DNA of 64,000 bases from an uncultured virus (IMG/VR IMGVR_UViG_3300001242_000018) (Duplodnaviria > Heunggongvirae > Uroviricota > Caudoviricetes), in the IMG/VR virus record IMGVR_UViG_3300001242_000018, positions 1 through 64,000 of that record; one strand, given 5' to 3'. The position numbers were made by a program, and so were the translations under genes. Of the stretch, positions 1 to 64,000 are shown in pieces. The notes under the pieces are model-generated. The model saw nothing but the letters and a program-made list of their open reading frames with translations, was not told the DNA's origin and did no database searches. Position 1 is the stretch's first letter, and each line of letters opens with the position of its first letter.

Positions 1-1
1 T

Positions 2-556
2 ACTATTCCGGTAGCTCAGGCTACGGCAGATGCGAAAGCAGAAGCCTCTCCAGCCGGTAATTCAGGTGGTGGTAAACCGGCAGCTACTACTAATAAAGTT
101 AAACCAACTAATAAAGCTAAGACAAAGACAAAAGCCGGTAGTGTACCTGACTTTTCCGAGTTTGCCGCTTTAAATATTAAATACGAGTTTAGCGGTCTTA
201 GGAAGGACGTAATGACTGTAGTCGGTCTTTATCACGCCGGAGAGACGAGCAATAAAGTCTCCATGGAACTGGCCGGTTGTCTAGCACAGACTAAGAAGAA
301 TTTCATGTATACTATAGAATCATATCTTGGCCCGGATATTAAATTCAAAGCTGAGAATTACTTTGATAATCTTCTTCATCGTCTAAATACAATGGTTATT
401 GAATCTCTAAGACAAATAGAATCTCCTATGAATTGCTTAAACACTATAGCAAGTTTCTTCGACCTTTATGATAGTTCTGATTGGGATGCTTTTGTAGCAT
501 GGTTAGTCGGAGATGACGATTTAGAATCAATTACTAAATCAAATGAAGAAGGGTAG
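2..556 (+). CDS. C-terminal part of a gene starting upstream of the window, probably portal protein
   Basis: The frame of the 212..556 ORF is open back to position 2 (TIPVAQATADAKAEASPAGNSGGGKPAATTNKVKPTNK...). It has a low-complexity Ala/Gly/Lys tail and lies directly before the prohead protease. The portal call rests on synteny only. Confidence 0.5.
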   Translation, partial: TIPVAQATADAKAEASPAGNSGGGKPAATTNKVKPTNKAKTKTKAGSVPDFSEFAALNIKYEFSGLRKDVMTVVGLYHAGETSNKVSMELAGCLAQTKKNFMYTIESYLGPDIKFKAENYFDNLLHRLNTMVIESLRQIESPMNCLNTIASFFDLYDSSDWDAFVAWLVGDDDLESITKSNEEG

Positions 557-564
557 GTGAAAAG

Positions 565-1965
565 GTGGCATTACTTTCTGTTGTTGAAGCAACACATAAC
601 ATTACTACCAAGAATCTAAATACCTACCAAGCGGATTACTTTCCGACTTCCGTAAAGTCATGGAAAAAGCCATATAAGAAACCTGTATTACTTAATCACA
701 ACTCTTATAGTGGAACTCCTGTAGGTAGGATACAAAAGGCGGAGCATACCGATAGTGTTATTAAAAAGAATCTGCAAACGCAGCGACTTATCATTAAAAC
801 AACTGATGAACTAGTTGCTAGTAGAATTCTTGATAGTACCTATACAACCCTGTCTATTGGTGGTTCTGCTGATTCAGCCATCTGCTCAATTTGCGGAGCA
901 GATATATTAGATACCGGATGGTGTGGACATTTAAAGGGCAGGAAGTACGATGGTAAGGTTTGTACCTGGCTTATAGGAGTTATGGAGTATGAAGAAATAT
1001 CCTGGGTTAACGTTCCGGCAGATCCTTATGCTCAGGTAATTATACCCGACCTTGAAGCGGCAGCTAATGGTAATGATGAATCTGCCGCATTTGCAAGACA
1101 ACTACTAAAGGAATATCTCGAAGATGAGCCAGGAAGGAGGACTGAGTTCGTGAGTAAGACAGCAGCCGAATTAGCAAAGGAAATAAACGATCAGATTAAT
1201 AGTCTTAATACACCTCCAGCAGACACGGATAGCGGAAATGTAGGAGGTACAGAAGGCTCTTCTCAGCAAGAAAACTCCAATAATGAAAATCGCGTTCAGA
1301 ATATAGCAACCTTTACTACAACAGTCGAATCTTTAACTACTGAACTCGGTGGTATTAAAGGTGAAGTTACAGATGAAGTGATTTCTAAGGCTATTGGTGT
1401 AGTTGAACTTGTTGTTAAGGCAATTAGCGGTCAAATTAAACCAGAGGAGTTTATGGCAACCTTTACAGCTCCTGCAAATAAAGAATCTCTCGAGCAAGTA
1501 GAGCAAAGAGCCGTTACCGCCGAGACTGCTTTAATAGCTGCTGATGCTACTATCGTTGAATTAAAGGACAAGCTTAATAAGGCAGAGCAACAGACCGAGC
1601 CATTAAAGCACCAAGCTGAACAAAGTAATAAATTAGCTCAGCAAGTCGCGAAACTGGCTAGAATGGTAGCCATAGATCGTGTTGTAGATCTAACTATCGT
1701 TGTAGAAGGAAAGAGTCCTAACGATCGCAATACTATTGCGGAATCTCTTGCATCTAAACAGATTTCCGATCTCGTAGCCGATGGACAATCACTGGCTGAG
1801 AAATTACCAATCCCTCAAAGACAACAAGGGACTGCTCATAAAGATGGCGCTGGCGAAGAAGAAGAAATCGAAACACCAGGCGGTGGCAAGAATGAAGCTA
1901 TTTCAACTGAAGCTATCGCATCATCCATGGTAGCTATGTTTTCAGGTAAGAATTTAAAGAGTTAA
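565..1965 (+). CDS. Prohead (capsid maturation) protease fused to a scaffolding region
   Basis: N-terminal ~160 aa has PVLLNH...PVGRI, TLSIGG, CSICG...CGH...C and EISWVNVPAD motifs typical of HK97/herpes-fold phage prohead proteases with a Cys insert. The C-terminus is acidic and coiled-coil-like. It lies upstream of the capsid genes. Confidence 0.8.
   Translation: MALLSVVEATHNITTKNLNTYQADYFPTSVKSWKKPYKKPVLLNHNSYSGTPVGRIQKAEHTDSVIKKNLQTQRLIIKTTDELVASRILDSTYTTLSIGGSADSAICSICGADILDTGWCGHLKGRKYDGKVCTWLIGVMEYEEISWVNVPADPYAQVIIPDLEAAANGNDESAAFARQLLKEYLEDEPGRRTEFVSKTAAELAKEINDQINSLNTPPADTDSGNVGGTEGSSQQENSNNENRVQNIATFTTTVESLTTELGGIKGEVTDEVISKAIGVVELVVKAISGQIKPEEFMATFTAPANKESLEQVEQRAVTAETALIAADATIVELKDKLNKAEQQTEPLKHQAEQSNKLAQQVAKLARMVAIDRVVDLTIVVEGKSPNDRNTIAESLASKQISDLVADGQSLAEKLPIPQRQQGTAHKDGAGEEEEIETPGGGKNEAISTEAIASSMVAMFSGKNLKS
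1150..1965 (+). CDS. Putative nested in-frame scaffolding protein (internal GTG start)
   Basis: AGGAAGGAGG at 1131-1140 lies 9 nt before an in-frame GTG at 1150, at the protease/coiled-coil boundary. Confidence 0.55.
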   Translation: MSKTAAELAKEINDQINSLNTPPADTDSGNVGGTEGSSQQENSNNENRVQNIATFTTTVESLTTELGGIKGEVTDEVISKAIGVVELVVKAISGQIKPEEFMATFTAPANKESLEQVEQRAVTAETALIAADATIVELKDKLNKAEQQTEPLKHQAEQSNKLAQQVAKLARMVAIDRVVDLTIVVEGKSPNDRNTIAESLASKQISDLVADGQSLAEKLPIPQRQQGTAHKDGAGEEEEIETPGGGKNEAISTEAIASSMVAMFSGKNLKS

Positions 1966-1992
1966 GTAATTAGTTATAAGGAGGAACTACGA

Positions 1993-3108
1993 ATGGCACT
2001 ATTTGATGGTATGAAAGCAAAAGCTAACTCTCGTACAGATATGCGCCGATTCTTCGTGTCCGAAGGTGTTTCACCTAGTGAAGAATGGCAGCTTGATCAG
2101 ACACTTCCTGTCTTATTTTCAAATCCCTTTGGTAAGCCTGGCCAAACCGAGGTTGTTATTGGTAAAGGTATGGCTTGTGCATTAAAACCAACTTTAGTCA
2201 AGTCTTTTAAGTATGGTACACATTTACCTGTAATGACCTTGGCTGACGGTGCTAATGCTTTTATCGGGGCCGCTCCGTATAATCTTTGCGTTGGGCGTTT
2301 AGATCGCTTTGAAGGTAACGATCCTAACATCTTACGTCGTCAGTATGTTGAGATCCCCTGGTTTCGTCGTAAAGAAGATGCGGCTCAGGTTAATTACGGT
2401 TGTTGCTGGGGCGATATTAAGCCTGGCGATATCTTAAAGGTTAGTAAAGATATACTCACTTTAAATGGCCGCAATATGCTGCTTGGTAAATATGACAAAT
2501 TCGATAAGACTGCAGACGATTACTGGCAAGTACTTGGCCAAATCATGGGCGTTGAAATGGATGTTGAACCATGGGGATGGTTCAAATGGGTCATGTGGGA
2601 TGAAGCAGCTAAGCGCCAAGATGATGTTTATGTCAACTATGGTGGTAAAGAACTTCAGCCCAATACCATACAAACTGTTAACGGTAGTGATTATGCATAT
2701 CCATTCGATCCTGAATACCGTGATGGTCGTTTCGATATCAATGGTTATATGAATCAGTATACAAGATTTCCAAATGGAATTCCTGGTCTAACTGATGGCG
2801 GTAATCGTGAAAACCAAAGTTATGACGGTATTATACCTGCCGGTACATTAACCGGTGCTCAAGTTATTTGGACGATGCCGTATAAAGCTATTATTCAAGA
2901 CAGTGTAAAGGTTACTGTTGGTAATAATGTAATGGATTTGTCAACATATACAGTCGATCATGATCTTGGTATTGTGACCTTTACTGCAGATAAAGACTAT
3001 GACGCTCTGACCTCTGTACTGGTTGAGTTTAAGAAGAAGTTCCCCGGTACTCCAACTAGTTGGGATACAGTGGGCTTTTCTGGTATGGTACGTCTATTAC
3101 TCCGATAA
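1993..3108 (+). CDS. Head structural / capsid decoration protein
   Basis: Lies between protease and major capsid gene, with a strong SD (AAGGAGG). It carries a C-terminal small beta module (YTVDHDLGIVTF). Confidence 0.55.
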   Translation: MALFDGMKAKANSRTDMRRFFVSEGVSPSEEWQLDQTLPVLFSNPFGKPGQTEVVIGKGMACALKPTLVKSFKYGTHLPVMTLADGANAFIGAAPYNLCVGRLDRFEGNDPNILRRQYVEIPWFRRKEDAAQVNYGCCWGDIKPGDILKVSKDILTLNGRNMLLGKYDKFDKTADDYWQVLGQIMGVEMDVEPWGWFKWVMWDEAAKRQDDVYVNYGGKELQPNTIQTVNGSDYAYPFDPEYRDGRFDINGYMNQYTRFPNGIPGLTDGGNRENQSYDGIIPAGTLTGAQVIWTMPYKAIIQDSVKVTVGNNVMDLSTYTVDHDLGIVTFTADKDYDALTSVLVEFKKKFPGTPTSWDTVGFSGMVRLLLR

Positions 3109-3142
3109 TAATCGTTTAAATTGACACAAGGAGGAACTTCGA

Positions 3143-4285
3143 ATGGCACAAATCTTTACTGAAGCCGAACTTACAGAACTCAAGGGAAAGGTTACCGAGA
3201 AAGACCTTGAGTTAGCAAAGCAGTACGAAGCCTGGCAAAAGGGCGAGATTTCAAGTCCGCCTCATGTTAAAGAATATCTATCCAGTCCATCTGCTACAAT
3301 ATTAATTCCTAAGACTATTGTAATGGCAGCTCGTCTTGCAGGCGAACCTGTAGCCGTAGCTTCCCAGTTTATGAAAACCGTGAATATGCCAAACTCCGGC
3401 GCTCTGTATGTATTCCCTACATATGGCCCGATGAAAGCTAACGATATTGCAGAAGGTCAAGAATGGCCGACAGCCACCATTGATAGCGAACAATTCGAAG
3501 GAGTCGAAATCCGTATCGGTAAGTCTGGTATCAGGATTCAGTACACCGACGAAGTTGTAAAAGACTCTCAGTGGGAAGTTATTCAAATGATGATTGAGCA
3601 AGCCGGTCGCGCAATGACACGACATAAGGAGCAGAAATGTTTCCGTCAGTTTACATTGCACGGTCATACGGTATTTGATAACGATCCGGTTGTTAAAACG
3701 GTTACCGGTGGTTTATCTGCAACTTCCGGTCTTGATGTAGATGGTAACGTAAATGATACTTTCAGTGTAGAGGATTTCCTCGACCTGATTATCGCTGTTA
3801 TGTTAAATGAAATGGATCCAAATACCATCTTGATGCATCCATTAACCTGGATTACTTTTGCTAAGCAGGAGTTAATGAATCAGGTAATGGGCGGCATGAA
3901 TCTGTATCCGGCTACAGATCAACCCAGTGCCTTTAAACTTGGCCCTGGCAGCTTACAAGGACGTATTCCATTTGCCTTTGATTTAATGCTAAGTCCGTTT
4001 ATCCCTCTTGACTGGAATCGTAAACGGTACGATATGTACTGTATTGATAAGAACAATATCGGTATAATTCTCCAGAAAGAGGGCTTATCTACCGAGAAAT
4101 TTAACGATCCAACCAGGGATATTTACAATATCAAGTTGAAAGAGAAATACGGTATTGGTATCTTCCATCAAGGTCGTGGTATCGCGGTAGCCAGAAATAT
4201 CAAACTCGATGTTAGCTACCTGCAACCGAGACTTATTCGTGCTCGTATTGAAGGTCAACCTATTCAGACTGTACAAGCTCCCTAA
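3143..4285 (+). CDS. Major capsid protein (HK97 fold)
   Basis: 380 aa with ILIPKTI, IAEGQEWP, KSGIRIQYTDEVVKDSQW, ILMHPLTW and IKLKEKYGIG segments typical of HK97-fold capsid proteins. Strong SD and expected position. Confidence 0.88.
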   Translation: MAQIFTEAELTELKGKVTEKDLELAKQYEAWQKGEISSPPHVKEYLSSPSATILIPKTIVMAARLAGEPVAVASQFMKTVNMPNSGALYVFPTYGPMKANDIAEGQEWPTATIDSEQFEGVEIRIGKSGIRIQYTDEVVKDSQWEVIQMMIEQAGRAMTRHKEQKCFRQFTLHGHTVFDNDPVVKTVTGGLSATSGLDVDGNVNDTFSVEDFLDLIIAVMLNEMDPNTILMHPLTWITFAKQELMNQVMGGMNLYPATDQPSAFKLGPGSLQGRIPFAFDLMLSPFIPLDWNRKRYDMYCIDKNNIGIILQKEGLSTEKFNDPTRDIYNIKLKEKYGIGIFHQGRGIAVARNIKLDVSYLQPRLIRARIEGQPIQTVQAP

Positions 4286-4304
4286 ATAAACGGAGGTATC
4301 AGAA

Positions 4305-4733
4305 ATGGAACATCGTTTAAGATTGAACGTAGCTAATGCTGACCAGTTCTGGTGCCCTATTAATAAGTTCGCCTTAGCACCTGGTTTTCGTCTAGAGGGT
4401 ACTCTCCCTCTAGACGCTAACTTAAAGTACATTCTTCGGGGTGTGAAATCAGGTAAACTTATTGATGTAAATGGTACCGTATTAGGTGGTGTTAAAAAAC
4501 AAGATGGCGAATTCATCGACAACGGAGAAAAAGAAGAAGACACAGAAAACTACAATTCAGAGGGGAGCTCAAACTCGGACAATCCCGACCCCGGTAATGA
4601 CGGTACTTCCGAAAGTAAACCCCCTGAACAGAGCGACAAACAAGAGGAAGTAAAACCTGTAGAGCCAGTGGTTAAATCCTCGACAAAAGCTTCGACAAAA
4701 CCCGCTGCTCAAGAAGATAAGAATAAGAAGTAA
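4305..4733 (+). CDS. Small protein with acidic/disordered C-terminus, probably head-associated
   Basis: ORF with GGAGG SD directly after the capsid gene. Confidence 0.5.
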   Translation: MEHRLRLNVANADQFWCPINKFALAPGFRLEGTLPLDANLKYILRGVKSGKLIDVNGTVLGGVKKQDGEFIDNGEKEEDTENYNSEGSSNSDNPDPGNDGTSESKPPEQSDKQEEVKPVEPVVKSSTKASTKPAAQEDKNKK

Positions 4734-4745
4734 GAGGGAGATATC

Positions 4746-5711
4746 ATGGGTATTGCTATGTTGCCCTATGTAGTAAGTACAGATCCTCCCAACGGCGTAG
4801 CTGAAATCCCAACTAGTCAAGTTGTTAGAATTGTATTTAATACGGATATAGATATTAGTACACTTATTTCGATATTTGCTAACGAGCAAGCTACTGGAAA
4901 TCGGATACCTATAAATGTAGATTACAAAGATATGGTGGCTACAATTCGTCCTGAACCAATGTGGACTCCTAATACAGTTTACCGAATTACTATAGCAGGT
5001 GATGATGTATTAGACCCGGAAAAGAAGTTTACCGGTATTCAGTCTATCCTTGGATATCCTATGGCGGGAAGTTTTACAGTCACCTTTCGGACGGTATTTA
5101 ATCCGACGTTACTAGCTCCGGATATCAGTTTAGTTTCTCCTACCGATGAGAGTGTTGTTACCGGAGAGACTATAACCTTTACGTGGCCCGTAGTGGCAAA
5201 TGCGGAAAGATACGAATTCGAAATCTCTCAATTTAACAACCTAGATCCGTATACTTGGAGAGGTATTGTAACCAAACCAGAGGTTACGCCCGACATTGTA
5301 TTAGAAGATAAGACCTACTATTGGCGTGTTAGGGCTATAGATGCAGCTGGTAATACTGGAGATTGGTGTGGGATATGTACCTTTGGTGTAAAGAATACAC
5401 CAGACAATCCAGTAACACCAGAGGATCTGTATAATGATGAGGTCTTAGTATTACCTGAAGAGATTGTCACATTTCCAGATCCCGATTGGGTTAACGTAGC
5501 TCTAAACTTACGTACTATTACAGCAATTGTCCCGGCAGGCGTACTAGTAGATGAAGCATTACTTAGTAGTGCTATCAAGATTACTACACAAGATGCCTTT
5601 AATGAAATAGCCCCTGTTGAAGAAGTCGACCAGACTAAGTATAATGTGGCAACTCAAGCCATGAATGATGGTAGTACTATGATTATTATAACTTTGGGAG
5701 AGGTGATTTAA
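4746..5711 (+). CDS. Ig-like (Big_5/SbsA-type) plus FN3-like virion protein
   Basis: PYVVSTDPPNG...VRIVFN...PNTVYRITI resembles Big_5. FTWPVVANAERYEFEIS...YYWRVRAIDAAGNTGDW resembles FN3. Confidence 0.7.
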   Translation: MGIAMLPYVVSTDPPNGVAEIPTSQVVRIVFNTDIDISTLISIFANEQATGNRIPINVDYKDMVATIRPEPMWTPNTVYRITIAGDDVLDPEKKFTGIQSILGYPMAGSFTVTFRTVFNPTLLAPDISLVSPTDESVVTGETITFTWPVVANAERYEFEISQFNNLDPYTWRGIVTKPEVTPDIVLEDKTYYWRVRAIDAAGNTGDWCGICTFGVKNTPDNPVTPEDLYNDEVLVLPEEIVTFPDPDWVNVALNLRTITAIVPAGVLVDEALLSSAIKITTQDAFNEIAPVEEVDQTKYNVATQAMNDGSTMIIITLGEVI

Positions 5712-6131
5712 ATGGCTGGCGATTTTATGGTTGCATACGTGGTTGACGGTATGGTATCTATCAAAGACGCCGGCCAGCTCCGTCTTCCAGAACATATCTT
5801 TGGTACTAAGATTAAACGGTATACTAAAGGCTTTAGGCTCGAAGTACCAGCTCTTGAAGGTACTTATGAATTCTCTTACACACCGGAGATGGATGTAGAC
5901 TTGTTTCAAATTAATGTAGGCTGCTCCGGTTATTCGGATAGTGACTACTGGCAACTCTGGGTTGGTGATGAAACTATACCTACCTGTGAGACCATATATA
6001 CGAAAGAACTACACGAAGGAGTAAGTATAGCTGCAATTCCGGTAATAGCTGGTACGGTAATTAAGTTTGAATTCTTAAACAATTCTTGTACTAGTAAGAT
6101 CGTTTACGTAGACCTCGTTATGAGAAAGTAA
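5712..6131 (+). CDS. Putative virion structural protein
   Basis: ORF with GGAGAGG SD inside the structural operon. Confidence 0.45.
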   Translation: MAGDFMVAYVVDGMVSIKDAGQLRLPEHIFGTKIKRYTKGFRLEVPALEGTYEFSYTPEMDVDLFQINVGCSGYSDSDYWQLWVGDETIPTCETIYTKELHEGVSIAAIPVIAGTVIKFEFLNNSCTSKIVYVDLVMRK

Positions 6132-6145
6132 AGGAGGTAATGTAG

Positions 6146-9100
6146 TTGACATGGACTGAAGGGTTTAGCAACTCTAATTATATCCTTAAAGCTATTGGTA
6201 AGGCGATATGCAAACCAGTGGATGATAAGGGTATATTCCATGATGAAGATAAATGGGAGTTAGTTTATCCCGATCCTACTAAGTTCGCCAAAGTAACTGA
6301 TATTACTGAGGCTTTATTTTCAACAGATCAGATAAATTACAAAACTAGCAAACGCCCGATTAAAGAAGATACCACTCCTATCTTAAAGATAAATAACGTA
6401 GTTCCGGAAATCGGTACTTACATTATTGACTATATTAGCGGTATTGTCACATTTTATTCTAAGCATTCGCCAGGTGACGTAGTTATCATGACTTACGACT
6501 GGGATGATGACGGTGTAGAAGGGGCGTTAAATGCTATTGGTACCGGCATTGACCAGGATAATGAACGAGTGATCTTCAAAACAACAACCTATCCGGTAAT
6601 TATAACTCCGGAGGCGAAACTTCAAAATGATATAATCGATCCGTCTCTTAATACGGAAAAAATTACTATGTACGTTGAACTTTATAAACCAAAGTATCTT
6701 ATTAATCCTGAAACCGGTCTTGCTTCTTATAAAGATGAAAATGGTACTGTTATTTCTACCAGTCGTAATCAACATCATATAATGTGTCGCATTTTTGACA
6801 ATTATACCGATATTGTACACATATTGGGAGAAGTCGCTAAACCGCTTGATACACAGTATCAAGTTTATAGTCTATTTCATAATAACCTGATGCATACTAC
6901 AGAAAATTCGCCCGTAGTTAAATTAAACGGACAGTTACTGGGCGAAGGTGCTGGAGATATTATAATCGTTAATGGAGTAGAGTATAAGTCCGGGATAGAT
7001 TTCTTTACAGGTATTGATGCGGCAACGACTGTCACCGCCTTGGCACAGGCTATAGCAGCTGACGGATTATTTACTCAATCTGTAAGTGAAAATACTGTTA
7101 TACTTACTCAAGTAACGCCATCTACAGATATGCTCACGGTAACTCTAAGTGAGGGTTCGATTGGTGTTATATCTGCTGTTACAAATAATGTAGTTTACAA
7201 TGCAGGTCATCCGGTTATAAGTCCTATTAAGACTGCAATTAATACTCCTGGTCTTAACGTTAACTACGGTGTGACTTACAGTGGTCAGAACCTTACTCTG
7301 AATGAAAGATCTATACCTATGACTTCTACATTAACTCTGAATGGTTCAGTTACGGCTCTTACGATTACACAGATTAAAACTGCCTTACAAAATGATATTA
7401 ATGCTGTATATACAGGGGCCGATAGTGGTGAGACATTTGTTGTAGGAGATGATGGTACAAAACTGACAATCACTTCAGCTCGGGCTGGCGCTACTGCTAC
7501 TGTTAATCTTAACGGTTCGAGTCCTGGACTTTCTGGTGCTCTCGGATTTACAGATATAAGTCCCGTATACGGACAAGATGAGGTTTTGCCGACTCCGGCA
7601 GAATTTAGGTTTACTATAACAGAAAACTTAGCACCTGGCGATTATACGATAGGAGCAATGAATGGTACTATCACTTTTCCAAAAGTAAACCTTCCTACAG
7701 ATAAGGTTACCGTAGACTATGATTATATTCATAACGGCCCTGTACCCGATGTTATAGATAGTTACGGTAATGTTGTTACTCGGGGAGCTCATGTATCCGA
7801 CTGGGCTAAATTCTCATGGTTCCGCGACTGGGAAGAGATTAATATTGGACTGAAGAACTTTACCGGTGGTATAGCTAACTTAGCTGGCGGCTTGTTGCTT
7901 AATCAAATCCAGATACCAAACTTAATTGATGGTATCCCAATTCAATTCTGGTTATCTGTTAATAAGAATAGATTGGTATTGATACTTATGGGCGAACCGT
8001 CAATTGATACCGAAAATTATCTTTGCTCATTTGGATATTTCGGTAAACTCGAAGCTTTACCTAAGAGCGTTAATGATACTGCAGGTAACTTTGCCATGAG
8101 CGTAGGCTCTTCTACAATACCTGCTAAGCTTGGTACCATTCCTAAAGAGAAAGTCATTATTAATAGTATTACCGCAAGAATAGATGTTGGTGGTAATCAT
8201 GAAGGCGGGACGACCTACTCTTATATAGTTACATTCATGGATGATGGTGGAGAATCTCCTGCCTCAAGTCCGATGGCTATATATGCAGATGGAAGTCCGG
8301 CTACTGCTAATGTGTCTATATTTATAGAATTTAAGACACCTCTTTATTCAAAAGGTTGGCGTATTTATCGTTATAAAGTCGAAGGTGATAAAACTACAGA
8401 TCCAAGTATCAATGCTCTTGCTAATTACAAATTGGTGGGTAGGTCTACTGACATTGGTGGCATCGTCTCTTGGATTGATTCAGATGTGACAATATTACCT
8501 ACTGATAGTATTCCAAGCTATTATGGTACTCCAACTCCAGGTGTAGTAAGAGATCCATTATTCGGACTCGTTACGGATATTAAGTATCCAGATAAATGGG
8601 GTCTTGATACTGCTACCGGAGTAGGTGATGTTGCTATGTTTAAAACTCGCGGAGGAGCTTTCTTTCAGCGACATAGAATAGCCTTCACCACGCCGGAAGA
8701 ATTCATGAGTAAGAATGCTTTTAATCCGTCCCGTTGGACTGGTCATTTTCATCTATCATTAGTAAATGTTTTACATTTATTCGATGGTCATCGCGGAGCG
8801 CTAGATGGAGTATTAGCTGTGGATAGTATCTCTATCGCACCGCTTGACGAATTAACGGTAGATAAAGGTAAGGTAGAAGTAATTGAGAAAGTAATCAAAG
8901 GTGTATCTTTATCTACTGGCGTATCTGAAATGGTCTTTAATGATTTCTCTACAGAAGCTCAAACTATGAAGATTGTAGGTAAATTACCGGCAGCGACAGC
9001 GCAAGCTTCTAGCGAATCTGAACAAATAGGGACATTGATCGACCCTCCGTTTAATAAAGTCACCTTACGGACATCGGACGGTCAACCTGTAAAGGACGTT

Positions 9101-9355
9101 CAGACCAGAGAAATATACGGTAGGATGAGTTGGGATTCTAGTAACAACTGTTTTAGGATCGATCTTAAAACTATTGACCAGAGTTCGGCCGAGATCGATG
9201 GAGTTGTAGCTGTTGACATGGATGATGTGCAACTTACTTACAGCGCACGGGAAAGTGTTGAGAAATATTATAAATATTTCACTATTAATGCGCCGCACAG
9301 TATGTTAACTAACAGTCCAAATTCAATGTACGGTCTCGCTATTAAGAAAAGTTAA
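6146..9355 (+). CDS. Large multidomain virion structural protein (head/neck fibre-like) with inserted beta domains
   Basis: 1069 aa, TTG start after AAGGAGG. Contains repeated YxxD/G...GxxTF modules, a Thr/Gly-rich insert, and an FN3-like TTYSYIVTFMDDGGESPAS segment. Confidence 0.55.
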   Translation: MTWTEGFSNSNYILKAIGKAICKPVDDKGIFHDEDKWELVYPDPTKFAKVTDITEALFSTDQINYKTSKRPIKEDTTPILKINNVVPEIGTYIIDYISGIVTFYSKHSPGDVVIMTYDWDDDGVEGALNAIGTGIDQDNERVIFKTTTYPVIITPEAKLQNDIIDPSLNTEKITMYVELYKPKYLINPETGLASYKDENGTVISTSRNQHHIMCRIFDNYTDIVHILGEVAKPLDTQYQVYSLFHNNLMHTTENSPVVKLNGQLLGEGAGDIIIVNGVEYKSGIDFFTGIDAATTVTALAQAIAADGLFTQSVSENTVILTQVTPSTDMLTVTLSEGSIGVISAVTNNVVYNAGHPVISPIKTAINTPGLNVNYGVTYSGQNLTLNERSIPMTSTLTLNGSVTALTITQIKTALQNDINAVYTGADSGETFVVGDDGTKLTITSARAGATATVNLNGSSPGLSGALGFTDISPVYGQDEVLPTPAEFRFTITENLAPGDYTIGAMNGTITFPKVNLPTDKVTVDYDYIHNGPVPDVIDSYGNVVTRGAHVSDWAKFSWFRDWEEINIGLKNFTGGIANLAGGLLLNQIQIPNLIDGIPIQFWLSVNKNRLVLILMGEPSIDTENYLCSFGYFGKLEALPKSVNDTAGNFAMSVGSSTIPAKLGTIPKEKVIINSITARIDVGGNHEGGTTYSYIVTFMDDGGESPASSPMAIYADGSPATANVSIFIEFKTPLYSKGWRIYRYKVEGDKTTDPSINALANYKLVGRSTDIGGIVSWIDSDVTILPTDSIPSYYGTPTPGVVRDPLFGLVTDIKYPDKWGLDTATGVGDVAMFKTRGGAFFQRHRIAFTTPEEFMSKNAFNPSRWTGHFHLSLVNVLHLFDGHRGALDGVLAVDSISIAPLDELTVDKGKVEVIEKVIKGVSLSTGVSEMVFNDFSTEAQTMKIVGKLPAATAQASSESEQIGTLIDPPFNKVTLRTSDGQPVKDVQTREIYGRMSWDSSNNCFRIDLKTIDQSSAEIDGVVAVDMDDVQLTYSARESVEKYYKYFTINAPHSMLTNSPNSMYGLAIKKS

Positions 9356-9368
9356 ATAACCTCCGGGG

Positions 9369-12300
9369 GTGTCTATATTGTACTCATTAGCTTTCTACCC
9401 GGATTTAAAGATTGCTAATTGCATACTTACTTTCTCAGATAACCCAAGCACTACTTACATGGTGCTTGGGTATATTCCTATCTCTATATACGAAGCTATT
9501 ATAGATGAAGCTATCTGTGGAATTATTCCTACAAGTAATGGCATATCTGATAGTTTACCATTTGGTATAACCGATAGGGCGGGACTTACAATAAATCAAT
9601 CTAACCTAGGTGATAGTATTTATACATCTATGTTCGTTATAGACCGGCCATATACTGGTCATCTAGATAACGTTGGTGTAAATCTGAGTAATGATGTAGC
9701 CGCTGATAGAGAAAGTCAAGCTATAGCATTTCAGGATAAAATGTATGTAGGGATTGCTGAGAGATTTGGTCAATATATTAGTAAAGCCTTTAGTGGTATT
9801 AGAAGAATATCTCTTAAAGGTCTTACGACAAAAGGAACTATTGGAACGTTATCCTGGATAAATGGGATAATTATTAAAGAACCCAATAATCTCAAATCTC
9901 CTAAAATTGGTACTGATAATCTCGAAATATATGCTACACAATGTTTCAACAATGGCAATATAGACGATACGATATATTCAATTAGAATAAATATAAATAG
10001 TTCTGTTATTAAATCAATATCTTCTATCAAAATTATTAAGGAGTTTATATATAACAATCAGGATATTATACTTGAGAAATGGATGACATTTGGAGAACTG
10101 GTTTTAGAGAATAATGGCTTCATAAAACCCATGTCAGCATTCGAAATAAAACCAGATATCCAATTAAAGAATACGTCTAAGTTACTAGACGTAGCAAACG
10201 ATCTTGACAGTATTCGTAAAAACAGATCTGCTGCTTCGGATAAAGTAATTAAGATTATGTTTAGAAAAAGACTTAATGGAAATGTAGATTTGATGAGAAT
10301 CTTTGGCAATAAGAATATTACTAACATTCTTATTGCCAAAGAATTAATGTTAAGCAGGAAACACAAATATAGAATGACTTATACATATCCAGATATCCAG
10401 GGGAAAAGAGATATTTATGGAACTATTAATATTAAAAATGAGACTTGCGGAACTAGAAAACAATTTCATGAATCACATGTAGAAAAACGATTTGTACTCT
10501 GGAAAATAATTAATAAAATACAGCAGTTAAGCGATATTCATGGTTTTAGGATATCTAGAAAGATAAACCATCCTAATTCTACTATTAACGGGATACGAAC
10601 CGAGGAGAACGAATATAACGGACTTGTTGAGGTTGTAGATATCTTTTGTAAGAAAAATGACGGTCGTGTTATTAGTATGTCAGAGATAATATCCCATAAA
10701 GATAAAAGACTATTTAATAAACTTACTAATGCACAAGATGCAGTTAAATCAGATTTCATAACGTTTATTGGCAAAACACTTCTTTATTTATATAAGTTTG
10801 TAAGAAATCTTTCAGCTTCAGATGATATCAAGACAGCTTTAAAGTCTGACAATCCTATGGAGATAAACAAGGAACTATTGGTTAATACTGAAAATATTAA
10901 TGTTTTAATTGACGATGATAATGAAATATTAACCAAGGTTTCTGGGAATGTAGAATTAGATAAAATCGAGATTACTAATAAAAGTCCTGTTGAAGTTGTT
11001 ATTGGACAATTAATCGATACTGACAAGGTTGGTTACGATAGTTTAGAAGATAAAGTCAAAGTAGGTTTGCCAAAAACTAATGAAGGTGTCGTTATATCTA
11101 CTCCAGGTATTACAGTGAAACTCAATAAAATGGTTAAAGTATTCACTCAAGTTATTGGCAACTCGGTATCCGAAAGAGGTAATATCTTTAATGAATGGCC
11201 TCTGGGTGTATACAAGTCTATACCAATAACATTATCTAATATACTCCAGGGGGTCTACAAACTACTTGGATACATATTTGATAGTAAAGTTTTAAATATG
11301 CTTAAAATTCCCAATATTGGTCATAAACAGTATGATATTTCCGGAACGAAAAGTGAGGAAATCGGTATAACCAAACCGGAGACGGTTGCAAAGTCAATTC
11401 AATCTTCTTTAATTAAAGAAGATTTACCTCCCGTTGGAGATGTTAAGGTTAATCGTCTTGGTATTATAACAGAAGAATTACAGGGTCATTGGGATGATAC
11501 ATGGCTTGAAATATGGAAACTTCATGGTAAGGGACTTGATAAACTTCAAATTCCTGATAAAGATTATTACTATGCTAAAGATATTGCTGAAATCCTAAAT
11601 CACAATACAGGAGAAATATATCAGGCTTTATCACCTGTCAATACTCCAATGGTTAAAGTTGCTAAATGTATCGAGCATCCATTACCGGAATTTTCAGAAG
11701 TTGGTCGAGAAGATCATAATATGAAAAAGTTAGTTATCAAAGCTTCTGTATTAGTAGATATGATGCTCTTGATTAGACAATTAACTAGGGTTCATTGGCA
11801 GAAATATATGTTAATGACATCTCAAGCAACCTTAATGCATTTACTTGAGAATCTTTACGGTATAATCGAAGAAACTCTTTATGGTAGTAGAGAGTATAGG
11901 AAAGCATTCCAGATGGTTCGCTGGTATGCTGAAGCTATAGCTCTTTATGATTCTAATTTCTATATAAATAGACATTACGAACAATGGCTATCAAAAGAAT
12001 ATCATGGTTATATCGGAGAGCCTGGGGAAGTTGTAAACAACGGATGGAGTATTAACAGCAACTCGATTATATATACCAATCAAAGTGAATCGTCACTTAC
12101 ATTAAATCTAACAAACTGGGTAGATGGCTACCTAGCCTTTTCCACATATACAGATAATATCGAAGCTAAGATAGATCTCTATATTGATGATATCAAAGTA
12201 TTAACTACCGGTACCGTAAATCAAGTAAGACAATGGGTACTAATGGGTCAACATAATATAAAGTTTGTATTTAGTGGGCCGGTCAATACAACTGGTTACC

Positions 12301-12506
12301 TTTCCGGTATAAGCCTAGAGGGATGTAAATTCACCAATGCTGAGATGATAGTCAAGGCCAAAGATGATAAACCAAAAGGTAAGATAAGTTCCGACATCCT
12401 TTTAAGTAAGCTATTGAAGTATTATGCAGATCATCACTTCGATAAAACAAAAGGTACCAGAGAACAATGGATTGAAAGTATTACCCAGATTAAAATTGAC
12501 GATTAG
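9369..12506 (+). CDS. Large hypothetical (probably virion) protein, Ile/Lys/Asn-rich
   Basis: 1045-aa ORF, visibly more AT-rich than its neighbours. The C-terminus looks like a beta-sandwich. Confidence 0.5.
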   Translation: MSILYSLAFYPDLKIANCILTFSDNPSTTYMVLGYIPISIYEAIIDEAICGIIPTSNGISDSLPFGITDRAGLTINQSNLGDSIYTSMFVIDRPYTGHLDNVGVNLSNDVAADRESQAIAFQDKMYVGIAERFGQYISKAFSGIRRISLKGLTTKGTIGTLSWINGIIIKEPNNLKSPKIGTDNLEIYATQCFNNGNIDDTIYSIRININSSVIKSISSIKIIKEFIYNNQDIILEKWMTFGELVLENNGFIKPMSAFEIKPDIQLKNTSKLLDVANDLDSIRKNRSAASDKVIKIMFRKRLNGNVDLMRIFGNKNITNILIAKELMLSRKHKYRMTYTYPDIQGKRDIYGTINIKNETCGTRKQFHESHVEKRFVLWKIINKIQQLSDIHGFRISRKINHPNSTINGIRTEENEYNGLVEVVDIFCKKNDGRVISMSEIISHKDKRLFNKLTNAQDAVKSDFITFIGKTLLYLYKFVRNLSASDDIKTALKSDNPMEINKELLVNTENINVLIDDDNEILTKVSGNVELDKIEITNKSPVEVVIGQLIDTDKVGYDSLEDKVKVGLPKTNEGVVISTPGITVKLNKMVKVFTQVIGNSVSERGNIFNEWPLGVYKSIPITLSNILQGVYKLLGYIFDSKVLNMLKIPNIGHKQYDISGTKSEEIGITKPETVAKSIQSSLIKEDLPPVGDVKVNRLGIITEELQGHWDDTWLEIWKLHGKGLDKLQIPDKDYYYAKDIAEILNHNTGEIYQALSPVNTPMVKVAKCIEHPLPEFSEVGREDHNMKKLVIKASVLVDMMLLIRQLTRVHWQKYMLMTSQATLMHLLENLYGIIEETLYGSREYRKAFQMVRWYAEAIALYDSNFYINRHYEQWLSKEYHGYIGEPGEVVNNGWSINSNSIIYTNQSESSLTLNLTNWVDGYLAFSTYTDNIEAKIDLYIDDIKVLTTGTVNQVRQWVLMGQHNIKFVFSGPVNTTGYLSGISLEGCKFTNAEMIVKAKDDKPKGKISSDILLSKLLKYYADHHFDKTKGTREQWIESITQIKIDD

Positions 12507-12517
12507 GAGGGTAAGAT

Positions 12518-12961
12518 ATGAAGACGGTTAAGTATAGTGTTATGTATAGACCGCTCCATCCGGAAACAGGACAACCTTTGTTAAACACGGACGTAGTTCA
12601 ACCGATACTTGATAAGTATCTTGTTTACGATGCTAATACTTTAAAGGACTATAAAACGTTTCCCGATGCACAGAAAATGCCAGTTATCTTAGAACAAGTT
12701 CCTAACTGTATTTGTGCTATTAGCAGGCAAATTATGGAGACTAAATTTACTTATTCTCCTAGCTCAACTCCAGTTAATGTATTTGGATATGCGCTTAAGC
12801 CGCTCAAAGTAAACGTTCCGAATGTATGGGTAATTTACAATACGTTTAGCAGCATCGATGATTGTGTTAAAGCAGTCGAGAGCTTGGCAAAAGTATATGG
12901 TGTGGAGAATCTAAAGATTGTTAAAGAAATCGATCATAGATTAACATTTAGACTTGGATAA
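12518..12961 (+). CDS. Hypothetical protein
   Basis: ORF with AGGAGG SD. Confidence 0.5.
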   Translation: MKTVKYSVMYRPLHPETGQPLLNTDVVQPILDKYLVYDANTLKDYKTFPDAQKMPVILEQVPNCICAISRQIMETKFTYSPSSTPVNVFGYALKPLKVNVPNVWVIYNTFSSIDDCVKAVESLAKVYGVENLKIVKEIDHRLTFRLG

Positions 12962-12985
12962 TAAGGTAAAAGGGGTTGCTGGGAA

Positions 12986-14086
12986 ATGTTATTGGAGCGT
13001 ACACAACTCGGCAAAATTATAACGTTATACTTTGACAAGACTATATTAGAATCCGCCTGGTACGTTTCCCCCAATCTACCAGAAAGACTGGATCTTATTT
13101 CTCGGCCAGGGTGGCTGCGTATTTTACCAGGAAATGTTGAAGTCTATATAATAAGAGATATCCCAGTTGTAGACTTCGTTTGTGAGTGTAAAATAGATTT
13201 TACACCTTCTGTAGAAGGTGATTGTGCTGGTATATGCTTCTTTAATAGCGAAGATGTAGTTATCAAACTCGTTAGTTATTACAATGAAATGGATACAGCT
13301 ATATATGATAAATTACGGTTCATTAAAAAAGGCGAATACATCGAATCCTGGGCGAGGAAAGATGACGGCAAGTGGCAGATCGTGGGAGGTACTAAATATA
13401 TAGATGGCGCTAAAATAGGTTTTTTTCTAGACAAAAGTAGTACTCGTCCGTTAGAGGTAAATCAATTTATCTTTACTAAATCTAATATTATTCAAATAGA
13501 TAACCTCCCCGAAGATTCTAGAGTGCTACTGGTTAAAGATGGAGCAGTTCTTTTTGATAGTGTCGAGACTAACTATCAAGTTCGGGTAAATCTCGATCCG
13601 TTTAAAGAACTTATTATAAAGGCTCAAATACTGGTATTAGATAAGGATGGTACGGCTATAGCTGATACAGGAATTATTGAGATAACCGGTGGCGATATAT
13701 TCTGGTATAGCTATATTAATCTTGATGTTTACTATAATGGAAAGTTACTCTCTACTAACGTAGATAATATGCTTGGCAATTTGTACAACGGGAAATTAGA
13801 AATACAGCTACTTGCTCATAACCCAGAAAAGTATATACCGCTTACTAGTGCTACTGTCGTTATCGAACCGGAACCCGGATATTACGGTTACGATTGGGTA
13901 CAGGTATCTCCAGATGTAAATGGAAATCCAGGAGTTTGGGGGAAGGAGGCGGTACTTGGTGCAATCGATGCCGACGGTTATGGTCTATTCTGGATCAGGG
14001 TAGTTAAACGTCCAACATTAATCTTAGCTCCAAATATGCATAAGTTTCGCATTAAGGTAATAGGGGGTGCTGGAGGTGTCAGTTAA
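12986..14086 (+). CDS. ConA-like beta-sandwich virion protein
   Basis: RPGWLRI...DFTP..GDCAGI...KLRFIKKGEYIESW..DDGKWQIVG resembles the GH43 C-terminal/ConA-like lectin fold. Confidence 0.5.
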   Translation: MLLERTQLGKIITLYFDKTILESAWYVSPNLPERLDLISRPGWLRILPGNVEVYIIRDIPVVDFVCECKIDFTPSVEGDCAGICFFNSEDVVIKLVSYYNEMDTAIYDKLRFIKKGEYIESWARKDDGKWQIVGGTKYIDGAKIGFFLDKSSTRPLEVNQFIFTKSNIIQIDNLPEDSRVLLVKDGAVLFDSVETNYQVRVNLDPFKELIIKAQILVLDKDGTAIADTGIIEITGGDIFWYSYINLDVYYNGKLLSTNVDNMLGNLYNGKLEIQLLAHNPEKYIPLTSATVVIEPEPGYYGYDWVQVSPDVNGNPGVWGKEAVLGAIDADGYGLFWIRVVKRPTLILAPNMHKFRIKVIGGAGGVS

Positions 14087-14330
14087 ACTTCTAATCCCCA
14101 TAATTAAAGAAAGTGATAAGATATCTACCAAGGTATATGAAAATATTTCAGCCGGTGTTAATAGATTTATCTGTGATACCTATGTGCCTGGTAGTAATCA
14201 AGTTGAAGTATACGTTAATGGACAGTATCAATACTTAGGTATCGATTTCATTGAAATATCAGGAAATGAAATACAACTCACAGAACCTTGTTCAGAGCAG
14301 GACGATGTCTTGATTAAAGTGAGGCGATAA
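14067..14330 (+). CDS. Small beta-domain structural protein
   Basis: YVPGSNQVEVYVNGQYQYLGIDFIEISGNEIQL module, common in phage structural proteins. Start may be GTG 14076. Confidence 0.55.
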   Translation: MLEVSVKLLIPIIKESDKISTKVYENISAGVNRFICDTYVPGSNQVEVYVNGQYQYLGIDFIEISGNEIQLTEPCSEQDDVLIKVRR

Positions 14331-14332
14331 GA

Positions 14333-14938
14333 ATGGCTATACAATATTATGGCAGTACTCACTTAAGTCCTAATATTAAGTATACAGTTACTATAGATCT
14401 GCCTGGTGTTTATAAAGAATGGTCATTCATATCGCAAGTTACTACAGACATTAACCAGCAACCGGTGTATTGCGGAATGAATGAAGTTCGTCAAGAACTT
14501 GGTACGTTTACTACAGCTTTCACGAACTGGGATATACTCTTTGCTATCAAAGATAGTAGTAACCGTCTTGAAGACTTTCTTCTTATTCAAGAGATTGATT
14601 ATTCAAGCCTGTACGATGCTGAATTAAGGGCAGTCAACCTTGCTATCAAGATGTATGTAAGATATAAGGCTAGTTTAGATTTAGCTAACCAAATATTCTA
14701 CGAGTTAGTAAATGCCGGAGGACGGGAATCTAAACGTTTAGGTAACTTGCAAATTGACAAACAAGGCCCATCATTACTTATCGATTTAGCTAAGGTTAGA
14801 CAACACTTAGCTGAACAATTTGCCTATTGGGAAGGTAGATTGATTTATGTTAACACAGGGGCTGTTAAACCAGTTCCGAAAGTCGTGGTACGTGGAAATA
14901 ACGTAAGTCCTTATTCGCTTGCAACTAGGACTTTTTAA
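14333..14938 (+). CDS. Putative head-tail adaptor
   Basis: Helical protein with a SKRLGNLQI-type motif. Neck position. Confidence 0.55.
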   Translation: MAIQYYGSTHLSPNIKYTVTIDLPGVYKEWSFISQVTTDINQQPVYCGMNEVRQELGTFTTAFTNWDILFAIKDSSNRLEDFLLIQEIDYSSLYDAELRAVNLAIKMYVRYKASLDLANQIFYELVNAGGRESKRLGNLQIDKQGPSLLIDLAKVRQHLAEQFAYWEGRLIYVNTGAVKPVPKVVVRGNNVSPYSLATRTF

Positions 14939-14947
14939 GGTGATGAT

Positions 14948-15466
14948 ATGATCGATTTACGGCAGGGGTTAAGCGAGATATTAAGAGATTATGGTCATCC
15001 TATTCTTTATCAAAGAAGTAATAGAAAGATACGATGTAAATGCTGGGATAATAGATGGAGAGAGGCAGATCCTCGTTGTCCAATATGTCTAGGGTCTGGA
15101 TGGCTTATCAGACTAGAAAGACATATAGTACGGGGTAATAATGCTATGCAAACAGTAACATATCCTAATCTTCATGAAGAATCTCCTATAGGTAACTCAT
15201 GGGTTCCCGCCGATGTGTTATATGTAAAATATAGTGTACATCCCCGAGTAGGAGATGTTGTTATTGAAGTAGGTTGGAAAGGGTTAAGACCTACCAACGT
15301 CCGTTATGTATACGAAGTGAATCACATACAGCCGAATCGAGGAGATAACGGAAGGATCGAGTTCTATGAAATGTATATAAAGTCGATACCTTTTGATAGC
15401 AGTAAATATAAGATAGCCCTTAAGAAATATGGCAGTGTAATAACTTACGAGATCCCGGGGAGTTGA
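14948..15466 (+). CDS. Putative head-closure/neck protein with zinc-finger insert
   Basis: CKC-x9-CPICLGSGW motif. Lies between adaptor and sheath. Ends TGA TAA. Confidence 0.6.
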   Translation: MIDLRQGLSEILRDYGHPILYQRSNRKIRCKCWDNRWREADPRCPICLGSGWLIRLERHIVRGNNAMQTVTYPNLHEESPIGNSWVPADVLYVKYSVHPRVGDVVIEVGWKGLRPTNVRYVYEVNHIQPNRGDNGRIEFYEMYIKSIPFDSSKYKIALKKYGSVITYEIPGS

Positions 15467-15470
15467 TAAT

Positions 15471-17117
15471 ATGTACGGATATCATCGGCCAGATGGTGTA
15501 GTCGAGAAGGAAATACCATACCTTAACAGCGTATTTCTTTTAGGAACAGGAAATGACGGGCCTGTTAATCAGCCAAAGCAGATAACTTCACCAGAACAAG
15601 CCGTGAATGTATTCGGAACTGAAGGAACTTTATATAAGGGATTTCTTCAGGGATATAGCAAGTACCCGGATCTTAATTATTTCCTAGTTAAAGTAAGTGG
15701 TAGCTACGCAAAACTTACTTATTACGCTTTAGACGAAGCTACTAGTCAGATGTGTAAATGTCTCATCTTAAGAAGCAAAGGCGCTGCTGTTAAATATAAC
15801 GAAATCAAGATTGTCATAGAAAATCTCTCTGATAATAAAGAAATTGTTAAATGGGCTTTAGTATTTTATCCACAGCAGCAAATAGGCGAACCTATAGCGT
15901 ATTATCTTGATATATTCCCAACTTTTATACAACTAGTTCAAGCTATCAACAGAGATACTGATGCTGGTAATAACTTTGTATATGCAAATACTCTTACGCC
16001 ATTTATGAATTCAATATCCATGGTTGGTATGAATTTACCCGAGCAATACCTATCCGGCGGAAATGATGGTACATCTTTAATTAAAGATGATTTGTATCTA
16101 GCTTTACACACTACCTATGAGATACTAGGAGGTAGAGGGATTAATCTAATTGTTCCACTAGGTGTTTATTTCGATGATGTATACGATCCGAGCTATTATG
16201 GCTCTGGAATATACGGAGAATCCGGATATACTTCTAATGATGATGTATTGATGCTATACGACACGGTTGAACAAAAGAGATGTAGCTTTCATGAGCAATT
16301 AATTGATTTCTGTAGGAATCAGGAAACATCGGGATTTGTAACTCATGGTGTTATTGGGCTTAGACCGTTTAAAGAAGAGTTATTAAACAGGATGCAGGAT
16401 CTTGGATACTTCTATACATCTCGACTTCTACAAGTAACTGCATTTAACGATAGATTAGGATTATCAGAAGTTAAAGGTTCTAGATTAAAAGATAAGGGTT
16501 GGTATATCTCTATATTTGCTGGTGACTTCTTATTTCAGGAGGGGTTTGAAAATGAGTATTGGGATAATGGAGCTGTTATATATGCAGGCATGTTAGCCAA
16601 GAGTAGTATGACGAACCACACAACTAATATGCCAGTACCATCTGATTTTGTATTAAATAGGGATGGTACTAAGAAAGTACCTAAATACCGGCCGGTATAT
16701 GAGACAGAAGAACTTAAGATCCTATCTACAATGGGTGTAGTTGCGTGTAGAGTGTCTCCTAAATACAATCTCGTTATACACAATGGAGTAACACCTTCGC
16801 TACCGAGTAGTGATATGCACGATGTAATAAATGTGAAGATGGTTCAATATACCTTATGGTTTCTAAACAACTTCTTTAAAAGATATAAGGGTCGTACTAT
16901 ACCAAGGGATTGGGCGGTACTTCACAAAGAGATTACAGAGGGTTCAACTAAAGTATTGGAAGAGTTAAAGAAAGCCAATGCAATATTAAACGGTTCCCTT
17001 TTGTTAGACAGAACAACCGCTACCTGGTGGAGAGCTTCGTTGAAGTTGGCAGGAAAGTATACTACACAAGATATTGAAGTTCCAATGGAGGTGAACCTGG
17101 CCAGTGGATCAACTTAA
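15471..17117 (+). CDS. Tail sheath-like protein (paralogue 1)
   Basis: VFLLGTGNDGPVNQP...AVNVFG, YLSGGNDG, GAVIYAGML and a sheath-like C-terminus. Clearly paralogous to 17738..20323. Confidence 0.75.
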   Translation: MYGYHRPDGVVEKEIPYLNSVFLLGTGNDGPVNQPKQITSPEQAVNVFGTEGTLYKGFLQGYSKYPDLNYFLVKVSGSYAKLTYYALDEATSQMCKCLILRSKGAAVKYNEIKIVIENLSDNKEIVKWALVFYPQQQIGEPIAYYLDIFPTFIQLVQAINRDTDAGNNFVYANTLTPFMNSISMVGMNLPEQYLSGGNDGTSLIKDDLYLALHTTYEILGGRGINLIVPLGVYFDDVYDPSYYGSGIYGESGYTSNDDVLMLYDTVEQKRCSFHEQLIDFCRNQETSGFVTHGVIGLRPFKEELLNRMQDLGYFYTSRLLQVTAFNDRLGLSEVKGSRLKDKGWYISIFAGDFLFQEGFENEYWDNGAVIYAGMLAKSSMTNHTTNMPVPSDFVLNRDGTKKVPKYRPVYETEELKILSTMGVVACRVSPKYNLVIHNGVTPSLPSSDMHDVINVKMVQYTLWFLNNFFKRYKGRTIPRDWAVLHKEITEGSTKVLEELKKANAILNGSLLLDRTTATWWRASLKLAGKYTTQDIEVPMEVNLASGST

Positions 17118-17724
17118 AACCAAGGTTACCTTCGATCCCTTTACACTTGACGATTCCGGCAACGATTGTGCTACTCTTGATGGGTTTAGCAATGCTCTTC
17201 ATAAGATATTAAATGCAGCATGGGGTAATAACTGGGGTATTTATTCTGAAGAGGAGCCTACCGGTAACGATCCTGAAACTCAACCAGCTCCTCATATTAC
17301 ATTCGAGTTAAGAGAAAGAAAAAGGGCAGAACAATTCAAAAGCTTTAGAAGTCATGTTATGCATGTTATGGATGACCCGGATAATCCGGGATTTCACTTA
17401 ACTATAAAGCAAAGAATCTTCAAATGTAATGTTGCATGGAAATGTTATCACAAAACAAATCGTGCAAGTAGAGTCATGGCTGGTAAACTTGAATACTTTC
17501 TGGAGAATTATGTTGGGTACTTTAAAGAGCATGGTCTTCTTCAGTTAGAATTCGAAAAGGAAGAAAAACCTAAGATTGAAAAATCAAGTAGGCAGAAATT
17601 GTGCGAAACGACATTAATCTATAATGCCTATGTCGTTGAAACAATGGTAGAGCGCACACGAACTCTACACGAGCTACAAATACTAGCCGAAGTAATAAAT
17701 CCAACTAATATTATAGAATCCTAA
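17104..17724 (+). CDS. Putative tail completion/terminator protein
   Basis: Position directly before the main sheath gene, size and GGAGG SD. Confidence 0.5.
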   Translation: MDQLKTKVTFDPFTLDDSGNDCATLDGFSNALHKILNAAWGNNWGIYSEEEPTGNDPETQPAPHITFELRERKRAEQFKSFRSHVMHVMDDPDNPGFHLTIKQRIFKCNVAWKCYHKTNRASRVMAGKLEYFLENYVGYFKEHGLLQLEFEKEEKPKIEKSSRQKLCETTLIYNAYVVETMVERTRTLHELQILAEVINPTNIIES

Positions 17725-17737
17725 AGGAGGAAGGCAC

Positions 17738-20323
17738 ATGGCGTTCAAAGATATGTATCCATATTTACCGGGCCATCTTGTAGAATTTAAAGATGGCGGT
17801 TTTGCGGCATTACAACCTGAGCAAAACCCTCCAAAGACTGAATCCGTATTAATTATGGGTACATCTACCGATGGGCCAATGTACACACCGGTAGCTGTAG
17901 ATCCGGCTACTGCCAGCATGTTCGGTAAAGTGGTTGATGATACTGGTATTCCTAATGGAGCGAGTTTGCTGCGAGGTTTTGAAGAAGTTTGGCAATCTGG
18001 TTGTCGAGATGTCCGTTTAATGCGAGTGTCCGGTCATGGCGCTTCATTAAAAATAGAAGCCAACCCTATTCTATACAAAGACCCAACTCCCTACGAGCAG
18101 GTCTTTACTACCAAGGGTAATAACGAAGTTACTTTCGTACTTGGACATGCACCTGTAGCTAAAATTGTTGAAGTTAAGGCCGATGCAGATGCTTTACTTG
18201 CTGCAGCTTATGAGTTGAACAAGGCTAGTACGGCCACCGTACAGCCCGATGTTCCGTTTGGCGGAGAAGATGATGGTATTGAATCTATAATCTACTCTAA
18301 CTTACTTGCAGCTCCTGTTGGCGCTAATCAAGAAGCAGACTTCAAAATTAATACTATTGCTAATGTAAATGCGGACGAAGATGTTAAAATTAGAATTACT
18401 CTTACAGATATTAGTAAGGCGGCTGATATAACTCTTAAATATCGTGATGATGCAGGCGTGTACCAACCAATGCCCTTTACCAACGGAGTCGCTATATATG
18501 GCGGTACTACTGGATTCGTTCTTGATGATGAATCCAAAGAGTTTAGTGCTAAATTCTCTAAAGGCGGACTATACGAATACAAGATTGCATTAATAAAAGT
18601 ATCTGATAGTAGCGTTTTAGCAGAGATAACAGAGTCGGTATTTGTAAACGCTACGGTTACAATTAAGGCCGATGTGTGTAAAGCTAACTCACTGATTACT
18701 GTTAAATACGCTGTTGATTTAGTTGGTGATGGAAACGAATCCGACATGGTTACCTATACCGAAAACTATACCTCTAAAGTGGACGGTACGGTTATCGACT
18801 GGATTGCTAAAGGTAGCGATACTGTATACGACCTGACTCACGTTCCTATGTTAGAAACAACTCGTTTGCTTGTTAAGGGAACGGCCATTGTTGCCAATCT
18901 GTTCTCTGTAGATCTTGAGACCAAGAAACTTACTGTTAAAGCAGAAGCTCGCTTAGAGCCCGGTATCGATCTCGTAACATTGTATACTTACGAACTAACC
19001 AGTACCGTAACTCCGGAGATAACTTTGGAAACCCCCTGGGGTGGTGATGTATATAATCAAACCTCAGCATGGGTTGAAAATGTATTAAATGTGGCTGGAC
19101 AAGTAGTAGGTAAGAAACTGATTATCCAAATGCCGGTAGCTAAGGTCGGCCCGAGTACCAAACCGTTAGAGTACAGTTCTTTAAAATACCCGACTTTTAA
19201 TAGCATGGTACAAGCTATTAATGTTGATTTAGATACCGGTAATGGTATCGTTAAAGCTCGTACTAAAACCCATTTCAATAACTTGCTAACCAAGACCATG
19301 GCAAGTATGGCTAAGAGTTATTTCGAGGGTGGGAATAGTGGTATAGACATTTCCAAGCAGGCACTATTCGAGGCTATGGGTGGTAAGAAAGATCCGGTTA
19401 CTGGTGAATACCTAACTCTTGGTGCATACCAGCTGTTAGAGAACTATAAGGTCGATATGATCGTTCCAATGGATGTTTTCACAGATGATGAGTTACCGAA
19501 TCCTGAGAATAACTTCGGTTACCAGCTTGGTATGGCCTGCGCCGTTATCTCTTTTAGAAGCCGGGTAGTTCATGGTATCATTGCCACTAACTCTCCCGAG
19601 GATACATCCTTACTGGATATCTACAATCATGCTAATCACTTAATAAATGATTGTCCGAATAACTACTTTATGAAGGATACTGCTGGTAATGTTATATATG
19701 ACGACGAGGGTCAACTTTTCGACCTTGGTAGGTATATGTCCGTACTTGCTGGCCCGGATGTAACATTTAAGCACCAAGTGCTCGGAAGGTACAATGTTAA
19801 CTCCGCCGCTATTTATGCAGGTATGATCTCTGCTACGCCTGTAAGTTCAAGTCCTCTTGGTAAGAAAGTTCCTGGTATTGTCGGATTACGTTATACTTAC
19901 GGTAATCAACAGTTGAATGCTTTAACTGCTGCTCGGTTTGTTACTTATGGAGTTGAAGATAATGGCCGTACCGTAACTGTAACTGACAGTATGACAGCTG
20001 CCCAACCAGGTAGTGATTATGCTAACTTAGTTAACTGGCGGTCTGTTAAGAAGTGCGTTGACGAACTTAGGGTAGCATGTCGTCCGTATATTGGTGAAGC
20101 TCCTTCTGTAACGAATCAAAATGCCATGGGTACCGCTATTGAAAAACGTTTTAGTGCTCTTAAACCGGTACCGGTTGGTGACGGCAGTGTTACAGATGTT
20201 AAGTTCGAGATTATTGCTAGTAATCTTGACAGGGTTCTTGGTAGATCTAAGGTTAAACTAACCGTAATTCCGCCTGGAACTTTAAAACAAATCACCACCA
20301 TTGTTAATGTACAACCATATTAA
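17738..20323 (+). CDS. Main tail sheath protein with inserted domains
   Basis: YLPGHLVEF, VLIMGTSTDGP, YFEGG, SAAIYAGMI, YIGE, LTVIPPGTLKQITTIV: a contractile sheath signature. Followed by the tube gene. Confidence 0.88.
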   Translation: MAFKDMYPYLPGHLVEFKDGGFAALQPEQNPPKTESVLIMGTSTDGPMYTPVAVDPATASMFGKVVDDTGIPNGASLLRGFEEVWQSGCRDVRLMRVSGHGASLKIEANPILYKDPTPYEQVFTTKGNNEVTFVLGHAPVAKIVEVKADADALLAAAYELNKASTATVQPDVPFGGEDDGIESIIYSNLLAAPVGANQEADFKINTIANVNADEDVKIRITLTDISKAADITLKYRDDAGVYQPMPFTNGVAIYGGTTGFVLDDESKEFSAKFSKGGLYEYKIALIKVSDSSVLAEITESVFVNATVTIKADVCKANSLITVKYAVDLVGDGNESDMVTYTENYTSKVDGTVIDWIAKGSDTVYDLTHVPMLETTRLLVKGTAIVANLFSVDLETKKLTVKAEARLEPGIDLVTLYTYELTSTVTPEITLETPWGGDVYNQTSAWVENVLNVAGQVVGKKLIIQMPVAKVGPSTKPLEYSSLKYPTFNSMVQAINVDLDTGNGIVKARTKTHFNNLLTKTMASMAKSYFEGGNSGIDISKQALFEAMGGKKDPVTGEYLTLGAYQLLENYKVDMIVPMDVFTDDELPNPENNFGYQLGMACAVISFRSRVVHGIIATNSPEDTSLLDIYNHANHLINDCPNNYFMKDTAGNVIYDDEGQLFDLGRYMSVLAGPDVTFKHQVLGRYNVNSAAIYAGMISATPVSSSPLGKKVPGIVGLRYTYGNQQLNALTAARFVTYGVEDNGRTVTVTDSMTAAQPGSDYANLVNWRSVKKCVDELRVACRPYIGEAPSVTNQNAMGTAIEKRFSALKPVPVGDGSVTDVKFEIIASNLDRVLGRSKVKLTVIPPGTLKQITTIVNVQPY

Positions 20324-20329
20324 TTGATA

Positions 20330-20365
20330 TCACCAATACGAGTAAATAAGTACTCGTATTGGTGA
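20330..20365 (+). promoter_or_regulatory. Perfect 15-bp inverted repeat between sheath and tube genes
   Basis: TCACCAATACGAGTA-aataag-TACTCGTATTGGTGA, with no following U-tract. Confidence 0.7.
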
Positions 20366-20386
20366 ACTATAAAGGAGGTAGACCTA

Positions 20387-21181
20387 ATGGCAGATCATGC
20401 TGGGTACGGTATATTAGCTGGCGGTTCAGTAGCTTCGCTAAGTGCCTTTAGCGGTGCTGATTTACAAGTTAGCTTTGGTAAACGTATTATTGGCGAACTG
20501 CAGCAAATATCCTGGGCTGTACAACGTGAAAAATCCCCTGTATTTACTCTTGGCAGTGCAGACGCCAGAGCTGTTTCTCGTAATAAACGTGGTATCGGTG
20601 GTTCGGTAGTTCTTGCCGTATTCGACCGTGACGCTCTTATGGAAGAGATTAAGATGCAGTGGAAGGATATTGCTCCTGAACGCATGTTTACAGCCGGTGG
20701 CAATATGCTCTATATCGAACCAAACGCAAATCAATGGGGAGATAATACCCCAACGGCTATGCGTGGTCGTAGTTTTGAAGATTATCTTGACATGGCTGGG
20801 TGGAATAATTCTGGCAATGCTCTTGCAAACGTAGAGGGAGCCGCTGGTGCAGATCAATGGTCTGATGGTAGTGCTGTTGCCTCTGGTAAAGAGCTATATT
20901 TACCACCAGGCTTTGAATTAATGCATATTGAAAACGTAGTTTACATCGATCAGTTACCACCGATTGATGTAACTCTTACTTTCGCCAATGAGTATGGTAA
21001 TGCAGCGTTCCAAAAGATATATGACATGGATTTCCTTAACGAAGGTTCTGGAGTTTCTGTTGATACTATAATCATGGAACGCAGGATCACCTGGCTTGCA
21101 AGAAAGCTTTCTCCGATTATGCAAGGCGTATTCCAGGGTGATGCTAAATACGGCAATAGGGATTACACCAAAACTGCATAA
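20387..21181 (+). CDS. Tail tube protein (main)
   Basis: FSGADL..FG...IGELQQISWAVQREKSPVFTLGS...SRNKRGIGGS...LPPIDVTLTFANEYG. Directly after the sheath, with a strong SD. Confidence 0.78.
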   Translation: MADHAGYGILAGGSVASLSAFSGADLQVSFGKRIIGELQQISWAVQREKSPVFTLGSADARAVSRNKRGIGGSVVLAVFDRDALMEEIKMQWKDIAPERMFTAGGNMLYIEPNANQWGDNTPTAMRGRSFEDYLDMAGWNNSGNALANVEGAAGADQWSDGSAVASGKELYLPPGFELMHIENVVYIDQLPPIDVTLTFANEYGNAAFQKIYDMDFLNEGSGVSVDTIIMERRITWLARKLSPIMQGVFQGDAKYGNRDYTKTA

Positions 21182-21195
21182 AGTATAAATATACC

Positions 21196-21227
21196 TAACA
21201 AAGGGGCCTTTTACGGCCCCTTTGTTA
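21196..21227 (+). terminator. Probable (leaky) rho-independent terminator after the tube gene
   Basis: TAACAAAGGGGCC-ttttac-GGCCCCTTTGTTA: a GC-rich stem with an imperfect U-tract. Confidence 0.7.
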
Positions 21228-21231
21228 TAAA

Positions 21232-22635
21232 GTGGGTGATCTAGTGGAATTAGAATCACTACCCGGCTATGGTACATTCTCAGGGACAGACATGGTTATA
21301 TCCATGGTATTTCCAGGTTGTAAGCCAATTACTCTTGGTCAAGCTACAACAGTTAGCTACTCCGTACTTCGCGATAAAAATGAAGTAAGAACCATAGGTC
21401 GAATTACTGCTAAAGGATTTACTAAAGGTGGGCGTAGAGTTGCCGGACAAATAATATTTACAGTATTCAATAGACATATTATTGAAGATATAAAAGAGCA
21501 GATTGATTATCTTAAAGATATTCCAAGAATACTTATGGACGAATTACCACCTTTCGATCTTATTATAACTTTGGCAAACGAATACGGGAGCTCGGCTTTT
21601 CTTGTTATCTATGGTATCACTACACTACATGAAGGTAAAGTATTCTCAGTTGAAGATATGATGACAGAGAATACATTTCAATATCTAGCTAGAGATATCA
21701 AACCATTAGGAGCTGGTTTTGGTGGTGTTAATTTCGTAGCTAGGACAGAATTCAGAGCAATGGATGAAATGCTGGCTAAGTTTAAAGTAGAAAATCTAGC
21801 TCCCGAGATTGCGGCTGCAGAATGGGAAAGGAAAGCGGCTGAGATGCAAGCAATCATTGATGCACAAATATCTCAGATTCCTCCTGCATCTAGTTCTACA
21901 ACAACAGTTTCGCCAGTACAATCACAGACTTCAGAGAGTTCTGGATATAAGATAGGTAGTGTAAAGCTTAAAGTGTTTGTTAGAGACGAAGATAGTCATC
22001 CTCTAAATCTAGCCAAAGTTCGGATATGGGTAGCGAAGAAAAACAGAGCTTTTCCTTCAGAACCTAATTTCTATACATGTGGTGATGATCATATGGTCGA
22101 ATTTGACCTCGAGGATATGCCTATATACGATACTCCTGGTGGGAATCATGCCGACGATCTAGTTAGGATTAGAGCAGTATGTGATGGATATTCTGATGAT
22201 GTTCAGACAATTTATCTTTCAGACGAATTAGAAAATGGCGTAGCTGATAAAACTATGGTTTTGAAGTATTCTACAGGTTCTTTTACAATGATCCGAATAC
22301 GGCCCGAACAAGCTGTAATCGAAGAAGATATGAATTACAGAGAGATCTTTGCTGCCAGGCTCTTTTCTAATGGATACAAATTAAGTGATGAGCCTGTTAC
22401 ATGGATGTGGTGGGTTGATTGTATTGAGAATACAATCAACCCAAATTCAATTAAAGAACTACATCAAAAAGGAGATACTACCGGTAGTGACGGAGTTACT
22501 ACATTCGATGCTATAAATGAGATTAAGAAACTATATCCTCAATTTGATCTTGTAAACGGAGTGCAAATAAGACTCTCGTGTGTAGCTAATCGTGGAGGAA
22601 CAATTCCTTGTGCATGGATAATTAAGAGTAGGTGA
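21232..22635 (+). CDS. Tube-like protein paralogue 2 with C-terminal extension
   Basis: FSGTDM...GFTKGGRRVAGQIIFTVF...DELPPFDLIITLANEYG mirrors the tube gene. Start may be GTG 21244. Ends TGA TGA. Confidence 0.7.
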   Translation: MGDLVELESLPGYGTFSGTDMVISMVFPGCKPITLGQATTVSYSVLRDKNEVRTIGRITAKGFTKGGRRVAGQIIFTVFNRHIIEDIKEQIDYLKDIPRILMDELPPFDLIITLANEYGSSAFLVIYGITTLHEGKVFSVEDMMTENTFQYLARDIKPLGAGFGGVNFVARTEFRAMDEMLAKFKVENLAPEIAAAEWERKAAEMQAIIDAQISQIPPASSSTTTVSPVQSQTSESSGYKIGSVKLKVFVRDEDSHPLNLAKVRIWVAKKNRAFPSEPNFYTCGDDHMVEFDLEDMPIYDTPGGNHADDLVRIRAVCDGYSDDVQTIYLSDELENGVADKTMVLKYSTGSFTMIRIRPEQAVIEEDMNYREIFAARLFSNGYKLSDEPVTWMWWVDCIENTINPNSIKELHQKGDTTGSDGVTTFDAINEIKKLYPQFDLVNGVQIRLSCVANRGGTIPCAWIIKSR

Positions 22636-22639
22636 TGAT

Positions 22640-24346
22640 ATGGCTGAAGATAAGGTGCCTATAAAGAGTAAATCTGAAATTATAGCTCCTCGTGGGGTAA
22701 CTTACATTGGAGATGAATCTTATGAATATCAATTGTTTCCGGAAGAATACTTCTCCGGTGCCGATCTATCTATCTACTTTGGAGATGTATGGATAGATGA
22801 ACTTATAAGTTTACAGTTTACGTTATTAGAACAGGTTCGTCCTGTTTATGGTTATGCTAGTCGTACGTGGGATTGGATAGCTAGAGGTAATCGTATAGTA
22901 GCAGGTCAGTTTAAGATTGCCTTTAAAGAGGCTGGATATCTTACTACCATATTAAGTCACCTAGGAATGCTTGAAGATGGCGATAACCCAATTGCCCCTA
23001 AACTTGCTTACTACATGCATGGCGATCAGGATGCTCCTCAGTGGTACGGTTCGTGTCAAGAACGTATTGAAGATCTACTTGATAGATATCATAACGGTGA
23101 TAATTCAAATACTTCTGACGAGACAGATCCTGCCATAGTTCCAGCAGGTATTAAGATTCTAAATACGGACAGACCTAGTACCAGTCTTAAATACGGAGAT
23201 ACAGATGGTACTACAGGAGGATGGGTAAGTAAAGCTCAAACGGCTATCAAAAATAGGTACACTTTTACTGCACTATCGGCAATGAGCGTTTCCGGGTGGC
23301 CTACTTTAAGGGTAGGGTCTACTGGGAATTATGTAAGACAATTGCAACAACGTCTAAAAGATTACTGGTGCGACCCGGGGATAATTGATGGCAATTTCGG
23401 TCAGAAGACAAGAGAGGCTGTAATTAGTTTTCAAACTAGGGCTAAATTATCACCTGATGGGATCGTAGGAGATAATACGAAGGATATATTATCAAGAGCT
23501 TTTACTATCGATGGCGATTTCGGCTCTGTTACAAGACTCGCTGTGTATATGATACAGGCTCAAGAAAAGATACAAATAGATGGAATTATAGGCCCCCAAA
23601 CTGCAGCTAAATTATGGCCAGGTGTTAGTGAATCACAGCCTGTTGGTAGCATTGCTATTTGTCCTCCGGAAATTCAGATTGAAAATGGTAAAGCTTATGC
23701 GGCTACAAGAACCCTTACTAATAAGATGGGTATTCCCGATTCTCAGATATCTTACGATTCGAGTACTCAGAATGTAACCATATCGGGGAAGGTATTTAAA
23801 GCATGGAAGATTATAAATGACCGTGCCTGGTTATGGACAAGGCAAGTTGGAGAAGCCTTTGGATGGACAGTATCTTTTAATAATGCCACTGGTTGTGTGG
23901 AGATGGCTAAAGGTACATCTGAGGAGGAAGGTACCGGTAGTGGAAGTGATTCTGGTAGTTCTGATGGTAATAGCGCTCTTGCATCCGAACCTAGAATGAC
24001 TCAATTTGAGCAGGAGATATGGGGTCGGAGATTTAGTCCAAATGCAGAGGAATATAACAAACGCGAATCGTATTTCTATAGAGGAAAGTATCCAAGTAAA
24101 TTGCGCCAGACCGGGTTTGACATATACAGTGTATATGGCCCGCTTGCTCAATATGCAATTAATAAGAAAGAGCAGTATACGGATAATAACGAATATGGAG
24201 ATTCTCAACTTGGATTTATGGCTAATTTTAATACTACTGTAAAGGCTGTTAGAAATATTCAGATTAAATCATGTGGTCAAGTATTAGATGCTAGTGGTAC
24301 TCCTATTGAAGAAGTGTATACTTTCATAGCACAAGATCTTGATTAA
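22640..24346 (+). CDS. Tube-like protein paralogue 3 with inserted peptidoglycan-binding domains
   Basis: FSGADL...RGNRIVAG N-terminus and EEVYTFIAQDLD C-terminus. Internal PG_binding_1 repeats (TLRVGSTGNYVRQLQQRL...DGNFGQKTREAVISFQ...DGIVG). Also a segment resembling the copper-amine-oxidase N-terminal domain. Confidence 0.72.
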   Translation: MAEDKVPIKSKSEIIAPRGVTYIGDESYEYQLFPEEYFSGADLSIYFGDVWIDELISLQFTLLEQVRPVYGYASRTWDWIARGNRIVAGQFKIAFKEAGYLTTILSHLGMLEDGDNPIAPKLAYYMHGDQDAPQWYGSCQERIEDLLDRYHNGDNSNTSDETDPAIVPAGIKILNTDRPSTSLKYGDTDGTTGGWVSKAQTAIKNRYTFTALSAMSVSGWPTLRVGSTGNYVRQLQQRLKDYWCDPGIIDGNFGQKTREAVISFQTRAKLSPDGIVGDNTKDILSRAFTIDGDFGSVTRLAVYMIQAQEKIQIDGIIGPQTAAKLWPGVSESQPVGSIAICPPEIQIENGKAYAATRTLTNKMGIPDSQISYDSSTQNVTISGKVFKAWKIINDRAWLWTRQVGEAFGWTVSFNNATGCVEMAKGTSEEEGTGSGSDSGSSDGNSALASEPRMTQFEQEIWGRRFSPNAEEYNKRESYFYRGKYPSKLRQTGFDIYSVYGPLAQYAINKKEQYTDNNEYGDSQLGFMANFNTTVKAVRNIQIKSCGQVLDASGTPIEEVYTFIAQDLD

Positions 24347-24371
24347 CTAACTAGCATATAGGAGGGGTAAT

Positions 24372-24878
24372 ATGTTTTCTAACCAGGAGAATGTCGATAA
24401 GCTTAGTAATATCCTCAATAGATATCAAAGACAAGAGTCAGAACACGAGACTGGAGAAAATGTAGATACAAAGATATTACAGCCAAATGATAATTACGAA
24501 GAAGAGGGAAACTTCCCTAATGGCCTTCCCGATATTGACGATTATCATATCTGGCCAGAAGGCCCACTAAAATCTCAGATAGAAGCATGGATTAATATAT
24601 TTAAAACAGCCGGACTTGATGTTGGGTTATCTGAGTTTCCTAGTGGTGAAAGGTTTATCTGGCGAAGTATTAGTCGTACAGAGTACAAGGCCATCACGAG
24701 CGCACCGAATACTACAGGCTTAATTCGTGAAGAAATGATTACCGAATTATGTACCTTATGGCCAGAGGTGTACGATTACGAAGTACAGGCAAGTGCTAAA
24801 GGTGGTATACCAGGAGCCTTGGCTAAAACTATTATGCAATCCTCGGGTTTTGTAGAGCCGAAGACTACGCTCCTATAA
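24372..24878 (+). CDS. Tail assembly chaperone 1
   Basis: FIWRSISRTEYK...ELCTLWP...GIPGALAKTIMQSSGF. Paralogous to the next gene. Lies before the tape-measure position. Confidence 0.65.
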   Translation: MFSNQENVDKLSNILNRYQRQESEHETGENVDTKILQPNDNYEEEGNFPNGLPDIDDYHIWPEGPLKSQIEAWINIFKTAGLDVGLSEFPSGERFIWRSISRTEYKAITSAPNTTGLIREEMITELCTLWPEVYDYEVQASAKGGIPGALAKTIMQSSGFVEPKTTLL

Positions 24879-24889
24879 GGGGGCTTAAT

Positions 24890-25618
24890 ATGCAAAGGAT
24901 TATTGCGGAACTTAAGAAGATACACAACCCATTATTCTGTACGCAGATCGGTAATGAATATTACATCTGGAGACTTCTAACAAGAAAAGAAAATAAGTTT
25001 ATAGCTGGATTAGGGTTATCCGAAATGGATATGGAAGATGTAGTCTGTTCTACTTGCGTACTTTACCCGGTAGTAAATTGGAGTGTGTATAAAGCTGGTG
25101 TGGCTAAAGCACTCTTTCCTTTAATATACGATGAGTCTGGATATAGAGATCCTAATCAAAGTCGGTACCTTTATGAATTCTATCGACAAGAGATAGAAGA
25201 TAATAAAGTACATCAAGCCGAACTTATGATAAGTACAGCTTTCCCAGAGATTAGTATAGAAGAAATGAGCGACTGGGATGCCGCAAAGCTATGGAAAAAG
25301 GTAGCTGAAGCTGAGTATAAACTAAATCTTATCAATAAGGTATACTCTATACCCGGGTATAGTCTTAGCGTTACATTTAATGACGAAGAGAAATCATCTA
25401 AGAAAGAAATGACTGAGAAAATGAGAGCAGCGGGTATAGATCCGATGCTAACGATAGATAAATCACGTTGGGATAAGAACTATTTAAAATTCCCATTCAT
25501 TGTTGGTCAAAGGGATTTTATAAACGGTATAGAGTGGGAAAATCCTACGGAAAATGAGGAGTTATTCAATGCCGTCCAACGACAACTTTTGGAAAGAAAG
25601 TATAGACGGAAATCCTGA
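24890..25618 (+). CDS. Tail assembly chaperone 2
   Basis: YIWRLLTRKE...TCVLYP...AGVAKALFPLIYDESGY, paralogous to the previous gene. Confidence 0.6.
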   Translation: MQRIIAELKKIHNPLFCTQIGNEYYIWRLLTRKENKFIAGLGLSEMDMEDVVCSTCVLYPVVNWSVYKAGVAKALFPLIYDESGYRDPNQSRYLYEFYRQEIEDNKVHQAELMISTAFPEISIEEMSDWDAAKLWKKVAEAEYKLNLINKVYSIPGYSLSVTFNDEEKSSKKEMTEKMRAAGIDPMLTIDKSRWDKNYLKFPFIVGQRDFINGIEWENPTENEELFNAVQRQLLERKYRRKS

Positions 25619-28600
25619 ACATCATAAATACCTAAACCCAGATCATTACTACGAGAATAAAGGTTCGCCATTGCGAACCTTTTTGACTACTACGGGTATA
25701 GGTACTGCTTTATTCCTTGGAGGTAGACATGCTTTTAGAAGAGGTGCTTTTAACGATATCTCTAAAAGCTTTATTAAAGCTATGGGAAGGTTTAGGCCTA
25801 CCGAAGCTGATGCTATACTATCTTCTGTTAAAGAGTGGGCTAAAGGGCCATTACCATGGGATCAATATAGTACTCTTAAAGATAAACTCCTTGGTAGTCA
25901 CGGTATACTCGGGGCCGGCTGGGAAGAAAGTATGACAGAGTTATCCAATAAGATTGCTGCTAAAAGAGCTAATTTAATGCAAAGAGGCGTTACTGGTGGT
26001 AAGCTTATTACAGACGATCTTGATATAGAACGGCGGCTCAGAGAAACTGAACGAGTAATGGAGCATGCTCGCACGGTCGATACTAGAAGACAACGTATTG
26101 TTCAGGATAAAACTAAACAGTTTCTTTCTAGTTATAACGAGTACACACAAGAGATGCGTGAAACAGATCTTAGAAAGTACGGTATGCGTCGGGCTACCGT
26201 AGGCGATCTTTGGAATCACCAAAATAGTAAAGGTGCTTTATTCAATAGAAACCGATTAAATAGTCGTGACATAATCTCTAAGTACAGAGTAGAACTGGGT
26301 GAACAAAATCTATTTAATAAAATGGCAGACCCTTGGGTTTTTATCGACGAGGCAAGTAAATTACACGATTTGCGTTATTGGCCTAAGGTAGGAAAGTCGG
26401 TACTCAATTCTATGGAAACTGATTTCGGGTTACCGTTTGTAAACTTTAATCCGCTGGCAATGTTTCACGTTGGAGATATGTTAAATGTTAGAGATAGACC
26501 AATGATTCATCTTATGAGTCCGGATGAAATACAACCTGTATTATCCGGTAGAGAATCTACAAAGAAACTTTATCTAATGCTTGATGATATGCTTCATGAT
26601 GTAGAAGATGCAAGTAAAGCACCCATCAAAGGTTATTTAATAAATGCGAAGGTCGGCCCTGGGCGGACATTCTTACAAGGAATTAGCGGTGCCGGATTAC
26701 CAAAACCTGAAGATTACCAATATCCTACTAGTGGATGGCGTAAACATTGGGCCTGGTTCACTAGGAAACTTGATATAGGTCACCAGCAAAAAGATGATTA
26801 TAATCGAGAATTTGATATAACGAATGCTCTAACAGATATTATAGCAAAGCCAGCTGATATGTTTTGGAAGCACATGCTTCCGTACGAGAATCGTGGTCTT
26901 TTCTCCGGTAGACCTTTCGGTTCCACCTGGGGTAGAGCCGGACAAGAAGAAAGTGAAACAAACTGGCTTTTTATGCGTAGCATTCGCTATGAAAATCCTA
27001 TAGATATTACAAAGCAATTCTTCGCTCATAGAGATCGTCCAGAAGATACAACTACACTGTCAGTGCCGTTTTATTATTTCTTTTCTAGGTTAGATGCAGC
27101 CTTGGCTACATTTCGTTTAGGTTTATCTGCCGAGCATAGGAAAAGTGGGGCTGATATATTTCTTAACATGGTATTGCGTAGAGCTGTACCTGTATGGGCC
27201 GGACTTGAAGCTTGGGATTATATGAATTATGAAACTGAGAATCTTACAGGGATTCGCCCGGATGATATGATAGCTGAAGGTTATTCAGAGGTAAGTACGG
27301 GTATAGCCAAAGTTAAAGATGTACTTGGTATAACAGACATGGCTAAACAAGTTAAGAACCTTTTACCCGGTGGCGAGCAGATTGCAGAATTTCCATTGAT
27401 AGGTAGATTCTTCGATCTTGACGATACCGAGGAAGAAACCGAGGAGTTCTGGGAAAAAGGAGAAGTTCCGATAAGAAAAGGTCGTTGGTGGTTTATGGGA
27501 AATACGCCACTAACCGGCAGCCGGACGATGTATTACTCACCAAATTGGGTAAGACGTACTAAATCTCATTATGAATATACTGATACTCAGTACGGGAGTG
27601 AGGGTGAATACTTTGCTAACGCACCTTATCCTACTCCTCGATACCCATTAGCTCCTTTACGTCATTTCGTAACTGAACCATATCACTTTGAAGAAAAACA
27701 TTATAAAGATAGACCATACCTATTAACCGGTGGAACACCTGAACTTGAGGAGTTTCCATTGATAGGCCCACTACTTAATGCAACTATTGGCCAACTATTA
27801 AAACCACAAAGACCAATGCATCCCGAAGTATGGCGGAAGATAGAGGGCGAGGATGATACCACAGTAGCTACTGAGCCAAAGAGTTACGAAACCCCTAATG
27901 ATGAATATTACAACCAACAATGGGGCTATAAGAAAATCGGGGCCGGGCCTGCCATTGGTACTGTAATGAAAGATTCTCATAAAGAAAGTATTGTAGCTGT
28001 TATTGATAGTGGTGTGGATAAAGATCATCCAGATCTTAAGGGTAAGATACTACCTGGAAAAAGCTTTGCTAAGAGGTATAAAGACTTTCAACATACCGAG
28101 GTTAGTTACGCTCCGTGGGATGAAGATACGATCGGACATGGTACCCACGTTACAGGTACTATAGCGGCTATTGGCGATAATAAAGAGGGTGTGGCCGGTG
28201 TAGCTTGGCCCTCGGTTAAGATATTGCCTATTAAGGTATTTGATAGTGGAGGAGCTCCTACTGAAGATGTTGTTAAAGGAATTGATTATGCGATAAAGTG
28301 GAGAGGAGCTAATGGTCAGAAGGTAGATGTCATTAACATGAGCCTTGGTAGCCCTAACATTAACCCAGGTTATAGTGATGCAATTAAACGAGCGTACAAC
28401 TCTGGTATCGTAGTAGTTGCGGCCTCTGGTAATGAGTATCAGACCGAACATGTAGGAAGTCCTGCTATATATCCGGAAGCTATCGCGGTAGGCGCCGTTG
28501 GGCCTAATATGAAAAAAGCAGATTTCTCTAATAGCGGTGCAGGTCTTGATGTGGTGGCGCCCGGTGTCGATATTGCAAGTACGCTACCAGAAGATTCTCA

Positions 28601-31355
28601 AATGGGTAGTATGTACGGAGTGTCAAGTGGTACTTCAATGGCTACTCCTCATGTAGCTGCTACTGCGGCGCTTCTAAAAACACAACGTCCCGACCTTACC
28701 CCGGCGGAAATTAAGTTCCTAATTCAATCTACGGCTGTAGATTTAGAGGAAGATGGATGGGATAAAGAGACTGGTCACGGCCTTGTTAATGCTTATACGG
28801 CAACGTCTATCTTATCAGGAATGAGTGATGAAGAGCGGGAACTTATCCGTAAAGGTGGCTCACTTGAAAGTGAGCAGATTAATAAAGAACGTATTGCTCT
28901 TATTAATGCAATACGCGAAAGTGGTATAACTAAAGCCGCATTTGAAACAGTAGGTAAGTCTTTAGTTGATAAATATAATAGAGAAATTAAGAACCCTGTT
29001 GATACAGATATGGCTATACTCCAAACCTGGGAGAATGTTAAAGAGTTCGGTGGCTTTTATGGCTTTAGTACAGAACTTCTTTATGATACAGGTAAGGGTA
29101 TAGAACCTCAAATTGCCACAGCTCGTGCTATGAGTTCTTATAGAAGAGAATTCTGGGATACGGAACTCGGTGGCATTCCGGGCGATATTAACGAAATTGC
29201 CCGTCGCTTTATTGGACACCGTGAGAAATGGGAGAATCGATATAATCCTGTACCAAATACTATGCCGGATTGGCTGCCCGGTGAAGAATACTTCACGGAT
29301 TTTAAAACTGGCGACCCTTATGTAAAAATACGTCGTGGAGAAATGCGATTACCAGGAGAGGCGTACGAATCTCTCCATCCCGATACGGCAGCCGAGGTTG
29401 AAAAGGCTTTAGAAGATCCTGAAATAAGAAGGAAATTAGAAGCCGGAGAGATTCATAGAGGAGAGTTATACGGCCCTATATCAAGGTTTAGAATTTTGGC
29501 AGATGTGGCTCCTTGGTCTACACAGTATGACGAAGCCTCTAAGTTCGTTACAGAAATGAAGAAAACCAAAGAGCAAGAACAAGAGGTTAAAGAGATAAGA
29601 AAACAAGTAAAAGACCGTAACGATCCGATACGCCTATACCCGTATAGGTTTAAAGATAAAGAGACTAAGAGTGAGACTGTTACTGTAACCAAGGTACTTG
29701 ATGATTGGGAAGATAGTCATGATTACTTCTTCTATACCAAAGAGTATCCAGACAATCCTATCAAACTTGCCGGCCTACGTGTACCAATGAGTAAGGAGAA
29801 GGCGGGAGCTCGTCAATTCCTTAACAAGTATATCAAACCGGGTGAACAAGTGACTATCGAGTATACGGCAGACGATGTAACTAAAATCAACGATGACACA
29901 TATAAGACTATCTCAGCGGTAGTATATACGGGTAATGAGAATCTAAATAGGCAACTATTAGAGCAAGACTTAGCTAATGAAAAAGATAACGATTTTACTC
30001 CGGCTGGAATAGTTGCTAGGTTTACGCCGAGTGAGCGAGCAATGGGTCAAGCATGGGAGAAATTCGCTCACCTGGATACGCCATTTCATACAAAGCTTTT
30101 GCAGGTACGTTCTCCTATCGAAAGCTACAAACGTCGTGATTTGTACGGCAAAGACTGGCAGATGTGGCAAGATCCCTGGGAAGATTATGTTGTTCCGACT
30201 TATCAATCGATAATGTCTAAAGGGATGATAGTAGGAGGACTGTTTGGCGGATTTATGGGATACTTAGCCGGACGTAAACGGTTTGGTAAGATTATAGCTA
30301 CAGGTCTGGGTGCCGTACTGGGTGGTACTGGCGGTGCATATTTCACTGGACACGAATTCGTAACAGGTGAAACCTGGGTACCAGAACGTCGTAAGAAAGA
30401 ATGGGAAACCCATGAGTATTACGATATGTTAAAGTATTTGAAGAATGTCTCTCTTTATAATAAGTATGCTCAAGAAGCGCTTGATACAGAGAAGTTCGAT
30501 GTTAAGAAGTACCTTCAAGAGAAAGATGAGCAGAAGAAGATTGACAGTAAACGTACTAATGAATTAGAAAGTGCTAAACGTGATATTAAAGGTACTACTG
30601 ATAATGTTGACGTTAATGAATGGATTACCAAGCTAAATCTTACAGGTAACCCCAGGGATGAGCGCGAACTTATCAAACTGATTAACCAAGAATTAACCAA
30701 GTTAAAAGCTCCAAAGAAAGAAGAGAAACTAACACCACTGGCTCAAAAGGCTCTTGATTATTACAATGAAAGTAAAAGTACTATGTACGGTCATAAGCCA
30801 CAAGATCCTCTAAAGGATCTGTTACGAGCTATACCAAAGAAAGAGCGACAATACTTAGAAGGCTTTATTAATGCTACCCCGGATGAAAGAGAAGAGCTAC
30901 GTGATATAATGTCTCCATATATGAAACGTATTGTTCAGGAAGCCTGGGGAGAGAAAGCGTCTGAAAAGCAAAGTCTTCTTGAATACTTCAAAGCTCACTT
31001 CTTACCTGACCCGGAGTGGGGCGGCTGGCGAGAAGATGTAAATCTTAATAACGTAAAGGTTAAATATATTAAAGCTGAAAGTATGGATCCGTCTGAATTT
31101 GATATATGGCCAGATGATGAGATTGCTGCTAATGAACCAAATGTTCCGCCGGCGCCAAAGATTAATATACATGAGACGGCCAATACTATTAAGAGTAAAT
31201 TACAATCTATTCTAGGTGGCGCCGGAATAGATGCTGAAATACAGATAGAACCAAACGATACGGGACAATTATCAGTAGAGGTTGAGACACAAAGAGATAT
31301 TAGACAAGATATAGCCAATTGTATGAATAACTATAGTAGTTTGGTATTAGGTTAG
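25569..31355 (+). CDS. Giant tape-measure-position protein with an internal subtilisin (S8) domain and an SNase-like domain
   Basis: S8 triad motifs VAVIDSG, GHGTHVTG and GTSMATPHVA. SNase-like VTVTKVLD...IKLAGL...NLNRQLL. Gly-rich hydrophobic segments near 30220-30350. Start ATG 25569 follows GAGGAG. Confidence 0.75.
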   Translation: MPSNDNFWKESIDGNPEHHKYLNPDHYYENKGSPLRTFLTTTGIGTALFLGGRHAFRRGAFNDISKSFIKAMGRFRPTEADAILSSVKEWAKGPLPWDQYSTLKDKLLGSHGILGAGWEESMTELSNKIAAKRANLMQRGVTGGKLITDDLDIERRLRETERVMEHARTVDTRRQRIVQDKTKQFLSSYNEYTQEMRETDLRKYGMRRATVGDLWNHQNSKGALFNRNRLNSRDIISKYRVELGEQNLFNKMADPWVFIDEASKLHDLRYWPKVGKSVLNSMETDFGLPFVNFNPLAMFHVGDMLNVRDRPMIHLMSPDEIQPVLSGRESTKKLYLMLDDMLHDVEDASKAPIKGYLINAKVGPGRTFLQGISGAGLPKPEDYQYPTSGWRKHWAWFTRKLDIGHQQKDDYNREFDITNALTDIIAKPADMFWKHMLPYENRGLFSGRPFGSTWGRAGQEESETNWLFMRSIRYENPIDITKQFFAHRDRPEDTTTLSVPFYYFFSRLDAALATFRLGLSAEHRKSGADIFLNMVLRRAVPVWAGLEAWDYMNYETENLTGIRPDDMIAEGYSEVSTGIAKVKDVLGITDMAKQVKNLLPGGEQIAEFPLIGRFFDLDDTEEETEEFWEKGEVPIRKGRWWFMGNTPLTGSRTMYYSPNWVRRTKSHYEYTDTQYGSEGEYFANAPYPTPRYPLAPLRHFVTEPYHFEEKHYKDRPYLLTGGTPELEEFPLIGPLLNATIGQLLKPQRPMHPEVWRKIEGEDDTTVATEPKSYETPNDEYYNQQWGYKKIGAGPAIGTVMKDSHKESIVAVIDSGVDKDHPDLKGKILPGKSFAKRYKDFQHTEVSYAPWDEDTIGHGTHVTGTIAAIGDNKEGVAGVAWPSVKILPIKVFDSGGAPTEDVVKGIDYAIKWRGANGQKVDVINMSLGSPNINPGYSDAIKRAYNSGIVVVAASGNEYQTEHVGSPAIYPEAIAVGAVGPNMKKADFSNSGAGLDVVAPGVDIASTLPEDSQMGSMYGVSSGTSMATPHVAATAALLKTQRPDLTPAEIKFLIQSTAVDLEEDGWDKETGHGLVNAYTATSILSGMSDEERELIRKGGSLESEQINKERIALINAIRESGITKAAFETVGKSLVDKYNREIKNPVDTDMAILQTWENVKEFGGFYGFSTELLYDTGKGIEPQIATARAMSSYRREFWDTELGGIPGDINEIARRFIGHREKWENRYNPVPNTMPDWLPGEEYFTDFKTGDPYVKIRRGEMRLPGEAYESLHPDTAAEVEKALEDPEIRRKLEAGEIHRGELYGPISRFRILADVAPWSTQYDEASKFVTEMKKTKEQEQEVKEIRKQVKDRNDPIRLYPYRFKDKETKSETVTVTKVLDDWEDSHDYFFYTKEYPDNPIKLAGLRVPMSKEKAGARQFLNKYIKPGEQVTIEYTADDVTKINDDTYKTISAVVYTGNENLNRQLLEQDLANEKDNDFTPAGIVARFTPSERAMGQAWEKFAHLDTPFHTKLLQVRSPIESYKRRDLYGKDWQMWQDPWEDYVVPTYQSIMSKGMIVGGLFGGFMGYLAGRKRFGKIIATGLGAVLGGTGGAYFTGHEFVTGETWVPERRKKEWETHEYYDMLKYLKNVSLYNKYAQEALDTEKFDVKKYLQEKDEQKKIDSKRTNELESAKRDIKGTTDNVDVNEWITKLNLTGNPRDERELIKLINQELTKLKAPKKEEKLTPLAQKALDYYNESKSTMYGHKPQDPLKDLLRAIPKKERQYLEGFINATPDEREELRDIMSPYMKRIVQEAWGEKASEKQSLLEYFKAHFLPDPEWGGWREDVNLNNVKVKYIKAESMDPSEFDIWPDDEIAANEPNVPPAPKINIHETANTIKSKLQSILGGAGIDAEIQIEPNDTGQLSVEVETQRDIRQDIANCMNNYSSLVLG

Positions 31356-31366
31356 GGGTGAATAAT

Positions 31367-34300
31367 ATGTCTGATATTAAGGGCAATTTTACTATAGAAA
31401 GTAGAAGACGCGACCTTCGTGATAAGCTTATCACGAAGGTAGGGGAAGGAAAGTACAAAGAGCGTACTATATATAATATTATAGCCGCAGCCGACTTTGA
31501 AGCTCTTGTTCCTATGACACTGGATAGACGTAATCGACCACTGCCTGTTCATTTCGATGAATCTGTATTTAAGGCTATGCATGAGCGACAAATTGATGGT
31601 GTACGGTTTTCTGACCTATGGGCGGCCGAGATGGAGCAATACCTTGGGGAAGATACGCAGCTATCAAAAGCTGTTCAGACGAATCTGAGACTGGCTAATA
31701 AGACCATTGGTATAGACATTCCTAAAACTAATGAGCAAGACTCTGTTAAAAGCACTATTCCTGTAAAGGAAATAAAGAGTAGTAAACCAGGAGTTACAAT
31801 GACAGAAGCGGTATCTGCTATTCTTAATATACCGGAACAGGATGCTAAAGAACTTCTTAAGAAAACTCCATGGCAAATTGAAGAGGCGTTAAGAGAAACT
31901 AGTATTGATAGCATTATAGAGACTCTAGATGAAGGCGAACCTACCCATGCAAAGGTTCGTGCTAATATTCTTGAGAATATGATAGAGACAGGACACGATA
32001 CTAACACTCTTGCAAATATGGTACATAAATACCAGAGTCTTAATCTATCTGAAGAACTACGAAAGAAGTGGTTATCAGGAATAGATTCTGTAGATTTTAC
32101 GAAGTTAGCCTCCGATACTCGTAAGATTGAGGGGGCTGGCAAGGAACTTTACGGCAATATTCGAACGGAGATTAATCAAATCAAGCATTACAAAACCAAG
32201 ATGAAAGACTTATATGTTAGGGCTAAAGATATCGGTACCCAGATTATCGAAGTACAAGCTCGGATAGATCTTTTACCTGAAGAGAAATCTGCCATGATTA
32301 TAGAATCGTATGCTGATAGCTTTGATAAAGTCGCTTTTGAAGTAGCTAATTTGCAGAAAGAGGCTGCTAGGACTATAAGACATATACCCGTAACTACAGA
32401 AAATGGTGAGATCTTACGTACACCTATCGGGCAGGCTGTCAATGCTTTCATTGAATCTAATAAAGATGTACTACCAAGTGATACAGTATCATTAATTAGA
32501 AAAGAATTAGACAATTACTATGGTGATGATAAGCTCATCTATAATGCTAGGAACGAGGTACCTGCCGGGATATATGATATTGAAAAGCCAGGGAGCTTAA
32601 CGGGTTTTGCTTGGGGAGAACACTCTATTGTCAAGGACGATCCTCGTCTTACACAGTTAGAAAGAATAGCTTTACAATTAGATACGATGGTTAATGGACA
32701 ACCTGTAGAACGTATCGAGTATGAAAATCAACCAGGAGTTAAAGAGACATCTGCTCGTCGATACGATGACTGGAGAGAAAAAGCCAATAGAGATATAGCT
32801 GAATATATCAGCGAGGATGCTAAGGCAACTCAAATGGGTACTAATGTTGGTCAGCGCACACAGAATGTAATAGCTCAACAACAGATAGAAGGTATTGCAA
32901 AAGAGCTTAATATAGAGGCACCAAAGATTCCAAAAACCTGGTGGACTTATACTGGAGATAAAGATAACTCCGTTTTAACACCGATTGAACTGGCAGAGAA
33001 TATGGAGTTTGAGGATAATCTAAAGATGCTTCTAGAAGCATCTAGAGAATCTGGTGATAAATTTGGACGGGAAGGTTCTCCTTTAGAGAATTTCCGTAGA
33101 GCTGTTACTGAGAATATCTTAGTCAAATCCGGAGTAGACCAATACGTTCCGGTAGAAGGTTTGACAGAAGATATTATCAACAAGAACCTTACCGATTGGA
33201 GTCGTTATGTCGGTAAGGATAAGTACCTATATAGGTTCGGTGGTGATAAACTTGCTTATAAACTAAAAGAGGTAAACGGAATTCGTGGTATCTTTGTATC
33301 AGAGGCTATAGATCCTTCTAAGACTAAAATAGAATTTGATATTGCAAACAATTTTGACATTAAAGGCTGGGTTGAAGAATTCAATGATAAGAACTTATCC
33401 AAAGCTGTAAGGGATAAGGATGCTTTTATCAGTAACTTGTTACAATCTAATTGGTCTTATATCGAAGATGGTAAGTATGCTGATAATCAAAATATCGTAA
33501 GCCAGGTATTAGCCCAGCATACTATAACAGAGGGCCCTCATGGTCAAGGTATATTAAAAGTTGTATCAGAAGTGGAAAAACTGCTACAAGGGCGCCTCGG
33601 CTATACTTACGATCGTAATCCCGAACTTTACCTGGATGCTACACAAGATCTTACTATAGCTGTTATGCAGGCTCAGGAAACTAGCAAGAGTGGTATCGCT
33701 TCTTCTGAAGAGATATTGAGGCACTATTATCAATTACAAGCAGACCCTAGCGCATACGCTATGGACACTTCCAGCTGGATAGAACCTGGTGATGAATTCT
33801 ATAGGAGTGAAAGAGTATGGCATACCGGGCGAATGGCTACTGTTGAGATAATTAAAGAGATGGAGAAGGCCGGTATCGATACTAGTAATCATCGAGATAT
33901 AGTATCACGTCTTGTTGGTGTGAGAGAATATATTACTAATAATGCCGGTAAAGAAGGCACAGTCCACTGGGGTAAGATGGGTTATCTTAACACAATTCGA
34001 GCTATATCTAAAAAGGAGCTTGAGCAAATCGCCAAAGATTATATTCATGGCGGTAAGATGGTTCAAGATAATGCAACTCGTAAAGAGTTTAGGGAACTTA
34101 GTTTCGAAAGTATTGTAGAATCTTATACAGACCAAGAGACTGGTCAAGTAATAGGTGGACGTACTTACGAAGAGGCATTACTTCAAAACATGGCGGAAGA
34201 TTATCAAGAAAAGACCGGACGAAAATGGAATAAGGTAAAACGTAAAGAAGATATTGAAAACATCTTTAAAGCTATTAGAGATGGTAAGGATGATTACGAT

Positions 34301-37300
34301 AAGGCTTATGATAGTTTAGCCCAGCGTATGGATTTAAGTAGTATGAATGCAGAAGAAGTAGATGCTCTTATTAGTAAAGAACGTAATGCTATTGTAGATA
34401 AAAGATTAAGGCAGGTAGTTATCTCTCGTCTAGATGGTAGAAAGGTAAGTAAGGAAGAGCTAACCACTCTTGTTGAGAAAGAGCGTAAAACTGATATTAA
34501 TAGACAGAATCGTATTCTTTCTTTAATGGATGTAAACGATAGCGGTTCAATTGGACGCACAGAACAAGAGATGCTTGCTACTGAATATACGGCTATTATA
34601 AAAAGTCAGAATCCTGAGATGGGATATCTTGATCTATTAGAGAAAACTGCTTCTGTTACAGGCACTCATAATATACAGGCAGCGTTTAACCCTACTGAGT
34701 TTATAGAATCTCTACTGGATGAAGAGGGACGAAATGCATTAAACCGCGAACATACCGGTAGCTATGTAGTTTTACAATCTATGGCTATGATGAATAAAGA
34801 AGACGGTTTTAATTTTACAGTTACGGATGAACATGGACGACAGTTCGTTCCCGTATTTGGTGAAGATGGAGATCTTCTAGCACAATATGACGATCATAGT
34901 AAACTTATTAGTCGCACCGGCAGAGGGGTTACAAGAGCTGAAGATTTAGGACATGTACGCCCGGTTGCATTCGTACGTTCTAATATAGAAGAGACCAGTT
35001 CTACAGTTATCGATAGTCAAGATAAGTACGTTAAATCTCTTGGTGCTCAATATGACGCTCTTGTTCGAATGAGAGATAACTCCTGGTTAAAACAAAATCC
35101 GGCAGATACGTTTATGAATTTAGAAGCCGTACTAGCCGGACATAAGGCAGTAGTTCTTGACTTTGAAACTACCGGTCTTTTAGACCATCCAGATTTGCAG
35201 ATTCTTGAGATCGCCACCATGGATATTGAAGCTCCCGATGGTAAACCAAAGTACGGGGAAGCTGAATCTATACTTATTAAGCCATTGCAAAAAACACTTG
35301 ATAGAATGAATAAGATTACGGATAGTATATACTTGCAGAAAGAGATTATGAACAACACGGCAAGAGTTCCGAAAGTTGGAGCTTATGAGCATATTGGTCA
35401 ATTTGCAACTAAGGCTAGAGAATTACAGGTTAAGATAGAGAATACTCCTCTTGATAGTGTAGAACGGGCTGAAAGTATCGATGCTTTAAAGAAACTTCAG
35501 AAAGTAGTTACCACCGATGATGTAATGTTTATGCGTAATATAGCAAAGTTTTCTGACCCGGAGTGGGCAAGAAAAGATGTGAAGAATCTTGATAAAACGT
35601 ACACAGTCGACAAGCTGTTTAATGATACTAAAAGAGCTATACAAAGATTAGATAGCGAAGGTGTCGATTTAGAAGAAGGTCTCTCTATACTTAAAGAGAG
35701 GTTAGATGATAAAGCTATAGTTGGGCATAACGTTGCCAGTTTTGATATACCAATGCTTACTAAAGCTATAGATGATTTACCACACGATATCATTAACCGG
35801 GAAATCGATAAAACTAAAAACCTGCTAGAGGATACTACCGATAAAGATGAGATCAAGCGTTATCAGAATCGTATTAAAGCGCTTGACGATCTTCTTACAA
35901 TTCAGGATGTAGGTGAAGTTAAGGCAAGAATCGATACTAATGCCGAGGTTGTTAAAAATGACGCTAGGTCATTTAACATAAGAGAAGGTAGTACTAGGTT
36001 TAACTTTACCAAACTAGCAGAACCTCAAATTAATCCATGGTATACCGAGGGTACTTTTAACCGGGTAGCTGGAGTGTTAGGTGTTACGGATATTCAGTTT
36101 AATAATTTATTAAACAGTGACAATGGTGTTGAAGAAATTAGAAATAGACTGAGTACAGTAGATTACGATTCACTTAAAACAGGATTGCAATCTACGATAG
36201 ATAGTCAGGATACAACATCATACGCTAAAGGAATAGCACGTCGCCGCCTTAAAATAGTAAATGGATTATCCGAGGCCGGAGTGGCCCCGACCGATATGGT
36301 AATTGACCGAGTCCCTTTACCGCCAGATGATATACCTGTAAGGACTAATGAATTTCAAAAGGCCTATAATAAATTACACAGCGTTAATTACCGGTTAACC
36401 GGTAGCTTAGGATCTGGTGATAGCACTATAATAGAAAGAGATAGAGTTAGCTTACGTAATAGCTTTAACGAGCTGATGCGAATTGCTACTCCGCCAGATA
36501 CATCTAGCAATAACCGGTGGGTAACTTCCGCATCCGGAATACCGAGTGAGTGGGATATTGTAGGCGAGAACGAAATCCTAGACAACTATTCTAAAACCCT
36601 AACCGGATTTGCAGATGAAGCTAACTATTGGGACGATCTTAAATCCAGGATGCAGAATGTTGATGATATTACAGAACACTCTAAAAACCTACCACTTATA
36701 GATACGCTACCGTTATTTAGATGGACAAAACCAGGCAGCGGTCATAGTATTGAAAAGGTACAAGAGCACTATGGAGCGGCTATGGAGAAGGAAGGATGGG
36801 TTCCAGGGACACATCACATTGGTAAAGAAGATGTGCAGACGGAAGGATACGGTCTTATCCAGATGATTAATGACTATAAAGGCTCCAAAGGACAAATAGA
36901 TAATTTCTTAGAACCTTGGCAACAAGGTGATATGTTTGCCGTTATAAGTCAAGAAGGAACTAACAATATCCCTATTGGTGAGTACGAGTTTGTGAAACAA
37001 GAGGGCCCAAAAGTCATAGCTAAAGAGTTAGATACGGGTAATGTCGTAAATATCGATTTCGATAATCAAGCCAAGGGGCAGAGATGGTTTACGCAGAATG
37101 TTAAAGAGATTAACACTCCCGGAGAGTTTAACGAGCAGCTACTTTTAGATGACGTAAACAGGGCCATTCAAAAGGGTCTTAATAAAGGTATCGCAGGTAT
37201 CGATTATTTAAAGTTCCAGTCAGGTGACGATAGTGTTGATAGCTGGAATAAAGCTTACAATAGGCTAAATCAAATCCAGGGCGAACTTGATACGGTTGAT

Positions 37301-39460
37301 CGATATGTACAAGAATCTATGACAGACGTATCTGGTGTGGAAAAAGATGAGTTACGTAGACAGGCTGGACAAATGAAACAAGAGTATATACAAAGCTTAT
37401 CTCCAGACGATCAAGCTCTCTTGTTAAATCGGCATAAGTTTAATGAGATTCAAAGTGATATTATTAACGACACAAAGCTGAGCCCTCGGCAGCTAAGAAA
37501 AGTCGAGAGTATAGCATCAATACTTGATAGCGATTTATTCCGTGATGTAATAACCCCTAAGATGCAAGAAATCGAGGATACTGTTGGTTCAGGTAAGATT
37601 ACCAGGAATGACGCAGAGGAAATGGTTAGAGATATAAACAATGCTATTAAAGAGAATGTTCCAAAGCGAAAAGTCGAACATCTAAGTAACCTTGGTAACA
37701 TCACCTACAAGGGTAAGAGAGTTGGACAAATGCACCTAGACCTGGCTAACGAAGCTACTATTATGCGAAGTCTTTATAGTTCGGCTGAAATAATCGGGGA
37801 AGAGCTTTTCCCAACACATGCCGAAAACGATGCAAAAGCTAAAGCTATAAACGAGGTATTACTACCATGGATGAAAAGAAATGGTTTTAGTAGCGCCGAA
37901 CGGCTTGAGGATGTAGCAAATTATATAATGCGTAATAAAGATAAGCTAAGTCTCTCGGCAGCCGAGATTACCGATTGGTCGATACCTGTAGGGAAAGGTA
38001 CTCAAGTATATGTCGATTCTGAAATAGCAATTAATAAAGCTTTCAATGAAAGACTTTCATCAATTCATAAGAGACAAATTGATCAAGGTATTGAATTGCA
38101 CGAAGGTCATGATTTAGCCGAGCGGGTCATTAGAAATACCAGAGAGATGACCCAAGCTGAGTACGGTGTTATACCTGGTATGAGATATAACATAGGTACC
38201 CGTGGTGAAGATGTGAATGTTGTTATGCAGAAGATTGGCCGGCCGTTAAACGGTGTCGATGGAATGTCCTTAGAAGAGATACATGAGAATTTCCTACGAC
38301 ATCAAGAGACCGTAGAAGGACTTACTGATGAGTTGCTTGAGACAACACGCGAAATGGATATCGCTAGACAAGAACGCATACCTCACTTTAATGTACGGCA
38401 GGCTGCTAAAAACCGGCGTGAGATCTTTAACAATCTTATAGAAGCTCAAAAGGAAAGAAATCCTTATCTAAATGCTCTATCGACCGTAGCAGACTTAGAC
38501 GCTGGCTTAGATAGTGTAAGCGATTTAACATTAAGAGCTAGAGAAATGTTAGGTCAGGTAAGAGTCGACCAGCCGACTGGGGAAGAGCGAATTACTAAAT
38601 GGGATTACAGCGCAGTACCGGAAGGTTCTAAAGCTTCTGTTAATTATACAGGTTTTAGACTTACAGATATACCGGATGAAGCGCTGACTGATTATATTAA
38701 GTATCAAAATATCGGTGGCCATGAGCGCGAACGAGGAATGGTAGGAAATTATCTACAGCAAAAAGGGTACAAAGCTTATGATGAAGCTGGTCAAGAAATG
38801 AGCAACTGGAATGACTGGCGCCGGCAGCCGCCTCCCGACGCCGGAGATTACACAATACAACGGCCAGAGCAATTAAGCGAGGGTGACGAACAAGTTCGTC
38901 AATTAAACGAAGAGGCTAAACAAGGTAAAGTGACTAGGGCCGATAGTCCTAAAGAACTTGTTGCGGCTATGAATGAAGAGAGTAAAAGAGCTGTACCAGA
39001 GAGCGTACCAACCGATGATAAAGGGTTCTTCAGAACATTATTCGACGAGGCTAAAACTAACGGTAGACTTAAATGGCTAATGGGTTTGGCGGGTGGACTT
39101 GCTGTAGCCGGTTTTAGTTTACGTCAGTTATCTAATCAAAGACCTTTTGAACCGGAAGAGGAAGGTAATACTGAAAGTCGAGATATGTCATCTAATACCG
39201 GCCCCATGATTGATAAGAATACTTATATGGAGCATCCGGATAATACCGGAGGAGCTCAAATTAAGATTAAAACAAAACCAGGCAACATACCGCACGATCA
39301 GATCGGTAATATTGTAAGTGAGACAATAAATAGCGAATTGCCAGGTGTTGATATCAATGTAAATCTAACTGATAATACTTCGAACATTAGTACCGAATAT
39401 GTAAGAAGTATCTTGAACCAATACGTCTCACATGGTTATGTTGTTAATCGAGGTGAATAA
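31367..39460 (+). CDS. Giant (~2700 aa) helical protein with split DEDDh 3'-5' exonuclease motifs; probably tape-measure-like or ejected virion protein
   Basis: VLDFETTGL (ExoI), GHNVASFDIPML (ExoII), IDTL...HHIGKEDV (ExoIII). C-terminal hydrophobic helix LKWLMGLAGGLAVAGFSL. Start ATG 31367 follows GGGGTG. Confidence 0.65.
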   Translation: MSDIKGNFTIESRRRDLRDKLITKVGEGKYKERTIYNIIAAADFEALVPMTLDRRNRPLPVHFDESVFKAMHERQIDGVRFSDLWAAEMEQYLGEDTQLSKAVQTNLRLANKTIGIDIPKTNEQDSVKSTIPVKEIKSSKPGVTMTEAVSAILNIPEQDAKELLKKTPWQIEEALRETSIDSIIETLDEGEPTHAKVRANILENMIETGHDTNTLANMVHKYQSLNLSEELRKKWLSGIDSVDFTKLASDTRKIEGAGKELYGNIRTEINQIKHYKTKMKDLYVRAKDIGTQIIEVQARIDLLPEEKSAMIIESYADSFDKVAFEVANLQKEAARTIRHIPVTTENGEILRTPIGQAVNAFIESNKDVLPSDTVSLIRKELDNYYGDDKLIYNARNEVPAGIYDIEKPGSLTGFAWGEHSIVKDDPRLTQLERIALQLDTMVNGQPVERIEYENQPGVKETSARRYDDWREKANRDIAEYISEDAKATQMGTNVGQRTQNVIAQQQIEGIAKELNIEAPKIPKTWWTYTGDKDNSVLTPIELAENMEFEDNLKMLLEASRESGDKFGREGSPLENFRRAVTENILVKSGVDQYVPVEGLTEDIINKNLTDWSRYVGKDKYLYRFGGDKLAYKLKEVNGIRGIFVSEAIDPSKTKIEFDIANNFDIKGWVEEFNDKNLSKAVRDKDAFISNLLQSNWSYIEDGKYADNQNIVSQVLAQHTITEGPHGQGILKVVSEVEKLLQGRLGYTYDRNPELYLDATQDLTIAVMQAQETSKSGIASSEEILRHYYQLQADPSAYAMDTSSWIEPGDEFYRSERVWHTGRMATVEIIKEMEKAGIDTSNHRDIVSRLVGVREYITNNAGKEGTVHWGKMGYLNTIRAISKKELEQIAKDYIHGGKMVQDNATRKEFRELSFESIVESYTDQETGQVIGGRTYEEALLQNMAEDYQEKTGRKWNKVKRKEDIENIFKAIRDGKDDYDKAYDSLAQRMDLSSMNAEEVDALISKERNAIVDKRLRQVVISRLDGRKVSKEELTTLVEKERKTDINRQNRILSLMDVNDSGSIGRTEQEMLATEYTAIIKSQNPEMGYLDLLEKTASVTGTHNIQAAFNPTEFIESLLDEEGRNALNREHTGSYVVLQSMAMMNKEDGFNFTVTDEHGRQFVPVFGEDGDLLAQYDDHSKLISRTGRGVTRAEDLGHVRPVAFVRSNIEETSSTVIDSQDKYVKSLGAQYDALVRMRDNSWLKQNPADTFMNLEAVLAGHKAVVLDFETTGLLDHPDLQILEIATMDIEAPDGKPKYGEAESILIKPLQKTLDRMNKITDSIYLQKEIMNNTARVPKVGAYEHIGQFATKARELQVKIENTPLDSVERAESIDALKKLQKVVTTDDVMFMRNIAKFSDPEWARKDVKNLDKTYTVDKLFNDTKRAIQRLDSEGVDLEEGLSILKERLDDKAIVGHNVASFDIPMLTKAIDDLPHDIINREIDKTKNLLEDTTDKDEIKRYQNRIKALDDLLTIQDVGEVKARIDTNAEVVKNDARSFNIREGSTRFNFTKLAEPQINPWYTEGTFNRVAGVLGVTDIQFNNLLNSDNGVEEIRNRLSTVDYDSLKTGLQSTIDSQDTTSYAKGIARRRLKIVNGLSEAGVAPTDMVIDRVPLPPDDIPVRTNEFQKAYNKLHSVNYRLTGSLGSGDSTIIERDRVSLRNSFNELMRIATPPDTSSNNRWVTSASGIPSEWDIVGENEILDNYSKTLTGFADEANYWDDLKSRMQNVDDITEHSKNLPLIDTLPLFRWTKPGSGHSIEKVQEHYGAAMEKEGWVPGTHHIGKEDVQTEGYGLIQMINDYKGSKGQIDNFLEPWQQGDMFAVISQEGTNNIPIGEYEFVKQEGPKVIAKELDTGNVVNIDFDNQAKGQRWFTQNVKEINTPGEFNEQLLLDDVNRAIQKGLNKGIAGIDYLKFQSGDDSVDSWNKAYNRLNQIQGELDTVDRYVQESMTDVSGVEKDELRRQAGQMKQEYIQSLSPDDQALLLNRHKFNEIQSDIINDTKLSPRQLRKVESIASILDSDLFRDVITPKMQEIEDTVGSGKITRNDAEEMVRDINNAIKENVPKRKVEHLSNLGNITYKGKRVGQMHLDLANEATIMRSLYSSAEIIGEELFPTHAENDAKAKAINEVLLPWMKRNGFSSAERLEDVANYIMRNKDKLSLSAAEITDWSIPVGKGTQVYVDSEIAINKAFNERLSSIHKRQIDQGIELHEGHDLAERVIRNTREMTQAEYGVIPGMRYNIGTRGEDVNVVMQKIGRPLNGVDGMSLEEIHENFLRHQETVEGLTDELLETTREMDIARQERIPHFNVRQAAKNRREIFNNLIEAQKERNPYLNALSTVADLDAGLDSVSDLTLRAREMLGQVRVDQPTGEERITKWDYSAVPEGSKASVNYTGFRLTDIPDEALTDYIKYQNIGGHERERGMVGNYLQQKGYKAYDEAGQEMSNWNDWRRQPPPDAGDYTIQRPEQLSEGDEQVRQLNEEAKQGKVTRADSPKELVAAMNEESKRAVPESVPTDDKGFFRTLFDEAKTNGRLKWLMGLAGGLAVAGFSLRQLSNQRPFEPEEEGNTESRDMSSNTGPMIDKNTYMEHPDNTGGAQIKIKTKPGNIPHDQIGNIVSETINSELPGVDINVNLTDNTSNISTEYVRSILNQYVSHGYVVNRGE

Positions 39461-39463
39461 ATA

Positions 39464-42400
39464 ATGAGTGGCTATACTATTACTGAAGCATTTTTAAGTC
39501 CTTGTAGGAATAGACCTGGTGATAAAAGAACTCCTCAAGGGATCGTTATCCATAGGACGGGTGTGAATCAACCCGACCCTAATATTATACGAAGAAATAT
39601 GCAAAACGATAATCCTTATCCGGCTAGTTCTCATTACGTTATAGGTTCTAATCAAATACTTTATATTATCCCGGATGATGAGCGGGCTCATCATACCGTA
39701 GGTGGTAATAATTGTATTGGTATTGAAACTTGCGAACCTATTACAGCCGGCTCGTTAGCGAGATTGGTGTGGCTATGTGCTTACTTATGCGATAAATGGA
39801 GATTTCCTAAAACAGAGCAAAGTATTAAACCTCATAGCTACTACGATTCCAATACACGACCACACGATCCATTTAGCTGGAGTCTCTATAAGGCCGGTAA
39901 GGCAGATCCTAATGGAGTGATCGATCCTTTTGCTTTCTATAGAGCTATTAATCAATCTACTTCCGGTGGAGGTACTGCTGTAGTACCTCCACCATCATCG
40001 ACGCCCGTTGGTATATCGACGGATGCCGTTAGCGGTATACAACCATTCAATACGGATTTCATAAAATGGGATGCAATCGATCTATTCGGACTAGATACAG
40101 ATATCGTTCCCGGGTGGCGTAACAGAGCAACACCATTTCATTTGCGTATTGGTGATAGCGTATTCTTTGTTCCACCAACTTCTATTAAAGTTAAAACTGT
40201 TGGAAATGTGTCTACTATGAAATCCATGAGATCTAAAAGTAGTATTAAGACTAAGAGTGGATATACCCAAACAGAGATACGTTTAACTCTGTACTTTGGT
40301 GATATCGAGCAGATTAATGGATTCCCGGTAGCGGGGCCGGCCGGTGAGATTTACAGCATGGATGGATTAAGACCACTTCTGGCACAATTCATGAGAACGC
40401 CAATCATACCTGTAGTTAATGAACGACTTAATGACGTGTTTGGTATATATAATGTATGCCTATCGTCTATAACTGGATATACGGATAAGGACTTCCCCGA
40501 TACATTGTCTGTAGAACTTATTATGCATAAGACAACAGTAATGCCATATATCCAAAGGCATGATGCCGATCTTGACCGTATGATTTGTTATCCATTATTC
40601 CGTTGGTATTATCAGCAAGTACTTCAGCCTACAGCATTGGGACGGGTGAATCAATCATGGTTACAGCCGATTGTTAATTATATGAATGGCTCATTTAAGT
40701 TTTATATTATTGATAGTAGTTTTCTTGAAACTAACGATGTAGTCTCTATTGCGGCCGGCATTGCTATGGTAGAGGTAGATATACCAAATGATGAAGTAAT
40801 AATCAATTCCATGTCTTTAACTACTCATAATTTATTTAGTGCGGTACATTTACAAATGCATACCGATCCGTCTCACCAATACATGGGATCGTTAGATACT
40901 AATATCTTTATTCAGCTAGAGACAGAGAATAGAGATATTGTTAAACAATTTGTTGACTTGCAAAAACTTACAGAAGAATATGCTATCAACTATCGTGATA
41001 AATTAGTTTCAGGCTTTGTAAAGTTAGAGAATGAACTGGTTCAGTTATTCGGAGTAGAGTATGTAATGATTCATGCTATAGAAATTGATACCGTAGAAAA
41101 TGAGCCAGGCATGACACGAATTGCTATAGCTTGTGTCAGTTACGACCCGAGTCAGAAAGATAATGAAGCTGTTGACGGTTTCCTGCCGTTTCATGATAAA
41201 ACCAATCTAGTAGGTAATGTACAAAGCGTACTGTTAAATAGTATGGCAGATGCGCCTACCGAGTACTTACAGACTATGGTTGCTGAAGAGGTTGTAAATA
41301 ACTTAGACCTATACCCGGATCTCGAATTGCCATCGTATAATCAAGTGGCACAAGCTCTGCTCGATATAAACGCGCAGAGAAGGCAACGTAATTTAAAGGA
41401 TCTTGATTTTAATGTGTTTGTCTCTCCGGCATTAAGAGGTAAGAATTATTCAGGCTTTAGAGTCGATCCTGACTTTTATGTTAAATACGATTATTTACAT
41501 CTTGGCGGAATGGTTAATCCAGCTATAGTAAATGGAGGTACAATCAATAGTAGCTATCCTGCAGGTATTGGTATAGATCCTAACGCACCTACACCAGTCT
41601 CGACAACCACCGTTACGACTAATACTACAACTTCAGTTCCGGGAGAACAAAGGACATTCGAGATAACAGCGTATTGCGCTTGTCAAAAGTGTTGTGGCAA
41701 GTCTCCGGGGAGTCCTGGTTACGGTGTTACAGCAAGTGGAGTTATGGTTAAAGAGTGGCATACCATTGCTGTAGATAGGAATGTTATACCAATGGGTAGC
41801 TGGGTATATATTCCTTACTTTAAGAACAAACCTAATGGAGGCTGGTTTAAAGCCGAAGATACCGGCGGGGCCATTAAGGGTAATAGGATAGATGTTTATT
41901 ACAAGAGCCACCAGGAGGCATTAAACTTCGGAAGACAAAGATTGCCTGTCATAATAAGTAAAGAAAAGGGAGCGACTCCTCCCAGCGGAACTGCCGGAAC
42001 TACAATGTCTGTTAATCCTACAGCTAACTCTTCTAAAACAAAAACAGAGTTCATAGCACTGGTTAAGGCTCAAGTAGGTAAACCTTATGTTGTTACTACA
42101 GAGGGGCCTGATACTTTCGATTGCTCTGGTCTTGTACAATGGACATTCGCTCAGTTTGGAGTTAATATAACTCGCCTTACTTATACTCAATGGAAACAGT
42201 GTCAAGAAATAACCAAAGGTGATTTGACTGTAGGTGATTTGATTTATACAAGATGGGGAGATGGCCCAGATCCGGTCAATCCAGACCATGTTGGTATATA
42301 CTTAGGCGATAATACTATTGTTCATGCTAAGGGTAAAGCTTATGGAGTAGTTCAAATTAGTGGTAACAGTCTTGGTGCAGATTCTCGCTACTTTAGATAC

Positions 42401-45400
42401 TTACCGATGGCCGAGGTTTTACAGACAGGAGCAGTAAGTTCGTCCTCGGGTATATATAACTCAACAGATAGTACAGGCCTTAATTGGAAAGATGAAAAAC
42501 TTCCAGATTGGATTTATGCACAAACACCGCCGGTAATGACTAAACCTTACGGAGAGAGAGTTCAAGCTCCGGACATATCTAAGCCCGAAGGTATTGACGA
42601 GTTGGCTAGACAGATGTGCCATGATTGGCTTACTTATTCTTGGGATGGAAGATTCGTTAAAGCATTTCCAACCTTTGCTATGGTGATATTAGACGAAGGT
42701 ATGTGGATAAGTGGTAGAAGAACGTGGACAAACTTTTATACCTACCATTCTGTGTTGAATATAACTACTGTCAAAGATCGAGACAATCCTGTAGACCTTG
42801 CTATTATATCTCTTACGAATATCTATGGTAGCCTAAATGCCAAACTTAGATATAAAGCTAAGGGAGGAGATACCTGGGCTAATAATATCTTTCCTCGGAT
42901 AGATATGTCAATTCTAAAACAAAGAGCCGAAGTGCTAAAGAACATTAGTCTAAAGACCGGTGCTAGGGTGCATCTCAAAATGGGATATGGTTCTGTTGCA
43001 GAATGTTTACCTACAGCTTTTAATGGTGTGATAGCAGACATAGATTCCAGGGAGAATATGACTATTATATGTCAAGGTGATGGTATAGAGCTGGTCGATC
43101 CTATATTAGAGTGGGATGAGAATCAAAGAACCAGTATCTTTAATTTAACCAGTACCCCGTGGACAATGTTTTACATGATACTAGCCCACCGTGGACTCAT
43201 GTTTCACTGGGGTAATAGTATGGTCGTTCAGGAGTTTATTAAAGGATTGAAAAGTACTATCGATCTTGCAGAGACGTTTGCAGACTGGGTTAGTAGTATG
43301 ATAGAAAAAGGAAAACTGGAGAAAGCACCAGAGAAGCTATCAAATGCTATTAAAAGTGTAACAATGGTAAATCCCGCAGGAGAGACTGGAACAGATGAAG
43401 AGCATTTTGATATAGCATGTGTAAATGCCGGTATTTATGCAAGTTATATGACAGTCGATCAAGTCAAACCCGAACAATGGCAAAGGTGTATAGAAATATA
43501 CAAAGAAAGAACTGGTAAATCTATTACAGTCGAACAGGCTAAACAAATGTTCGTTGGTGGCCAGGAAAAGGTAGAAGCCGCTACAGGGGAAATGATGCCA
43601 GAATCCTTAGACGGTTATATCTTTGGAGATGCCAACCCTTATGGTATTGAACACTTCGGTTATGTATATAAGAAAGAAGATGACATATCCTGGGGTGGCG
43701 ACCCGGAAAGAAGTACCGATATAGACAGTGGTAAGAAGATAAGCGCCTATGATACTATGAAGAATATCTATGATAGGAACCCGGCTTTTCCTAACGACCC
43801 TGACCCGGGTGTTAACTGGCTATGTCAGTTATTAGGCTTTATCGGATACGATGAAGATGCCGGCAAGGGCGGTATTCAAATGTATATAGGTGGTAAGAGT
43901 CCCTGGGATATCTTTAGGACAATATCCTTTGCAGAACGGGATAAGATAGTAGCCATTCACCACTACCATTTTAGAAGTACCTTGTTTTACGGGATGCCAC
44001 ATTGGCCGGTAAAATATGCATTAAGACTTAAGAGCGGGGATGGTACCAAGAAGGAAGATTATGAAGAGCTATATAAACCGTTTAGTCAATTCTGGCTTTA
44101 TAATAGTTACTATCATATTATTGATAATGGTATCCGCGCTAGTAATACGGATTTAGTAACTAATTGTGCAGCTATCTATTCTATTGAAGGTAAACCAGTT
44201 ACCAGTAAAGTAGTAAAGGCTGATAAGTATATTAAAAGAGAGCTTCAAAAGACAGAGATCTTTGATAGTACTACTATACAAGATAGCTTTATCCCTAATG
44301 CCATTCCCGCTATGGAAACTATACTACCTTTCCTTGGTTTTGCTACGGGCGAAAGTCGGGCTGTAGAGATGTGCCGCAGCCATTTAAGAGAGAAATTTAG
44401 AGGTATGTATCAGGGAGAACTTTTAATATTAGGACAAGTACCTAAGCAACATGATCAGTTTTATCTCGACGATGCTTATACCAAGATGAATGGTATGGCC
44501 GATATAGGGCGAGTCGTTATTCATATGGGATTTGATACAGGATTTATTACCTCTATTAAACCGGATTTACAGGTAGCTATTGCTGGGAGTGAAAGAAATA
44601 AAGCCCTTTTGGGTATATCGAGACGGGCCTTACAATTTGCTAAATACTCTGCTAACGGATTCTTATTCCTGCTTGCTTCTGGAGCATTTGTAGTCGGCGT
44701 TAAGAATGCGAAGTTAGCCGGTACGGTATGGACTGCTGTCAGAAGTATAAAGAACATAAGGACAGCTATCTCAGGATTAGGAACCATAGCCGGAGGGTTG
44801 GCGTTAACTGCCGGAGCCACCGCAGCTGCTATAGGAAGTATGTTAGGTGGTCTTGTTGTTACCATCTTTGGAGTTTTAGTATTAAATGGTATGTGTGAAC
44901 TATATGATAAATACACTAATCGCTATCAGCAGGAGATTAAGATATACCCATTATGGTATAAAGGGATGCCATATACTGCTGGTATAGACGGTCACCAAAC
45001 GTTAATTCCGGGTTTAAAAGATCCGTTTTATTATCCAGACCCTATTATAAAATGGGAGAATACCGGTGACAATGGTGCCACTTCTAAAGATGGTTCTCAG
45101 CCCGGGACTGGGAACGACGATTTGACAGATATTCTACAAAGACTTGGTTTTGTCTATGACGAATTTACTCCGGCTACAACCGGTCAACTTTCAGTACCTG
45201 GTACTGGTACAAATAGCGAATATAAGCCAAACGATCTTATGGATATATCCAGGGCTCGTTACTTTAGATGGCCTACAATGAGCCGTAAGATTACCGAAAT
45301 TTCAATAGGACGGATGGATAACAACGGTAAAAATTCTCACGTAAAAGGTATCGATATCGCAGGTAATCAAGACGATCCTGTATTCGTTGCTTGCTCTGGT

Positions 45401-45685
45401 ATTGTTAATAAAATAGGTAACGATCCGAGCCCGGGTGGTCTCGGTCAGCATGTTATAGTCTCTCATCCCGGTGGAAGTCAAACAGTATACGGGAATCTTG
45501 GAGAAGTTAAAGTAAGCCATGGTGAAAAACTCGACTGTCGTACTCTTAATAATAGTATCTGTATAATCGGGACTATTGGTACCAGTGCGAAGAAAGCTGA
45601 CGGATGCGACCAGGAAGAGCCACATTTACATTTCGATATTCTTGGTATCCCGGCGGATAAGACAATATTTCATTATTTAGAGTAG
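39464..45685 (+). CDS. Baseplate hub / tail lysin with Amidase_2, 3D, NlpC/P60 and M23-like domains
   Basis: IVIH..SSHYVIG..IGIE (amidase). ITAYC..IAVD..AEDTGGAIKGNRIDVY (3D). FDCSGL..HVGIY..VHA (NlpC/P60). GIDIA..PHLHF (M23). Hub-like ARVHLKMGYG...FNGVI segment. Confidence 0.85.
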   Translation: MSGYTITEAFLSPCRNRPGDKRTPQGIVIHRTGVNQPDPNIIRRNMQNDNPYPASSHYVIGSNQILYIIPDDERAHHTVGGNNCIGIETCEPITAGSLARLVWLCAYLCDKWRFPKTEQSIKPHSYYDSNTRPHDPFSWSLYKAGKADPNGVIDPFAFYRAINQSTSGGGTAVVPPPSSTPVGISTDAVSGIQPFNTDFIKWDAIDLFGLDTDIVPGWRNRATPFHLRIGDSVFFVPPTSIKVKTVGNVSTMKSMRSKSSIKTKSGYTQTEIRLTLYFGDIEQINGFPVAGPAGEIYSMDGLRPLLAQFMRTPIIPVVNERLNDVFGIYNVCLSSITGYTDKDFPDTLSVELIMHKTTVMPYIQRHDADLDRMICYPLFRWYYQQVLQPTALGRVNQSWLQPIVNYMNGSFKFYIIDSSFLETNDVVSIAAGIAMVEVDIPNDEVIINSMSLTTHNLFSAVHLQMHTDPSHQYMGSLDTNIFIQLETENRDIVKQFVDLQKLTEEYAINYRDKLVSGFVKLENELVQLFGVEYVMIHAIEIDTVENEPGMTRIAIACVSYDPSQKDNEAVDGFLPFHDKTNLVGNVQSVLLNSMADAPTEYLQTMVAEEVVNNLDLYPDLELPSYNQVAQALLDINAQRRQRNLKDLDFNVFVSPALRGKNYSGFRVDPDFYVKYDYLHLGGMVNPAIVNGGTINSSYPAGIGIDPNAPTPVSTTTVTTNTTTSVPGEQRTFEITAYCACQKCCGKSPGSPGYGVTASGVMVKEWHTIAVDRNVIPMGSWVYIPYFKNKPNGGWFKAEDTGGAIKGNRIDVYYKSHQEALNFGRQRLPVIISKEKGATPPSGTAGTTMSVNPTANSSKTKTEFIALVKAQVGKPYVVTTEGPDTFDCSGLVQWTFAQFGVNITRLTYTQWKQCQEITKGDLTVGDLIYTRWGDGPDPVNPDHVGIYLGDNTIVHAKGKAYGVVQISGNSLGADSRYFRYLPMAEVLQTGAVSSSSGIYNSTDSTGLNWKDEKLPDWIYAQTPPVMTKPYGERVQAPDISKPEGIDELARQMCHDWLTYSWDGRFVKAFPTFAMVILDEGMWISGRRTWTNFYTYHSVLNITTVKDRDNPVDLAIISLTNIYGSLNAKLRYKAKGGDTWANNIFPRIDMSILKQRAEVLKNISLKTGARVHLKMGYGSVAECLPTAFNGVIADIDSRENMTIICQGDGIELVDPILEWDENQRTSIFNLTSTPWTMFYMILAHRGLMFHWGNSMVVQEFIKGLKSTIDLAETFADWVSSMIEKGKLEKAPEKLSNAIKSVTMVNPAGETGTDEEHFDIACVNAGIYASYMTVDQVKPEQWQRCIEIYKERTGKSITVEQAKQMFVGGQEKVEAATGEMMPESLDGYIFGDANPYGIEHFGYVYKKEDDISWGGDPERSTDIDSGKKISAYDTMKNIYDRNPAFPNDPDPGVNWLCQLLGFIGYDEDAGKGGIQMYIGGKSPWDIFRTISFAERDKIVAIHHYHFRSTLFYGMPHWPVKYALRLKSGDGTKKEDYEELYKPFSQFWLYNSYYHIIDNGIRASNTDLVTNCAAIYSIEGKPVTSKVVKADKYIKRELQKTEIFDSTTIQDSFIPNAIPAMETILPFLGFATGESRAVEMCRSHLREKFRGMYQGELLILGQVPKQHDQFYLDDAYTKMNGMADIGRVVIHMGFDTGFITSIKPDLQVAIAGSERNKALLGISRRALQFAKYSANGFLFLLASGAFVVGVKNAKLAGTVWTAVRSIKNIRTAISGLGTIAGGLALTAGATAAAIGSMLGGLVVTIFGVLVLNGMCELYDKYTNRYQQEIKIYPLWYKGMPYTAGIDGHQTLIPGLKDPFYYPDPIIKWENTGDNGATSKDGSQPGTGNDDLTDILQRLGFVYDEFTPATTGQLSVPGTGTNSEYKPNDLMDISRARYFRWPTMSRKITEISIGRMDNNGKNSHVKGIDIAGNQDDPVFVACSGIVNKIGNDPSPGGLGQHVIVSHPGGSQTVYGNLGEVKVSHGEKLDCRTLNNSICIIGTIGTSAKKADGCDQEEPHLHFDILGIPADKTIFHYLE

Positions 45686-45693
45686 GTGAAATC

Positions 45694-46080
45694 ATGAATC
45701 TTAATAACGGTATCTTACAGACGATTTACAAAAAGGTAGTAGCGCCGGCTATAGCTAACGTTACTAAAGACGTTAGAGGGACTGTTACAGAATACTATCC
45801 AGAACAAAAGAGATGTAAGGTAAGATTTAGAGACCCTAATAGCCGTGGTATATGTGAATTGGTAGTACCTATACAAATCCAGGGTGGAATTAATCACCCT
45901 GGCCCATTTCCGGGAGAAGATGTACAAATCGTATTCCCGGGCGGTAATTATACCTTCGGTTATATAAGTGGGGTTCTAGATCTTAATTATAGCTCATCTA
46001 CAAGGGGTAGAAGACAAACCCATAGACGGAAGGGTTCTTTTATACCAGATATGATAGGTGAAAGGACTGGTGAGTTGTAA
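45694..46080 (+). CDS. Baseplate spike N-terminal OB-fold-like protein
   Basis: GTVTEYYPEQKRCKVRF...PFPGEDVQIVFPGG resembles the gp5/gpV OB domain. Position after the hub. Confidence 0.6.
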   Translation: MNLNNGILQTIYKKVVAPAIANVTKDVRGTVTEYYPEQKRCKVRFRDPNSRGICELVVPIQIQGGINHPGPFPGEDVQIVFPGGNYTFGYISGVLDLNYSSSTRGRRQTHRRKGSFIPDMIGERTGEL

Positions 46081-46604
46081 TGGCGTACGGGGGTCAATCA
46101 TTACGTTTAAATGAATATGCGAATAAACCAACAGATAACCCGTTACTCGAACTAAAACAAAGTGCGGAAAATGTAAGGTTTCCATCCGGTTCCGAACCAG
46201 CTTTAACACATCCTTTTAATACAAGTATTGTTAAGATACGAGACAATGGTTGTATTGATATTTTCTGTGGTACTAATGTCGGTATTAGATTAGATCCTAA
46301 CCTAGCTAACATATCGCTAATTACCGATGGAGAACGTCATCACACCGGATATTTAAGAGAATGGATACAAAAGGATGTAGAAAGACATGTTGGCCGTAAC
46401 ATTTTAACCAAGATAGGTGGTAATATCTATTTAGAAGCGCAGGGAAATTGTACTGTTAATATTGGTGGCAATGCCGACCTTAACATCGGCGGGAATGCTG
46501 ACATAGAAATAGGCGGAAATGTAAAGATTGATAATGAAGGTACCGTAGAATGGATGTCTGGTGGGAATATGTATTTCGCGGCACCTAACTACTTCTTCTC
46601 ATAA
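46080..46604 (+). CDS. Baseplate spike beta-helix protein (gp5 C-terminal-like)
   Basis: 8-residue repeats IGGN-x-x-x-x (KIGGNIYL, NIGGNADL, NIGGNADI, EIGGNVKI). Confidence 0.7.
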   Translation: MAYGGQSLRLNEYANKPTDNPLLELKQSAENVRFPSGSEPALTHPFNTSIVKIRDNGCIDIFCGTNVGIRLDPNLANISLITDGERHHTGYLREWIQKDVERHVGRNILTKIGGNIYLEAQGNCTVNIGGNADLNIGGNADIEIGGNVKIDNEGTVEWMSGGNMYFAAPNYFFS

Positions 46605-46635
46605 ATTAACTCAAGCTTTGTACAGAGGTGATAAA

Positions 46636-46977
46636 ATGCCAGCAGCTTGTAGAATAGGTGATAGAATGAATGGCAGCGTCGGACACCACAATGGTCATGG
46701 TTGTCCAGATAACTGATGTGGTGGCCACTCGGTTACGGGTGGCCAAGTGACCGGGAGTCACAATATGTTTATTAACGGTAAGTCCGCAGCAAGACTAAGC
46801 GATACAGGTTATACAACCTGCCCATGTTGTGGAGCAGGATATACGAATGTACAGGCTAGTACTAGTTTATTTGTAAACGGTCGGGGTATTGTAAGAGTTG
46901 GAGATGGAGTGAATATTCATCTCCAAGGGGCCGGAAATATGGTAAGCGGTTCTAATAACTTCTTTGTTGCGAGGTGA
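46636..46977 (+). CDS. PAAR spike-tip protein with an in-frame TGA at codon 27 (candidate selenoprotein), 113 aa
   Basis: SD GAGGTG then ATG 46636: MPAACRIGD...GHHNGHGCPDN-TGA-CGGHSVTGGQVTGSHNMFINGKSAARLSD...CPCC...VRVGD...H...GSNNFFV. The three PAAR-like repeats are complete only if TGA 46714-46716 is read through. Confidence 0.85.
46722..46745 (+). promoter_or_regulatory. SECIS-like hairpin in the PAAR gene
   Basis: TGGCCACTCG-GTTA-CGGGTGGCCA: 10-bp stem with one G-U pair. The loop begins after 15 nt following the TGA. Confidence 0.7.
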
Positions 46978-46981
46978 GATG

Positions 46982-47389
46982 ATGCGAGTAGCTAAAGATA
47001 TTGCAATATCTCCGGACGGTGATTTTATCATTCGAGATCACGATCTGGCCGTAGCTAAAGAAGGGGAATTTCAGTTACAGTCTATTATTAATAGGATAAA
47101 AGCTGTAAGGATTAATTGGAGATTAGATCATATCGGGGCGGATATGGAAGATATCATAGGAATGCCTAATAGTCCCGATACGGCTCAGCTTACTATTGAT
47201 AAGATTACCTTTGCACTAACTGAAGACGATCTTATAGATAAGAAAGATATCTATATCAGACCAGTCCCTATATCGAAAACTACGATATTGTTCTTCTTAT
47301 TTGTTAACAGTCCTTATTTTGCACAACCTATTAGTTTAGAAATTGGTTTAGATCTTTCCTCCGGGGTTATCAAAGTAATGGAGGTTTAA
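46982..47389 (+). CDS. Baseplate wedge gp25/gpW-like protein
   Basis: DIAISPDGDF...DL...QSIINRIK...W...IGADMEDIIG. Lies between PAAR and J-like genes. Its SD GAGGTG overlaps the PAAR stop. Confidence 0.7.
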   Translation: MRVAKDIAISPDGDFIIRDHDLAVAKEGEFQLQSIINRIKAVRINWRLDHIGADMEDIIGMPNSPDTAQLTIDKITFALTEDDLIDKKDIYIRPVPISKTTILFFLFVNSPYFAQPISLEIGLDLSSGVIKVMEV

Positions 47390-47391
47390 AT

Positions 47392-48240
47392 ATGCTCCTA
47401 AAGATCAACAAGGATTTTGAAACCATAATGACAAATGCTATGAATAGATTAGCAAATTCTGAGGAATTATCAGAGATTAGTCGTGGCGGAGTAACTAGAC
47501 TTCTACTGGCTATCTTTAACGAGGAATTTGCTAAGAGTTCAGAAAGTAATGTTGATGGTTTTTATGACACATTAAAGAAAGAACTGGTTCAAGCTTTCTT
47601 GTCTTATGCAGGAGAAGACGCACTTGATGCGATAGGATATATGATGTACTGTAAACGATACGTTGATGAAAAGGATGAACCGTATCGTTATCGAATTAGT
47701 CAACAACTGTTAAGTATGGCTACCTCTAATGAAACGGCCGTACGTCTTGCTTGTCTGTCGGTACCCGGAGTAGATGATGTTATTATGAAAGCGTATACTC
47801 ACGGCACCGGTTCCGGCTCTATATATGTTATTAATAAAGATCCGGCTGAGTTACCAAATCTTATTAAACAAGTAACCACTGCAGCTAGAATGGTCGGCGG
47901 TTGGGGAACTAGAATTGACGTATTTCAACCTCGGTTCCTTAATGTGGAGATTCGTATACGTATAATCTTTTACAAGGATGTATCAGAACTAGATCAGAAC
48001 CTTATTAGAGGTACCGCAAAGATTAGTACAGAAGATTACCTAGCGAGTCGTAATGCTGGGGAACCCTTGGATGTTAAATATATAGAAGAGATTGTATCTA
48101 AGATCAGTTTAGAAATCTCTGAAGTACAGATATATTACTTAACTGTAAATGAGGAAACGGTACTGTTGGTAAAGCAGCTTTGCGCCTGGAATGAGCGTTT
48201 TATCCCCACTCGTAAAGGAAATGCGGTAATTATTAGTTAG
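47392..48240 (+). CDS. Baseplate J-like protein
   Basis: ALDAIG...EKDEPYRYRI...NETAVRLACLSVPGVDDV...GTGSGSIYV motif. Confidence 0.8.
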   Translation: MLLKINKDFETIMTNAMNRLANSEELSEISRGGVTRLLLAIFNEEFAKSSESNVDGFYDTLKKELVQAFLSYAGEDALDAIGYMMYCKRYVDEKDEPYRYRISQQLLSMATSNETAVRLACLSVPGVDDVIMKAYTHGTGSGSIYVINKDPAELPNLIKQVTTAARMVGGWGTRIDVFQPRFLNVEIRIRIIFYKDVSELDQNLIRGTAKISTEDYLASRNAGEPLDVKYIEEIVSKISLEISEVQIYYLTVNEETVLLVKQLCAWNERFIPTRKGNAVIIS

Positions 48241-48250
48241 GGGAGAGGAT

Positions 48251-49492
48251 ATGAGAAAGCTAAAAGATCATCAGCTAAATAGTGGTAGAGTAACTGCCAT
48301 AGAAAATGAAATATCAGAGGCTCGAGGTTCTTACGATAGGCTTAAGAAATATATCGATACCAGAGGTTATACCGATTTTAGATTAAACGAAGCTGTTTGG
48401 ACTGGTAGTGCTATTTATGTCCCTATAAATCAAGGTACTGCATTTATCATGGGTTACGTTGTTCAGTATTCAGATATGATTAATATTTATATTCCAGGAG
48501 CTATGCCTGAAACTACTTATTATTTCTTTATTAATACAAATGGTACTATCATTTATAGGAATACTCCAGAGGAATTAGAGACCGACATGATTATCGGTTC
48601 GGTTTCTACAGGTACTCAAGTAGATCAACTAATAACTAAAGACTTGCGTCATATCTTAAGAAAAGATGGTATTTACGAAGAAGTAGTAAAAGCCCGAGGT
48701 TCTTATGATAATCTTAAAAACTATATTGACAGTAAGAAATATCTTGAGCTTACCCTTGGTAAACCCGAAGTAGATGGCGTGAATGTTAAAGTTCCTATTT
48801 ACGGTGGTCGTTCTTATATACTTGAACAGCTAATTGAAAAAGAAGATCAGGTATTTACATTATTAAACCCTAACTTAAATACTACATATTATTTCTTCTT
48901 AGACCAACATGGTACTATCGTTTATGATACGATATTATCAGAATCTCGCTCTAAAATGATACTTGGTACCCTTGTTATAGGTGAGACGCTAGATCAACTA
49001 ATAACTAAAGACTTGCGTCGTATCTTAGATAAGGATGGAGTTAAAGAAGAAGTAATCGAAGCTAGGGGAGAGTATCCAACTTTAAAGGAACGTTTAGATA
49101 CCGAATTTGATATAACTACAAATATCGGTAACAAACGATCTGCTATTATCTGCATTAAGGATATATTATTTCCACACACAATAGGCTTAATTCAGGTTAT
49201 TATTCCAGAACATTTTGTAATGTCTAAGGTTATGATACGTGCTAATAATGCACCCATTGGCTCTGATTTAGTACTAGATATTAATAAGAATGATATTAGT
49301 ATTTTTACAGATCAAAGTACAAGACCACGCATTTCCGATGGACAAAATAGCGTTGTGGTCGAATCTATTAACGTGGATTTCTACGAGGGAGATATATTCT
49401 CTATTGATATAGATGAAACGGGTTTGATTACTCCAGGTGGTAAAGATTTGATGATAACCGTTAAGTTCGATCAGACCGGCGATAGGGGTTAA
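48251..49492 (+). CDS. Tail fibre/baseplate-associated protein with a tandem 123-aa duplication
   Basis: EARG(S/E)Y..LK motif occurs three times. Two ~123-aa units, then a C-terminal domain. Confidence 0.6.
   Translation: MRKLKDHQLNSGRVTAIENEISEARGSYDRLKKYIDTRGYTDFRLNEAVWTGSAIYVPINQGTAFIMGYVVQYSDMINIYIPGAMPETTYYFFINTNGTIIYRNTPEELETDMIIGSVSTGTQVDQLITKDLRHILRKDGIYEEVVKARGSYDNLKNYIDSKKYLELTLGKPEVDGVNVKVPIYGGRSYILEQLIEKEDQVFTLLNPNLNTTYYFFLDQHGTIVYDTILSESRSKMILGTLVIGETLDQLITKDLRRILDKDGVKEEVIEARGEYPTLKERLDTEFDITTNIGNKRSAIICIKDILFPHTIGLIQVIIPEHFVMSKVMIRANNAPIGSDLVLDINKNDISIFTDQSTRPRISDGQNSVVVESINVDFYEGDIFSIDIDETGLITPGGKDLMITVKFDQTGDRG
48621..49019 (+). repeat. Exact 30-bp direct repeat (48621-48650 and 48990-49019)
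   Basis: TAGATCAACTAATAACTAAAGACTTGCGTC occurs twice, 369 bp apart and in frame. Confidence 0.9.
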
Positions 49493-49536
49493 TATAGTAT
49501 TGGTCAAGAATTACTTTAAAGTGGGAGGTTGGAGTT

Positions 49537-50544
49537 ATGTATTTTACTGGTACAAGTCTTTACCCAGATGGTTTACTAGCTGATATCGCTGCTGCTGTAG
49601 TTAGTATTCCACAAGGTAAAACAGATCCCTATTGGGATAATATTACGTCAGATTCGCCAGTTGCTACAAATCTCTATAAACAAGTATTTAAATCTAGGGC
49701 TAAGGTAAATAGTCCAGACAGTAGAAACCTTTTCTGTGTAATCGGAGCTCTTGCTACGACTAGTGCGTTTAATAGCACCGCTAGTATTAGTGGTTATGCT
49801 CAAAATACTATCAATTCTAATTCTGGTCTTACATTAGGCGGGGCTCAGAATTATGTACCAGGAACTACCGGAGTAGCTGGTACGTTCGAAAATTTGATTG
49901 AACAATCTCTATTCTTAAGAGCGGGTGTATTACCGACTAATTTTGGTATAGGTAATGTGAACTGGCACTTAATCGTAGAACCAACATCCATCGTATTGGC
50001 TATTGAAATTAACGGAGACTCTAATGCAAGAGCGGTTGGTTTCTTCGGAACTGTCGATCCTCTCGAAGACCATCCGGATGGCATGCCTATCATCTGTCAG
50101 AGTACTACGCAAAGTCCTACTTTTGATAGGGCTTTAACTGCCGTATCGGGCCCTTATAATTACGTCAATCAAGATTATTATTGGTGTCAAGGTTCTTACG
50201 ATCCATATATGGACATCGGATATACAAGAAAGTTATTCTTAAGATCTGTTCCCGCTTATTACCATGATGGTGTTAATACCATGAATACAGTACCGCTTGG
50301 TGTCTTAACAAATATCTATACTTCAAGATTCGATAGAAGTAATATCCGAATTCTTGGTACAACAGGTTTCGCTGCCACGGTAGATACGGGTGAGAATAAA
50401 TACCTTGTAGTATTTCCTTATCCAGTAGCCTCAATCTATACTCCACAGTCTGGCGTAGGTACCCCCTTAGACGGGTTTAGAGCTAGAAAAACTATTAATA
50501 TAACTGAGAAAGATTATGCTATTGTGATTAAATATACTCCTTAA
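49537..50544 (+). CDS. Putative virion structural protein (paralogue of the core of 50563..53574)
   Basis: AQNYVPGTTGVAGTFEN motif shared with the next gene. GGAGG SD. Confidence 0.5.
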   Translation: MYFTGTSLYPDGLLADIAAAVVSIPQGKTDPYWDNITSDSPVATNLYKQVFKSRAKVNSPDSRNLFCVIGALATTSAFNSTASISGYAQNTINSNSGLTLGGAQNYVPGTTGVAGTFENLIEQSLFLRAGVLPTNFGIGNVNWHLIVEPTSIVLAIEINGDSNARAVGFFGTVDPLEDHPDGMPIICQSTTQSPTFDRALTAVSGPYNYVNQDYYWCQGSYDPYMDIGYTRKLFLRSVPAYYHDGVNTMNTVPLGVLTNIYTSRFDRSNIRILGTTGFAATVDTGENKYLVVFPYPVASIYTPQSGVGTPLDGFRARKTINITEKDYAIVIKYTP

Positions 50545-50562
50545 GGAGGTTTCATTAAAAAA

Positions 50563-53500
50563 ATGACTATTTATGCAACAAGATGTCAAATTAAAGATTT
50601 AGCATCGAACGTATGGAAACAGCTTGAAGCCGAAGGCTGGGAGAGTGTAATGTCTCGTCCTGAAGACGGTGTTATGAAGAAGCAACTTCCCACCGGCCCT
50701 CTCTTTATACGTATAACTCCGGTCATTGCAAATAGCGACCGTTTTACATTAGGCCCTGCTGAAAACTATCAGCCTGGTACCACGGGCGTAGGATTATCTA
50801 TCGACAGAACTACACCAGGCTTAGATCCTAATATGGAATCCTTTGAGATTAGTGTAGCTGATTTACCCACCTATGATGGTAATACTACCTTAACCATAGG
50901 AACTACTCCTGTTATCATTCCGGTATATAGCGGTAGTGTTAGGGTGGTAGCTGAGAAAATTCGCGATACGTTACTGAGCGACTCGGCAATAGCTATGGCT
51001 TACGATGTAATTGTAGACGTTAATGGTAAAGTTATAATTACAGCCAAAGATTCAAGGGCTATTGACTTTAATATGAGTATAACTGATACCATTACCGGTG
51101 TTACCGCAAGTGATATAGAAACGATACCTGGTATTACACCGGTTAATGAAGAACGCACTATTATTGTAAATAGTGGTGCTACTGTTTCTGGTACGCTTAA
51201 TATTAACTTTGATGACGGTACTATTATTAAGCCCGGTATTAAGTTTCCAGTAGTCGGTAACGATACAGCTGCTCAAGTTGCTGGTAAAATTAAGACAGCT
51301 TTAACTAGCGATAACGATATTAATACAGCATATACAATAACTAATGTGATAGATACTAATATAATAACCATAGCTTCTAAAACTGGTGGCCCTAAAAGTA
51401 TTACTATTACCATTACCGAAGTTCCTAACGGAGTTGTCAAGACAATTGCAGAAACTCAAATAGGTGTTACATCTGTAGCTGAAGTATTTGACTTAACGGT
51501 AACAGGTTCTCCTATTACCAGTGGGAATGTTAGCTTAATCTTAAATAATACTCCGGTAAATGTAACTGTAAGTAATGGTGACAATACTACGGAAGAAGTC
51601 GCGGCCAAGATTAGAAATGTACTAGCCACTGACACGGATGTTTCCGTCTCGTATACAATTTCCGGCTCTGGTAATCAGGTTATTATTACTAAGAATGATG
51701 TAGGCGCTGTAGATTTAACCATAGCTGTTGCTGGAAATAATACCGGCATTGGTGCCACCTTCGTTGAAACAACTCCCGGGGATGTTTCAATACAAGAGGT
51801 TAATACAATTACTGTTAACTCCGCTTGTACTGCTAATGGTACGATAAATGTATTCTTTGGTGATGGTGTAATTAATAAGACTATTGACGTAAACGTAGTA
51901 ACAGCTGATAGTCTTCAAGAAGTGGCCTCAGCTATACAATTTGCAGTAGATGCTTTAGCAGATTATGTCGCTATCGTTAACGATAATGTCGTAACCATTG
52001 CCGCCGCTTCCGCAGAGAGTCAAGTAGATGCTACTTTTAACCCTAATGATACTGGCACTACAGTTACTATTAATATAACTCAACAGGGTATTACCGGCGT
52101 AAAAGAGATTAATACACTTACGATTACAAACGTATCTAATATCTCACAAACCGGTGTAATTAACTTTAATGATGGAATAATTAATAAGTCAGTTAACTTT
52201 GATATTCTATCTACAGATACGATAGATACCTTGGCTGTTAAGATTGCTATTTTGTTAGAAAACGATGGTCAAATTGGTTCTAGTTATACAATAACCAGTA
52301 CAAATAATAACGTAATAATCTCACGAGACGCTACCGGCGCTGTTGATACTGTTGTTACATTAGGTGTAGTAGCTATCGAAGTAAATTGTTCTATAACTCA
52401 GTCTGTAGTCGGTGTAACAGGCGTCGCTGAAGTAAATACACTAACAGTCTTAACAGGTGCGATAAACGATGGTACTATTAGTATTAATTTAAGTGATGGT
52501 ATCTTAAATAAAACCTTAATCGCGACTTTAAATGGAGCTGATAGTTTCACATCTATAGTTAATAGGATTCGTACCGTTGCCGATGCTTTAGATAATTGGA
52601 ATGCTACTGTAGTGGATAATGTCGTAACTATTTCATCTACACTAATGGTTGACAATCCAGATCCTACTTTCGACGCTAACGATACAGGTACCGTTTTGAC
52701 CATTAGTGTATTAGCTCAAGGAGGTAGTGGTTCTAAAGAAGAAAATACTATCAAAGTGCTTTCCAATTGTACGACAACCGGGCTATTACAAATCTTTGTT
52801 AGCAATGGCATTATTAATAAGGAGATTCAGGTGTCGGTTACGAGTGGACAAACTGTATCACAAGTAGCCACTGCTATAAAGAACAAACTTACAGCTGAAG
52901 CCGAGGTAACCAATACTTACGATGTAACTATAAATGTTAGTAATATCGATTCAATCTTAGTAACACGTAAGACAATTGGCCCATTTAATACCACAATTAA
53001 ACTCGGATATCTTACCGGATTGGCCGGTACTTTTACTAACGATCAAAGTAAATCTGTATTCTTTGCCTCGGCTGTAATCGTAAAGACTTCACCATTTAAC
53101 TATAAGCTCTATACATTCGATGATCATATTGTCTTATCTATAATAGCAGAAGTAGCTATAGCTGGTGCTGTCAATGCATTGCATTATGTAGGACGGCTTA
53201 AGCTATTTGGAGTTGAACCTAATAATACAGCTGTCGTATTAGCTTCGACAAATATTGAAGGAAATTCTAAAATCTATCCACTTAAAGATAAAGCTAATAC
53301 TGTTAATGGGCCTGCTTACGATTTCTATTCAGCTTTGCCGCCATCTAACCCTGGCGGCGGCGGGTTGTATTATATGGCTCCTATCGAGGTTGGTAGTATT
53401 AGTGATGGTATTCGTGGAGAGATTGATCATGTTTATGCGATTCCGTTGTCGGGTGTAATCCAGGATGATACCATTACCGTAGGTAGTCAGGTGTATGATA

Positions 53501-53574
53501 TTCATACAGCAGGTTCGATCGGATATAGTAGTTTAGCAGGAACTAGAGCAGTTGCTGTATATAATCGCGGATAA
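50563..53574 (+). CDS. Virion fibre/appendage protein with about seven ~105-aa repeats
   Basis: Repeating E.NTITV...G.I.I...DG.INK...VA.KI...L...Y.I...N.V.I units, Thr/Val/Asn-rich. Confidence 0.65.
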   Translation: MTIYATRCQIKDLASNVWKQLEAEGWESVMSRPEDGVMKKQLPTGPLFIRITPVIANSDRFTLGPAENYQPGTTGVGLSIDRTTPGLDPNMESFEISVADLPTYDGNTTLTIGTTPVIIPVYSGSVRVVAEKIRDTLLSDSAIAMAYDVIVDVNGKVIITAKDSRAIDFNMSITDTITGVTASDIETIPGITPVNEERTIIVNSGATVSGTLNINFDDGTIIKPGIKFPVVGNDTAAQVAGKIKTALTSDNDINTAYTITNVIDTNIITIASKTGGPKSITITITEVPNGVVKTIAETQIGVTSVAEVFDLTVTGSPITSGNVSLILNNTPVNVTVSNGDNTTEEVAAKIRNVLATDTDVSVSYTISGSGNQVIITKNDVGAVDLTIAVAGNNTGIGATFVETTPGDVSIQEVNTITVNSACTANGTINVFFGDGVINKTIDVNVVTADSLQEVASAIQFAVDALADYVAIVNDNVVTIAAASAESQVDATFNPNDTGTTVTINITQQGITGVKEINTLTITNVSNISQTGVINFNDGIINKSVNFDILSTDTIDTLAVKIAILLENDGQIGSSYTITSTNNNVIISRDATGAVDTVVTLGVVAIEVNCSITQSVVGVTGVAEVNTLTVLTGAINDGTISINLSDGILNKTLIATLNGADSFTSIVNRIRTVADALDNWNATVVDNVVTISSTLMVDNPDPTFDANDTGTVLTISVLAQGGSGSKEENTIKVLSNCTTTGLLQIFVSNGIINKEIQVSVTSGQTVSQVATAIKNKLTAEAEVTNTYDVTINVSNIDSILVTRKTIGPFNTTIKLGYLTGLAGTFTNDQSKSVFFASAVIVKTSPFNYKLYTFDDHIVLSIIAEVAIAGAVNALHYVGRLKLFGVEPNNTAVVLASTNIEGNSKIYPLKDKANTVNGPAYDFYSALPPSNPGGGGLYYMAPIEVGSISDGIRGEIDHVYAIPLSGVIQDDTITVGSQVYDIHTAGSIGYSSLAGTRAVAVYNRG

Positions 53575-53586
53575 GTTGGTGATCAC

Positions 53587-56500
53587 ATGGCAAAGGACTC
53601 TTTGCAATTTAATATCTATGATAAAGAGTCATTTGTCATCCCAAATATTGACGGCATCGATTTTCTAGTTGATGCCGTCACTTTACATAAAACAGTACAT
53701 GAGTATGTAAAGGACGGGCTATTAATCGATTTGATTGCTGCCCGAGCTACAGAGGATGACAAACATGGCTCTAATCCATTATCTACATGGATTAATCTCG
53801 CTGCAAGCGGAGATTGGAAGTTGACCGAGCTTTCTGACTTTAACTTTATTTCGGACGGCTGGATAGGGGATGGAACTAATGCAAATCCCTATGCTCTTTT
53901 ATTTAACGGTATAAATAGTAAATGCACTCTTAGCTATAATCCTGTTTATGATACCTTTACCCTGGAAGCGTGGGTTCAGACCGATCAATTACACCAGATT
54001 GATAATGAGATAAATACAGGTTCTTCTCCAGGATTAGATGGTCAAAAGTATTTGTTTTATCCTTCTAAATATATAGATACTAGAGTTGGTGCAGGGGTAT
54101 CTATAGGTTCTAACGGAGTTAGTGTTTACGAATACGGAGATGCTCATTTTCCCGCAGTGGCCGTTTATAGCGGTGAGGTTACGGGAATAACCCATGTCAT
54201 TGTAGAGTATATAGATAGGCAACCGTTTATTTATATTAATGGAGTATTGGTACGTATTGGACTTAAGTCTAATATGACACGAGTATGGTCACCAATTATT
54301 ATGGGCGCAGGCCCTTATGGAGCCTTTGATGGTTGTGTTATTATGGCCAGAATATATAATAGAGTACTTAGTCAAGAAGAGAAACAAATCAACTATCAGG
54401 CTGGATTTGTATTATTCTCTTATCCTATAATCCCTTATCACATTACTACCGGAGATAATCAGATAGATTGTAGCGAAGTTAAAAAGATCCTTAATATAAT
54501 GGCTGTACAAATAGAACCCGAGGGTACTTTGTTAAGATACTTGGTAAGCTTTGATAATAAAGGTAGCTGGCTAACTTATAATACCGTATGGCAAGAAGCG
54601 TCACTTGACGATATAGATAGAGTAGGTATGACAGCAGACGAACTAAATACTGTAGATTGGAACTATTTTCAACCGGGCGTACATGGAAATTTAAATATAG
54701 CAGTTGCTCTTGCTACCATAGATATAAGTATTACACCATCTGTAAGTAAACTTTTAATAGAATACGTCGGAAACTTACTAGGCGTAATTACTAGGACAAC
54801 TATAGCATGTTATATAAATAACGTATCAGAAGTTACCTTTACTCATCCTTCTGATGAAGTAGAGAATATACCAACAATAGTATCTAGCGGAGCTGCTATA
54901 GATACAATAGCTGGTACTATAAGCAATACCTGTAGAATTAATGGTATTAAAGAAAGAATGGATAATAGTATAAATATTCCTATCTTATCGCGAGCTGGAG
55001 CTTTAATTGCGAGTCATTTAGTAGGAGTTTATAAAAGTAGTCATAATAACGAGGAAGATAAGATAGACTTTTTAATTATTAATGATCTAATTAGTATCGA
55101 TCCCGTTATACCTAAACTTTCTGGTAATGTTTTAGAGTATTTAAAAGGTCTTCATATACCGTCTTACTACAGTACTAAACCTTTAGATTTGATATGTGAG
55201 ACTGTTGACATTGAAACATTAAAGTCGATTCAAATATTGGATAAAACACCTTCTATATTTACTTCTATATGTAGCGATCGACCGATTAATATAACCGTTA
55301 CTACAGATGATTATACAAGGATAGATACATCTAATATAGTAACAATTAAAGACATAAATAAGGACTATTACAGTAATGGAAATGAAAGATTCTTATTTAG
55401 CTTTGACAATAGAAATACTTGGTATTCTTATGATTATAGTACCAACCAATGGGTTATTGTAAGTTTAGATGATATTCAGGAGAAAGGAATGACATTTTGG
55501 CAAGTTAGTTCTATTCCTGAAGAAACTTGGAGTACAAAGTTGTCAGAATGGTTAGACATGGCTATTAGATTAATAGCCTATCCTAGCGATAGTAATGAAA
55601 CAATATACGATTTCACTTATACCGGCAATTACATAACATGGATAGCACCTTTTACAGGCGATTACCGATTAGAAGTATGGGGTGCTGAAGGTGGATTGCC
55701 GGGAGGAAGTTCAATAACCGGTGGTCTCGGAGGTTATACTAAAGGTACGATTACTTTAACCCAGGGTGATATTTTATACATCTGTATTGGTGGATATCCG
55801 GGTCGTGCTAAAGCAGGAGGTTGGAATGGTGGAGGTAATGGAGGTACCGATACCAGTAGTAGTGTTCGTTATGGTGGTGGCGGTGGTGGCGCTACTGATA
55901 TAAGAGTTGGCGATACTTCTCTTTCTAATAGAATTATTATTGCTGGCGGTGGCGGTGGCGGTGGCGAGTATGGAAATTCTCGTTACGGCGCTGGCGGCGA
56001 AATACAAGCACAATCGGGCGCTGGTCAATTAACTACCAATCCAGCACGAACGGGTGCTGGTTATCAATGGTCTTGGGGTGGTGGAGGAGGTTCTCAAACA
56101 CAAGGAGGTGTAGGAGCCGGAACGTATGTAAAAGGTGGGAATGGGACGCTATATCAAGGCGGCGCAGGAGATACTGGTTGTTGCTCTGGTTCAGGCGGTG
56201 GCGGTGGCGGTTATTATGGCGGCGCGGCCGGTGGTAACGATTCGCCACATGGTTCTGGATATTCAGCAAATGGCGGCGGTGGTTCTAGTTATACAGACGG
56301 AGTATCGGACGGTACTATGCAGATTGGAGTTCAAGCCGGGAATGGTAAGGCTAGAATAACCTTATTAAATACGACAATGTATACTGTTAATGGATTCACT
56401 TTCAGAACAATTGTTAATAAATTCGATGTCTACCAGATACCCATGTTAACGGGGTTTAAATTAGATATTCCTATTCACGAGGTTTTAGAAGAGAAAGATT

Positions 56501-57171
56501 CTCCTGTATTAATACCTTTTCGTACCTTAAAGAACTTTGATGGAAATGCTATAAGTATAATCACAGGACTTCTTACTAATAACTCAAGTCATTATATCAC
56601 AGGAATATTGGAATCTGGAGATTTAGATAAACTGTTCACTATTGATATTCCAAAGAGCTTTACAGGACTTAAATCGGAAATAGTCTGTAATTTCTTAATA
56701 AGTAAATCGAGTTATACCGAACCAGATGTTGATGATATCTTATATATACAAGATTTGCCTAAAGAACAGGTAAAGAGCGATACTATCTATTATGACAAAG
56801 AAGAACAGTTTGCAATGCTCAATATTATTGATAATCGTGAAGATACAGAATTTATAGTTATGACAAATGACTATAATAGAATTGACACAAGACAAGCCGT
56901 TGCTATTCAAGATATTGTGGCCGATTATCAAGAGATCGATGGTATACAAATTAGATTCTTATTAAGCTTTAATAATCGAGAAACCTGGTACATTTACGAC
57001 CACGATACTAGTTCTTGGATACAGAAGGGTATAGATAACATTCACAATACAGGAATGACATTCTGGCAACTTAAATCCATACCGCGAGATGCTTGGCATA
57101 AAGCTTTAACTAACTGGTTAAATGTTTGTGTAGGATTTAAAACCTTTAGTGACAACTGGATTTACGGATAG
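53587..57171 (+). CDS. Receptor-binding/tail fibre protein: LamG-like domain, glycine-rich domain and repeated SFDN...W modules
   Basis: FTLEAWVQT...YINGV...ARIYNRVLSQEE (LamG_3-like). YRLEVWGAEGG...GGGGGATDIR...RIIIAGGGGG (Gly_rich_2-like). Confidence 0.72.
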   Translation: MAKDSLQFNIYDKESFVIPNIDGIDFLVDAVTLHKTVHEYVKDGLLIDLIAARATEDDKHGSNPLSTWINLAASGDWKLTELSDFNFISDGWIGDGTNANPYALLFNGINSKCTLSYNPVYDTFTLEAWVQTDQLHQIDNEINTGSSPGLDGQKYLFYPSKYIDTRVGAGVSIGSNGVSVYEYGDAHFPAVAVYSGEVTGITHVIVEYIDRQPFIYINGVLVRIGLKSNMTRVWSPIIMGAGPYGAFDGCVIMARIYNRVLSQEEKQINYQAGFVLFSYPIIPYHITTGDNQIDCSEVKKILNIMAVQIEPEGTLLRYLVSFDNKGSWLTYNTVWQEASLDDIDRVGMTADELNTVDWNYFQPGVHGNLNIAVALATIDISITPSVSKLLIEYVGNLLGVITRTTIACYINNVSEVTFTHPSDEVENIPTIVSSGAAIDTIAGTISNTCRINGIKERMDNSINIPILSRAGALIASHLVGVYKSSHNNEEDKIDFLIINDLISIDPVIPKLSGNVLEYLKGLHIPSYYSTKPLDLICETVDIETLKSIQILDKTPSIFTSICSDRPINITVTTDDYTRIDTSNIVTIKDINKDYYSNGNERFLFSFDNRNTWYSYDYSTNQWVIVSLDDIQEKGMTFWQVSSIPEETWSTKLSEWLDMAIRLIAYPSDSNETIYDFTYTGNYITWIAPFTGDYRLEVWGAEGGLPGGSSITGGLGGYTKGTITLTQGDILYICIGGYPGRAKAGGWNGGGNGGTDTSSSVRYGGGGGGATDIRVGDTSLSNRIIIAGGGGGGGEYGNSRYGAGGEIQAQSGAGQLTTNPARTGAGYQWSWGGGGGSQTQGGVGAGTYVKGGNGTLYQGGAGDTGCCSGSGGGGGGYYGGAAGGNDSPHGSGYSANGGGGSSYTDGVSDGTMQIGVQAGNGKARITLLNTTMYTVNGFTFRTIVNKFDVYQIPMLTGFKLDIPIHEVLEEKDSPVLIPFRTLKNFDGNAISIITGLLTNNSSHYITGILESGDLDKLFTIDIPKSFTGLKSEIVCNFLISKSSYTEPDVDDILYIQDLPKEQVKSDTIYYDKEEQFAMLNIIDNREDTEFIVMTNDYNRIDTRQAVAIQDIVADYQEIDGIQIRFLLSFNNRETWYIYDHDTSSWIQKGIDNIHNTGMTFWQLKSIPRDAWHKALTNWLNVCVGFKTFSDNWIYG

Positions 57172-57179
57172 GAGGTAGT

Positions 57180-58925
57180 GTGGTGGATTTACAAGTATTT
57201 AATTTTAACTATACCGGTAGTCAACAAGAAGTAACACTACCTCCCGGTATATATAAGCTTGAAACATGGGGCGCTCAGGGTGGTAATAATGGAGCTCCCG
57301 GTGGTTACGCCTCTGGTATTTTAAACTTAGGGGATACTGAAACTCTTTATATATATATTGGAGGAATAGGAGCTCCTAATTCTACTGGTTGGAATGGAGG
57401 CGGTTTTGCTAGTCCTTATGGCGGCGGCGGTGGTGGTACCGATATACGAAGAGGAGGACAAACTCTTAATGACCGTATCCTGGTTGCTGGCGGCGGAGCT
57501 GGACACTCTCATACAGCTCAAGGTGGCGCTGGTGGTGGATTAATTGGTATTGGTGGAACTACTGGCAGTGGAGGTACACAAACACAAGGAGGTAGTTCAG
57601 GAGGAGTAAGTGGAACATATGGTAGCTTTGGTTACGGTAGTAATGGAATAAGTCATGGTTCTGGTGGCGGAGGTGGATGGTACGGTGGCGGAGGTGGATA
57701 TACTTGAGGTAGTTCCGGTGGAGGAGGTTCCTCCTATTATGGTGGAGTTCTAAACGGTATCACTACCCCTGGAATTCGTACTGGATATGGTAAGGTTGCT
57801 ATAACTTTACTTGCCTTACTGGGTATAGAAGAAGCTGTTGAAACTGCGGTATTTAATAGTTCTGGTAATTATCAGACCTTTATTGTACCAACTACAGGAA
57901 TTTATCAATTAGATCTTTTCGGTGCTGTAGGTGGTGCTTATTCTTACCCTGGTGGTTCTGGTAGTCATGTTCGTGGTCAAATGTTATTAGATTCCGGTCA
58001 AGAGTTATATATATTTGTCGGCGGGGATGGAACGGGCTTTATTGGCGAAGGTGGAGGATGGAATGGCGGTGGTAATGCCGGGCCGCTAGGGCCTGGTGCA
58101 GGTGGTGGCGGTGCTACCGATATTAGAAGAGGCGGTATAGAATTAGAAAATAGAATTATCGTTGCTGGTGGCGGTGGCGGCGGTGGGAATTTAAGCGCCG
58201 GTAGTTCCGGTGGAGAAACTTTGCATTTAACTACAATATTAGGCAATGGTCAAAACCATCCAGAGATTGGCGGTGGTGGCGGTGGTGGCTACTACGGTGG
58301 TATGGCCGGTGATATAAATAGGGGCGGATATGGCGGTTCTTCGTATGCTGGTAATTTACGTAACCCTATTATTAATACAAATATATGGTATAATGCAGGT
58401 TTGGTTATTATATCAAGATTGCCTACGTATACCTCGTTTATAAATTCATTAACGTTTAAGACTATCGTTAGTTCTTTCGAAATTATTAAGCTGACCTTCT
58501 TAATGGGCGATTTAAAATCTAGTAAGCCCGTCGATATAGAAATAGAAATACTATCATCCGATAGACAAGAGACTATACCTGAAGAGCAAATCGATACTGA
58601 AAAACTATATTGTATTGATAGTCAACAAATTACGATAACTGATGATAATAACCGAATTGATACAAGCGATACTATTACGATTGAAGATATAGAGATTGAC
58701 CCTAATCAGTTATACGATATTAAGATCTTATTAAGTTTTGACAATAGAAATACCTGGTTAGCTTATGATCATAATAGTCATACTTGGATAGAATATAATA
58801 CTAACGATGTTAGTATATATGGCATGGCCTTCTGGCAACTTAAATCTATACCAGAAGAAGTCTGGAGTGAGAAACTTTCTATCTGGTTAAATCTTTGTAT
58901 ATGGGTTCAGACAGGAGATGTATAG
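57180..58925 (+). CDS. Double glycine-rich domain tail protein with an in-frame TGA at codon 176 (candidate selenoprotein), 581 aa
   Basis: ORFs 57180..57707 and 57981..58925 are one frame. The 91 codons after TGA 57705-57707 (GSSGGGGSSYYGGVLNGITTPGIRTGYGKVAIT...YQLDLFGAVGG...) complete domain 1 and begin domain 2 without another stop. Confidence 0.82.
57715..57742 (+). promoter_or_regulatory. SECIS-like hairpin in the glycine-rich gene
   Basis: GGAGGA-GGT-TCCTCC core (57720-57734), extendable by CCGGT pairing with ATT and GG across bulges. Loop (A)GGU(U) lies about 18 nt after the TGA. Confidence 0.55.
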
Positions 58926-58927
58926 TA

Positions 58928-60781
58928 ATGATCGATATATACGTTAACTCCATAACCGGTAGCGATAGTAACGATGGTTCTATTGGACATCCTTATCTGA
59001 CAATAAACAAAGCATGGTCTATGGCAGATCCTATAGAAAGTACTATCCATCTTGCCATAGGAGTTTATACCCTTACTCAACTTGCCTATTCCGCCTATAA
59101 TATTACAATTGTAGGTGAAGGAATTAATACTATTCTAATCTTTGATCCAGGCTATAAACGCTGTACCGGCGGATGGGGTTACTTTGACTTTAACAGCAAT
59201 TGCAAATTTAGTAATCTTATATTCGAAACCAGAGGAACAGAATCCTATGCTAACTACTTCTATCTAGGTAATGATAGTAAGATAGAATTCGATTTTGTTG
59301 TCTTTAGAAACTTCTTCAATATTGTTTATTCCGATTTTATTATCATAAGCGGATGGTTACGATTTACTAACTGTTTATTCGACTTAATGGTAAATACAAT
59401 AGAATGTTTTAATCCGTACGATATTAATCGTATAGTTTTTAAGAATTGCTATGGTGATATTAAACTAGTAGCTCCTTCTAGTCCTTCGGTTTTTATGGAG
59501 AATACGGTAATTACTTCGACTCCTAAATTCGATGCTACGTATCACATACTTGAAACCGTTGACTATAAGATAGGGATATATTTTAATCAGAACTTTATCA
59601 TGAGTAAACTAGATTTATCTAATGGTAACGGAGGTCGTAGCGGGGAACGGACTTATATAGCACCAAATGGTGTTACGGTAAATAGTACAGCAAGAGTATG
59701 GATAAATAATGGTTTTTATTATATGGGGAATATGTTTAATGGCAGTATTCTTTCCTATAGTGATGGATATCATTACTGGCTTAGTGAAGGGGCCGCAACA
59801 TTAACTTTCGATTTCGGAGCAATAATAAACTGGTTAAGATATAACCCTATAAAAACTATTGTTATATATCCAAAGGCGAGAGACGAAGCTTCATCGAACT
59901 ATCAGATATCTGTTTCGGAAGACGGTATCAATTGGACTATTATTGTACCATGGGTCATATACAATAATCCTCCATACGGAATGGGATTCTCATACGAAAT
60001 TAATACGAGTAAACGTTATCTCAGAATTCAACTAAGCCAGAATGGTAACTGGGGATCTATTTTAGACGAGATAGAGTTTTATACAAAGCGCATATATCTA
60101 CAGATTACCTTTAAGAAACGTATTAAAACCTCCAAAGGATATCTTTCAGACATTCTTTGCGGGAATTTATCTAAAGTCGTCATGGATATTACATCTGTAG
60201 TAGAAAATCTTAACAATATTATACAGACAGGTGGTAACCTAGCTTTTGATGGTATGATAACTCCTGGCTTACTACTCGGAGATTGGCAACCTATCTGTAA
60301 AGTAATAACCCAGTTATTACTGGAAAGTGCCAGTATAATTGATTTACCGGTTAATGATATACTTTTACCAGGTCTTAAACTATCAGTATTAACTAGCGGT
60401 AAACTTCAATATATAGCTGGTATGTCGTGTGATGATTGGCTAGATGGTGATATACAGTTACCCAGTTTCGAGAAGTACGAGTATACAGGCCTTATCGAGA
60501 CAATAATCTTTGGAGATCTTAAACCTAATGATTATACCGATGATGTTATTGAGGAAGTACACGAGGAGATAATCATACCTTATAGTCATTACCTATCTGA
60601 AGGTACTATACTAGATCTAGTAATAGGTACTACCATAGAAGATCCATGTATAGGTATTGTTGAAGAGGATGTATATTCAGACAAGGTACCTAATTATAAA
60701 CGAGATATCTTTGGTAATGTACAGAGAATGCTTGCCGGTAGACGAGCGAGATACACTTCGTTAATAATAGCCTGGTTATAG
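58928..60781 (+). CDS. Tail spike-like protein: DUF1565/pectin-lyase-like beta-helix plus discoidin (F5/8 C)-like domain
   Basis: IYVNSITGSDSNDGSIGHPYLTINKA...IHLAIGVY, and LTFDFG...YQISVSEDGINWT...RYLRI...LDEIEFY. ATG 58928 follows AGGAG. Confidence 0.7.
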   Translation: MIDIYVNSITGSDSNDGSIGHPYLTINKAWSMADPIESTIHLAIGVYTLTQLAYSAYNITIVGEGINTILIFDPGYKRCTGGWGYFDFNSNCKFSNLIFETRGTESYANYFYLGNDSKIEFDFVVFRNFFNIVYSDFIIISGWLRFTNCLFDLMVNTIECFNPYDINRIVFKNCYGDIKLVAPSSPSVFMENTVITSTPKFDATYHILETVDYKIGIYFNQNFIMSKLDLSNGNGGRSGERTYIAPNGVTVNSTARVWINNGFYYMGNMFNGSILSYSDGYHYWLSEGAATLTFDFGAIINWLRYNPIKTIVIYPKARDEASSNYQISVSEDGINWTIIVPWVIYNNPPYGMGFSYEINTSKRYLRIQLSQNGNWGSILDEIEFYTKRIYLQITFKKRIKTSKGYLSDILCGNLSKVVMDITSVVENLNNIIQTGGNLAFDGMITPGLLLGDWQPICKVITQLLLESASIIDLPVNDILLPGLKLSVLTSGKLQYIAGMSCDDWLDGDIQLPSFEKYEYTGLIETIIFGDLKPNDYTDDVIEEVHEEIIIPYSHYLSEGTILDLVIGTTIEDPCIGIVEEDVYSDKVPNYKRDIFGNVQRMLAGRRARYTSLIIAWL

Positions 60782-60847
60782 TCAATTACTACCCGATTAG
60801 TGGTAGTATCTTTATAAATAGAGACAAAGCGAATATTACTATTTATT

Positions 60848-60869
60848 ACAGTCCATTATAATGGACTGT
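60848..60869. promoter_or_regulatory. Perfect 22-bp palindrome in the largest intergenic gap (terminator or operator)
   Basis: ACAGTCCATTATAATGGACTGT is self-complementary, contains TATAAT and is followed by TTCT. Confidence 0.65.
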
Positions 60870-60889
60870 TTCTATATGGGGGTCTTTAT

Positions 60890-62017
60890 ATGGCAGAGAG
60901 ATTTGCTAAAGCTACTTCGAATATCGTGGGAAAACTTCCCTACTGGTGGAAGATTAAAAAGAAACCTCAAGAATCTATTGGCGCCTACTTCTTAAACATT
61001 GTAGGCATGGAAATCGACGAAGCTGAATACGTTTTAAATTACGCATTGAGGCAAATTCATGTCTTGACGGCAGATATAGGCCAGGCCGATATTTGTTACA
61101 GAACTACATTGCCGGCATCATTAAATAAAGATTTCTTGATCACAATAGCATCGGTAGATGCTATTCAACTCGAACCCGCTAAGACTTTAGATGAGTTCTT
61201 CTCAGGATTTAGTACAGAATCTACATTTACACCAGAGTTATTACTTCAGAATACCTATTACATCGATTGGGAAACTAAGATTATATACACCAGACATACT
61301 TACAATATAGATGATAACCATCCAGAAGGACAAGTACAGATTGCTATATACTCGCAAAACGGTGAAAGACTAGCTAATGAAAACCTAAAACTTTCTCTTC
61401 ATCACGTATGGAACTTCTTTGACGAATTTGGTTTACTCTTATCCTGTCCTCGTATTTACGGGGAAAGGAATGCCTCTTATAAAGAACGTATTCTAGATGT
61501 GATGAGGTTTCCTGGAAGTGCTAATAAATATGGAATGATTAACGGATTAGCCAGGGAATTACTTTTAAAGTATAAGGAAGTGTGGCATAATGGCGGCAAA
61601 GATTTAATACTCCGTCGCCCGTATTTAGCAGAGCATACTATAATGATTGACGACCGGTTAATAGAATCTTACGAATATGAAATAGATTCTGGAGGTCGAG
61701 TAATACTTCTTGGAGATCCATTATTTGAAGGATATAAAAGAGTAGTTACTTATGCAGCAGGTATAGACTTAAGGTTATTCTGGGATATGTCTGATAGAGA
61801 GTTTATGAATGAGCTATTCATACCAGATGGCGATGCTACTAAAAGACTTCGTTATTACGTGCAGCTTGTGAAAGATCGAGTTCCCATAGAATGGGGACAA
61901 TTCAGGTGGAACCAGGGAGTATGGGATTCTTTCGATCCGAGTAATTCTGGAACTGCCTGTATACCTAGCTTTTGTGATGGTTCTGTTAAGGGTTGGGAGA
62001 ATTACGGGGGTGAATAA
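60890..62017 (+). CDS. Baseplate wedge-like structural protein
   Basis: WNFFDEFGLLLSCPRIYGERNASYKERILDV resembles the LD..G...R..E....YR.RI wedge motif. Confidence 0.55.
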   Translation: MAERFAKATSNIVGKLPYWWKIKKKPQESIGAYFLNIVGMEIDEAEYVLNYALRQIHVLTADIGQADICYRTTLPASLNKDFLITIASVDAIQLEPAKTLDEFFSGFSTESTFTPELLLQNTYYIDWETKIIYTRHTYNIDDNHPEGQVQIAIYSQNGERLANENLKLSLHHVWNFFDEFGLLLSCPRIYGERNASYKERILDVMRFPGSANKYGMINGLARELLLKYKEVWHNGGKDLILRRPYLAEHTIMIDDRLIESYEYEIDSGGRVILLGDPLFEGYKRVVTYAAGIDLRLFWDMSDREFMNELFIPDGDATKRLRYYVQLVKDRVPIEWGQFRWNQGVWDSFDPSNSGTACIPSFCDGSVKGWENYGGE

Positions 62018-62020
62018 TAA

Positions 62021-64000
62021 GTGAACTACTTCGTAGCTCATATATATGCCGAAATTACACCCGGGAGTATTTACATTACCGTAGAGCTACCTGCGCAGGT
62101 AGATAATACGGTAACAGAATTATCTAAGATTAAGCTTAGTAATTTAACCGTAGGTGAACTTTTAAAACCGGCTATAGATGAATTTGCCACTAAGCATAAA
62201 CTAAATGCTGAAAACATTAATGTTAATCAATATTACATCCATTTGACCGATAGTATGGTACCTGTCGCGGTCTGTTTTTCTGATGGACAAATAGCAACAG
62301 CTAAAAGTAACGAGTATATTTATGGATACTACACTCCTATTGTCGCACCGCCTCTCGCGCCGGCAAACTTTACCGGAGTGCTGCTACCGGATTATAGCGG
62401 TGTTAGGTGGACATGGTCTGATATATTAAACGAGCAAAAGTATTGTATCCTAGATGAGAATAATACGATATTAAAGGAACTTCCCAAGAATAGTAGCGAG
62501 TGGATAGAACCGGTGACTTGTAATGGACGGACGATTAAAAGAAAAGTTGCCGGGTATAATTCTGCCGGTATGGGAATTGCCAGTACTTTTGCTGATATAA
62601 CATTACCTTCTATATCAGATAGCTCTCCTTACGGTTTAAAGGGACGTTGTCTTAGTTTATCGGGTATTCTGTGGAGTTGGAATTACACGGGCCCTAAAGG
62701 TCACTACAACTTATATGATGGTATAACCGACGAATTGTTAAAATCATTTGATAGCGATAATTGTAGTTGTACAGAGATAGAACTCGTGCCAGGTATTTAT
62801 AGCAGAAGGTTAAGAGTGGTTACGGATGAGCAGACAAGTGAATTTACTAATGAGGCAGTCGTAGTTATTCCTGATACTGTACATGAATTAAAGCCAAGTA
62901 AGCCAAGTCTTAACGGGTCTGCATCCGGGCCTAACTCCATTGTTTATCAATGGATTGATAATGGTAATGTAGATGAATTTTATATTTGTGATGAAGATGG
63001 CACAATACTTCATAATATACCTGGCGGCGTTGGGTATTTCAGCGAAGAGAATCTTGATACCGATATTACTTATAGAAGACGTCTCCAGGCTTATAACGAG
63101 TTCGGAGTAAGTGAACTATCGGATATCGTATTTATCCAATTAGTATCTATGACATTTAAACCAATTGTTGAGTGTCCAATTGAACATAATGCTCACTATA
63201 TACCACAAGGACGTATTAAAGCTTTCAAAAGTGGTGTAGGTGATGGTCTTGATCTATTTGTAAAGGGAATTCTTACAAAGGCTAATAGTGCCCCTATTAT
63301 TGATACGATGGAGCAATATCTCTCTGACGAAGCTCAGTTACCTGTATCCGCTATGGCAAGTAGTACTGATTGGTATGTAACAGATTCGTGGGTTAAGCAA
63401 TATGTTGATAATCTTGGTCACAACTGTATCTCTAGTTATACAGCATTTGAAATTGTATTAGATGTAGAAAGAAAAGTATTAAAAGGGTTTAATTATTACC
63501 CTGTTAAAATACTACCTTATCAGTTTTACACACAAGGTAATTATTATAATTACGACCCCGGTCAGCTCAAACTAATACTAAAGGCAATACCGGAAGCACG
63601 AGCTGTCATAGATGTTTGTGGTCAAGTTACTGATAAAATATCTGCTAATATTAAAGTAACTTCCGACGTTTTCTATCAGAGTTGTGATTCAAGTGATATT
63701 GATTATACTGTCAATATTAACTTTGATAGTATAGGTGTCCAAAGAATTGTCGATGATGTATTAGCAAGTGGGATAAATTGGGAAATGATAGTAGATGATT
63801 TCGCTCTTGTCTCATATACCTTAAAGGTAGATACGGGTAATAAAAGTTACGAGATTACCGACAGAGAAGGGATTATGTATTTATGGCTGCCTACTATTAC
63901 AGGTACGCCACAAATAGCTCATGTTCAAATTGGTAATGACTTATATATTAATTTAACACTTGGTGAAATTCTGTCGCGTTATATCGATCATGGCGGTACC
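62021..64000 (+). CDS. FN3-like repeat protein, truncated by the window end (absent from the ORF track)
   Basis: GTG 62021 follows GGGGTG. The frame reads VNYFVAHIYAEITPG... with three FN3-like units (PLAPANFTG..VRWTWSD; PYGLKG..ILWSWNY; PSKPSLNG..IVYQWID..AYNEFGVSE). Confidence 0.7.
   Translation, partial: MNYFVAHIYAEITPGSIYITVELPAQVDNTVTELSKIKLSNLTVGELLKPAIDEFATKHKLNAENINVNQYYIHLTDSMVPVAVCFSDGQIATAKSNEYIYGYYTPIVAPPLAPANFTGVLLPDYSGVRWTWSDILNEQKYCILDENNTILKELPKNSSEWIEPVTCNGRTIKRKVAGYNSAGMGIASTFADITLPSISDSSPYGLKGRCLSLSGILWSWNYTGPKGHYNLYDGITDELLKSFDSDNCSCTEIELVPGIYSRRLRVVTDEQTSEFTNEAVVVIPDTVHELKPSKPSLNGSASGPNSIVYQWIDNGNVDEFYICDEDGTILHNIPGGVGYFSEENLDTDITYRRRLQAYNEFGVSELSDIVFIQLVSMTFKPIVECPIEHNAHYIPQGRIKAFKSGVGDGLDLFVKGILTKANSAPIIDTMEQYLSDEAQLPVSAMASSTDWYVTDSWVKQYVDNLGHNCISSYTAFEIVLDVERKVLKGFNYYPVKILPYQFYTQGNYYNYDPGQLKLILKAIPEARAVIDVCGQVTDKISANIKVTSDVFYQSCDSSDIDYTVNINFDSIGVQRIVDDVLASGINWEMIVDDFALVSYTLKVDTGNKSYEITDREGIMYLWLPTITGTPQIAHVQIGNDLYINLTLGEILSRYIDHGGT

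What the first reader, a model, noticed from the sequence alone, without database searches (positions are those of the whole stretch)
46636..58925. Candidate phage virion selenoprotein system: two tail genes with in-frame UGA plus SECIS-like hairpins
Seen: in ~60 kb of otherwise intact coding sequence I found two interrupted genes. Both are interrupted by TGA (46714 and 57705), not by TAA, TAG or a frameshift. Both TGAs are followed by a stem-loop whose GU-containing loop begins about 15-18 nt downstream. Established: bacterial Sec insertion uses SelB binding to a hairpin just 3' of the UGA, with an apical G/GU, and many anaerobic Clostridia encode Sec. Inference: the phage uses host (or its own, outside this window) SelA/SelB/SelD/tRNA-Sec to build tail-tip parts. 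That would tie infectious particle assembly to selenium supply and restrict host range. I know of no described selenoprotein phage structural proteins, but could not search. Alternatives are UGA-to-Cys recoding by selC*-type tRNAs, or UGA-to-Trp suppression as in stop-recoded phages.
Basis: partly seen in the sequence, partly recalled or inferred. Interest (0 to 1): 0.95.

Follow-up and report, generated by a model that had tools for sequence, protein, structure and literature searches.

The report
Read-through UGA codons in phage tail genes
Two tail genes of an uncultured groundwater phage each carry a genuine in-frame UGA stop that must be read through, one helped by a strongly selected RNA hairpin, but it is not settled whether selenocysteine or an ordinary amino acid goes in.

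Summary
Observation confirmed. TGA 46714-46716 interrupts a PAAR spike-tip gene (46636-46977). TGA 57705-57707 interrupts a two-domain glycine-rich tail gene (57180-58925). Both frames stay open. Two re-assemblies that may be the window's source match with 0 differences.

The PAAR site looks programmed:
- All five close relatives (72-75% identical) are called only from after this point.
- The 26 codons before the TGA are as conserved against outgroups as the rest.
- A perfect 10-bp hairpin built from rare codons starts 5 nt after the UGA. None of 5000 synonymous recodings matches it.
- The read-through product folds as a complete PAAR cone (pLDDT 93).

The second hairpin is only marginally unusual for its glycine-rich setting.

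Selenocysteine is not established:
- Cys aligns with the TGA in 0 of 22 PAAR and 1 of 220 glycine-rich homologues. Both sites sit in variable loops.
- No selA, selB, selD, tRNA-Sec, UCA-anticodon tRNA or release factor lies in the 137 kb held, which is about 61% of the genome.
- Genuine TGA stops have unusually close backup stops, which hints at general UGA leakiness.

My odds: hairpin-assisted read-through by a standard tRNA about 0.45; SelB/SECIS-type Sec or Cys insertion about 0.22.

The parts
46625..46632 (+). Shine-Dalgarno-like GAGGTGAT, 3 nt before the PAAR start codon
   Evidence: Read from the sequence. It shows that the 26-codon part upstream of the TGA has its own strong start signal.
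46636..46977 (+). PAAR spike-tip gene, 113 codons if TGA codon 27 is read through; its own stop is also TGA
   Evidence: Pfam PF05488 E 2.7e-11, 44 bits against cut-off 27. phrog_281. PDB profile hits 4jiw E 5e-16 and T4 gp5.4. AF2 pLDDT 93.0, and the top 6 Foldseek hits are PAAR proteins.
46714..46716 (+). In-frame TGA no. 1 (codon 27), context AAC TGA TGT
   Evidence: Unchanged in the X1, X2 and X5 contigs.
46722..46745 (+). Hairpin 1: 10-bp perfect stem (UGGCCACUCG / CGGGUGGCCA), loop GUUA at 46732-46735, -19.6 kcal/mol
   Evidence: 0 of 2000 and 0 of 3000 synonymous recodings reach it. It uses rare codons TCG 0.07, ACG 0.11 and GGC 0.16. 0 of 4000 in-frame coding positions have an equal hairpin.
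46747..46761 (+). Second small hairpin GUGAC-CGGGA-GUCAC directly behind hairpin 1
   Evidence: RNAfold centroid. Function not tested.
57180..58925 (+). Tail protein with two glycine-rich domains, 581 codons if TGA codon 176 is read through
   Evidence: Pfam PF12810 E 1.1e-47, residues 16-209 across the TGA. phrog_7388 E 1.7e-62. Paralogous to the domain in 53587-57171, 40% identity.
57705..57707 (+). In-frame TGA no. 2 (codon 176), context ACT TGA GGT
   Evidence: 0 differences in the X1 and X2 contigs.
57720..57734 (+). Hairpin 2: 6-bp stem GGAGGA/UCCUCC, loop GGU at 57726-57728, -8.8 kcal/mol
   Evidence: It meets all four bSECIS constraints, but 2.2-4.7% of synonymous recodings and 7.7% of positions in this phage's glycine-rich domains do as well. 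Whole-region z-score -0.03.
46080..46604 (+). gp5-like central spike gene just upstream (context)
   Evidence: phrog_430 baseplate hub E 1.7e-8. Pfam Gp5_trimer_C scores 23.5 bits, below its cut-off of 30.9.
47392..48240 (+). Baseplate J-like wedge gene (context)
   Evidence: PF04865, 27.9 bits against cut-off 21.1. phrog_6.
53587..57171 (+). Uninterrupted paralogous glycine-rich-domain tail protein (context)
   Evidence: PF12810 E 1.1e-26. Tyr aligns with the TGA of the neighbouring gene.

Best explanation
Both UGAs are programmed or tolerated read-through sites, not gene breaks. The ribosome decodes them with an ordinary aminoacyl-tRNA. The most likely one is Trp-tRNA, either a near-cognate host tRNA or a suppressor tRNA encoded in the unseen ~39% of the phage genome. 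The products are a full-length PAAR tip and a full-length glycine-rich tail protein.

At the PAAR site, a very stable hairpin abuts the mRNA entry channel when the UGA sits in the A site. I infer that it tilts the competition away from release factor 2. The low yield would suit a protein needed once per virion, and it could tie late-gene output to the state of the host's translation apparatus.

Shown:
- The TGAs are real.
- The full-length products are required, on the evidence of conservation and fold.
- The site-1 hairpin is selected.
- The interruption is old in the PAAR clade.

Inferred:
- Which tRNA decodes the UGAs.
- That the hairpin stimulates read-through.
- Any regulatory purpose.
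For: 1. Conserved interruption. Every close PAAR relative in two very large protein collections is called only from after the TGA position. P0004 and P0005 are 86 aa, P0006 and P0007 are 75 aa, and P0129 is 81 aa, at 72-75% identity. No full-length close relative exists.
2. Even conservation. Against 22 full-length outgroups, residues 1-26 are as conserved as residues 44-113. For example, 14/26 versus 28/70 with P0132, and 15/26 versus 24/68 with P0139. Residues 28-43 are also conserved (CGGHSVTG versus C[ST]GHSV[ST]G).
3. No consistent restart codon. Met44 is Leu in P0005 and P0129, and codon 33 is GTT here.
4. The read-through protein folds as a complete PAAR cone: pLDDT 93.0, pTM 0.85, N-terminal block 98. 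The top 6 PDB matches are PAAR proteins.
5. Hairpin 1 is selected. Observed -24.0 versus -10.7 +/- 2.9 kcal/mol for synonymous recodings, with 0 of 2000 reaching it, and 0 of 3000 in a second test.
6. The aligned residues in homologues are variable and never Cys, which fits an ordinary residue. For PAAR: Tyr 7, Asp 2, gap 13 of 22. For the glycine-rich domain: D 112, G 24, S 14, A 11, E 9, N 8, Y 6, T 6, W 5 ... C 1 of 220. The nearest paralogue has Tyr. Trp would be a conservative stand-in for Tyr.
7. Genuine TGA stops have nearer TAA/TAG backups. The median is 5 versus 12 codons. 10 of 13 versus 32 of 101 lie within 7 codons (Fisher p 0.002). After dropping the 19 controls whose next stop lies more than 50 codons away, the comparison is 10 of 13 versus 32 of 82 (Fisher p 0.012, Mann-Whitney p 0.034). 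This is what general UGA leakiness would select for.
8. In-frame TGAs confined to late structural genes are the known pattern of TGA-recoded phages (passages of bioRxiv 10.1101/2021.08.26.457843).
Against: - No hairpin-stimulated, non-Sec UGA read-through is established in bacteria or dsDNA phages, to my recall. My paper searches listed none.
- No UCA-anticodon tRNA is among the 11 tRNAs, nor among 69 low-threshold ARAGORN candidates.
- No RF-1-domain protein or TrpRS lies in the 137 kb.
- Only 2 in-frame TGAs occur against 590 TGG codons, and TGA still ends 13 of 114 genes. This is not a code-4 phage.
- If TGA and TGG were equivalent, some relatives should have drifted to TGG and been called full length. 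None was.
- The hairpins fit the SECIS model almost as well as they would fit any read-through stimulator.
- The backup-stop test was post hoc, with n = 13.
Confidence: 0.45

Rival explanations
1. SelB/SECIS-dependent insertion of selenocysteine, or of Cys by a selC*-type tRNA, using host machinery. Each hairpin would be a bacterial SECIS that recruits SelB with Sec-tRNA to the UGA.
For: - Both interruptions are UGA.
- Hairpin 1: loop GUUA with G then U in first place, 10-bp stem, -19.6 kcal/mol.
- Hairpin 2: loop GGU, 6-bp stem, spacing 18 nt, -8.8 kcal/mol. It meets all four constraints of the bSECIS model as given in the Fig. 2 legend of PMC13188914 (passages read). Hairpin 1 meets three and misses the spacing by 1 nt (15 versus 16-37).
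- The loop G lies 16-20 nt behind the UGA. A passage of PMC4605307 puts the conserved G at about 20 nt.
- Only 1.4% of 3000 random TGA triplets of this genome have such a hairpin.
- The UGA seems never to have been replaced by a sense codon in the PAAR clade. That is expected if only UGA can specify the residue.
- Site 1 gives ...GH-G-C-P-D-N-U-C-G-G-H..., a Sec next to a conserved Cys in a His/Cys-rich stretch.
- The phage carries NrdD and NrdG, so its host is probably an anaerobe. It comes from groundwater and sediment.
Against: - Cys aligns with the TGA in 0 of 22 PAAR homologues and 1 of 220 glycine-rich-domain homologues. According to PMC13188914, nearly all selenoproteins have Cys homologues.
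- Both positions are in hypervariable loops. The model's block for residues 21-30 has pLDDT 69.
- Both proteins are structural, not redox enzymes. Site 2 has no Cys nearby.
- Hairpin 2 is within the chance range for its context (2.2-7.7%; z -0.03). 2 of 13 genuine TGA stops also have a qualifying hairpin.
- No Rfam family, SECIS families included, matches at E <= 10.
- No selA, selB or selD. The best tRNA-Sec score of 40.6 bits, below the 47-bit threshold, belongs to a tRNA-Ser with anticodon UGA.
- The enrichment of backup stops has no place in a site-specific mechanism.
Confidence: 0.22
2. Mixed case. The PAAR UGA is programmed (by either mechanism above), while the TGA in the glycine-rich gene is a plain nonsense mutation in a redundant tail-fibre paralogue.
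For: - No close relative of this gene exists to show conservation. The top identities were 46-56% in two searches.
- Its hairpin is not clearly non-random.
- An intact paralogue lies next door at 53587-57171.
- The truncation falls inside a domain, so no useful short product is expected.
Against: - The 405 codons after the TGA show no further damage and still match the family profile through residue 209.
- The TGA is fixed in two samples, with no variant at 10% or more.
- It is again TGA, in a late gene, with three rare TCC codons (relative use 0.08 each) forming the stem.
Confidence: 0.15
3. Termination at the UGA followed by re-initiation gives a split PAAR: a 26-aa peptide plus a 70-76-aa piece. 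The hairpin would mask the restart site until the upstream ribosome opens it.
For: - GTG 46747 and ATG 46765 follow the hairpin, and GGGUGG and GGGAG lie upstream of them.
- Gene callers start the relatives at codons 33, 38 or 44.
Against: - Residues 28-37 (CGGHSVTGGQ) would then be untranslated, yet they are conserved against outgroups: 8-11 of 16 identical over residues 28-43.
- The candidate restart codons are not conserved. Met44 is Leu in P0005 and P0129, and codon 33 is GTT here.
- Site 2 has no start codon for 91 codons.
Confidence: 0.05
4. The host reads UGA as a sense codon throughout, either code 25 (Gly) or code 4 (Trp). Such lineages occur in groundwater.
For: - Groundwater source.
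- Gly aligns with TGA no. 2 in 24 of 220 homologues, 12 of them with the flank GYTGGS.
- Short distances to backup stops after TGA 'stops'.
Against: - Only 2 in-frame TGAs in 43,474 codons, against 3092 Gly and 590 TGG codons.
- Code 11 gives 95% coding cover.
- 13 genes end at TGA. That includes the PAAR gene itself, at the same C-terminus (…FFVAR) as its relatives.
- The nearest phages infect Bacillus and Moorella.
- This reading leaves hairpin 1 unexplained.
Confidence: 0.04
5. Both TGAs are assembly errors or fresh inactivating mutations, and the hairpins are coincidental.
For: This is the simplest reading of an interrupted gene in a metagenome contig.
Against: - The window matches two Logan re-assemblies (X1, X2) with 0 differences, though these runs may be its own source. 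In a run of another study (X5), a contig that starts 17 nt before site 1 also shows 0 differences.
- The interruption is shared by five diverged relatives.
- Both flanks are conserved.
- The hairpin is reached by 0 of 5000 synonymous recodings.
Confidence: 0.03

Closest known systems
Bacterial Sec insertion at UGA by SelB and an in-ORF SECIS hairpin (archetype E. coli fdhF; bSECIS consensus as given in PMC13188914)
   Same: An in-frame UGA is followed at once by a stem-loop. Its small apical loop starts with G then U or G, about 16-20 nt behind the codon. The structure is selected within coding sequence (site 1).
   Different: There is no Cys/Sec pairing in homologues. Both sites are variable loops of structural virion proteins. 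Spacing at site 1 is 15 nt, one short of the consensus range. No Sec machinery was seen, and the host is unknown. To my knowledge no phage selenoprotein is described. None was among the 15 listed of 41 papers, and 'phage' and 'virus' each occur 0 times in the 2026 review's main text.
Stop-codon-recoded phages, TGA read as Trp in late genes (Borges et al., bioRxiv 10.1101/2021.08.26.457843; passages read)
   Same: In-frame TGAs sit only in late structural genes of a large phage whose presumed host uses the standard code. That paper describes a proposed path in which recoded stops first appear in structural and lysis genes.
   Different: There are only two sites. TGA still ends 13 genes. No suppressor tRNA, RF1 or TrpRS lies in the 61% of the genome held. 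A site-specific selected hairpin is not part of that model.
Programmed UGA read-through of the Qbeta coat gene giving minor protein A1 (recalled, not checked in a call)
   Same: A phage virion protein is made by low-level decoding of UGA, presumably as Trp, which sets a low copy number.
   Different: Qbeta is an ssRNA phage, and both of its products are functional. Here the short products (a 26-aa peptide and a domain cut at residue 175) are probably useless, and a strong hairpin is involved.
PAAR spike-tip proteins (E. coli c1882 4JIW, V. cholerae VCA0105 4JIV, T4 gp5.4 4KU0)
   Same: Family and fold match: Pfam above cut-off, PDB profile E 5e-16, TM 0.69-0.80 normalised by target length. The gene also sits directly after a gp5-like spike gene.
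   Different: None of those genes is interrupted. This one and its clade carry an in-frame stop in the loop before the conserved C-x-G-H.

Membership tests
Bacterial selenoprotein gene (SelB/SECIS recoding) | In-frame UGA with the reading frame continuing | tested here: met
   Both frames continue, and Pfam domains cross or flank the UGA.
Bacterial selenoprotein gene (SelB/SECIS recoding) | bSECIS hairpin: loop 3-9 nt with G in the first two places, stem 4-16 bp, 16-37 nt from the UGA, MFE <= -7.5 (PMC13188914) | tested here: inconclusive
   Site 1 meets three constraints and has a spacing of 15 nt. Site 2 meets all four, but so do 7.7-9.2% of positions in this phage's glycine-rich domains. 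No Rfam match.
Bacterial selenoprotein gene (SelB/SECIS recoding) | Cys aligned with the UGA in homologues (Cys/Sec pair) | tested here: not met
   0 of 22 PAAR homologues. 1 of 220 glycine-rich-domain homologues.
Bacterial selenoprotein gene (SelB/SECIS recoding) | selA, selB, selC and selD available in the phage or its host | not testable with these tools
   None in the 137 kb held. The record is about 61% complete and the host is unknown.
Bacterial selenoprotein gene (SelB/SECIS recoding) | UGA and hairpin conserved in orthologues, with covariation | tested here: inconclusive
   Five relatives are all called only from after the site. Their DNA could not be obtained, so codon identity and covariation are unknown.
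Stop-codon-recoded phage (TGA as sense, code-4-like) | Many in-frame TGAs, and TGA depleted as a terminator | tested here: not met
   2 in-frame TGAs in about 43,500 codons. TGA ends 13 of 114 genes.
Stop-codon-recoded phage (TGA as sense, code-4-like) | Phage-encoded suppressor tRNA(UCA), with or without RF1 and TrpRS | tested here: inconclusive
   None found in 137 kb. About 39% of the genome is unseen.
Stop-codon-recoded phage (TGA as sense, code-4-like) | Recoded stops confined to late structural and lysis genes | tested here: met
   Both lie in the baseplate and tail module.
PAAR-repeat spike-tip protein (PF05488) | Profile match above the curated cut-off, and the PAAR cone fold | tested here: met
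   44 bits against cut-off 27. 4jiw E 5.1e-16. Model pLDDT 93, and the top 6 Foldseek hits are PAAR.
Glycine-rich domain protein (PF12810) | Profile match above the curated cut-off | tested here: met
   163.5 bits against cut-off 24.5, two stretches.

The most novel reading that the evidence does not exclude
The phage builds selenocysteine into its virion: one Sec next to a conserved Cys at the metal-binding tip of the PAAR needle, and one in a tail-fibre loop. It would do this by presenting its own SECIS hairpins to the host's SelB. These would be the first phage selenoproteins and the first structural, non-redox bacterial-type ones. They would make infectivity depend on the host's Sec pathway and on selenium supply.
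Probability: 0.22. Interest if true: 0.92.

Novelty: new variant of a known kind. Interest (0 to 1): 0.66.

Why it matters
Whichever mechanism holds, a dsDNA phage appears to keep an in-frame UGA in its spike-tip gene, together with a dedicated RNA hairpin.

- **If the decoder is an ordinary tRNA**, this would be a hairpin-assisted programmed read-through in a bacterial system, a class known mainly from eukaryotic viruses. It would also be a simple way to set the one-per-virion dose of PAAR, or to couple late-gene output to the host's termination efficiency.
- **If the decoder is SelB**, this would be the first phage selenoprotein, with consequences for host range and for selenium ecology in anoxic aquifers.

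There is also a practical point. Gene callers truncate this PAAR clade in every database entry I found, so such sites are systematically hidden.

Tried and rejected
**Searches for relatives' DNA (none usable)**
- Viral contigs: four scans, with PAAR, the glycine-rich protein, a PAAR alignment and baseplate J. None gave a usable locus. The one confirmed match yielded no locus, probably because it was the withheld own record.
- Metagenome contigs: one scan gave two false loci. L001 and L002 match only on CPCCGAG inside an unrelated 673-aa ORF.
- Genome contigs: a scan with the PAAR-clade alignment confirmed nothing.
- Phage collection: megablast found no match. tblastn found only Bacillus phage G gp118, 31.9% identical and intact.
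- An alignment of more distant PAAR homologues was too diverse to scan with.

**Glycine-rich protein**
- No close relative turned up in either protein search.
- My first residue tally (C in 51 of 120) was an artefact of the C placed at the TGA in the query. I replaced it with the tally made with X at the break.

**Other candidates checked and dropped**
- A possible third interrupted gene at 78403 on the minus strand is antisense to an 801-aa plus-strand gene.
- The tRNA that scores best on the tRNA-Sec model has anticodon UGA, so it is tRNA-Ser.
- A tRNA-like remnant at 110361-110415 has a CAU anticodon loop and no acceptor stem.
- Bypassing of the T4 gene 60 kind (recalled) is rejected, because the would-be gap encodes conserved residues.
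- Frameshifting is rejected, because the frame is unchanged directly after each TGA.

**Host and relatives**
- The syntenic region of Moorella phage MTATph1 shows no PAAR-like ORF by eye.
- Host inference from the phage UvrD gave only 33-44% identity to Bacillota and assorted other phyla, which is not informative.

**Sediment run X5**
- Cover of TGA no. 2 is not visible in the truncated table, so I make no claim from it.

Full report
**What the window is**

The window is the first 64 kb of a 137,036-bp linear virus record with 38.6% G+C. CheckV rates the record 61% complete. The phage's own PAAR fragment is also on record on a contig of 220,066 bp, so roughly 39% of the genome was not available to me.

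The window holds the structural module of a large myovirus:
- major head, two sheath-like genes, and virion proteins of 1933, 2700 and 2073 aa;
- a gp5-like spike, PAAR and baseplate J;
- two glycine-rich-domain tail proteins.

The nearest named phages are Bacillus phage 0305phi8-36 (38% identity over a 375-aa virion protein) and Moorella phage MTATph1 (32%). The phage encodes NrdD (with an intein) and NrdG, so an anaerobic or facultative host is likely. Public runs that hold the DNA are groundwater and sediment metagenomes.

Site 1:
- ATG 46636, behind GAGGTGAT, opens a PAAR gene that meets TGA at 46714-46716.
- It continues in frame to its own stop, TGA 46975-46977.

Site 2:
- GTG 57180 opens a gene that meets TGA at 57705-57707.
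- It stays open for 405 more codons, the first 91 without any ATG, GTG or TTG.
- The Pfam glycine-rich domain runs from residue 16 to 209, across codon 176.

Assembly check:
- Logan contigs of two groundwater runs span 46000-59500 with no difference, at word depth 21.7 and 29.2. These runs may be the window's own source.
- No run shows another letter at either TGA.
- In the independent sediment study, a 447-nt contig that begins 17 nt before TGA no. 1 is identical. Its cover of TGA no. 2 is not visible in the truncated table.

The genome as a whole uses the standard code:
- 115 ORFs cover 95% of it.
- Stops are TAA 71, TAG 30, TGA 14. Thirteen of the TGA stops are genuine terminators.
- A possible third interrupted gene was an antisense artefact.

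**The PAAR interruption is old and the whole protein is needed**

A word-indexed search of 5.8 billion protein clusters and an exhaustive phmmer search of 1.84 billion representatives found five close relatives at 72-75% identity. All of them are called only from after the TGA position:
- P0004 and P0005, 86 aa, from codon 33;
- P0006 and P0007, 75 aa, from codon 44;
- P0129, 81 aa, from codon 38.

No full-length close relative exists. Full-length homologues begin at 53% identity or less. At least P0004 and P0006 lie on long contigs (30.8 and 125.6 kb), so contig ends do not explain the truncation.

I could not obtain their DNA. What is shown is therefore a conserved interruption somewhere before codon 33. 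It is not shown that it is TGA at codon 27.

Conservation against 22 full-length outgroups:
- Residues 1-26 are as conserved as residues 44-113 (for example 14/26 versus 28/70, and 15/26 versus 24/68).
- Residues 28-43 are 50-69% identical to the nearest outgroups, including the C-x-G-H-S-V-x-G motif.

Candidate restart codons are not conserved. Met44 is Leu in two relatives, and codon 33 is GTT here. This argues against termination followed by re-initiation.

With Trp at the break, the protein is predicted with pLDDT 93.0 and pTM 0.85. The N-terminal ten residues score 98, and the loop around the break (residues 21-30) scores 69. Its six best PDB matches are PAAR proteins, among them c1882, VCA0105, phiKZ gp163.1 and T4 gp5.4 (sequence profile).

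**The hairpins**

Hairpin 1:
- Five nucleotides after UGA no. 1 begins a perfect 10-bp stem with loop GUUA, at -19.6 kcal/mol. A small second hairpin follows it.
- It is built from rare codons: TCG 0.07, ACG 0.11, GGC 0.16 twice, CAC 0.26.
- When I redrew the same peptide from the phage's own codon usage, 0 of 2000 sequences (45 nt, MFE -24.0 versus -10.7 +/- 2.9) and 0 of 3000 (hairpin scan) reached it.
- No in-frame position among 4000 sampled has an equal hairpin.
- This RNA structure is under selection, and it sits exactly where a recoding signal would sit.

Hairpin 2:
- It is GGAGGA-GGU-UCCUCC, at -8.8 kcal/mol.
- It uses three TCC codons (relative use 0.08 each).
- However, 2.2-4.7% of synonymous redraws and 7.7% of positions in this phage's glycine-rich domains do as well. 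The regional z-score is -0.03.
- 2 of 13 genuine TGA stops also carry a qualifying hairpin.

Fit to the bSECIS consensus, as printed in PMC13188914 (passages read):
- Site 2 meets all four constraints.
- Site 1 meets three and has 15 nt instead of 16-37 between the UGA and the loop.
- A passage of PMC4605307 puts the conserved loop G at about 20 nt behind the UGA. Here it lies 16-20 nt behind.
- Only 1.4% of 3000 random TGA triplets in this genome have such a hairpin.
- Rfam has no match at E <= 10.

**What is against selenocysteine**

- PAAR: in the 22 full-length homologues the column holds Tyr 7, Asp 2 and a gap 13 times. Cys appears 0 times. The conserved Cys is the next residue.
- Glycine-rich domain, with X at the break: 220 of 240 homologues align across the site, with D 112, G 24, S 14, A 11, E 9, N 8, Y 6, T 6, gap 5, I 5, W 5, and C 1. 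The paralogue next door has Tyr.
- An earlier tally with many Cys came from the C placed in the query and is withdrawn.
- Both sites are variable loops in structural proteins.

Machinery in the 137 kb held:
- There is no selA, selB, selD, RF-1 domain or TrpRS.
- There is no tRNA-Sec. The best hit, 40.6 bits against a threshold of 47, is a tRNA-Ser with anticodon UGA.
- No UCA anticodon occurs among the 11 tRNAs or among 69 low-threshold candidates.
- These absences are weak evidence, because 39% of the genome and the host are unseen.

**A hint of general UGA leakiness**

- The 13 genes that truly end in TGA have their next TAA or TAG a median of 5 codons further on, against 12 for the 101 other genes.
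- 10 of 13 versus 32 of 101 lie within 7 codons (Fisher p 0.002).
- After dropping the 19 controls whose next stop lies more than 50 codons away, the comparison is 10 of 13 versus 32 of 82 (Fisher p 0.012, Mann-Whitney p 0.034).
- The test was post hoc and the sample is small. Still, it fits a host or an infected cell in which UGA is read through at appreciable frequency. It does not fit a purely site-specific mechanism.

**Weighing**

Pseudogenes or assembly error are very unlikely for PAAR, and unlikely but not excluded for the glycine-rich gene. A sense-UGA host (code 4 or 25) is contradicted by 2 in-frame TGAs among about 43,500 codons and by TGA terminators. Two readings remain.

1. **Decoding by a standard tRNA.** This would be a near-cognate Trp-tRNA or an unseen suppressor, with hairpin 1 as a stimulator.
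   - For: the variable, Cys-free positions; Tyr in the nearest homologues; the backup stops; and the known habit of TGA-recoded phages to place such codons in late genes (passages of 10.1101/2021.08.26.457843).
   - Weakness: a hairpin-stimulated, Sec-independent UGA read-through is not an established bacterial mechanism. That statement rests on my recall. Searches listed none.
2. **SelB/SECIS-type insertion of Sec or Cys.** This is the only established mechanism that pairs a UGA with such a hairpin. It would also explain why the clade never replaced the stop.

I put reading 1 at about 0.45 and reading 2 at about 0.22. The rest goes to the mixed case (site 2 a plain nonsense mutation), re-initiation, a recoded host, and error.

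**Novelty**

In-frame TGAs in phage late genes and SECIS-type hairpins are each known. A conserved UGA with its own selected hairpin in a phage spike-tip gene is, as far as my searches show, not described:
- One search found 41 papers with bacteriophage + selenocysteine + SECIS. None of the 15 listed concerns a natural phage selenoprotein.
- The 2026 selenoproteome review does not contain 'phage' or 'virus' in its main text.

I did not read those papers in full, and I did not see their supplements. Earlier notes of this scan concern cellular Sec candidates in other genomes. None concerns a phage, and none changed my reading.

Noticed in passing
G000 contig 112420-115806, minus strand (L006:8420-11806): Anaerobic ribonucleotide reductase NrdD (PF13597 E 4e-161) split by an intein with a LAGLIDADG homing-endonuclease domain. 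An NrdG-like activase lies at L007:10607-11107.
   Followed up: no
G000 contig 111221-111475, minus strand (L006:7221-7475): An 84-aa protein with an Acb2/Tad1 hairpin domain (PF24729 E 1e-20). It is a candidate sponge for cyclic-nucleotide defence signals.
   Followed up: no
G000 contig 107900-111000, minus strand (L006:3900-7000): A cluster of 11 tRNAs interspersed with small ORFs and an HNH endonuclease. It also holds a tRNA-like remnant (110361-110415, CAU loop, no acceptor stem) and repeated sequence blocks and hairpins between the tRNAs, for example the block ending ...cacgtagtccactaaattgcagca, which occurs twice.
   Followed up: partly
whole 137-kb contig: Genes ending in TGA have unusually close in-frame TAA/TAG backups. 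The median is 5 versus 12 codons. There are three direct tandems (TGA-TAA at 15466, TGA-TGA at 22635, TGA-TAG at 94834).
   Followed up: yes
window 39464-45685 and 62021-64000 (the latter runs on to 72469 in the contig): Giant virion proteins. One is a 2073-aa protein carrying four cell-wall hydrolase domains (Amidase_2, 3D, NlpC/P60, M23). The other is an ORF of about 3480 aa that leaves the window.
   Followed up: no
window 55960-58290: Contigs of other depth in runs X1, X2 and X5 join the glycine-rich domains of the two neighbouring tail genes, skipping 680-2305 nt, with only 21-24 matching letters on a side. These are probably other organisms' GGN-rich sequence or recombinant tail-fibre variants. 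The question is not resolved.
   Followed up: no
window 46747-46765: The second small hairpin after the PAAR UGA presents GGGAG in its loop, 7 nt before ATG 46765. Gene callers take that ATG as the start. Met44 is not conserved in relatives, so it is probably not a real start.
   Followed up: partly

Follow-up and report, generated by a model that had tools for sequence, protein, structure and literature searches.

We uncovered, in an uncultured contractile-tailed phage, a gene for a PAAR-type spike-tip protein whose reading frame is interrupted by a TGA at codon 27. With modest confidence, we favor the interpretation that an ordinary residue, other than selenocysteine, is inserted at this UGA by a UGA-reading tRNA, in which case the gene would be intact and its translation would yield a full-length cone of 113 residues. 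A further gene of the same phage, which codes for a glycine-rich tail-region protein, also displays an internal UGA (at 57705) that would be decoded likewise; as this second internal UGA would behave like that in the PAAR gene, we place the probable cause in the way the phage–host system reads UGA rather than in the PAAR protein itself.

Genomic context of the interrupted gene

The window, i.e., the whole 64-kb stretch of DNA that was analyzed, is the initial part of a virus record of 137,036 bp, which has a G+C content of 38.6% and is estimated to be 61% complete; the sequencing runs in which this DNA is found are labeled as groundwater and sediment metagenomes. Based on profile matches, the structural block encoded in the window is that of a contractile-tailed phage and includes capsid and sheath genes as well as a gene for a protein of 2,073 residues in which four cell-wall hydrolase domains were recognized. 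Within this block the PAAR gene is directly preceded by a gene for a gp5-like needle and followed by genes for a gp25-like sheath initiator and a baseplate J-like protein (Table 1). The putative needle protein was recognized by matches lying under the curated cut-offs (23.5 bits versus a cut-off of 30.9 in the case of Gp5_trimer_C), and the placement of the two genes is the same as in phage T4, where gp5 comes before gp5.4. Elsewhere, the phage codes for an anaerobic NrdD and NrdG, and its host is therefore probably an anaerobe. Its RecA, with ~50% identity to Pirellulales and 43–45% to Gracilibacteria sequences, gives no host signal, and no relative of the PAAR gene is present on a MAG contig of Pirellulales whose RecA segment reaches 68%.

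Table 1. Coordinates of the features in the PAAR and glycine-rich gene regions, counted from the first nucleotide of the window
Feature	Position	Strand	Basis or remark
gp5-like spike (needle) gene, directly upstream of the PAAR gene	46080..46604	+	Pfam Gp5_trimer_C E=6.4e-5 and Gp5_C E=0.0099, both under curated cut-offs
Shine–Dalgarno-like GAGGTGA	46625..46631	+	4-nt spacing to ATG 46636
PAAR spike-tip gene	46636..46977	+	113 codons including the in-frame TGA; Pfam, AlphaFold2, Foldseek
In-frame TGA, codon 27	46714..46716	+	Context HGCPDN-TGA-CGGH
10-bp hairpin with GUUA loop	46722..46745	+	Starts 5 nt after the TGA; -18.8 kcal/mol alone
Second small hairpin, GUGAC-CGGGA-GUCAC	46747..46761	+	Listed as terminator-like; weak T-run behind
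Terminal TGA (46975-46977), then 5 codons, then back-up TAA (46993-46995)	46975..46995	+	Translation and ORF listing
gp25-like sheath-initiator/baseplate gene	46979..47389	+	Pfam Sheath_initiator E=0.0079, under cut-off
Baseplate J-like gene	47392..48240	+	Pfam Baseplate_J E=1.8e-6, over cut-off
Glycine-rich (ALK/LTK GRD-type) tail-region gene	57180..58925	+	ORF with TGA kept open; Pfam PF12810 E=1.9e-47
Second in-frame TGA, codon 176	57705..57707	+	Context GGGGGYT-TGA-GSSGGGGSSY
Weak 6-bp hairpin, GGAGGA-GGU-UCCUCC	57720..57734	+	-7.6 kcal/mol; loop 18 nt from the TGA

A single PAAR gene spanning the TGA

By Pfam, predicted fold and structure comparison, positions 46636–46977 constitute one gene for a PAAR protein. 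The Pfam PAAR_motif model (PF05488) matches residues 34–92 (E=3e-11, 43.8 bits versus a cut-off of 27), and the protein displays three PAAR-like motifs, namely PAACRIGD (residues 2–9), SAARLSD (50–56) and GIVRVGD (84–90). With the TGA taken as a residue, AlphaFold2 returned a model with a mean pLDDT of 92.6 and a pTM of 0.85, in which the N-terminal block of strands lies within the predicted cone (pLDDT 98) and the TGA-bearing loop (block 21–30) has the lowest confidence (pLDDT 66). When this model was compared with the PDB using Foldseek, the best six matches were all PAAR proteins, i.e., c1882, VCA0105, two phage baseplate tip proteins, T4 gp5.4 and phiKZ gp163.1 (TM 0.57–0.78 over 80–117 columns), with the best E-value of 1.3e-3 being slightly above the tool’s 0.001 line. 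A PDB search with the sequence recovered weak matches only and yielded no mapping of metal-site residues.

With TGA rendered as U, the frame reads MPAACRIGDRMNGSVGHHNGHGCPDN-U-CGGHSV...CPCC...NIH...FFVAR and, given at greater length, MPAACRIGDRMNGSVGHHNGHGCPDN-TGA-CGGHSVTGGQVTGSHNMFINGKSAARLSD...CPCC...GIVRVGD...NIH...FFVAR-TGA. The tryptic peptide spanning codon 27 would be MNGSVGHHNGHGCPDN-x-CGGHSVTGGQVTGSHNMFINGK. The initial annotation had described a single PAAR tip gene with its N-terminal motif ahead of the TGA, a start ATG with a good Shine–Dalgarno sequence, a TGA adjacent to a cysteine in a His/Cys-rich tip loop, and a CPCC cluster and a distal histidine; it had also taken the ORF called from 46747 under translation table 11 to be a fragment. 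This description is borne out by the Pfam match, the fold, the spacing of the Shine–Dalgarno sequence and the translation of the frame. It had further pointed out that UGA would be used in two ways in one cistron, and indeed the gene has, besides codon 27, a terminal TGA, which overlaps the GAGGTGA Shine–Dalgarno sequence of the next gene. As far as sequence can show, 46636–46977 remains a single gene.

Occurrence of the TGA in other samples and in relatives

The TGA is present in the DNA of the population, in three samples from two studies, and is neither an assembly slip nor a private mutation. Logan contigs of X1 and X2, two groundwater runs that are possibly source samples of the record, show 0 differences from the window over 46000–58500 at a k-mer depth of 22–29. 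Likewise, a 447-nt contig from the sediment run X5 of another study, in which the TGA is just 17 nt from the left end, shows 0 differences over 46697–47143. The TGA is identical in the contigs of all three runs and extends beyond one assembly; its restriction to a single one would, according to the initial annotation, have spoken against the proposal.

No full-length close relative of the PAAR protein was found among 5.8 billion clustered proteins, a search of which gave 2 matches from 5 candidates of 62–198 residues: one is the window’s own 70-residue fragment, identical copies of which occur on four contigs, the longest having 220,066 bp, and the other is P0002. A search of 1.84 billion representatives added P0003, and a cluster look-up added P0393–P0395. 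These five distinct relatives (P0002, P0393, P0394, P0395 and P0003), with ~72–75% identity to the PAAR protein, stem from JGI, Logan and ENA, and their calls begin at the equivalents of codons 33, 33, 44, 44 and 38. The calls all lack the PAAR motif at the N-terminus, which is present in every intact homolog; their C-terminal parts are intact and conserved, without further damage at ~25–28% divergence. Most simply, this can be read as an in-frame stop located before codon 33 throughout the clade, with the remainder of the gene under selection. The truncated protein calls suggest that this would be a TGA at the same codon, though they could instead come from an upstream gene overlapping the start. 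Scans of IMG/VR, both protein-based and by DNA pattern, found no DNA of PAAR relatives; two metagenome loci considered as such were rejected as unrelated, sharing merely a CPCCGAG word. Since the gene callers of three public sources report the PAAR gene as a C-terminal fragment, the spike-tip proteins of this clade appear to be mis-annotated.

Continuity of the frame across codon 27

Both flanks of the TGA, residues 11–21 (MNGSVGHHNGH) and 28–37 (CGGHSVTGGQ), align with intact homologs (e.g., ...GSVSHHAGH...CSGHSVSGSQ), with the latter stretch agreeing with them at 8 of 10 positions. Across 154 aligned homolog segments, the tip-loop columns corresponding to H21, C23, C28 and H31 are kept in 126, 112, 134 and 128, respectively, and C64 is invariant in 31 sequences. 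A +1 or −1 frameshift at the TGA was rejected, since the zero frame matches the homologs at once and both shifted frames hit stops. Ribosomal bypassing between AAC (codon 26) and AAT (codon 43) was rejected as well, because it would skip residues 28–42, which are conserved in homologs.

The column of codon 27 itself is variable: the 154 segments have a gap in 85 cases, A in 29, Y in 8, V in 5, P, L and R in 4 each and other residues in the rest, with cysteine in none. The majority class of homologs displays HGCPxCPH, where x is A, G or S, and the nearest class with a long loop, P[IV]YC[SNT]GH, has a tyrosine in the column, which does not single out glycine. A minority class with CCPH (14 of 154 segments) would bring a cysteine to column 27 only if the register were shifted by one. 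Thus, the alignment with homologs for a cysteine at position 27, to which the initial annotation had pointed, found a variable, non-Cys column and speaks against selenocysteine.

The hairpin downstream of the PAAR TGA

The near-perfect 10-bp hairpin with a GUUA loop that the initial annotation had noticed behind the TGA is indeed present and takes the form UGGCCACUCG-GUUA-CGGGUGGCCA, with 10 pairs, one of them G-U. The 60-nt fold at this TGA has −25.3 kcal/mol (z = −3.60), a stability reached by none of 200 shuffled versions. When the 40,944 in-frame codon positions of the genome are ranked by the folding of the 42 nt behind them, this TGA falls within the top 0.07%, and it falls within the top 2.8% among 323 windows with similar G+C. 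Moreover, pairing is possible with the base at each of the 7 synonymous third positions of the stem, for which p=0.0013 given the amino acids and the codon usage of the genome. Based on the fold rank and this synonymous-site probability, the hairpin is probably functional. The second small hairpin behind it begins with the GTG at 46747 (codon 38), which is the first possible restart codon past the TGA.

An Rfam search of 46000–48000 at E<=10 found no family matching near the PAAR TGA. The published bacterial SECIS model specifies a loop of 3–9 nt with G in its two opening positions, a stem of 4–16 bp, an MFE <= -7.5 and a UGA–loop distance of 16–37 nt (PMC13188914); set against this permissive model, the PAAR hairpin has a GUUA loop, 10 bp and −18.8 kcal/mol, and its spacing of 15 nt is 1 short.

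The second in-frame TGA

Of the internal TGAs in the 137 kb, just two, at 46714 and 57705, fall within genuine coding frames. The latter is codon 176 of the glycine-rich gene and is covered by the best PF12810 stretch (residues 16–209). In 390 domain segments from 120 proteins, its column has D in 81, S in 81, G in 48, N in 33, C in 27 (out of 325 non-gap residues) and W in 0. Seven of the first 45 distinct segments have the local motif, G[YD]TGG[SA][SG]GG, in common, and all of these carry G at this position: a homolog reads GYTGGSSGG where the phage gene reads GYT-TGA-GSSGG, and TGA is one base from GGA. Hence, going by the nearest-motif homologs, our best guess is that the TGA at codon 176 stands for glycine. 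Tryptophan, in contrast, is an unlikely meaning of TGA, as neither column contains it and the glycine-rich gene retains each of its 11 TGG codons. The weak hairpin behind codon 176 is unremarkable, with a z of +0.31 for the 60-nt fold and a rank in the top 11.5% of 5,607 G+C-matched windows. A neighboring GRD paralog (53587–57171, 30% identity) is uninformative at the site, and a short-protein search for split GRD relatives found no close relative.

Use of TGA across the genome

UGA looks like an unreliable terminator in this genome. The next in-frame TAA or TAG follows at a median distance of 5 codons in 13 TGA-terminated genes versus 13 codons in 102 TAA- or TAG-terminated genes (one-sided Mann-Whitney p=0.004), in a test that was post hoc, comprised 13 TGA genes and had one row dropped, namely the internal TGA of the glycine-rich gene. 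The individual distances behind the TGA genes are 0, 0, 1, 2, 2, 5, 5, 5, 6, 7, 11, 36 and 42 codons; counted differently, a back-up stop lies within 7 codons in 10 of 13 TGA genes as against 31 of 102 others (Fisher p=0.0017). TGA is also the rarest terminator, ending 11 of 103 genes, with TAA ending 65 and TAG 27.

Coding density amounts to 95.45% with table 11 versus 95.92% with TGA as sense, and the 2 internal TGAs per ~42,000 codons are far below the numbers in code-25 or code-4 phages; these two observations rule out a whole-genome code 4 or 25. Both in-frame TGAs fall within the baseplate/tail block, with 0 in the replication half. None of the 11 tRNAs detected by ARAGORN in the 137 kb has a UCA anticodon or is a tRNA-Sec; an extra tRNA-like remnant found by Rfam has CAU, and the whole-genome Rfam search gave tRNAs only. 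The 111 scanned proteins include no release factor, aminoacyl-tRNA synthetase, SelA, SelB or SelD.

Alternative explanations

The initial annotation had read codon 27 as selenocysteine, a proposal that has little support and that we now consider improbable. Under it, SelB and tRNA-Sec of the host would read UGA-27 with the hairpin acting as the SECIS, thereby placing Sec beside Cys28 in the putative metal-binding loop; the second UGA would then also be Sec or be separately caused. It keeps some probability because the hairpin is unusual and comes near to the bacterial SECIS model: it is SECIS-like in spacing and shape, with a 4-nt loop opening with G then U and a stable 10-bp stem, although its UGA–loop distance falls just outside the range of the model and Rfam recognizes no family there. 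The second UGA likewise has a hairpin downstream, and, by criteria that were set post hoc, hairpins of PAAR grade are found behind only 0.15% and those of GRD grade behind 2.2% of 40,848 codon positions; however, this second hairpin is ordinary after G+C matching, and the site is a Gly in the closest motif class, within a non-redox glycine-rich loop. Many anaerobes use Sec, which agrees with the probable lifestyle of the host, but tRNA-Sec, SelA, SelB and SelD are all absent from the 137 kb. The interruption also looks conserved in the clade from the protein calls, and the CC doublet of the CCPH segments could align a cysteine with position 27; yet, as aligned, cysteine occupies none of the 154 segments there and a small minority at the second site, whereas the usual criterion for Sec is >50% TGA/Cys pairs (PMC1088965). 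The close back-up stops, too, are left unexplained by SECIS-bound decoding. Our literature search found no phage selenoprotein among the 15 of 172 matches listed, and the words phage, virus and viral are absent from the main text of a 2026 review of the prokaryotic selenoproteome (PMC13188914). If true, this would be the first bacteriophage selenoprotein, extending selenium biology to viruses. Sec would also be used for the first time in a structural rather than an enzymatic role, namely to bind metal or to form a selenylsulfide at the apex of the membrane-piercing needle, with a second Sec in a glycine-rich tail protein.

Two further accounts were considered. Programmed leaky read-through, which we regard as rather unlikely, would have a near-cognate tRNA (Trp, Cys or Arg) of a standard-code host insert the residue, with stimulation by the hairpin at the PAAR site; most ribosomes would stop and a few per cent continue, keeping a once-per-virion protein low. 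This would suit the PAAR protein, which is present as a single copy per spike, and would explain the hairpin, the close back-up stops and the location of both sites in variable loop columns, at the price of a main product that is a 26-residue waste peptide. Hairpin-stimulated read-through is established for eukaryotic viruses, but we know of no well-established bacterial case; furthermore, the bases after the two UGAs, U and G, do not make for the leakiest contexts, and the second site is without significant structure. The other account, which we hold to be very doubtful, takes the TGA as a true stop, leaving the PAAR gene either non-functional or split into a 26-residue peptide and a piece restarted at GTG 46747. 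The callers in three sources indeed give the C-terminal part only, the calls of the relatives start at codons 33, 38 or 44, and the GTG lies directly behind the hairpin. However, Cys28 and His31, for all their conservation in the homologs, would be missing from a product restarted at codon 38, and neither the agreement of residues 28–37 with intact homologs, nor the placement of the N-terminal strands in the predicted cone, nor the undamaged state of the C-terminal part across the diverged relatives is in keeping with a broken gene. Moreover, the same defect would have to be present at full frequency, in three samples, in two essential structural genes.

Proposed decoding of UGA as an ordinary residue

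In contrast to a SECIS-bound mechanism, a general reading of UGA as an ordinary residue explains the Gly-aligned second site, the absence of Cys homologs and the back-up stops. The agent would most likely be a UGA-reading tRNA, with near-cognate read-through as the alternative agent. Our best guess for the inserted residue is glycine, which fits the second site well and the PAAR site acceptably. The glycine could come from a code-25 host (UGA=Gly), i.e., a member of Gracilibacteria or Absconditabacteria, lineages of which are reported from groundwater in the literature, or from a suppressor tRNA encoded in the missing 39% of the phage genome. Because a general reading of UGA alone leaves the hairpin of the PAAR gene unexplained, we add to it that this hairpin might favor read-through by holding up the ribosome or by impeding release factor 2. 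We infer the decoding itself along with the residue, the tRNA and the help from the hairpin. Among the points against this favored reading, a hairpin would be superfluous at a neutral Gly codon, whereas the one in the PAAR gene is very unlikely by chance; the genome is otherwise standard-code, with no UCA tRNA, release factor or aminoacyl-tRNA synthetase in the 61% sequenced; and the PAAR column by itself does not point to glycine.

Comparison with known systems

The protein parallels known PAAR tips, such as E. coli c1882 (4JIW), V. cholerae VCA0105 (4JIV), T4 gp5.4 (4KU0) and phiKZ gp163.1 (6P1Z), in its Pfam match, the three motifs, the predicted cone, the conserved His/Cys columns of the tip loop and the position of its gene after that for a putative gp5-like needle. 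Unlike in these, a UGA interrupts the first tip loop, which is also longer (HGCP-DN(UGA)-C-GG-H versus the common HGCPxCPH), and there is an extra CPCC cluster. With bacterial selenoprotein genes, of which E. coli fdhF, with its in-ORF SECIS read by SelB, is the prototype, the gene shares an in-frame UGA followed by a stable hairpin whose small apical loop opens with G then U. It differs from them in the lack of Cys homologs, in coding for a non-redox structural protein, in its spacing being 1 nt short, in the absence of Sec machinery from the 137 kb and in the location of the second UGA in a Gly column. PAAR proteins that have been solved or tested bind Zn via His and Cys of the tip, and PAAR is described as capping the VgrG trimer (PMC10715212).

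Among phages, the nearest parallels come from two sets of published genomes. In gut phages, in-frame TGAs are described as accumulating first in structural and lysis genes once TGA stops are rare, and for phages differing from the code of their host the paper reports TGA to Trp alone (bioRxiv 10.1101/2021.08.26.457843). The phage studied here resembles these TGA-recoded animal-gut phages (Borges et al.) in having TGAs in late structural genes only, standard replication genes, rare TGA terminators and low G+C. It differs from them in having 2 in-frame TGAs rather than dozens to hundreds, no suppressor tRNA in 61% of the genome, sites that are not Trp-aligned (0/390 and 0/154), a strong hairpin after one site and an origin in groundwater rather than the gut. 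The second set comprises code-11-compatible phages linked to Gracilibacteria and Absconditabacteria, in which TGA stops are closely backed by other stops (Liu et al. 2023, PMC10746230). These phages of code-25 hosts are alike in their standard-looking gene map and backed-up TGA terminators. However, they are described as free of in-frame TGAs, whereas here there are two, in indispensable genes; the phage studied here is also much larger, as judged from the 220,066-bp contig with the identical PAAR fragment.

Implications

If the favored reading of UGA as an ordinary residue is true, this phage would represent the earliest step of stop-codon reassignment, in a genome that is standard in 99.99% of its codons; published examples are fully recoded or wholly free of in-frame TGAs. 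Two indispensable virion genes would be completed only where UGA is an amino acid, with the phage’s own UGA terminators being already insured. The phage’s host range, or else when its virions are assembled, would then hang on the cell’s reading of one codon, and the two genes would provide a natural two-site system for how recoding begins.

In-frame TGA codons and TGA as a terminator

An in-frame TGA interrupts not just the PAAR spike-tip gene but also a second gene, coding for a protein with two glycine-rich domains of ALK/LTK type, which gene callers would split into two pieces of 175 and 314 residues; its upstream paralogue (53587-57171) is uninterrupted. In the PAAR gene, the 10-bp hairpin following the in-frame TGA is itself followed by a smaller one, whose first codon, GTG, is the earliest possible restart codon. 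Across the whole 137-kb record, TGA terminates fewer genes than TAG (11 versus 27 of 103), and the next TAA or TAG back-up lies unusually near behind TGA-terminated genes (median 5 versus 13 codons).

Features discussed in the text (plain coordinates, window; G000, whole virus record; L005, L007 and L008, further stretches of it)
Feature	Position	Strand	Remarks
Glycine-rich gene	57180-58925		581 codons; TGA at 57705-57707
Small hairpin GUGAC-CGGGA-GUCAC	46747-46761		directly 3′ of the 10-bp hairpin; terminator-like in scan
Giant virion-block genes (4)	25554-45685 and 62021-72469		latter range extends from window into L005
tRNA gene array (11)	L007 3930-6950 (G000 107.9-110.9 kb)
tRNA-like remnant, anticodon CAU	L007 6361-6415		inside array; lacks acceptor stem
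Acb2/Tad1 hairpin-domain protein	L007 7224-7475	-	84 residues; E=1e-20
NrdD	L007 8423-11806 (G000 112423-115806)	-
Radical-SAM activase-like gene	L008 10610-11107

Wider gene complement and host

The four giant virion-block proteins span 1,933, 2,700, 2,073 and 3,482 residues: one bears a subtilase domain, one combines amidase, 3D, NlpC/P60 and M23 domains, and one displays many Big_2 repeats, while the 2,700-residue protein has no match in Pfam. The tRNA array comprises genes for Pro, Met (two), Leu (three), Ser (two), Tyr, Gln and Asn, together with a remnant overlooked by ARAGORN. The Acb2/Tad1-type protein may act as a sponge that captures the cyclic-nucleotide signals of defence systems. 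Finally, the phage codes for an anaerobic ribonucleotide reductase (NrdD) containing an intein whose endonuclease domain is of the LAGLIDADG type. Along with the radical-SAM activase-like gene, this reductase suggests that the host is an anaerobe.

Follow-up and report, generated by a model that had tools for sequence, protein, structure and literature searches.

A phage tail gene with an in-frame UGA codon that is probably read as selenocysteine

Almost all selenoproteins known from prokaryotes are cellular enzymes that act in redox chemistry or handle metals. In E. coli fdhF, where SelB acts on a SECIS inside the open reading frame, an in-frame UGA is followed by a coding hairpin whose loop lies 18 nt past the UGA, with AGGU at +21 to +24, and homologues carry Cys; in bacteria, the signal for SelB is a hairpin with G in its loop, placed 3′ of the codon at such a distance. 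The same features are found at the locus described here, where a genuine in-frame UGA interrupts an otherwise intact tail gene in 64,000 nt of DNA from an uncultured groundwater virus of the Caudoviricetes (the window; positions 1 to 64,000 of IMG/VR record IMGVR_UViG_3300001242_000018). In contrast to bacterial selenoprotein genes, this is a viral structural gene and not a redox enzyme, its hairpin has no lower stem, and its first glycine-rich domain has neither a CxxU/UxxC motif nor any other Cys.

By Pfam score and by fold (a beta-sandwich with a polyglycine bundle) the encoded protein belongs to the PF12810 ALK/LTK family of glycine-rich domains, which includes the phage fibres Bxb1 tail tip (9D93) and Pam3 fibre (7YPX), but it differs from that family in the UGA inside the gene and in a loop motif of the His/His/Cys type that few of the domains examined possess. 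Phages recoded to code 4, with TGA as Trp, likewise confine in-frame stops to structural genes while their hosts use the standard code (accessible part of Borges et al., bioRxiv 10.1101/2021.08.26.457843); here, in contrast, there are two sites only, each with a 3′ hairpin, TGA ends 14 genes, and 137 kb of the genome hold no suppressor tRNA or release factor. The large myoviruses Bacillus phage 0305phi8-36 and Moorella phage MTATph1 have a related major capsid protein and baseplate J, but the corresponding region of both isolates contains no PAAR gene and no PF12810 gene.

An intact tail gene with one internal UGA

The gene and its surroundings contain the following features.

53587–57171 (+): upstream paralogue; its one PF12810 domain is intact, with CC in the loop that precedes GGGGG-YY, and it shares the C-terminal domain of the tail gene
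57170–57176 (+): ribosome-binding site AGGAGGT, 5′ of the GTG start
57180–58925 (+): 581-codon tail gene with one UGA inside; two PF12810 glycine-rich domains and the C-terminal domain common to the upstream paralogue
57195–57815 (+): glycine-rich domain 1 (approximately residues 6–212), with the ALK/LTK glycine-rich fold and no Cys codon (AlphaFold2, Foldseek and Cys codon list)
57705–57707 (+): in-frame UGA, codon 176 of 581, where Cys is aligned in His/His domains
57981–57983 (+): ATG (Met268), chosen by gene callers as the start of a 314-aa piece (P0122); mid-domain, with no ribosome-binding site

Translation of 57180–58925 gives a GTG start, 175 codons, the single TGA and then 405 open codons. 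Around the stop the reading is GGGGYT*GSSGGGGSSYY, which places the TGA just before the closing GGGGSSY motif of a glycine-rich domain, as an earlier note made from the sequence alone had it. Restart at the ATG at 57981 was rejected, as this codon has no ribosome-binding site and lies within the second glycine-rich domain, the mid-domain position to which the same note had drawn attention. UGA176 is genuine and not an assembly artefact, because it is present in two metagenome loci (12,243 and 1,982 nt) that are 100% identical to the window, from a sample possibly common with the source, and in a contig from a second study (run X5) that covers 57497–57789 with 0 differences at a depth of 3.2; sequencing or assembly error is thereby ruled out. 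Runs X1–X3 yielded no contig over the site (X1 nothing, X2 and X3 unrelated pieces only), and no RNA run was among those listed as containing the sequence.

A genuine stop could still be a recent nonsense allele, derived from GGA, TGG or TGY and fixed in one strain, with the gene dead or nearly so, the upstream paralogue compensating, and only the second UGA of this phage, in its PAAR spike-tip gene, programmed. All carriers of UGA176 found in other assemblies and in the second study are indeed one strain, and the upstream paralogue has the same domains; on the other side, the 405 codons 3′ of the stop contain no second lesion and no assembly shows a variant.

Pfam identifies PF12810 in two stretches of the read-through protein (E 1.9e-47; 162.7 bits against a gathering cut-off of 24.5). 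From a 46-row alignment, with the U at codon 176 modelled as C, AlphaFold2 predicts domain 1 with a pLDDT of 95.8 and a pTM of 0.92, the prediction from the single sequence being poor (pLDDT 41). Foldseek searches with this model returned ALK/LTK ectodomains as the top PDB matches (ALK 7N00, E 1.8e-8), then the Bxb1 tail tip and the Pam3 fibre, while a PDB sequence search with the protein gave chance matches only. A receptor-binding role for the glycine-rich domain, as the earlier note supposed, is plausible in view of the two phage folds. Strands 191–200 and 205–212 of the modelled domain are encoded 3′ of the UGA, so that termination would leave the domain incomplete, in line with the note's reading. 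Its other suggestion was readthrough giving two isoforms, one short and one long; that both are functional is unlikely, since a 175-aa product would be without both of these strands of a confidently modelled domain.

Codon 176 among homologous domains and the hairpin that follows

Three features 5′ and 3′ of the stop enter the comparison.

57510–57512 (+): His111, first His of a putative His/His/Cys(Sec) site, aligned to His in P0225, P0204, P0178 and P0221
57654–57656 (+): His159, second His of the putative site, from alignment with homologous domains
57720–57734 (+): SECIS-like hairpin with a 6-bp stem, a GGU loop 18 nt past the UGA, and AGGU at +21 to +24

Among 342 homologous domains the highest score belongs to P0225 (212 bits, 54% identity; the next reaches 197 bits). 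It has His/His/Cys opposite our His111, His159 and UGA176, reading GYTC against our GYT-stop, and with the three loops masked it still ranks first, narrowly (191 against 189 bits). Cys stands in the UGA176 column in 4 of the 342 domains, always accompanied by one or both of the His. Both His are present by pairwise alignment in five domains, two with Cys and three without. Across 357 closing segments, Cys is found at the UGA offset in 4 of 28 with a His before the poly-G run and in 6 of the 329 that lack one (Fisher p 0.005), and among His-bearing segments of our length in 4 of 5. For P0221, P0225, P0178 and one P0204 domain, the Cys at that offset is the sole Cys of the domain. Three of the four Cys proteins (P0225, P0178, P0204) are akin to each other, each of the four is a single record, and a quick, poorly resolved 51-row tree neither united the Cys domains nor joined ours to them. 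The loop is hypervariable: at position 176, the 52 loops of the same length include G (6), A (6), N (6), D (5), C (4) and W (1), and the homologue family P0004 reads YTGGSS here. The comparison at codon 176, made on domain homologues, gives Cys in the best match and in three more His-bearing domains, with other residues common in an otherwise variable loop. A Cys precedent that the earlier note saw in the GCCSG loop of the paralogue does not carry over, as that loop is a different one, preceding the GGGGG-WY motif where our His159 sits, and not the UGA position. From their places between the Gly runs, His111, His159 and residue 176 would be expected to come together at the polyglycine bundle's outer end. 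The loop His/His/Cys motif of P0225, P0221, P0204 and P0178 occurs in a subset of PF12810 domains in large proteins and is a possible metal site.

No orthologue of the whole gene was found in viral contigs or among GenBank phages. Metagenome contigs gave 12 loci, two identical to the window and ten with domain-level matches only, none of them a diverged orthologue; protein searches likewise gave domain-level matches only, and the C-terminal region matched the window's own piece only (lengths 222–709). DNA pattern scans of IMG/VR found an in-frame TGA in this loop in 0 of 65 loci, every TGA being out of frame, and the scan for the His subfamily found 0 loci. For a nonsense allele speak the absence of an orthologue, the 0 of 65 loci, the weak hairpin (below), the YTGGSS of P0004 and the codons of the gene itself, among which 82 lie one step from TGA, GGA being the commonest (33). 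Only 2 of the 82 are Cys codons, however, so a random nonsense hit would seldom fall on a Cys column, as this one does within a His/His/Cys motif otherwise kept by the domain. The stop is also spaced as for a SECIS from a hairpin with G in its loop, and the sole other internal UGA of the phage looks programmed. We rate the nonsense allele lower on account of the two Cys codons, and regard it as unlikely.

As the earlier note observed, GGA GGA GGT TCC TCC (57720–57734) pairs, forming the 6-bp stem at −7.6 kcal/mol, and the equivalent paralogous motifs fold less well (−2.7 and −4.7 kcal/mol in 33-nt windows). The pair probability of the hairpin is 0.91–0.99 in three of four longer windows and 0.09 in one. 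The bSECIS model, as given in the Fig. 2 legend of PMC13188914, has a loop of 3–9 nt with G in the first two places, a stem of 4–16 bp, a spacing of 16–37 nt and an energy of −7.5 kcal/mol or lower. In our own implementation of the model in that legend, which the control E. coli fdhF passes at 18 nt, the hairpin agrees with all four terms (GGU, 6 bp, 18 nt, −7.6), the energy marginally so against the cut-off.

Folding energy is no better than chance: for 57705–57760, the region for which the note had proposed a folding comparison, z is 0.07 against dinucleotide shuffles (five windows, −0.07 to 0.75), and over 45 nt p is 0.13–0.15 against synonymous recodings. The selection for RNA structure that the note read into the codon choice is therefore not borne out statistically. 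Synonymous recodings themselves pass the bSECIS test in 111–131 of 500 cases, with 247 of 1500 at a spacing of 16–20 nt (a range of 16–26%) and 88 of 1500 at exactly 18 nt. Passes occur at 78 of 322 positions in the glycine-rich DNA of the phage and, among 44 natural equivalents, in 10, or in 5 when the register is required. Since glycine codons form such hairpins easily, the hairpin by itself is weak evidence; it is compatible with a SECIS and perhaps shifts the odds four- to sixfold at most.

Insertion of Cys at UGA176 by host SelB and a non-canonical cysteine tRNA of the tRNA-ReC type would fit the Cys column and the hairpin equally well, but such tRNAs are rare in bacteria and we hold this to be very improbable. 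Given a SECIS, they do recode UGA, according to the accessible part of PMC13582414 (citing Vargas-Rodriguez 2018).

The second internal UGA, in the PAAR spike-tip gene

The source phage (G000) is represented by 137,036 nt, approximately 61% of a genome of ~220 kb or more, and is also known from a 220-kb contig. Exactly two internal UGAs occur in these 137 kb, both in tail genes and both passing the hairpin test, which is also passed by 41 of 500 sense codons and by 2 of 14 true UGA stops.

46636–46977 (+): PAAR spike-tip gene, with the other internal UGA of the genome at 46714–46716 (C-P-D-N-UGA-C)
46722–46745 (+): 10-bp hairpin with a GUUA loop, 15 nt past the PAAR UGA (energy z, recodings and window ranks)

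The PAAR hairpin is clearly under selection. Its z is −3.78; at −24.0 kcal/mol, against −10.1 ± 2.9 for synonymous recodings, it is equalled in stability by 0 of 500 of these. Its windows take ranks 1, 3 and 5 among 23,913 coding windows, and no other coding hairpin of the structural region is as stable. Its loop spacing of 15 nt is one short of the bSECIS model, and an alternative fold passes at 22. Phage G002, a relative whose baseplate J is 40% identical, has a PAAR gene at the equivalent place (L088, 9225–9575) with a TGA in the same His/Cys loop, the sole internal UGA in the 108 kb of G002. A long stem-loop follows at 16 nt with G23-U24, and is in the top 1% of coding windows of that phage but not beyond chance against synonymous recodings (p 0.215). 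The corresponding PAAR loop of G003 has Cys-Cys. In a PAAR cluster 71% identical to ours, 4 of 4 members (two on 31- and 126-kb contigs) are called from just past our UGA, and these called starts point to a UGA in them as well. The case for recoding is stronger for the PAAR UGA than for UGA176, and it recurs in G002. As the UGA is shifted in position between the two phages, and one alignment sets D-N-UGA-C against D-S-W-C with a Trp of G002, PAAR demonstrates recurrent recoding more firmly than it does the residue inserted.

Viral contigs scanned with one protein at a time (PAAR, baseplate J, and the product of the gene that precedes PAAR) gave no match, and a scan with an alignment of five baseplate J proteins gave 15 loci. 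PF05488 was present in 2 of 14 baseplate-J-related records, and PF12810 in 0 of the 5 searched, by a search run without a positive control. A scan for internal UGAs in eight records (G000 and 7 of the 15 related ones) found two in G000 and one in G002, all three with a hairpin at a spacing of at least 15 nt; the other six records contributed eight candidates, one with a hairpin, which by eye resemble adjacent genes.

Further features of the late region were seen in passing. CPCC in PAAR and a C-C-G-C cluster (MYCCGCAAG, G000 69617–69625) in the gene for a 3,482-aa tail protein (62021–72469) make several Cys clusters in the tail. Other very stable late-gene hairpins lie at 39950–39995, 53635–53680 and 58074–58115 of the window and at G000 72526–72575 and 75205–75250, three of the five being 35–55 nt past a start codon and one having a UUCG loop. 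At 25554–31355, the window encodes a 1,933-aa protein of the tape-measure region with a subtilisin-like protease domain.

Genetic code, host and the reading of UGA176

The genetic code of the phage is standard, with TGA serving as 14 of 112 true stops in G000, and genome-wide use of code 4 or 15 is ruled out for the sequenced 137 kb. Eleven tRNAs were found, together with a degenerate tRNA-Met (CAT) at 110350–110425 (minus strand), inside the tRNA cluster, that ARAGORN had missed. In the 137 kb (~61% of the genome) there is no tRNA with a UCA anticodon, no tRNA-Sec above the cut-off and no GGQ-type release factor motif, and no sel gene was seen there. One low-threshold tRNA-SeC call was rejected, being antisense within a gene and not tRNA-shaped.

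Both UGAs might nevertheless be read as Trp, either by a leaky Bacillota host or through a suppressor tRNA in the remaining ~39% of the phage genome (an early code-4 recoding of late genes), with the hairpin incidental or only slowing termination. The two sites lie in structural genes, like those of recoded phages (bioRxiv 10.1101/2021.08.26.457843, accessible part), the PAAR UGA can be aligned to the Trp of G002, and the incompleteness of G000 leaves room for the tRNA. Read-through of UGA at ~6% is cited for wild-type B. subtilis in the accessible text of PMC7918605, and near-cognate tRNA-Trp variants are described in that of PMC13092985. True TGA stops are also backed by a TAA or TAG within 7 codons more often than other stops (11 of 14 against 32 of 98; Fisher p 0.002), an excess that may be an artefact because many TGA stops sit in the ribosome-binding site of the next gene (GAGGTGA). 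Against a Trp reading stand the 137 kb devoid of UCA-anticodon tRNA and release factor motif, and the codon counts of the late genes, which hold 344 TGG and 2 internal TGA where a code-4 phage would have many in-frame TGA at Trp positions. The Cys column, moreover, goes unexplained by a Trp reading, as does the exceptional hairpin of PAAR, and we consider this reading improbable.

The host can be judged from the relatives of the phage and from its gene content. The major capsid protein is 47% and 45% identical, and baseplate J 38% and 32% identical, to those of Bacillus phage 0305phi8-36 and Moorella phage MTATph1, respectively, and G000 encodes the anaerobic ribonucleotide reductase NrdD/NrdG; together these suggest an anaerobic member of the Bacillota. 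Clostridia and anaerobes are rich in selenoproteins (PMC1794560, accessible part). The NrdD gene (G000 112420–115806, minus strand) contains an intein and a LAGLIDADG domain, and a transposase insertion lies in the tail region of MTATph1 (L014, 3559–5801).

Selenocysteine, inserted at UGA176 by the SelA/B/C/D machinery of the host, is to our mind the probable reading. It is the most economical one because it takes in the Cys column, the fdhF register of the hairpin and the second UGA site together. Selenocysteine in an exposed loop, as the earlier note proposed, is thus the best reading now, by way of the His/His/Cys homologues and the PAAR UGA; the note's own arguments from hairpin selection and the GCCSG loop are weak. 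Under selenocysteine insertion, SelB of a Sec-competent host would bind the GGU loop 18 nt 3′ of UGA176 and deliver Sec-tRNA, yielding one 581-residue virion tail protein, in which Sec would replace the Cys that accompanies two His in similar domains. The resulting His/His/Cys(Sec) group would most likely bind a metal or take part in redox chemistry, and its loops would lie at the outer end of a polyglycine-II bundle that may have a part in host binding. The PAAR spike-tip gene would use the same device, and failed insertion at UGA176 would leave an incomplete domain that is probably degraded. To judge from its genes, the phage probably builds selenium into its particle. It is possible, though we put it forward tentatively, that a phage lineage on anaerobic Bacillota uses host SelB to place Sec in two outward virion parts, the PAAR tip and a His/His/Sec fibre site, and assembles complete tails only in selenium-replete, Sec-competent hosts.

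The recoding mechanism is already known, and the setting in a phage virion is new within the literature searched. The 119-family table of a 2026 selenoprotein catalogue (PMC13188914) has neither PAAR nor PF12810, and the word ‘phage’ is absent from it. The terms looked for are likewise absent from the main text of PMC12013277, and the accessible text of PMC2398784 and PMC9402790 names no phage selenoprotein. Phrase searches of a literature that included few subscription papers, and no supplements, turned up nothing on selenoproteins of phages.

The analysis also brings to light a His/His/Cys motif, previously unnoticed, that some PF12810 domains carry. Databases keep genes of the present kind as fragments (P0122, P0270–P0274). 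If the selenocysteine reading is true, the 21st amino acid would have a use not seen before, in parts of the virion, phage assembly would be tied to the selenium metabolism of the host, and, as the host needs selABCD, such codons would offer a sequence-based clue to host identity. There would then be two families of non-enzyme selenoproteins, and a phage ‘virion selenoproteome’ that gene callers hide by splitting the genes.
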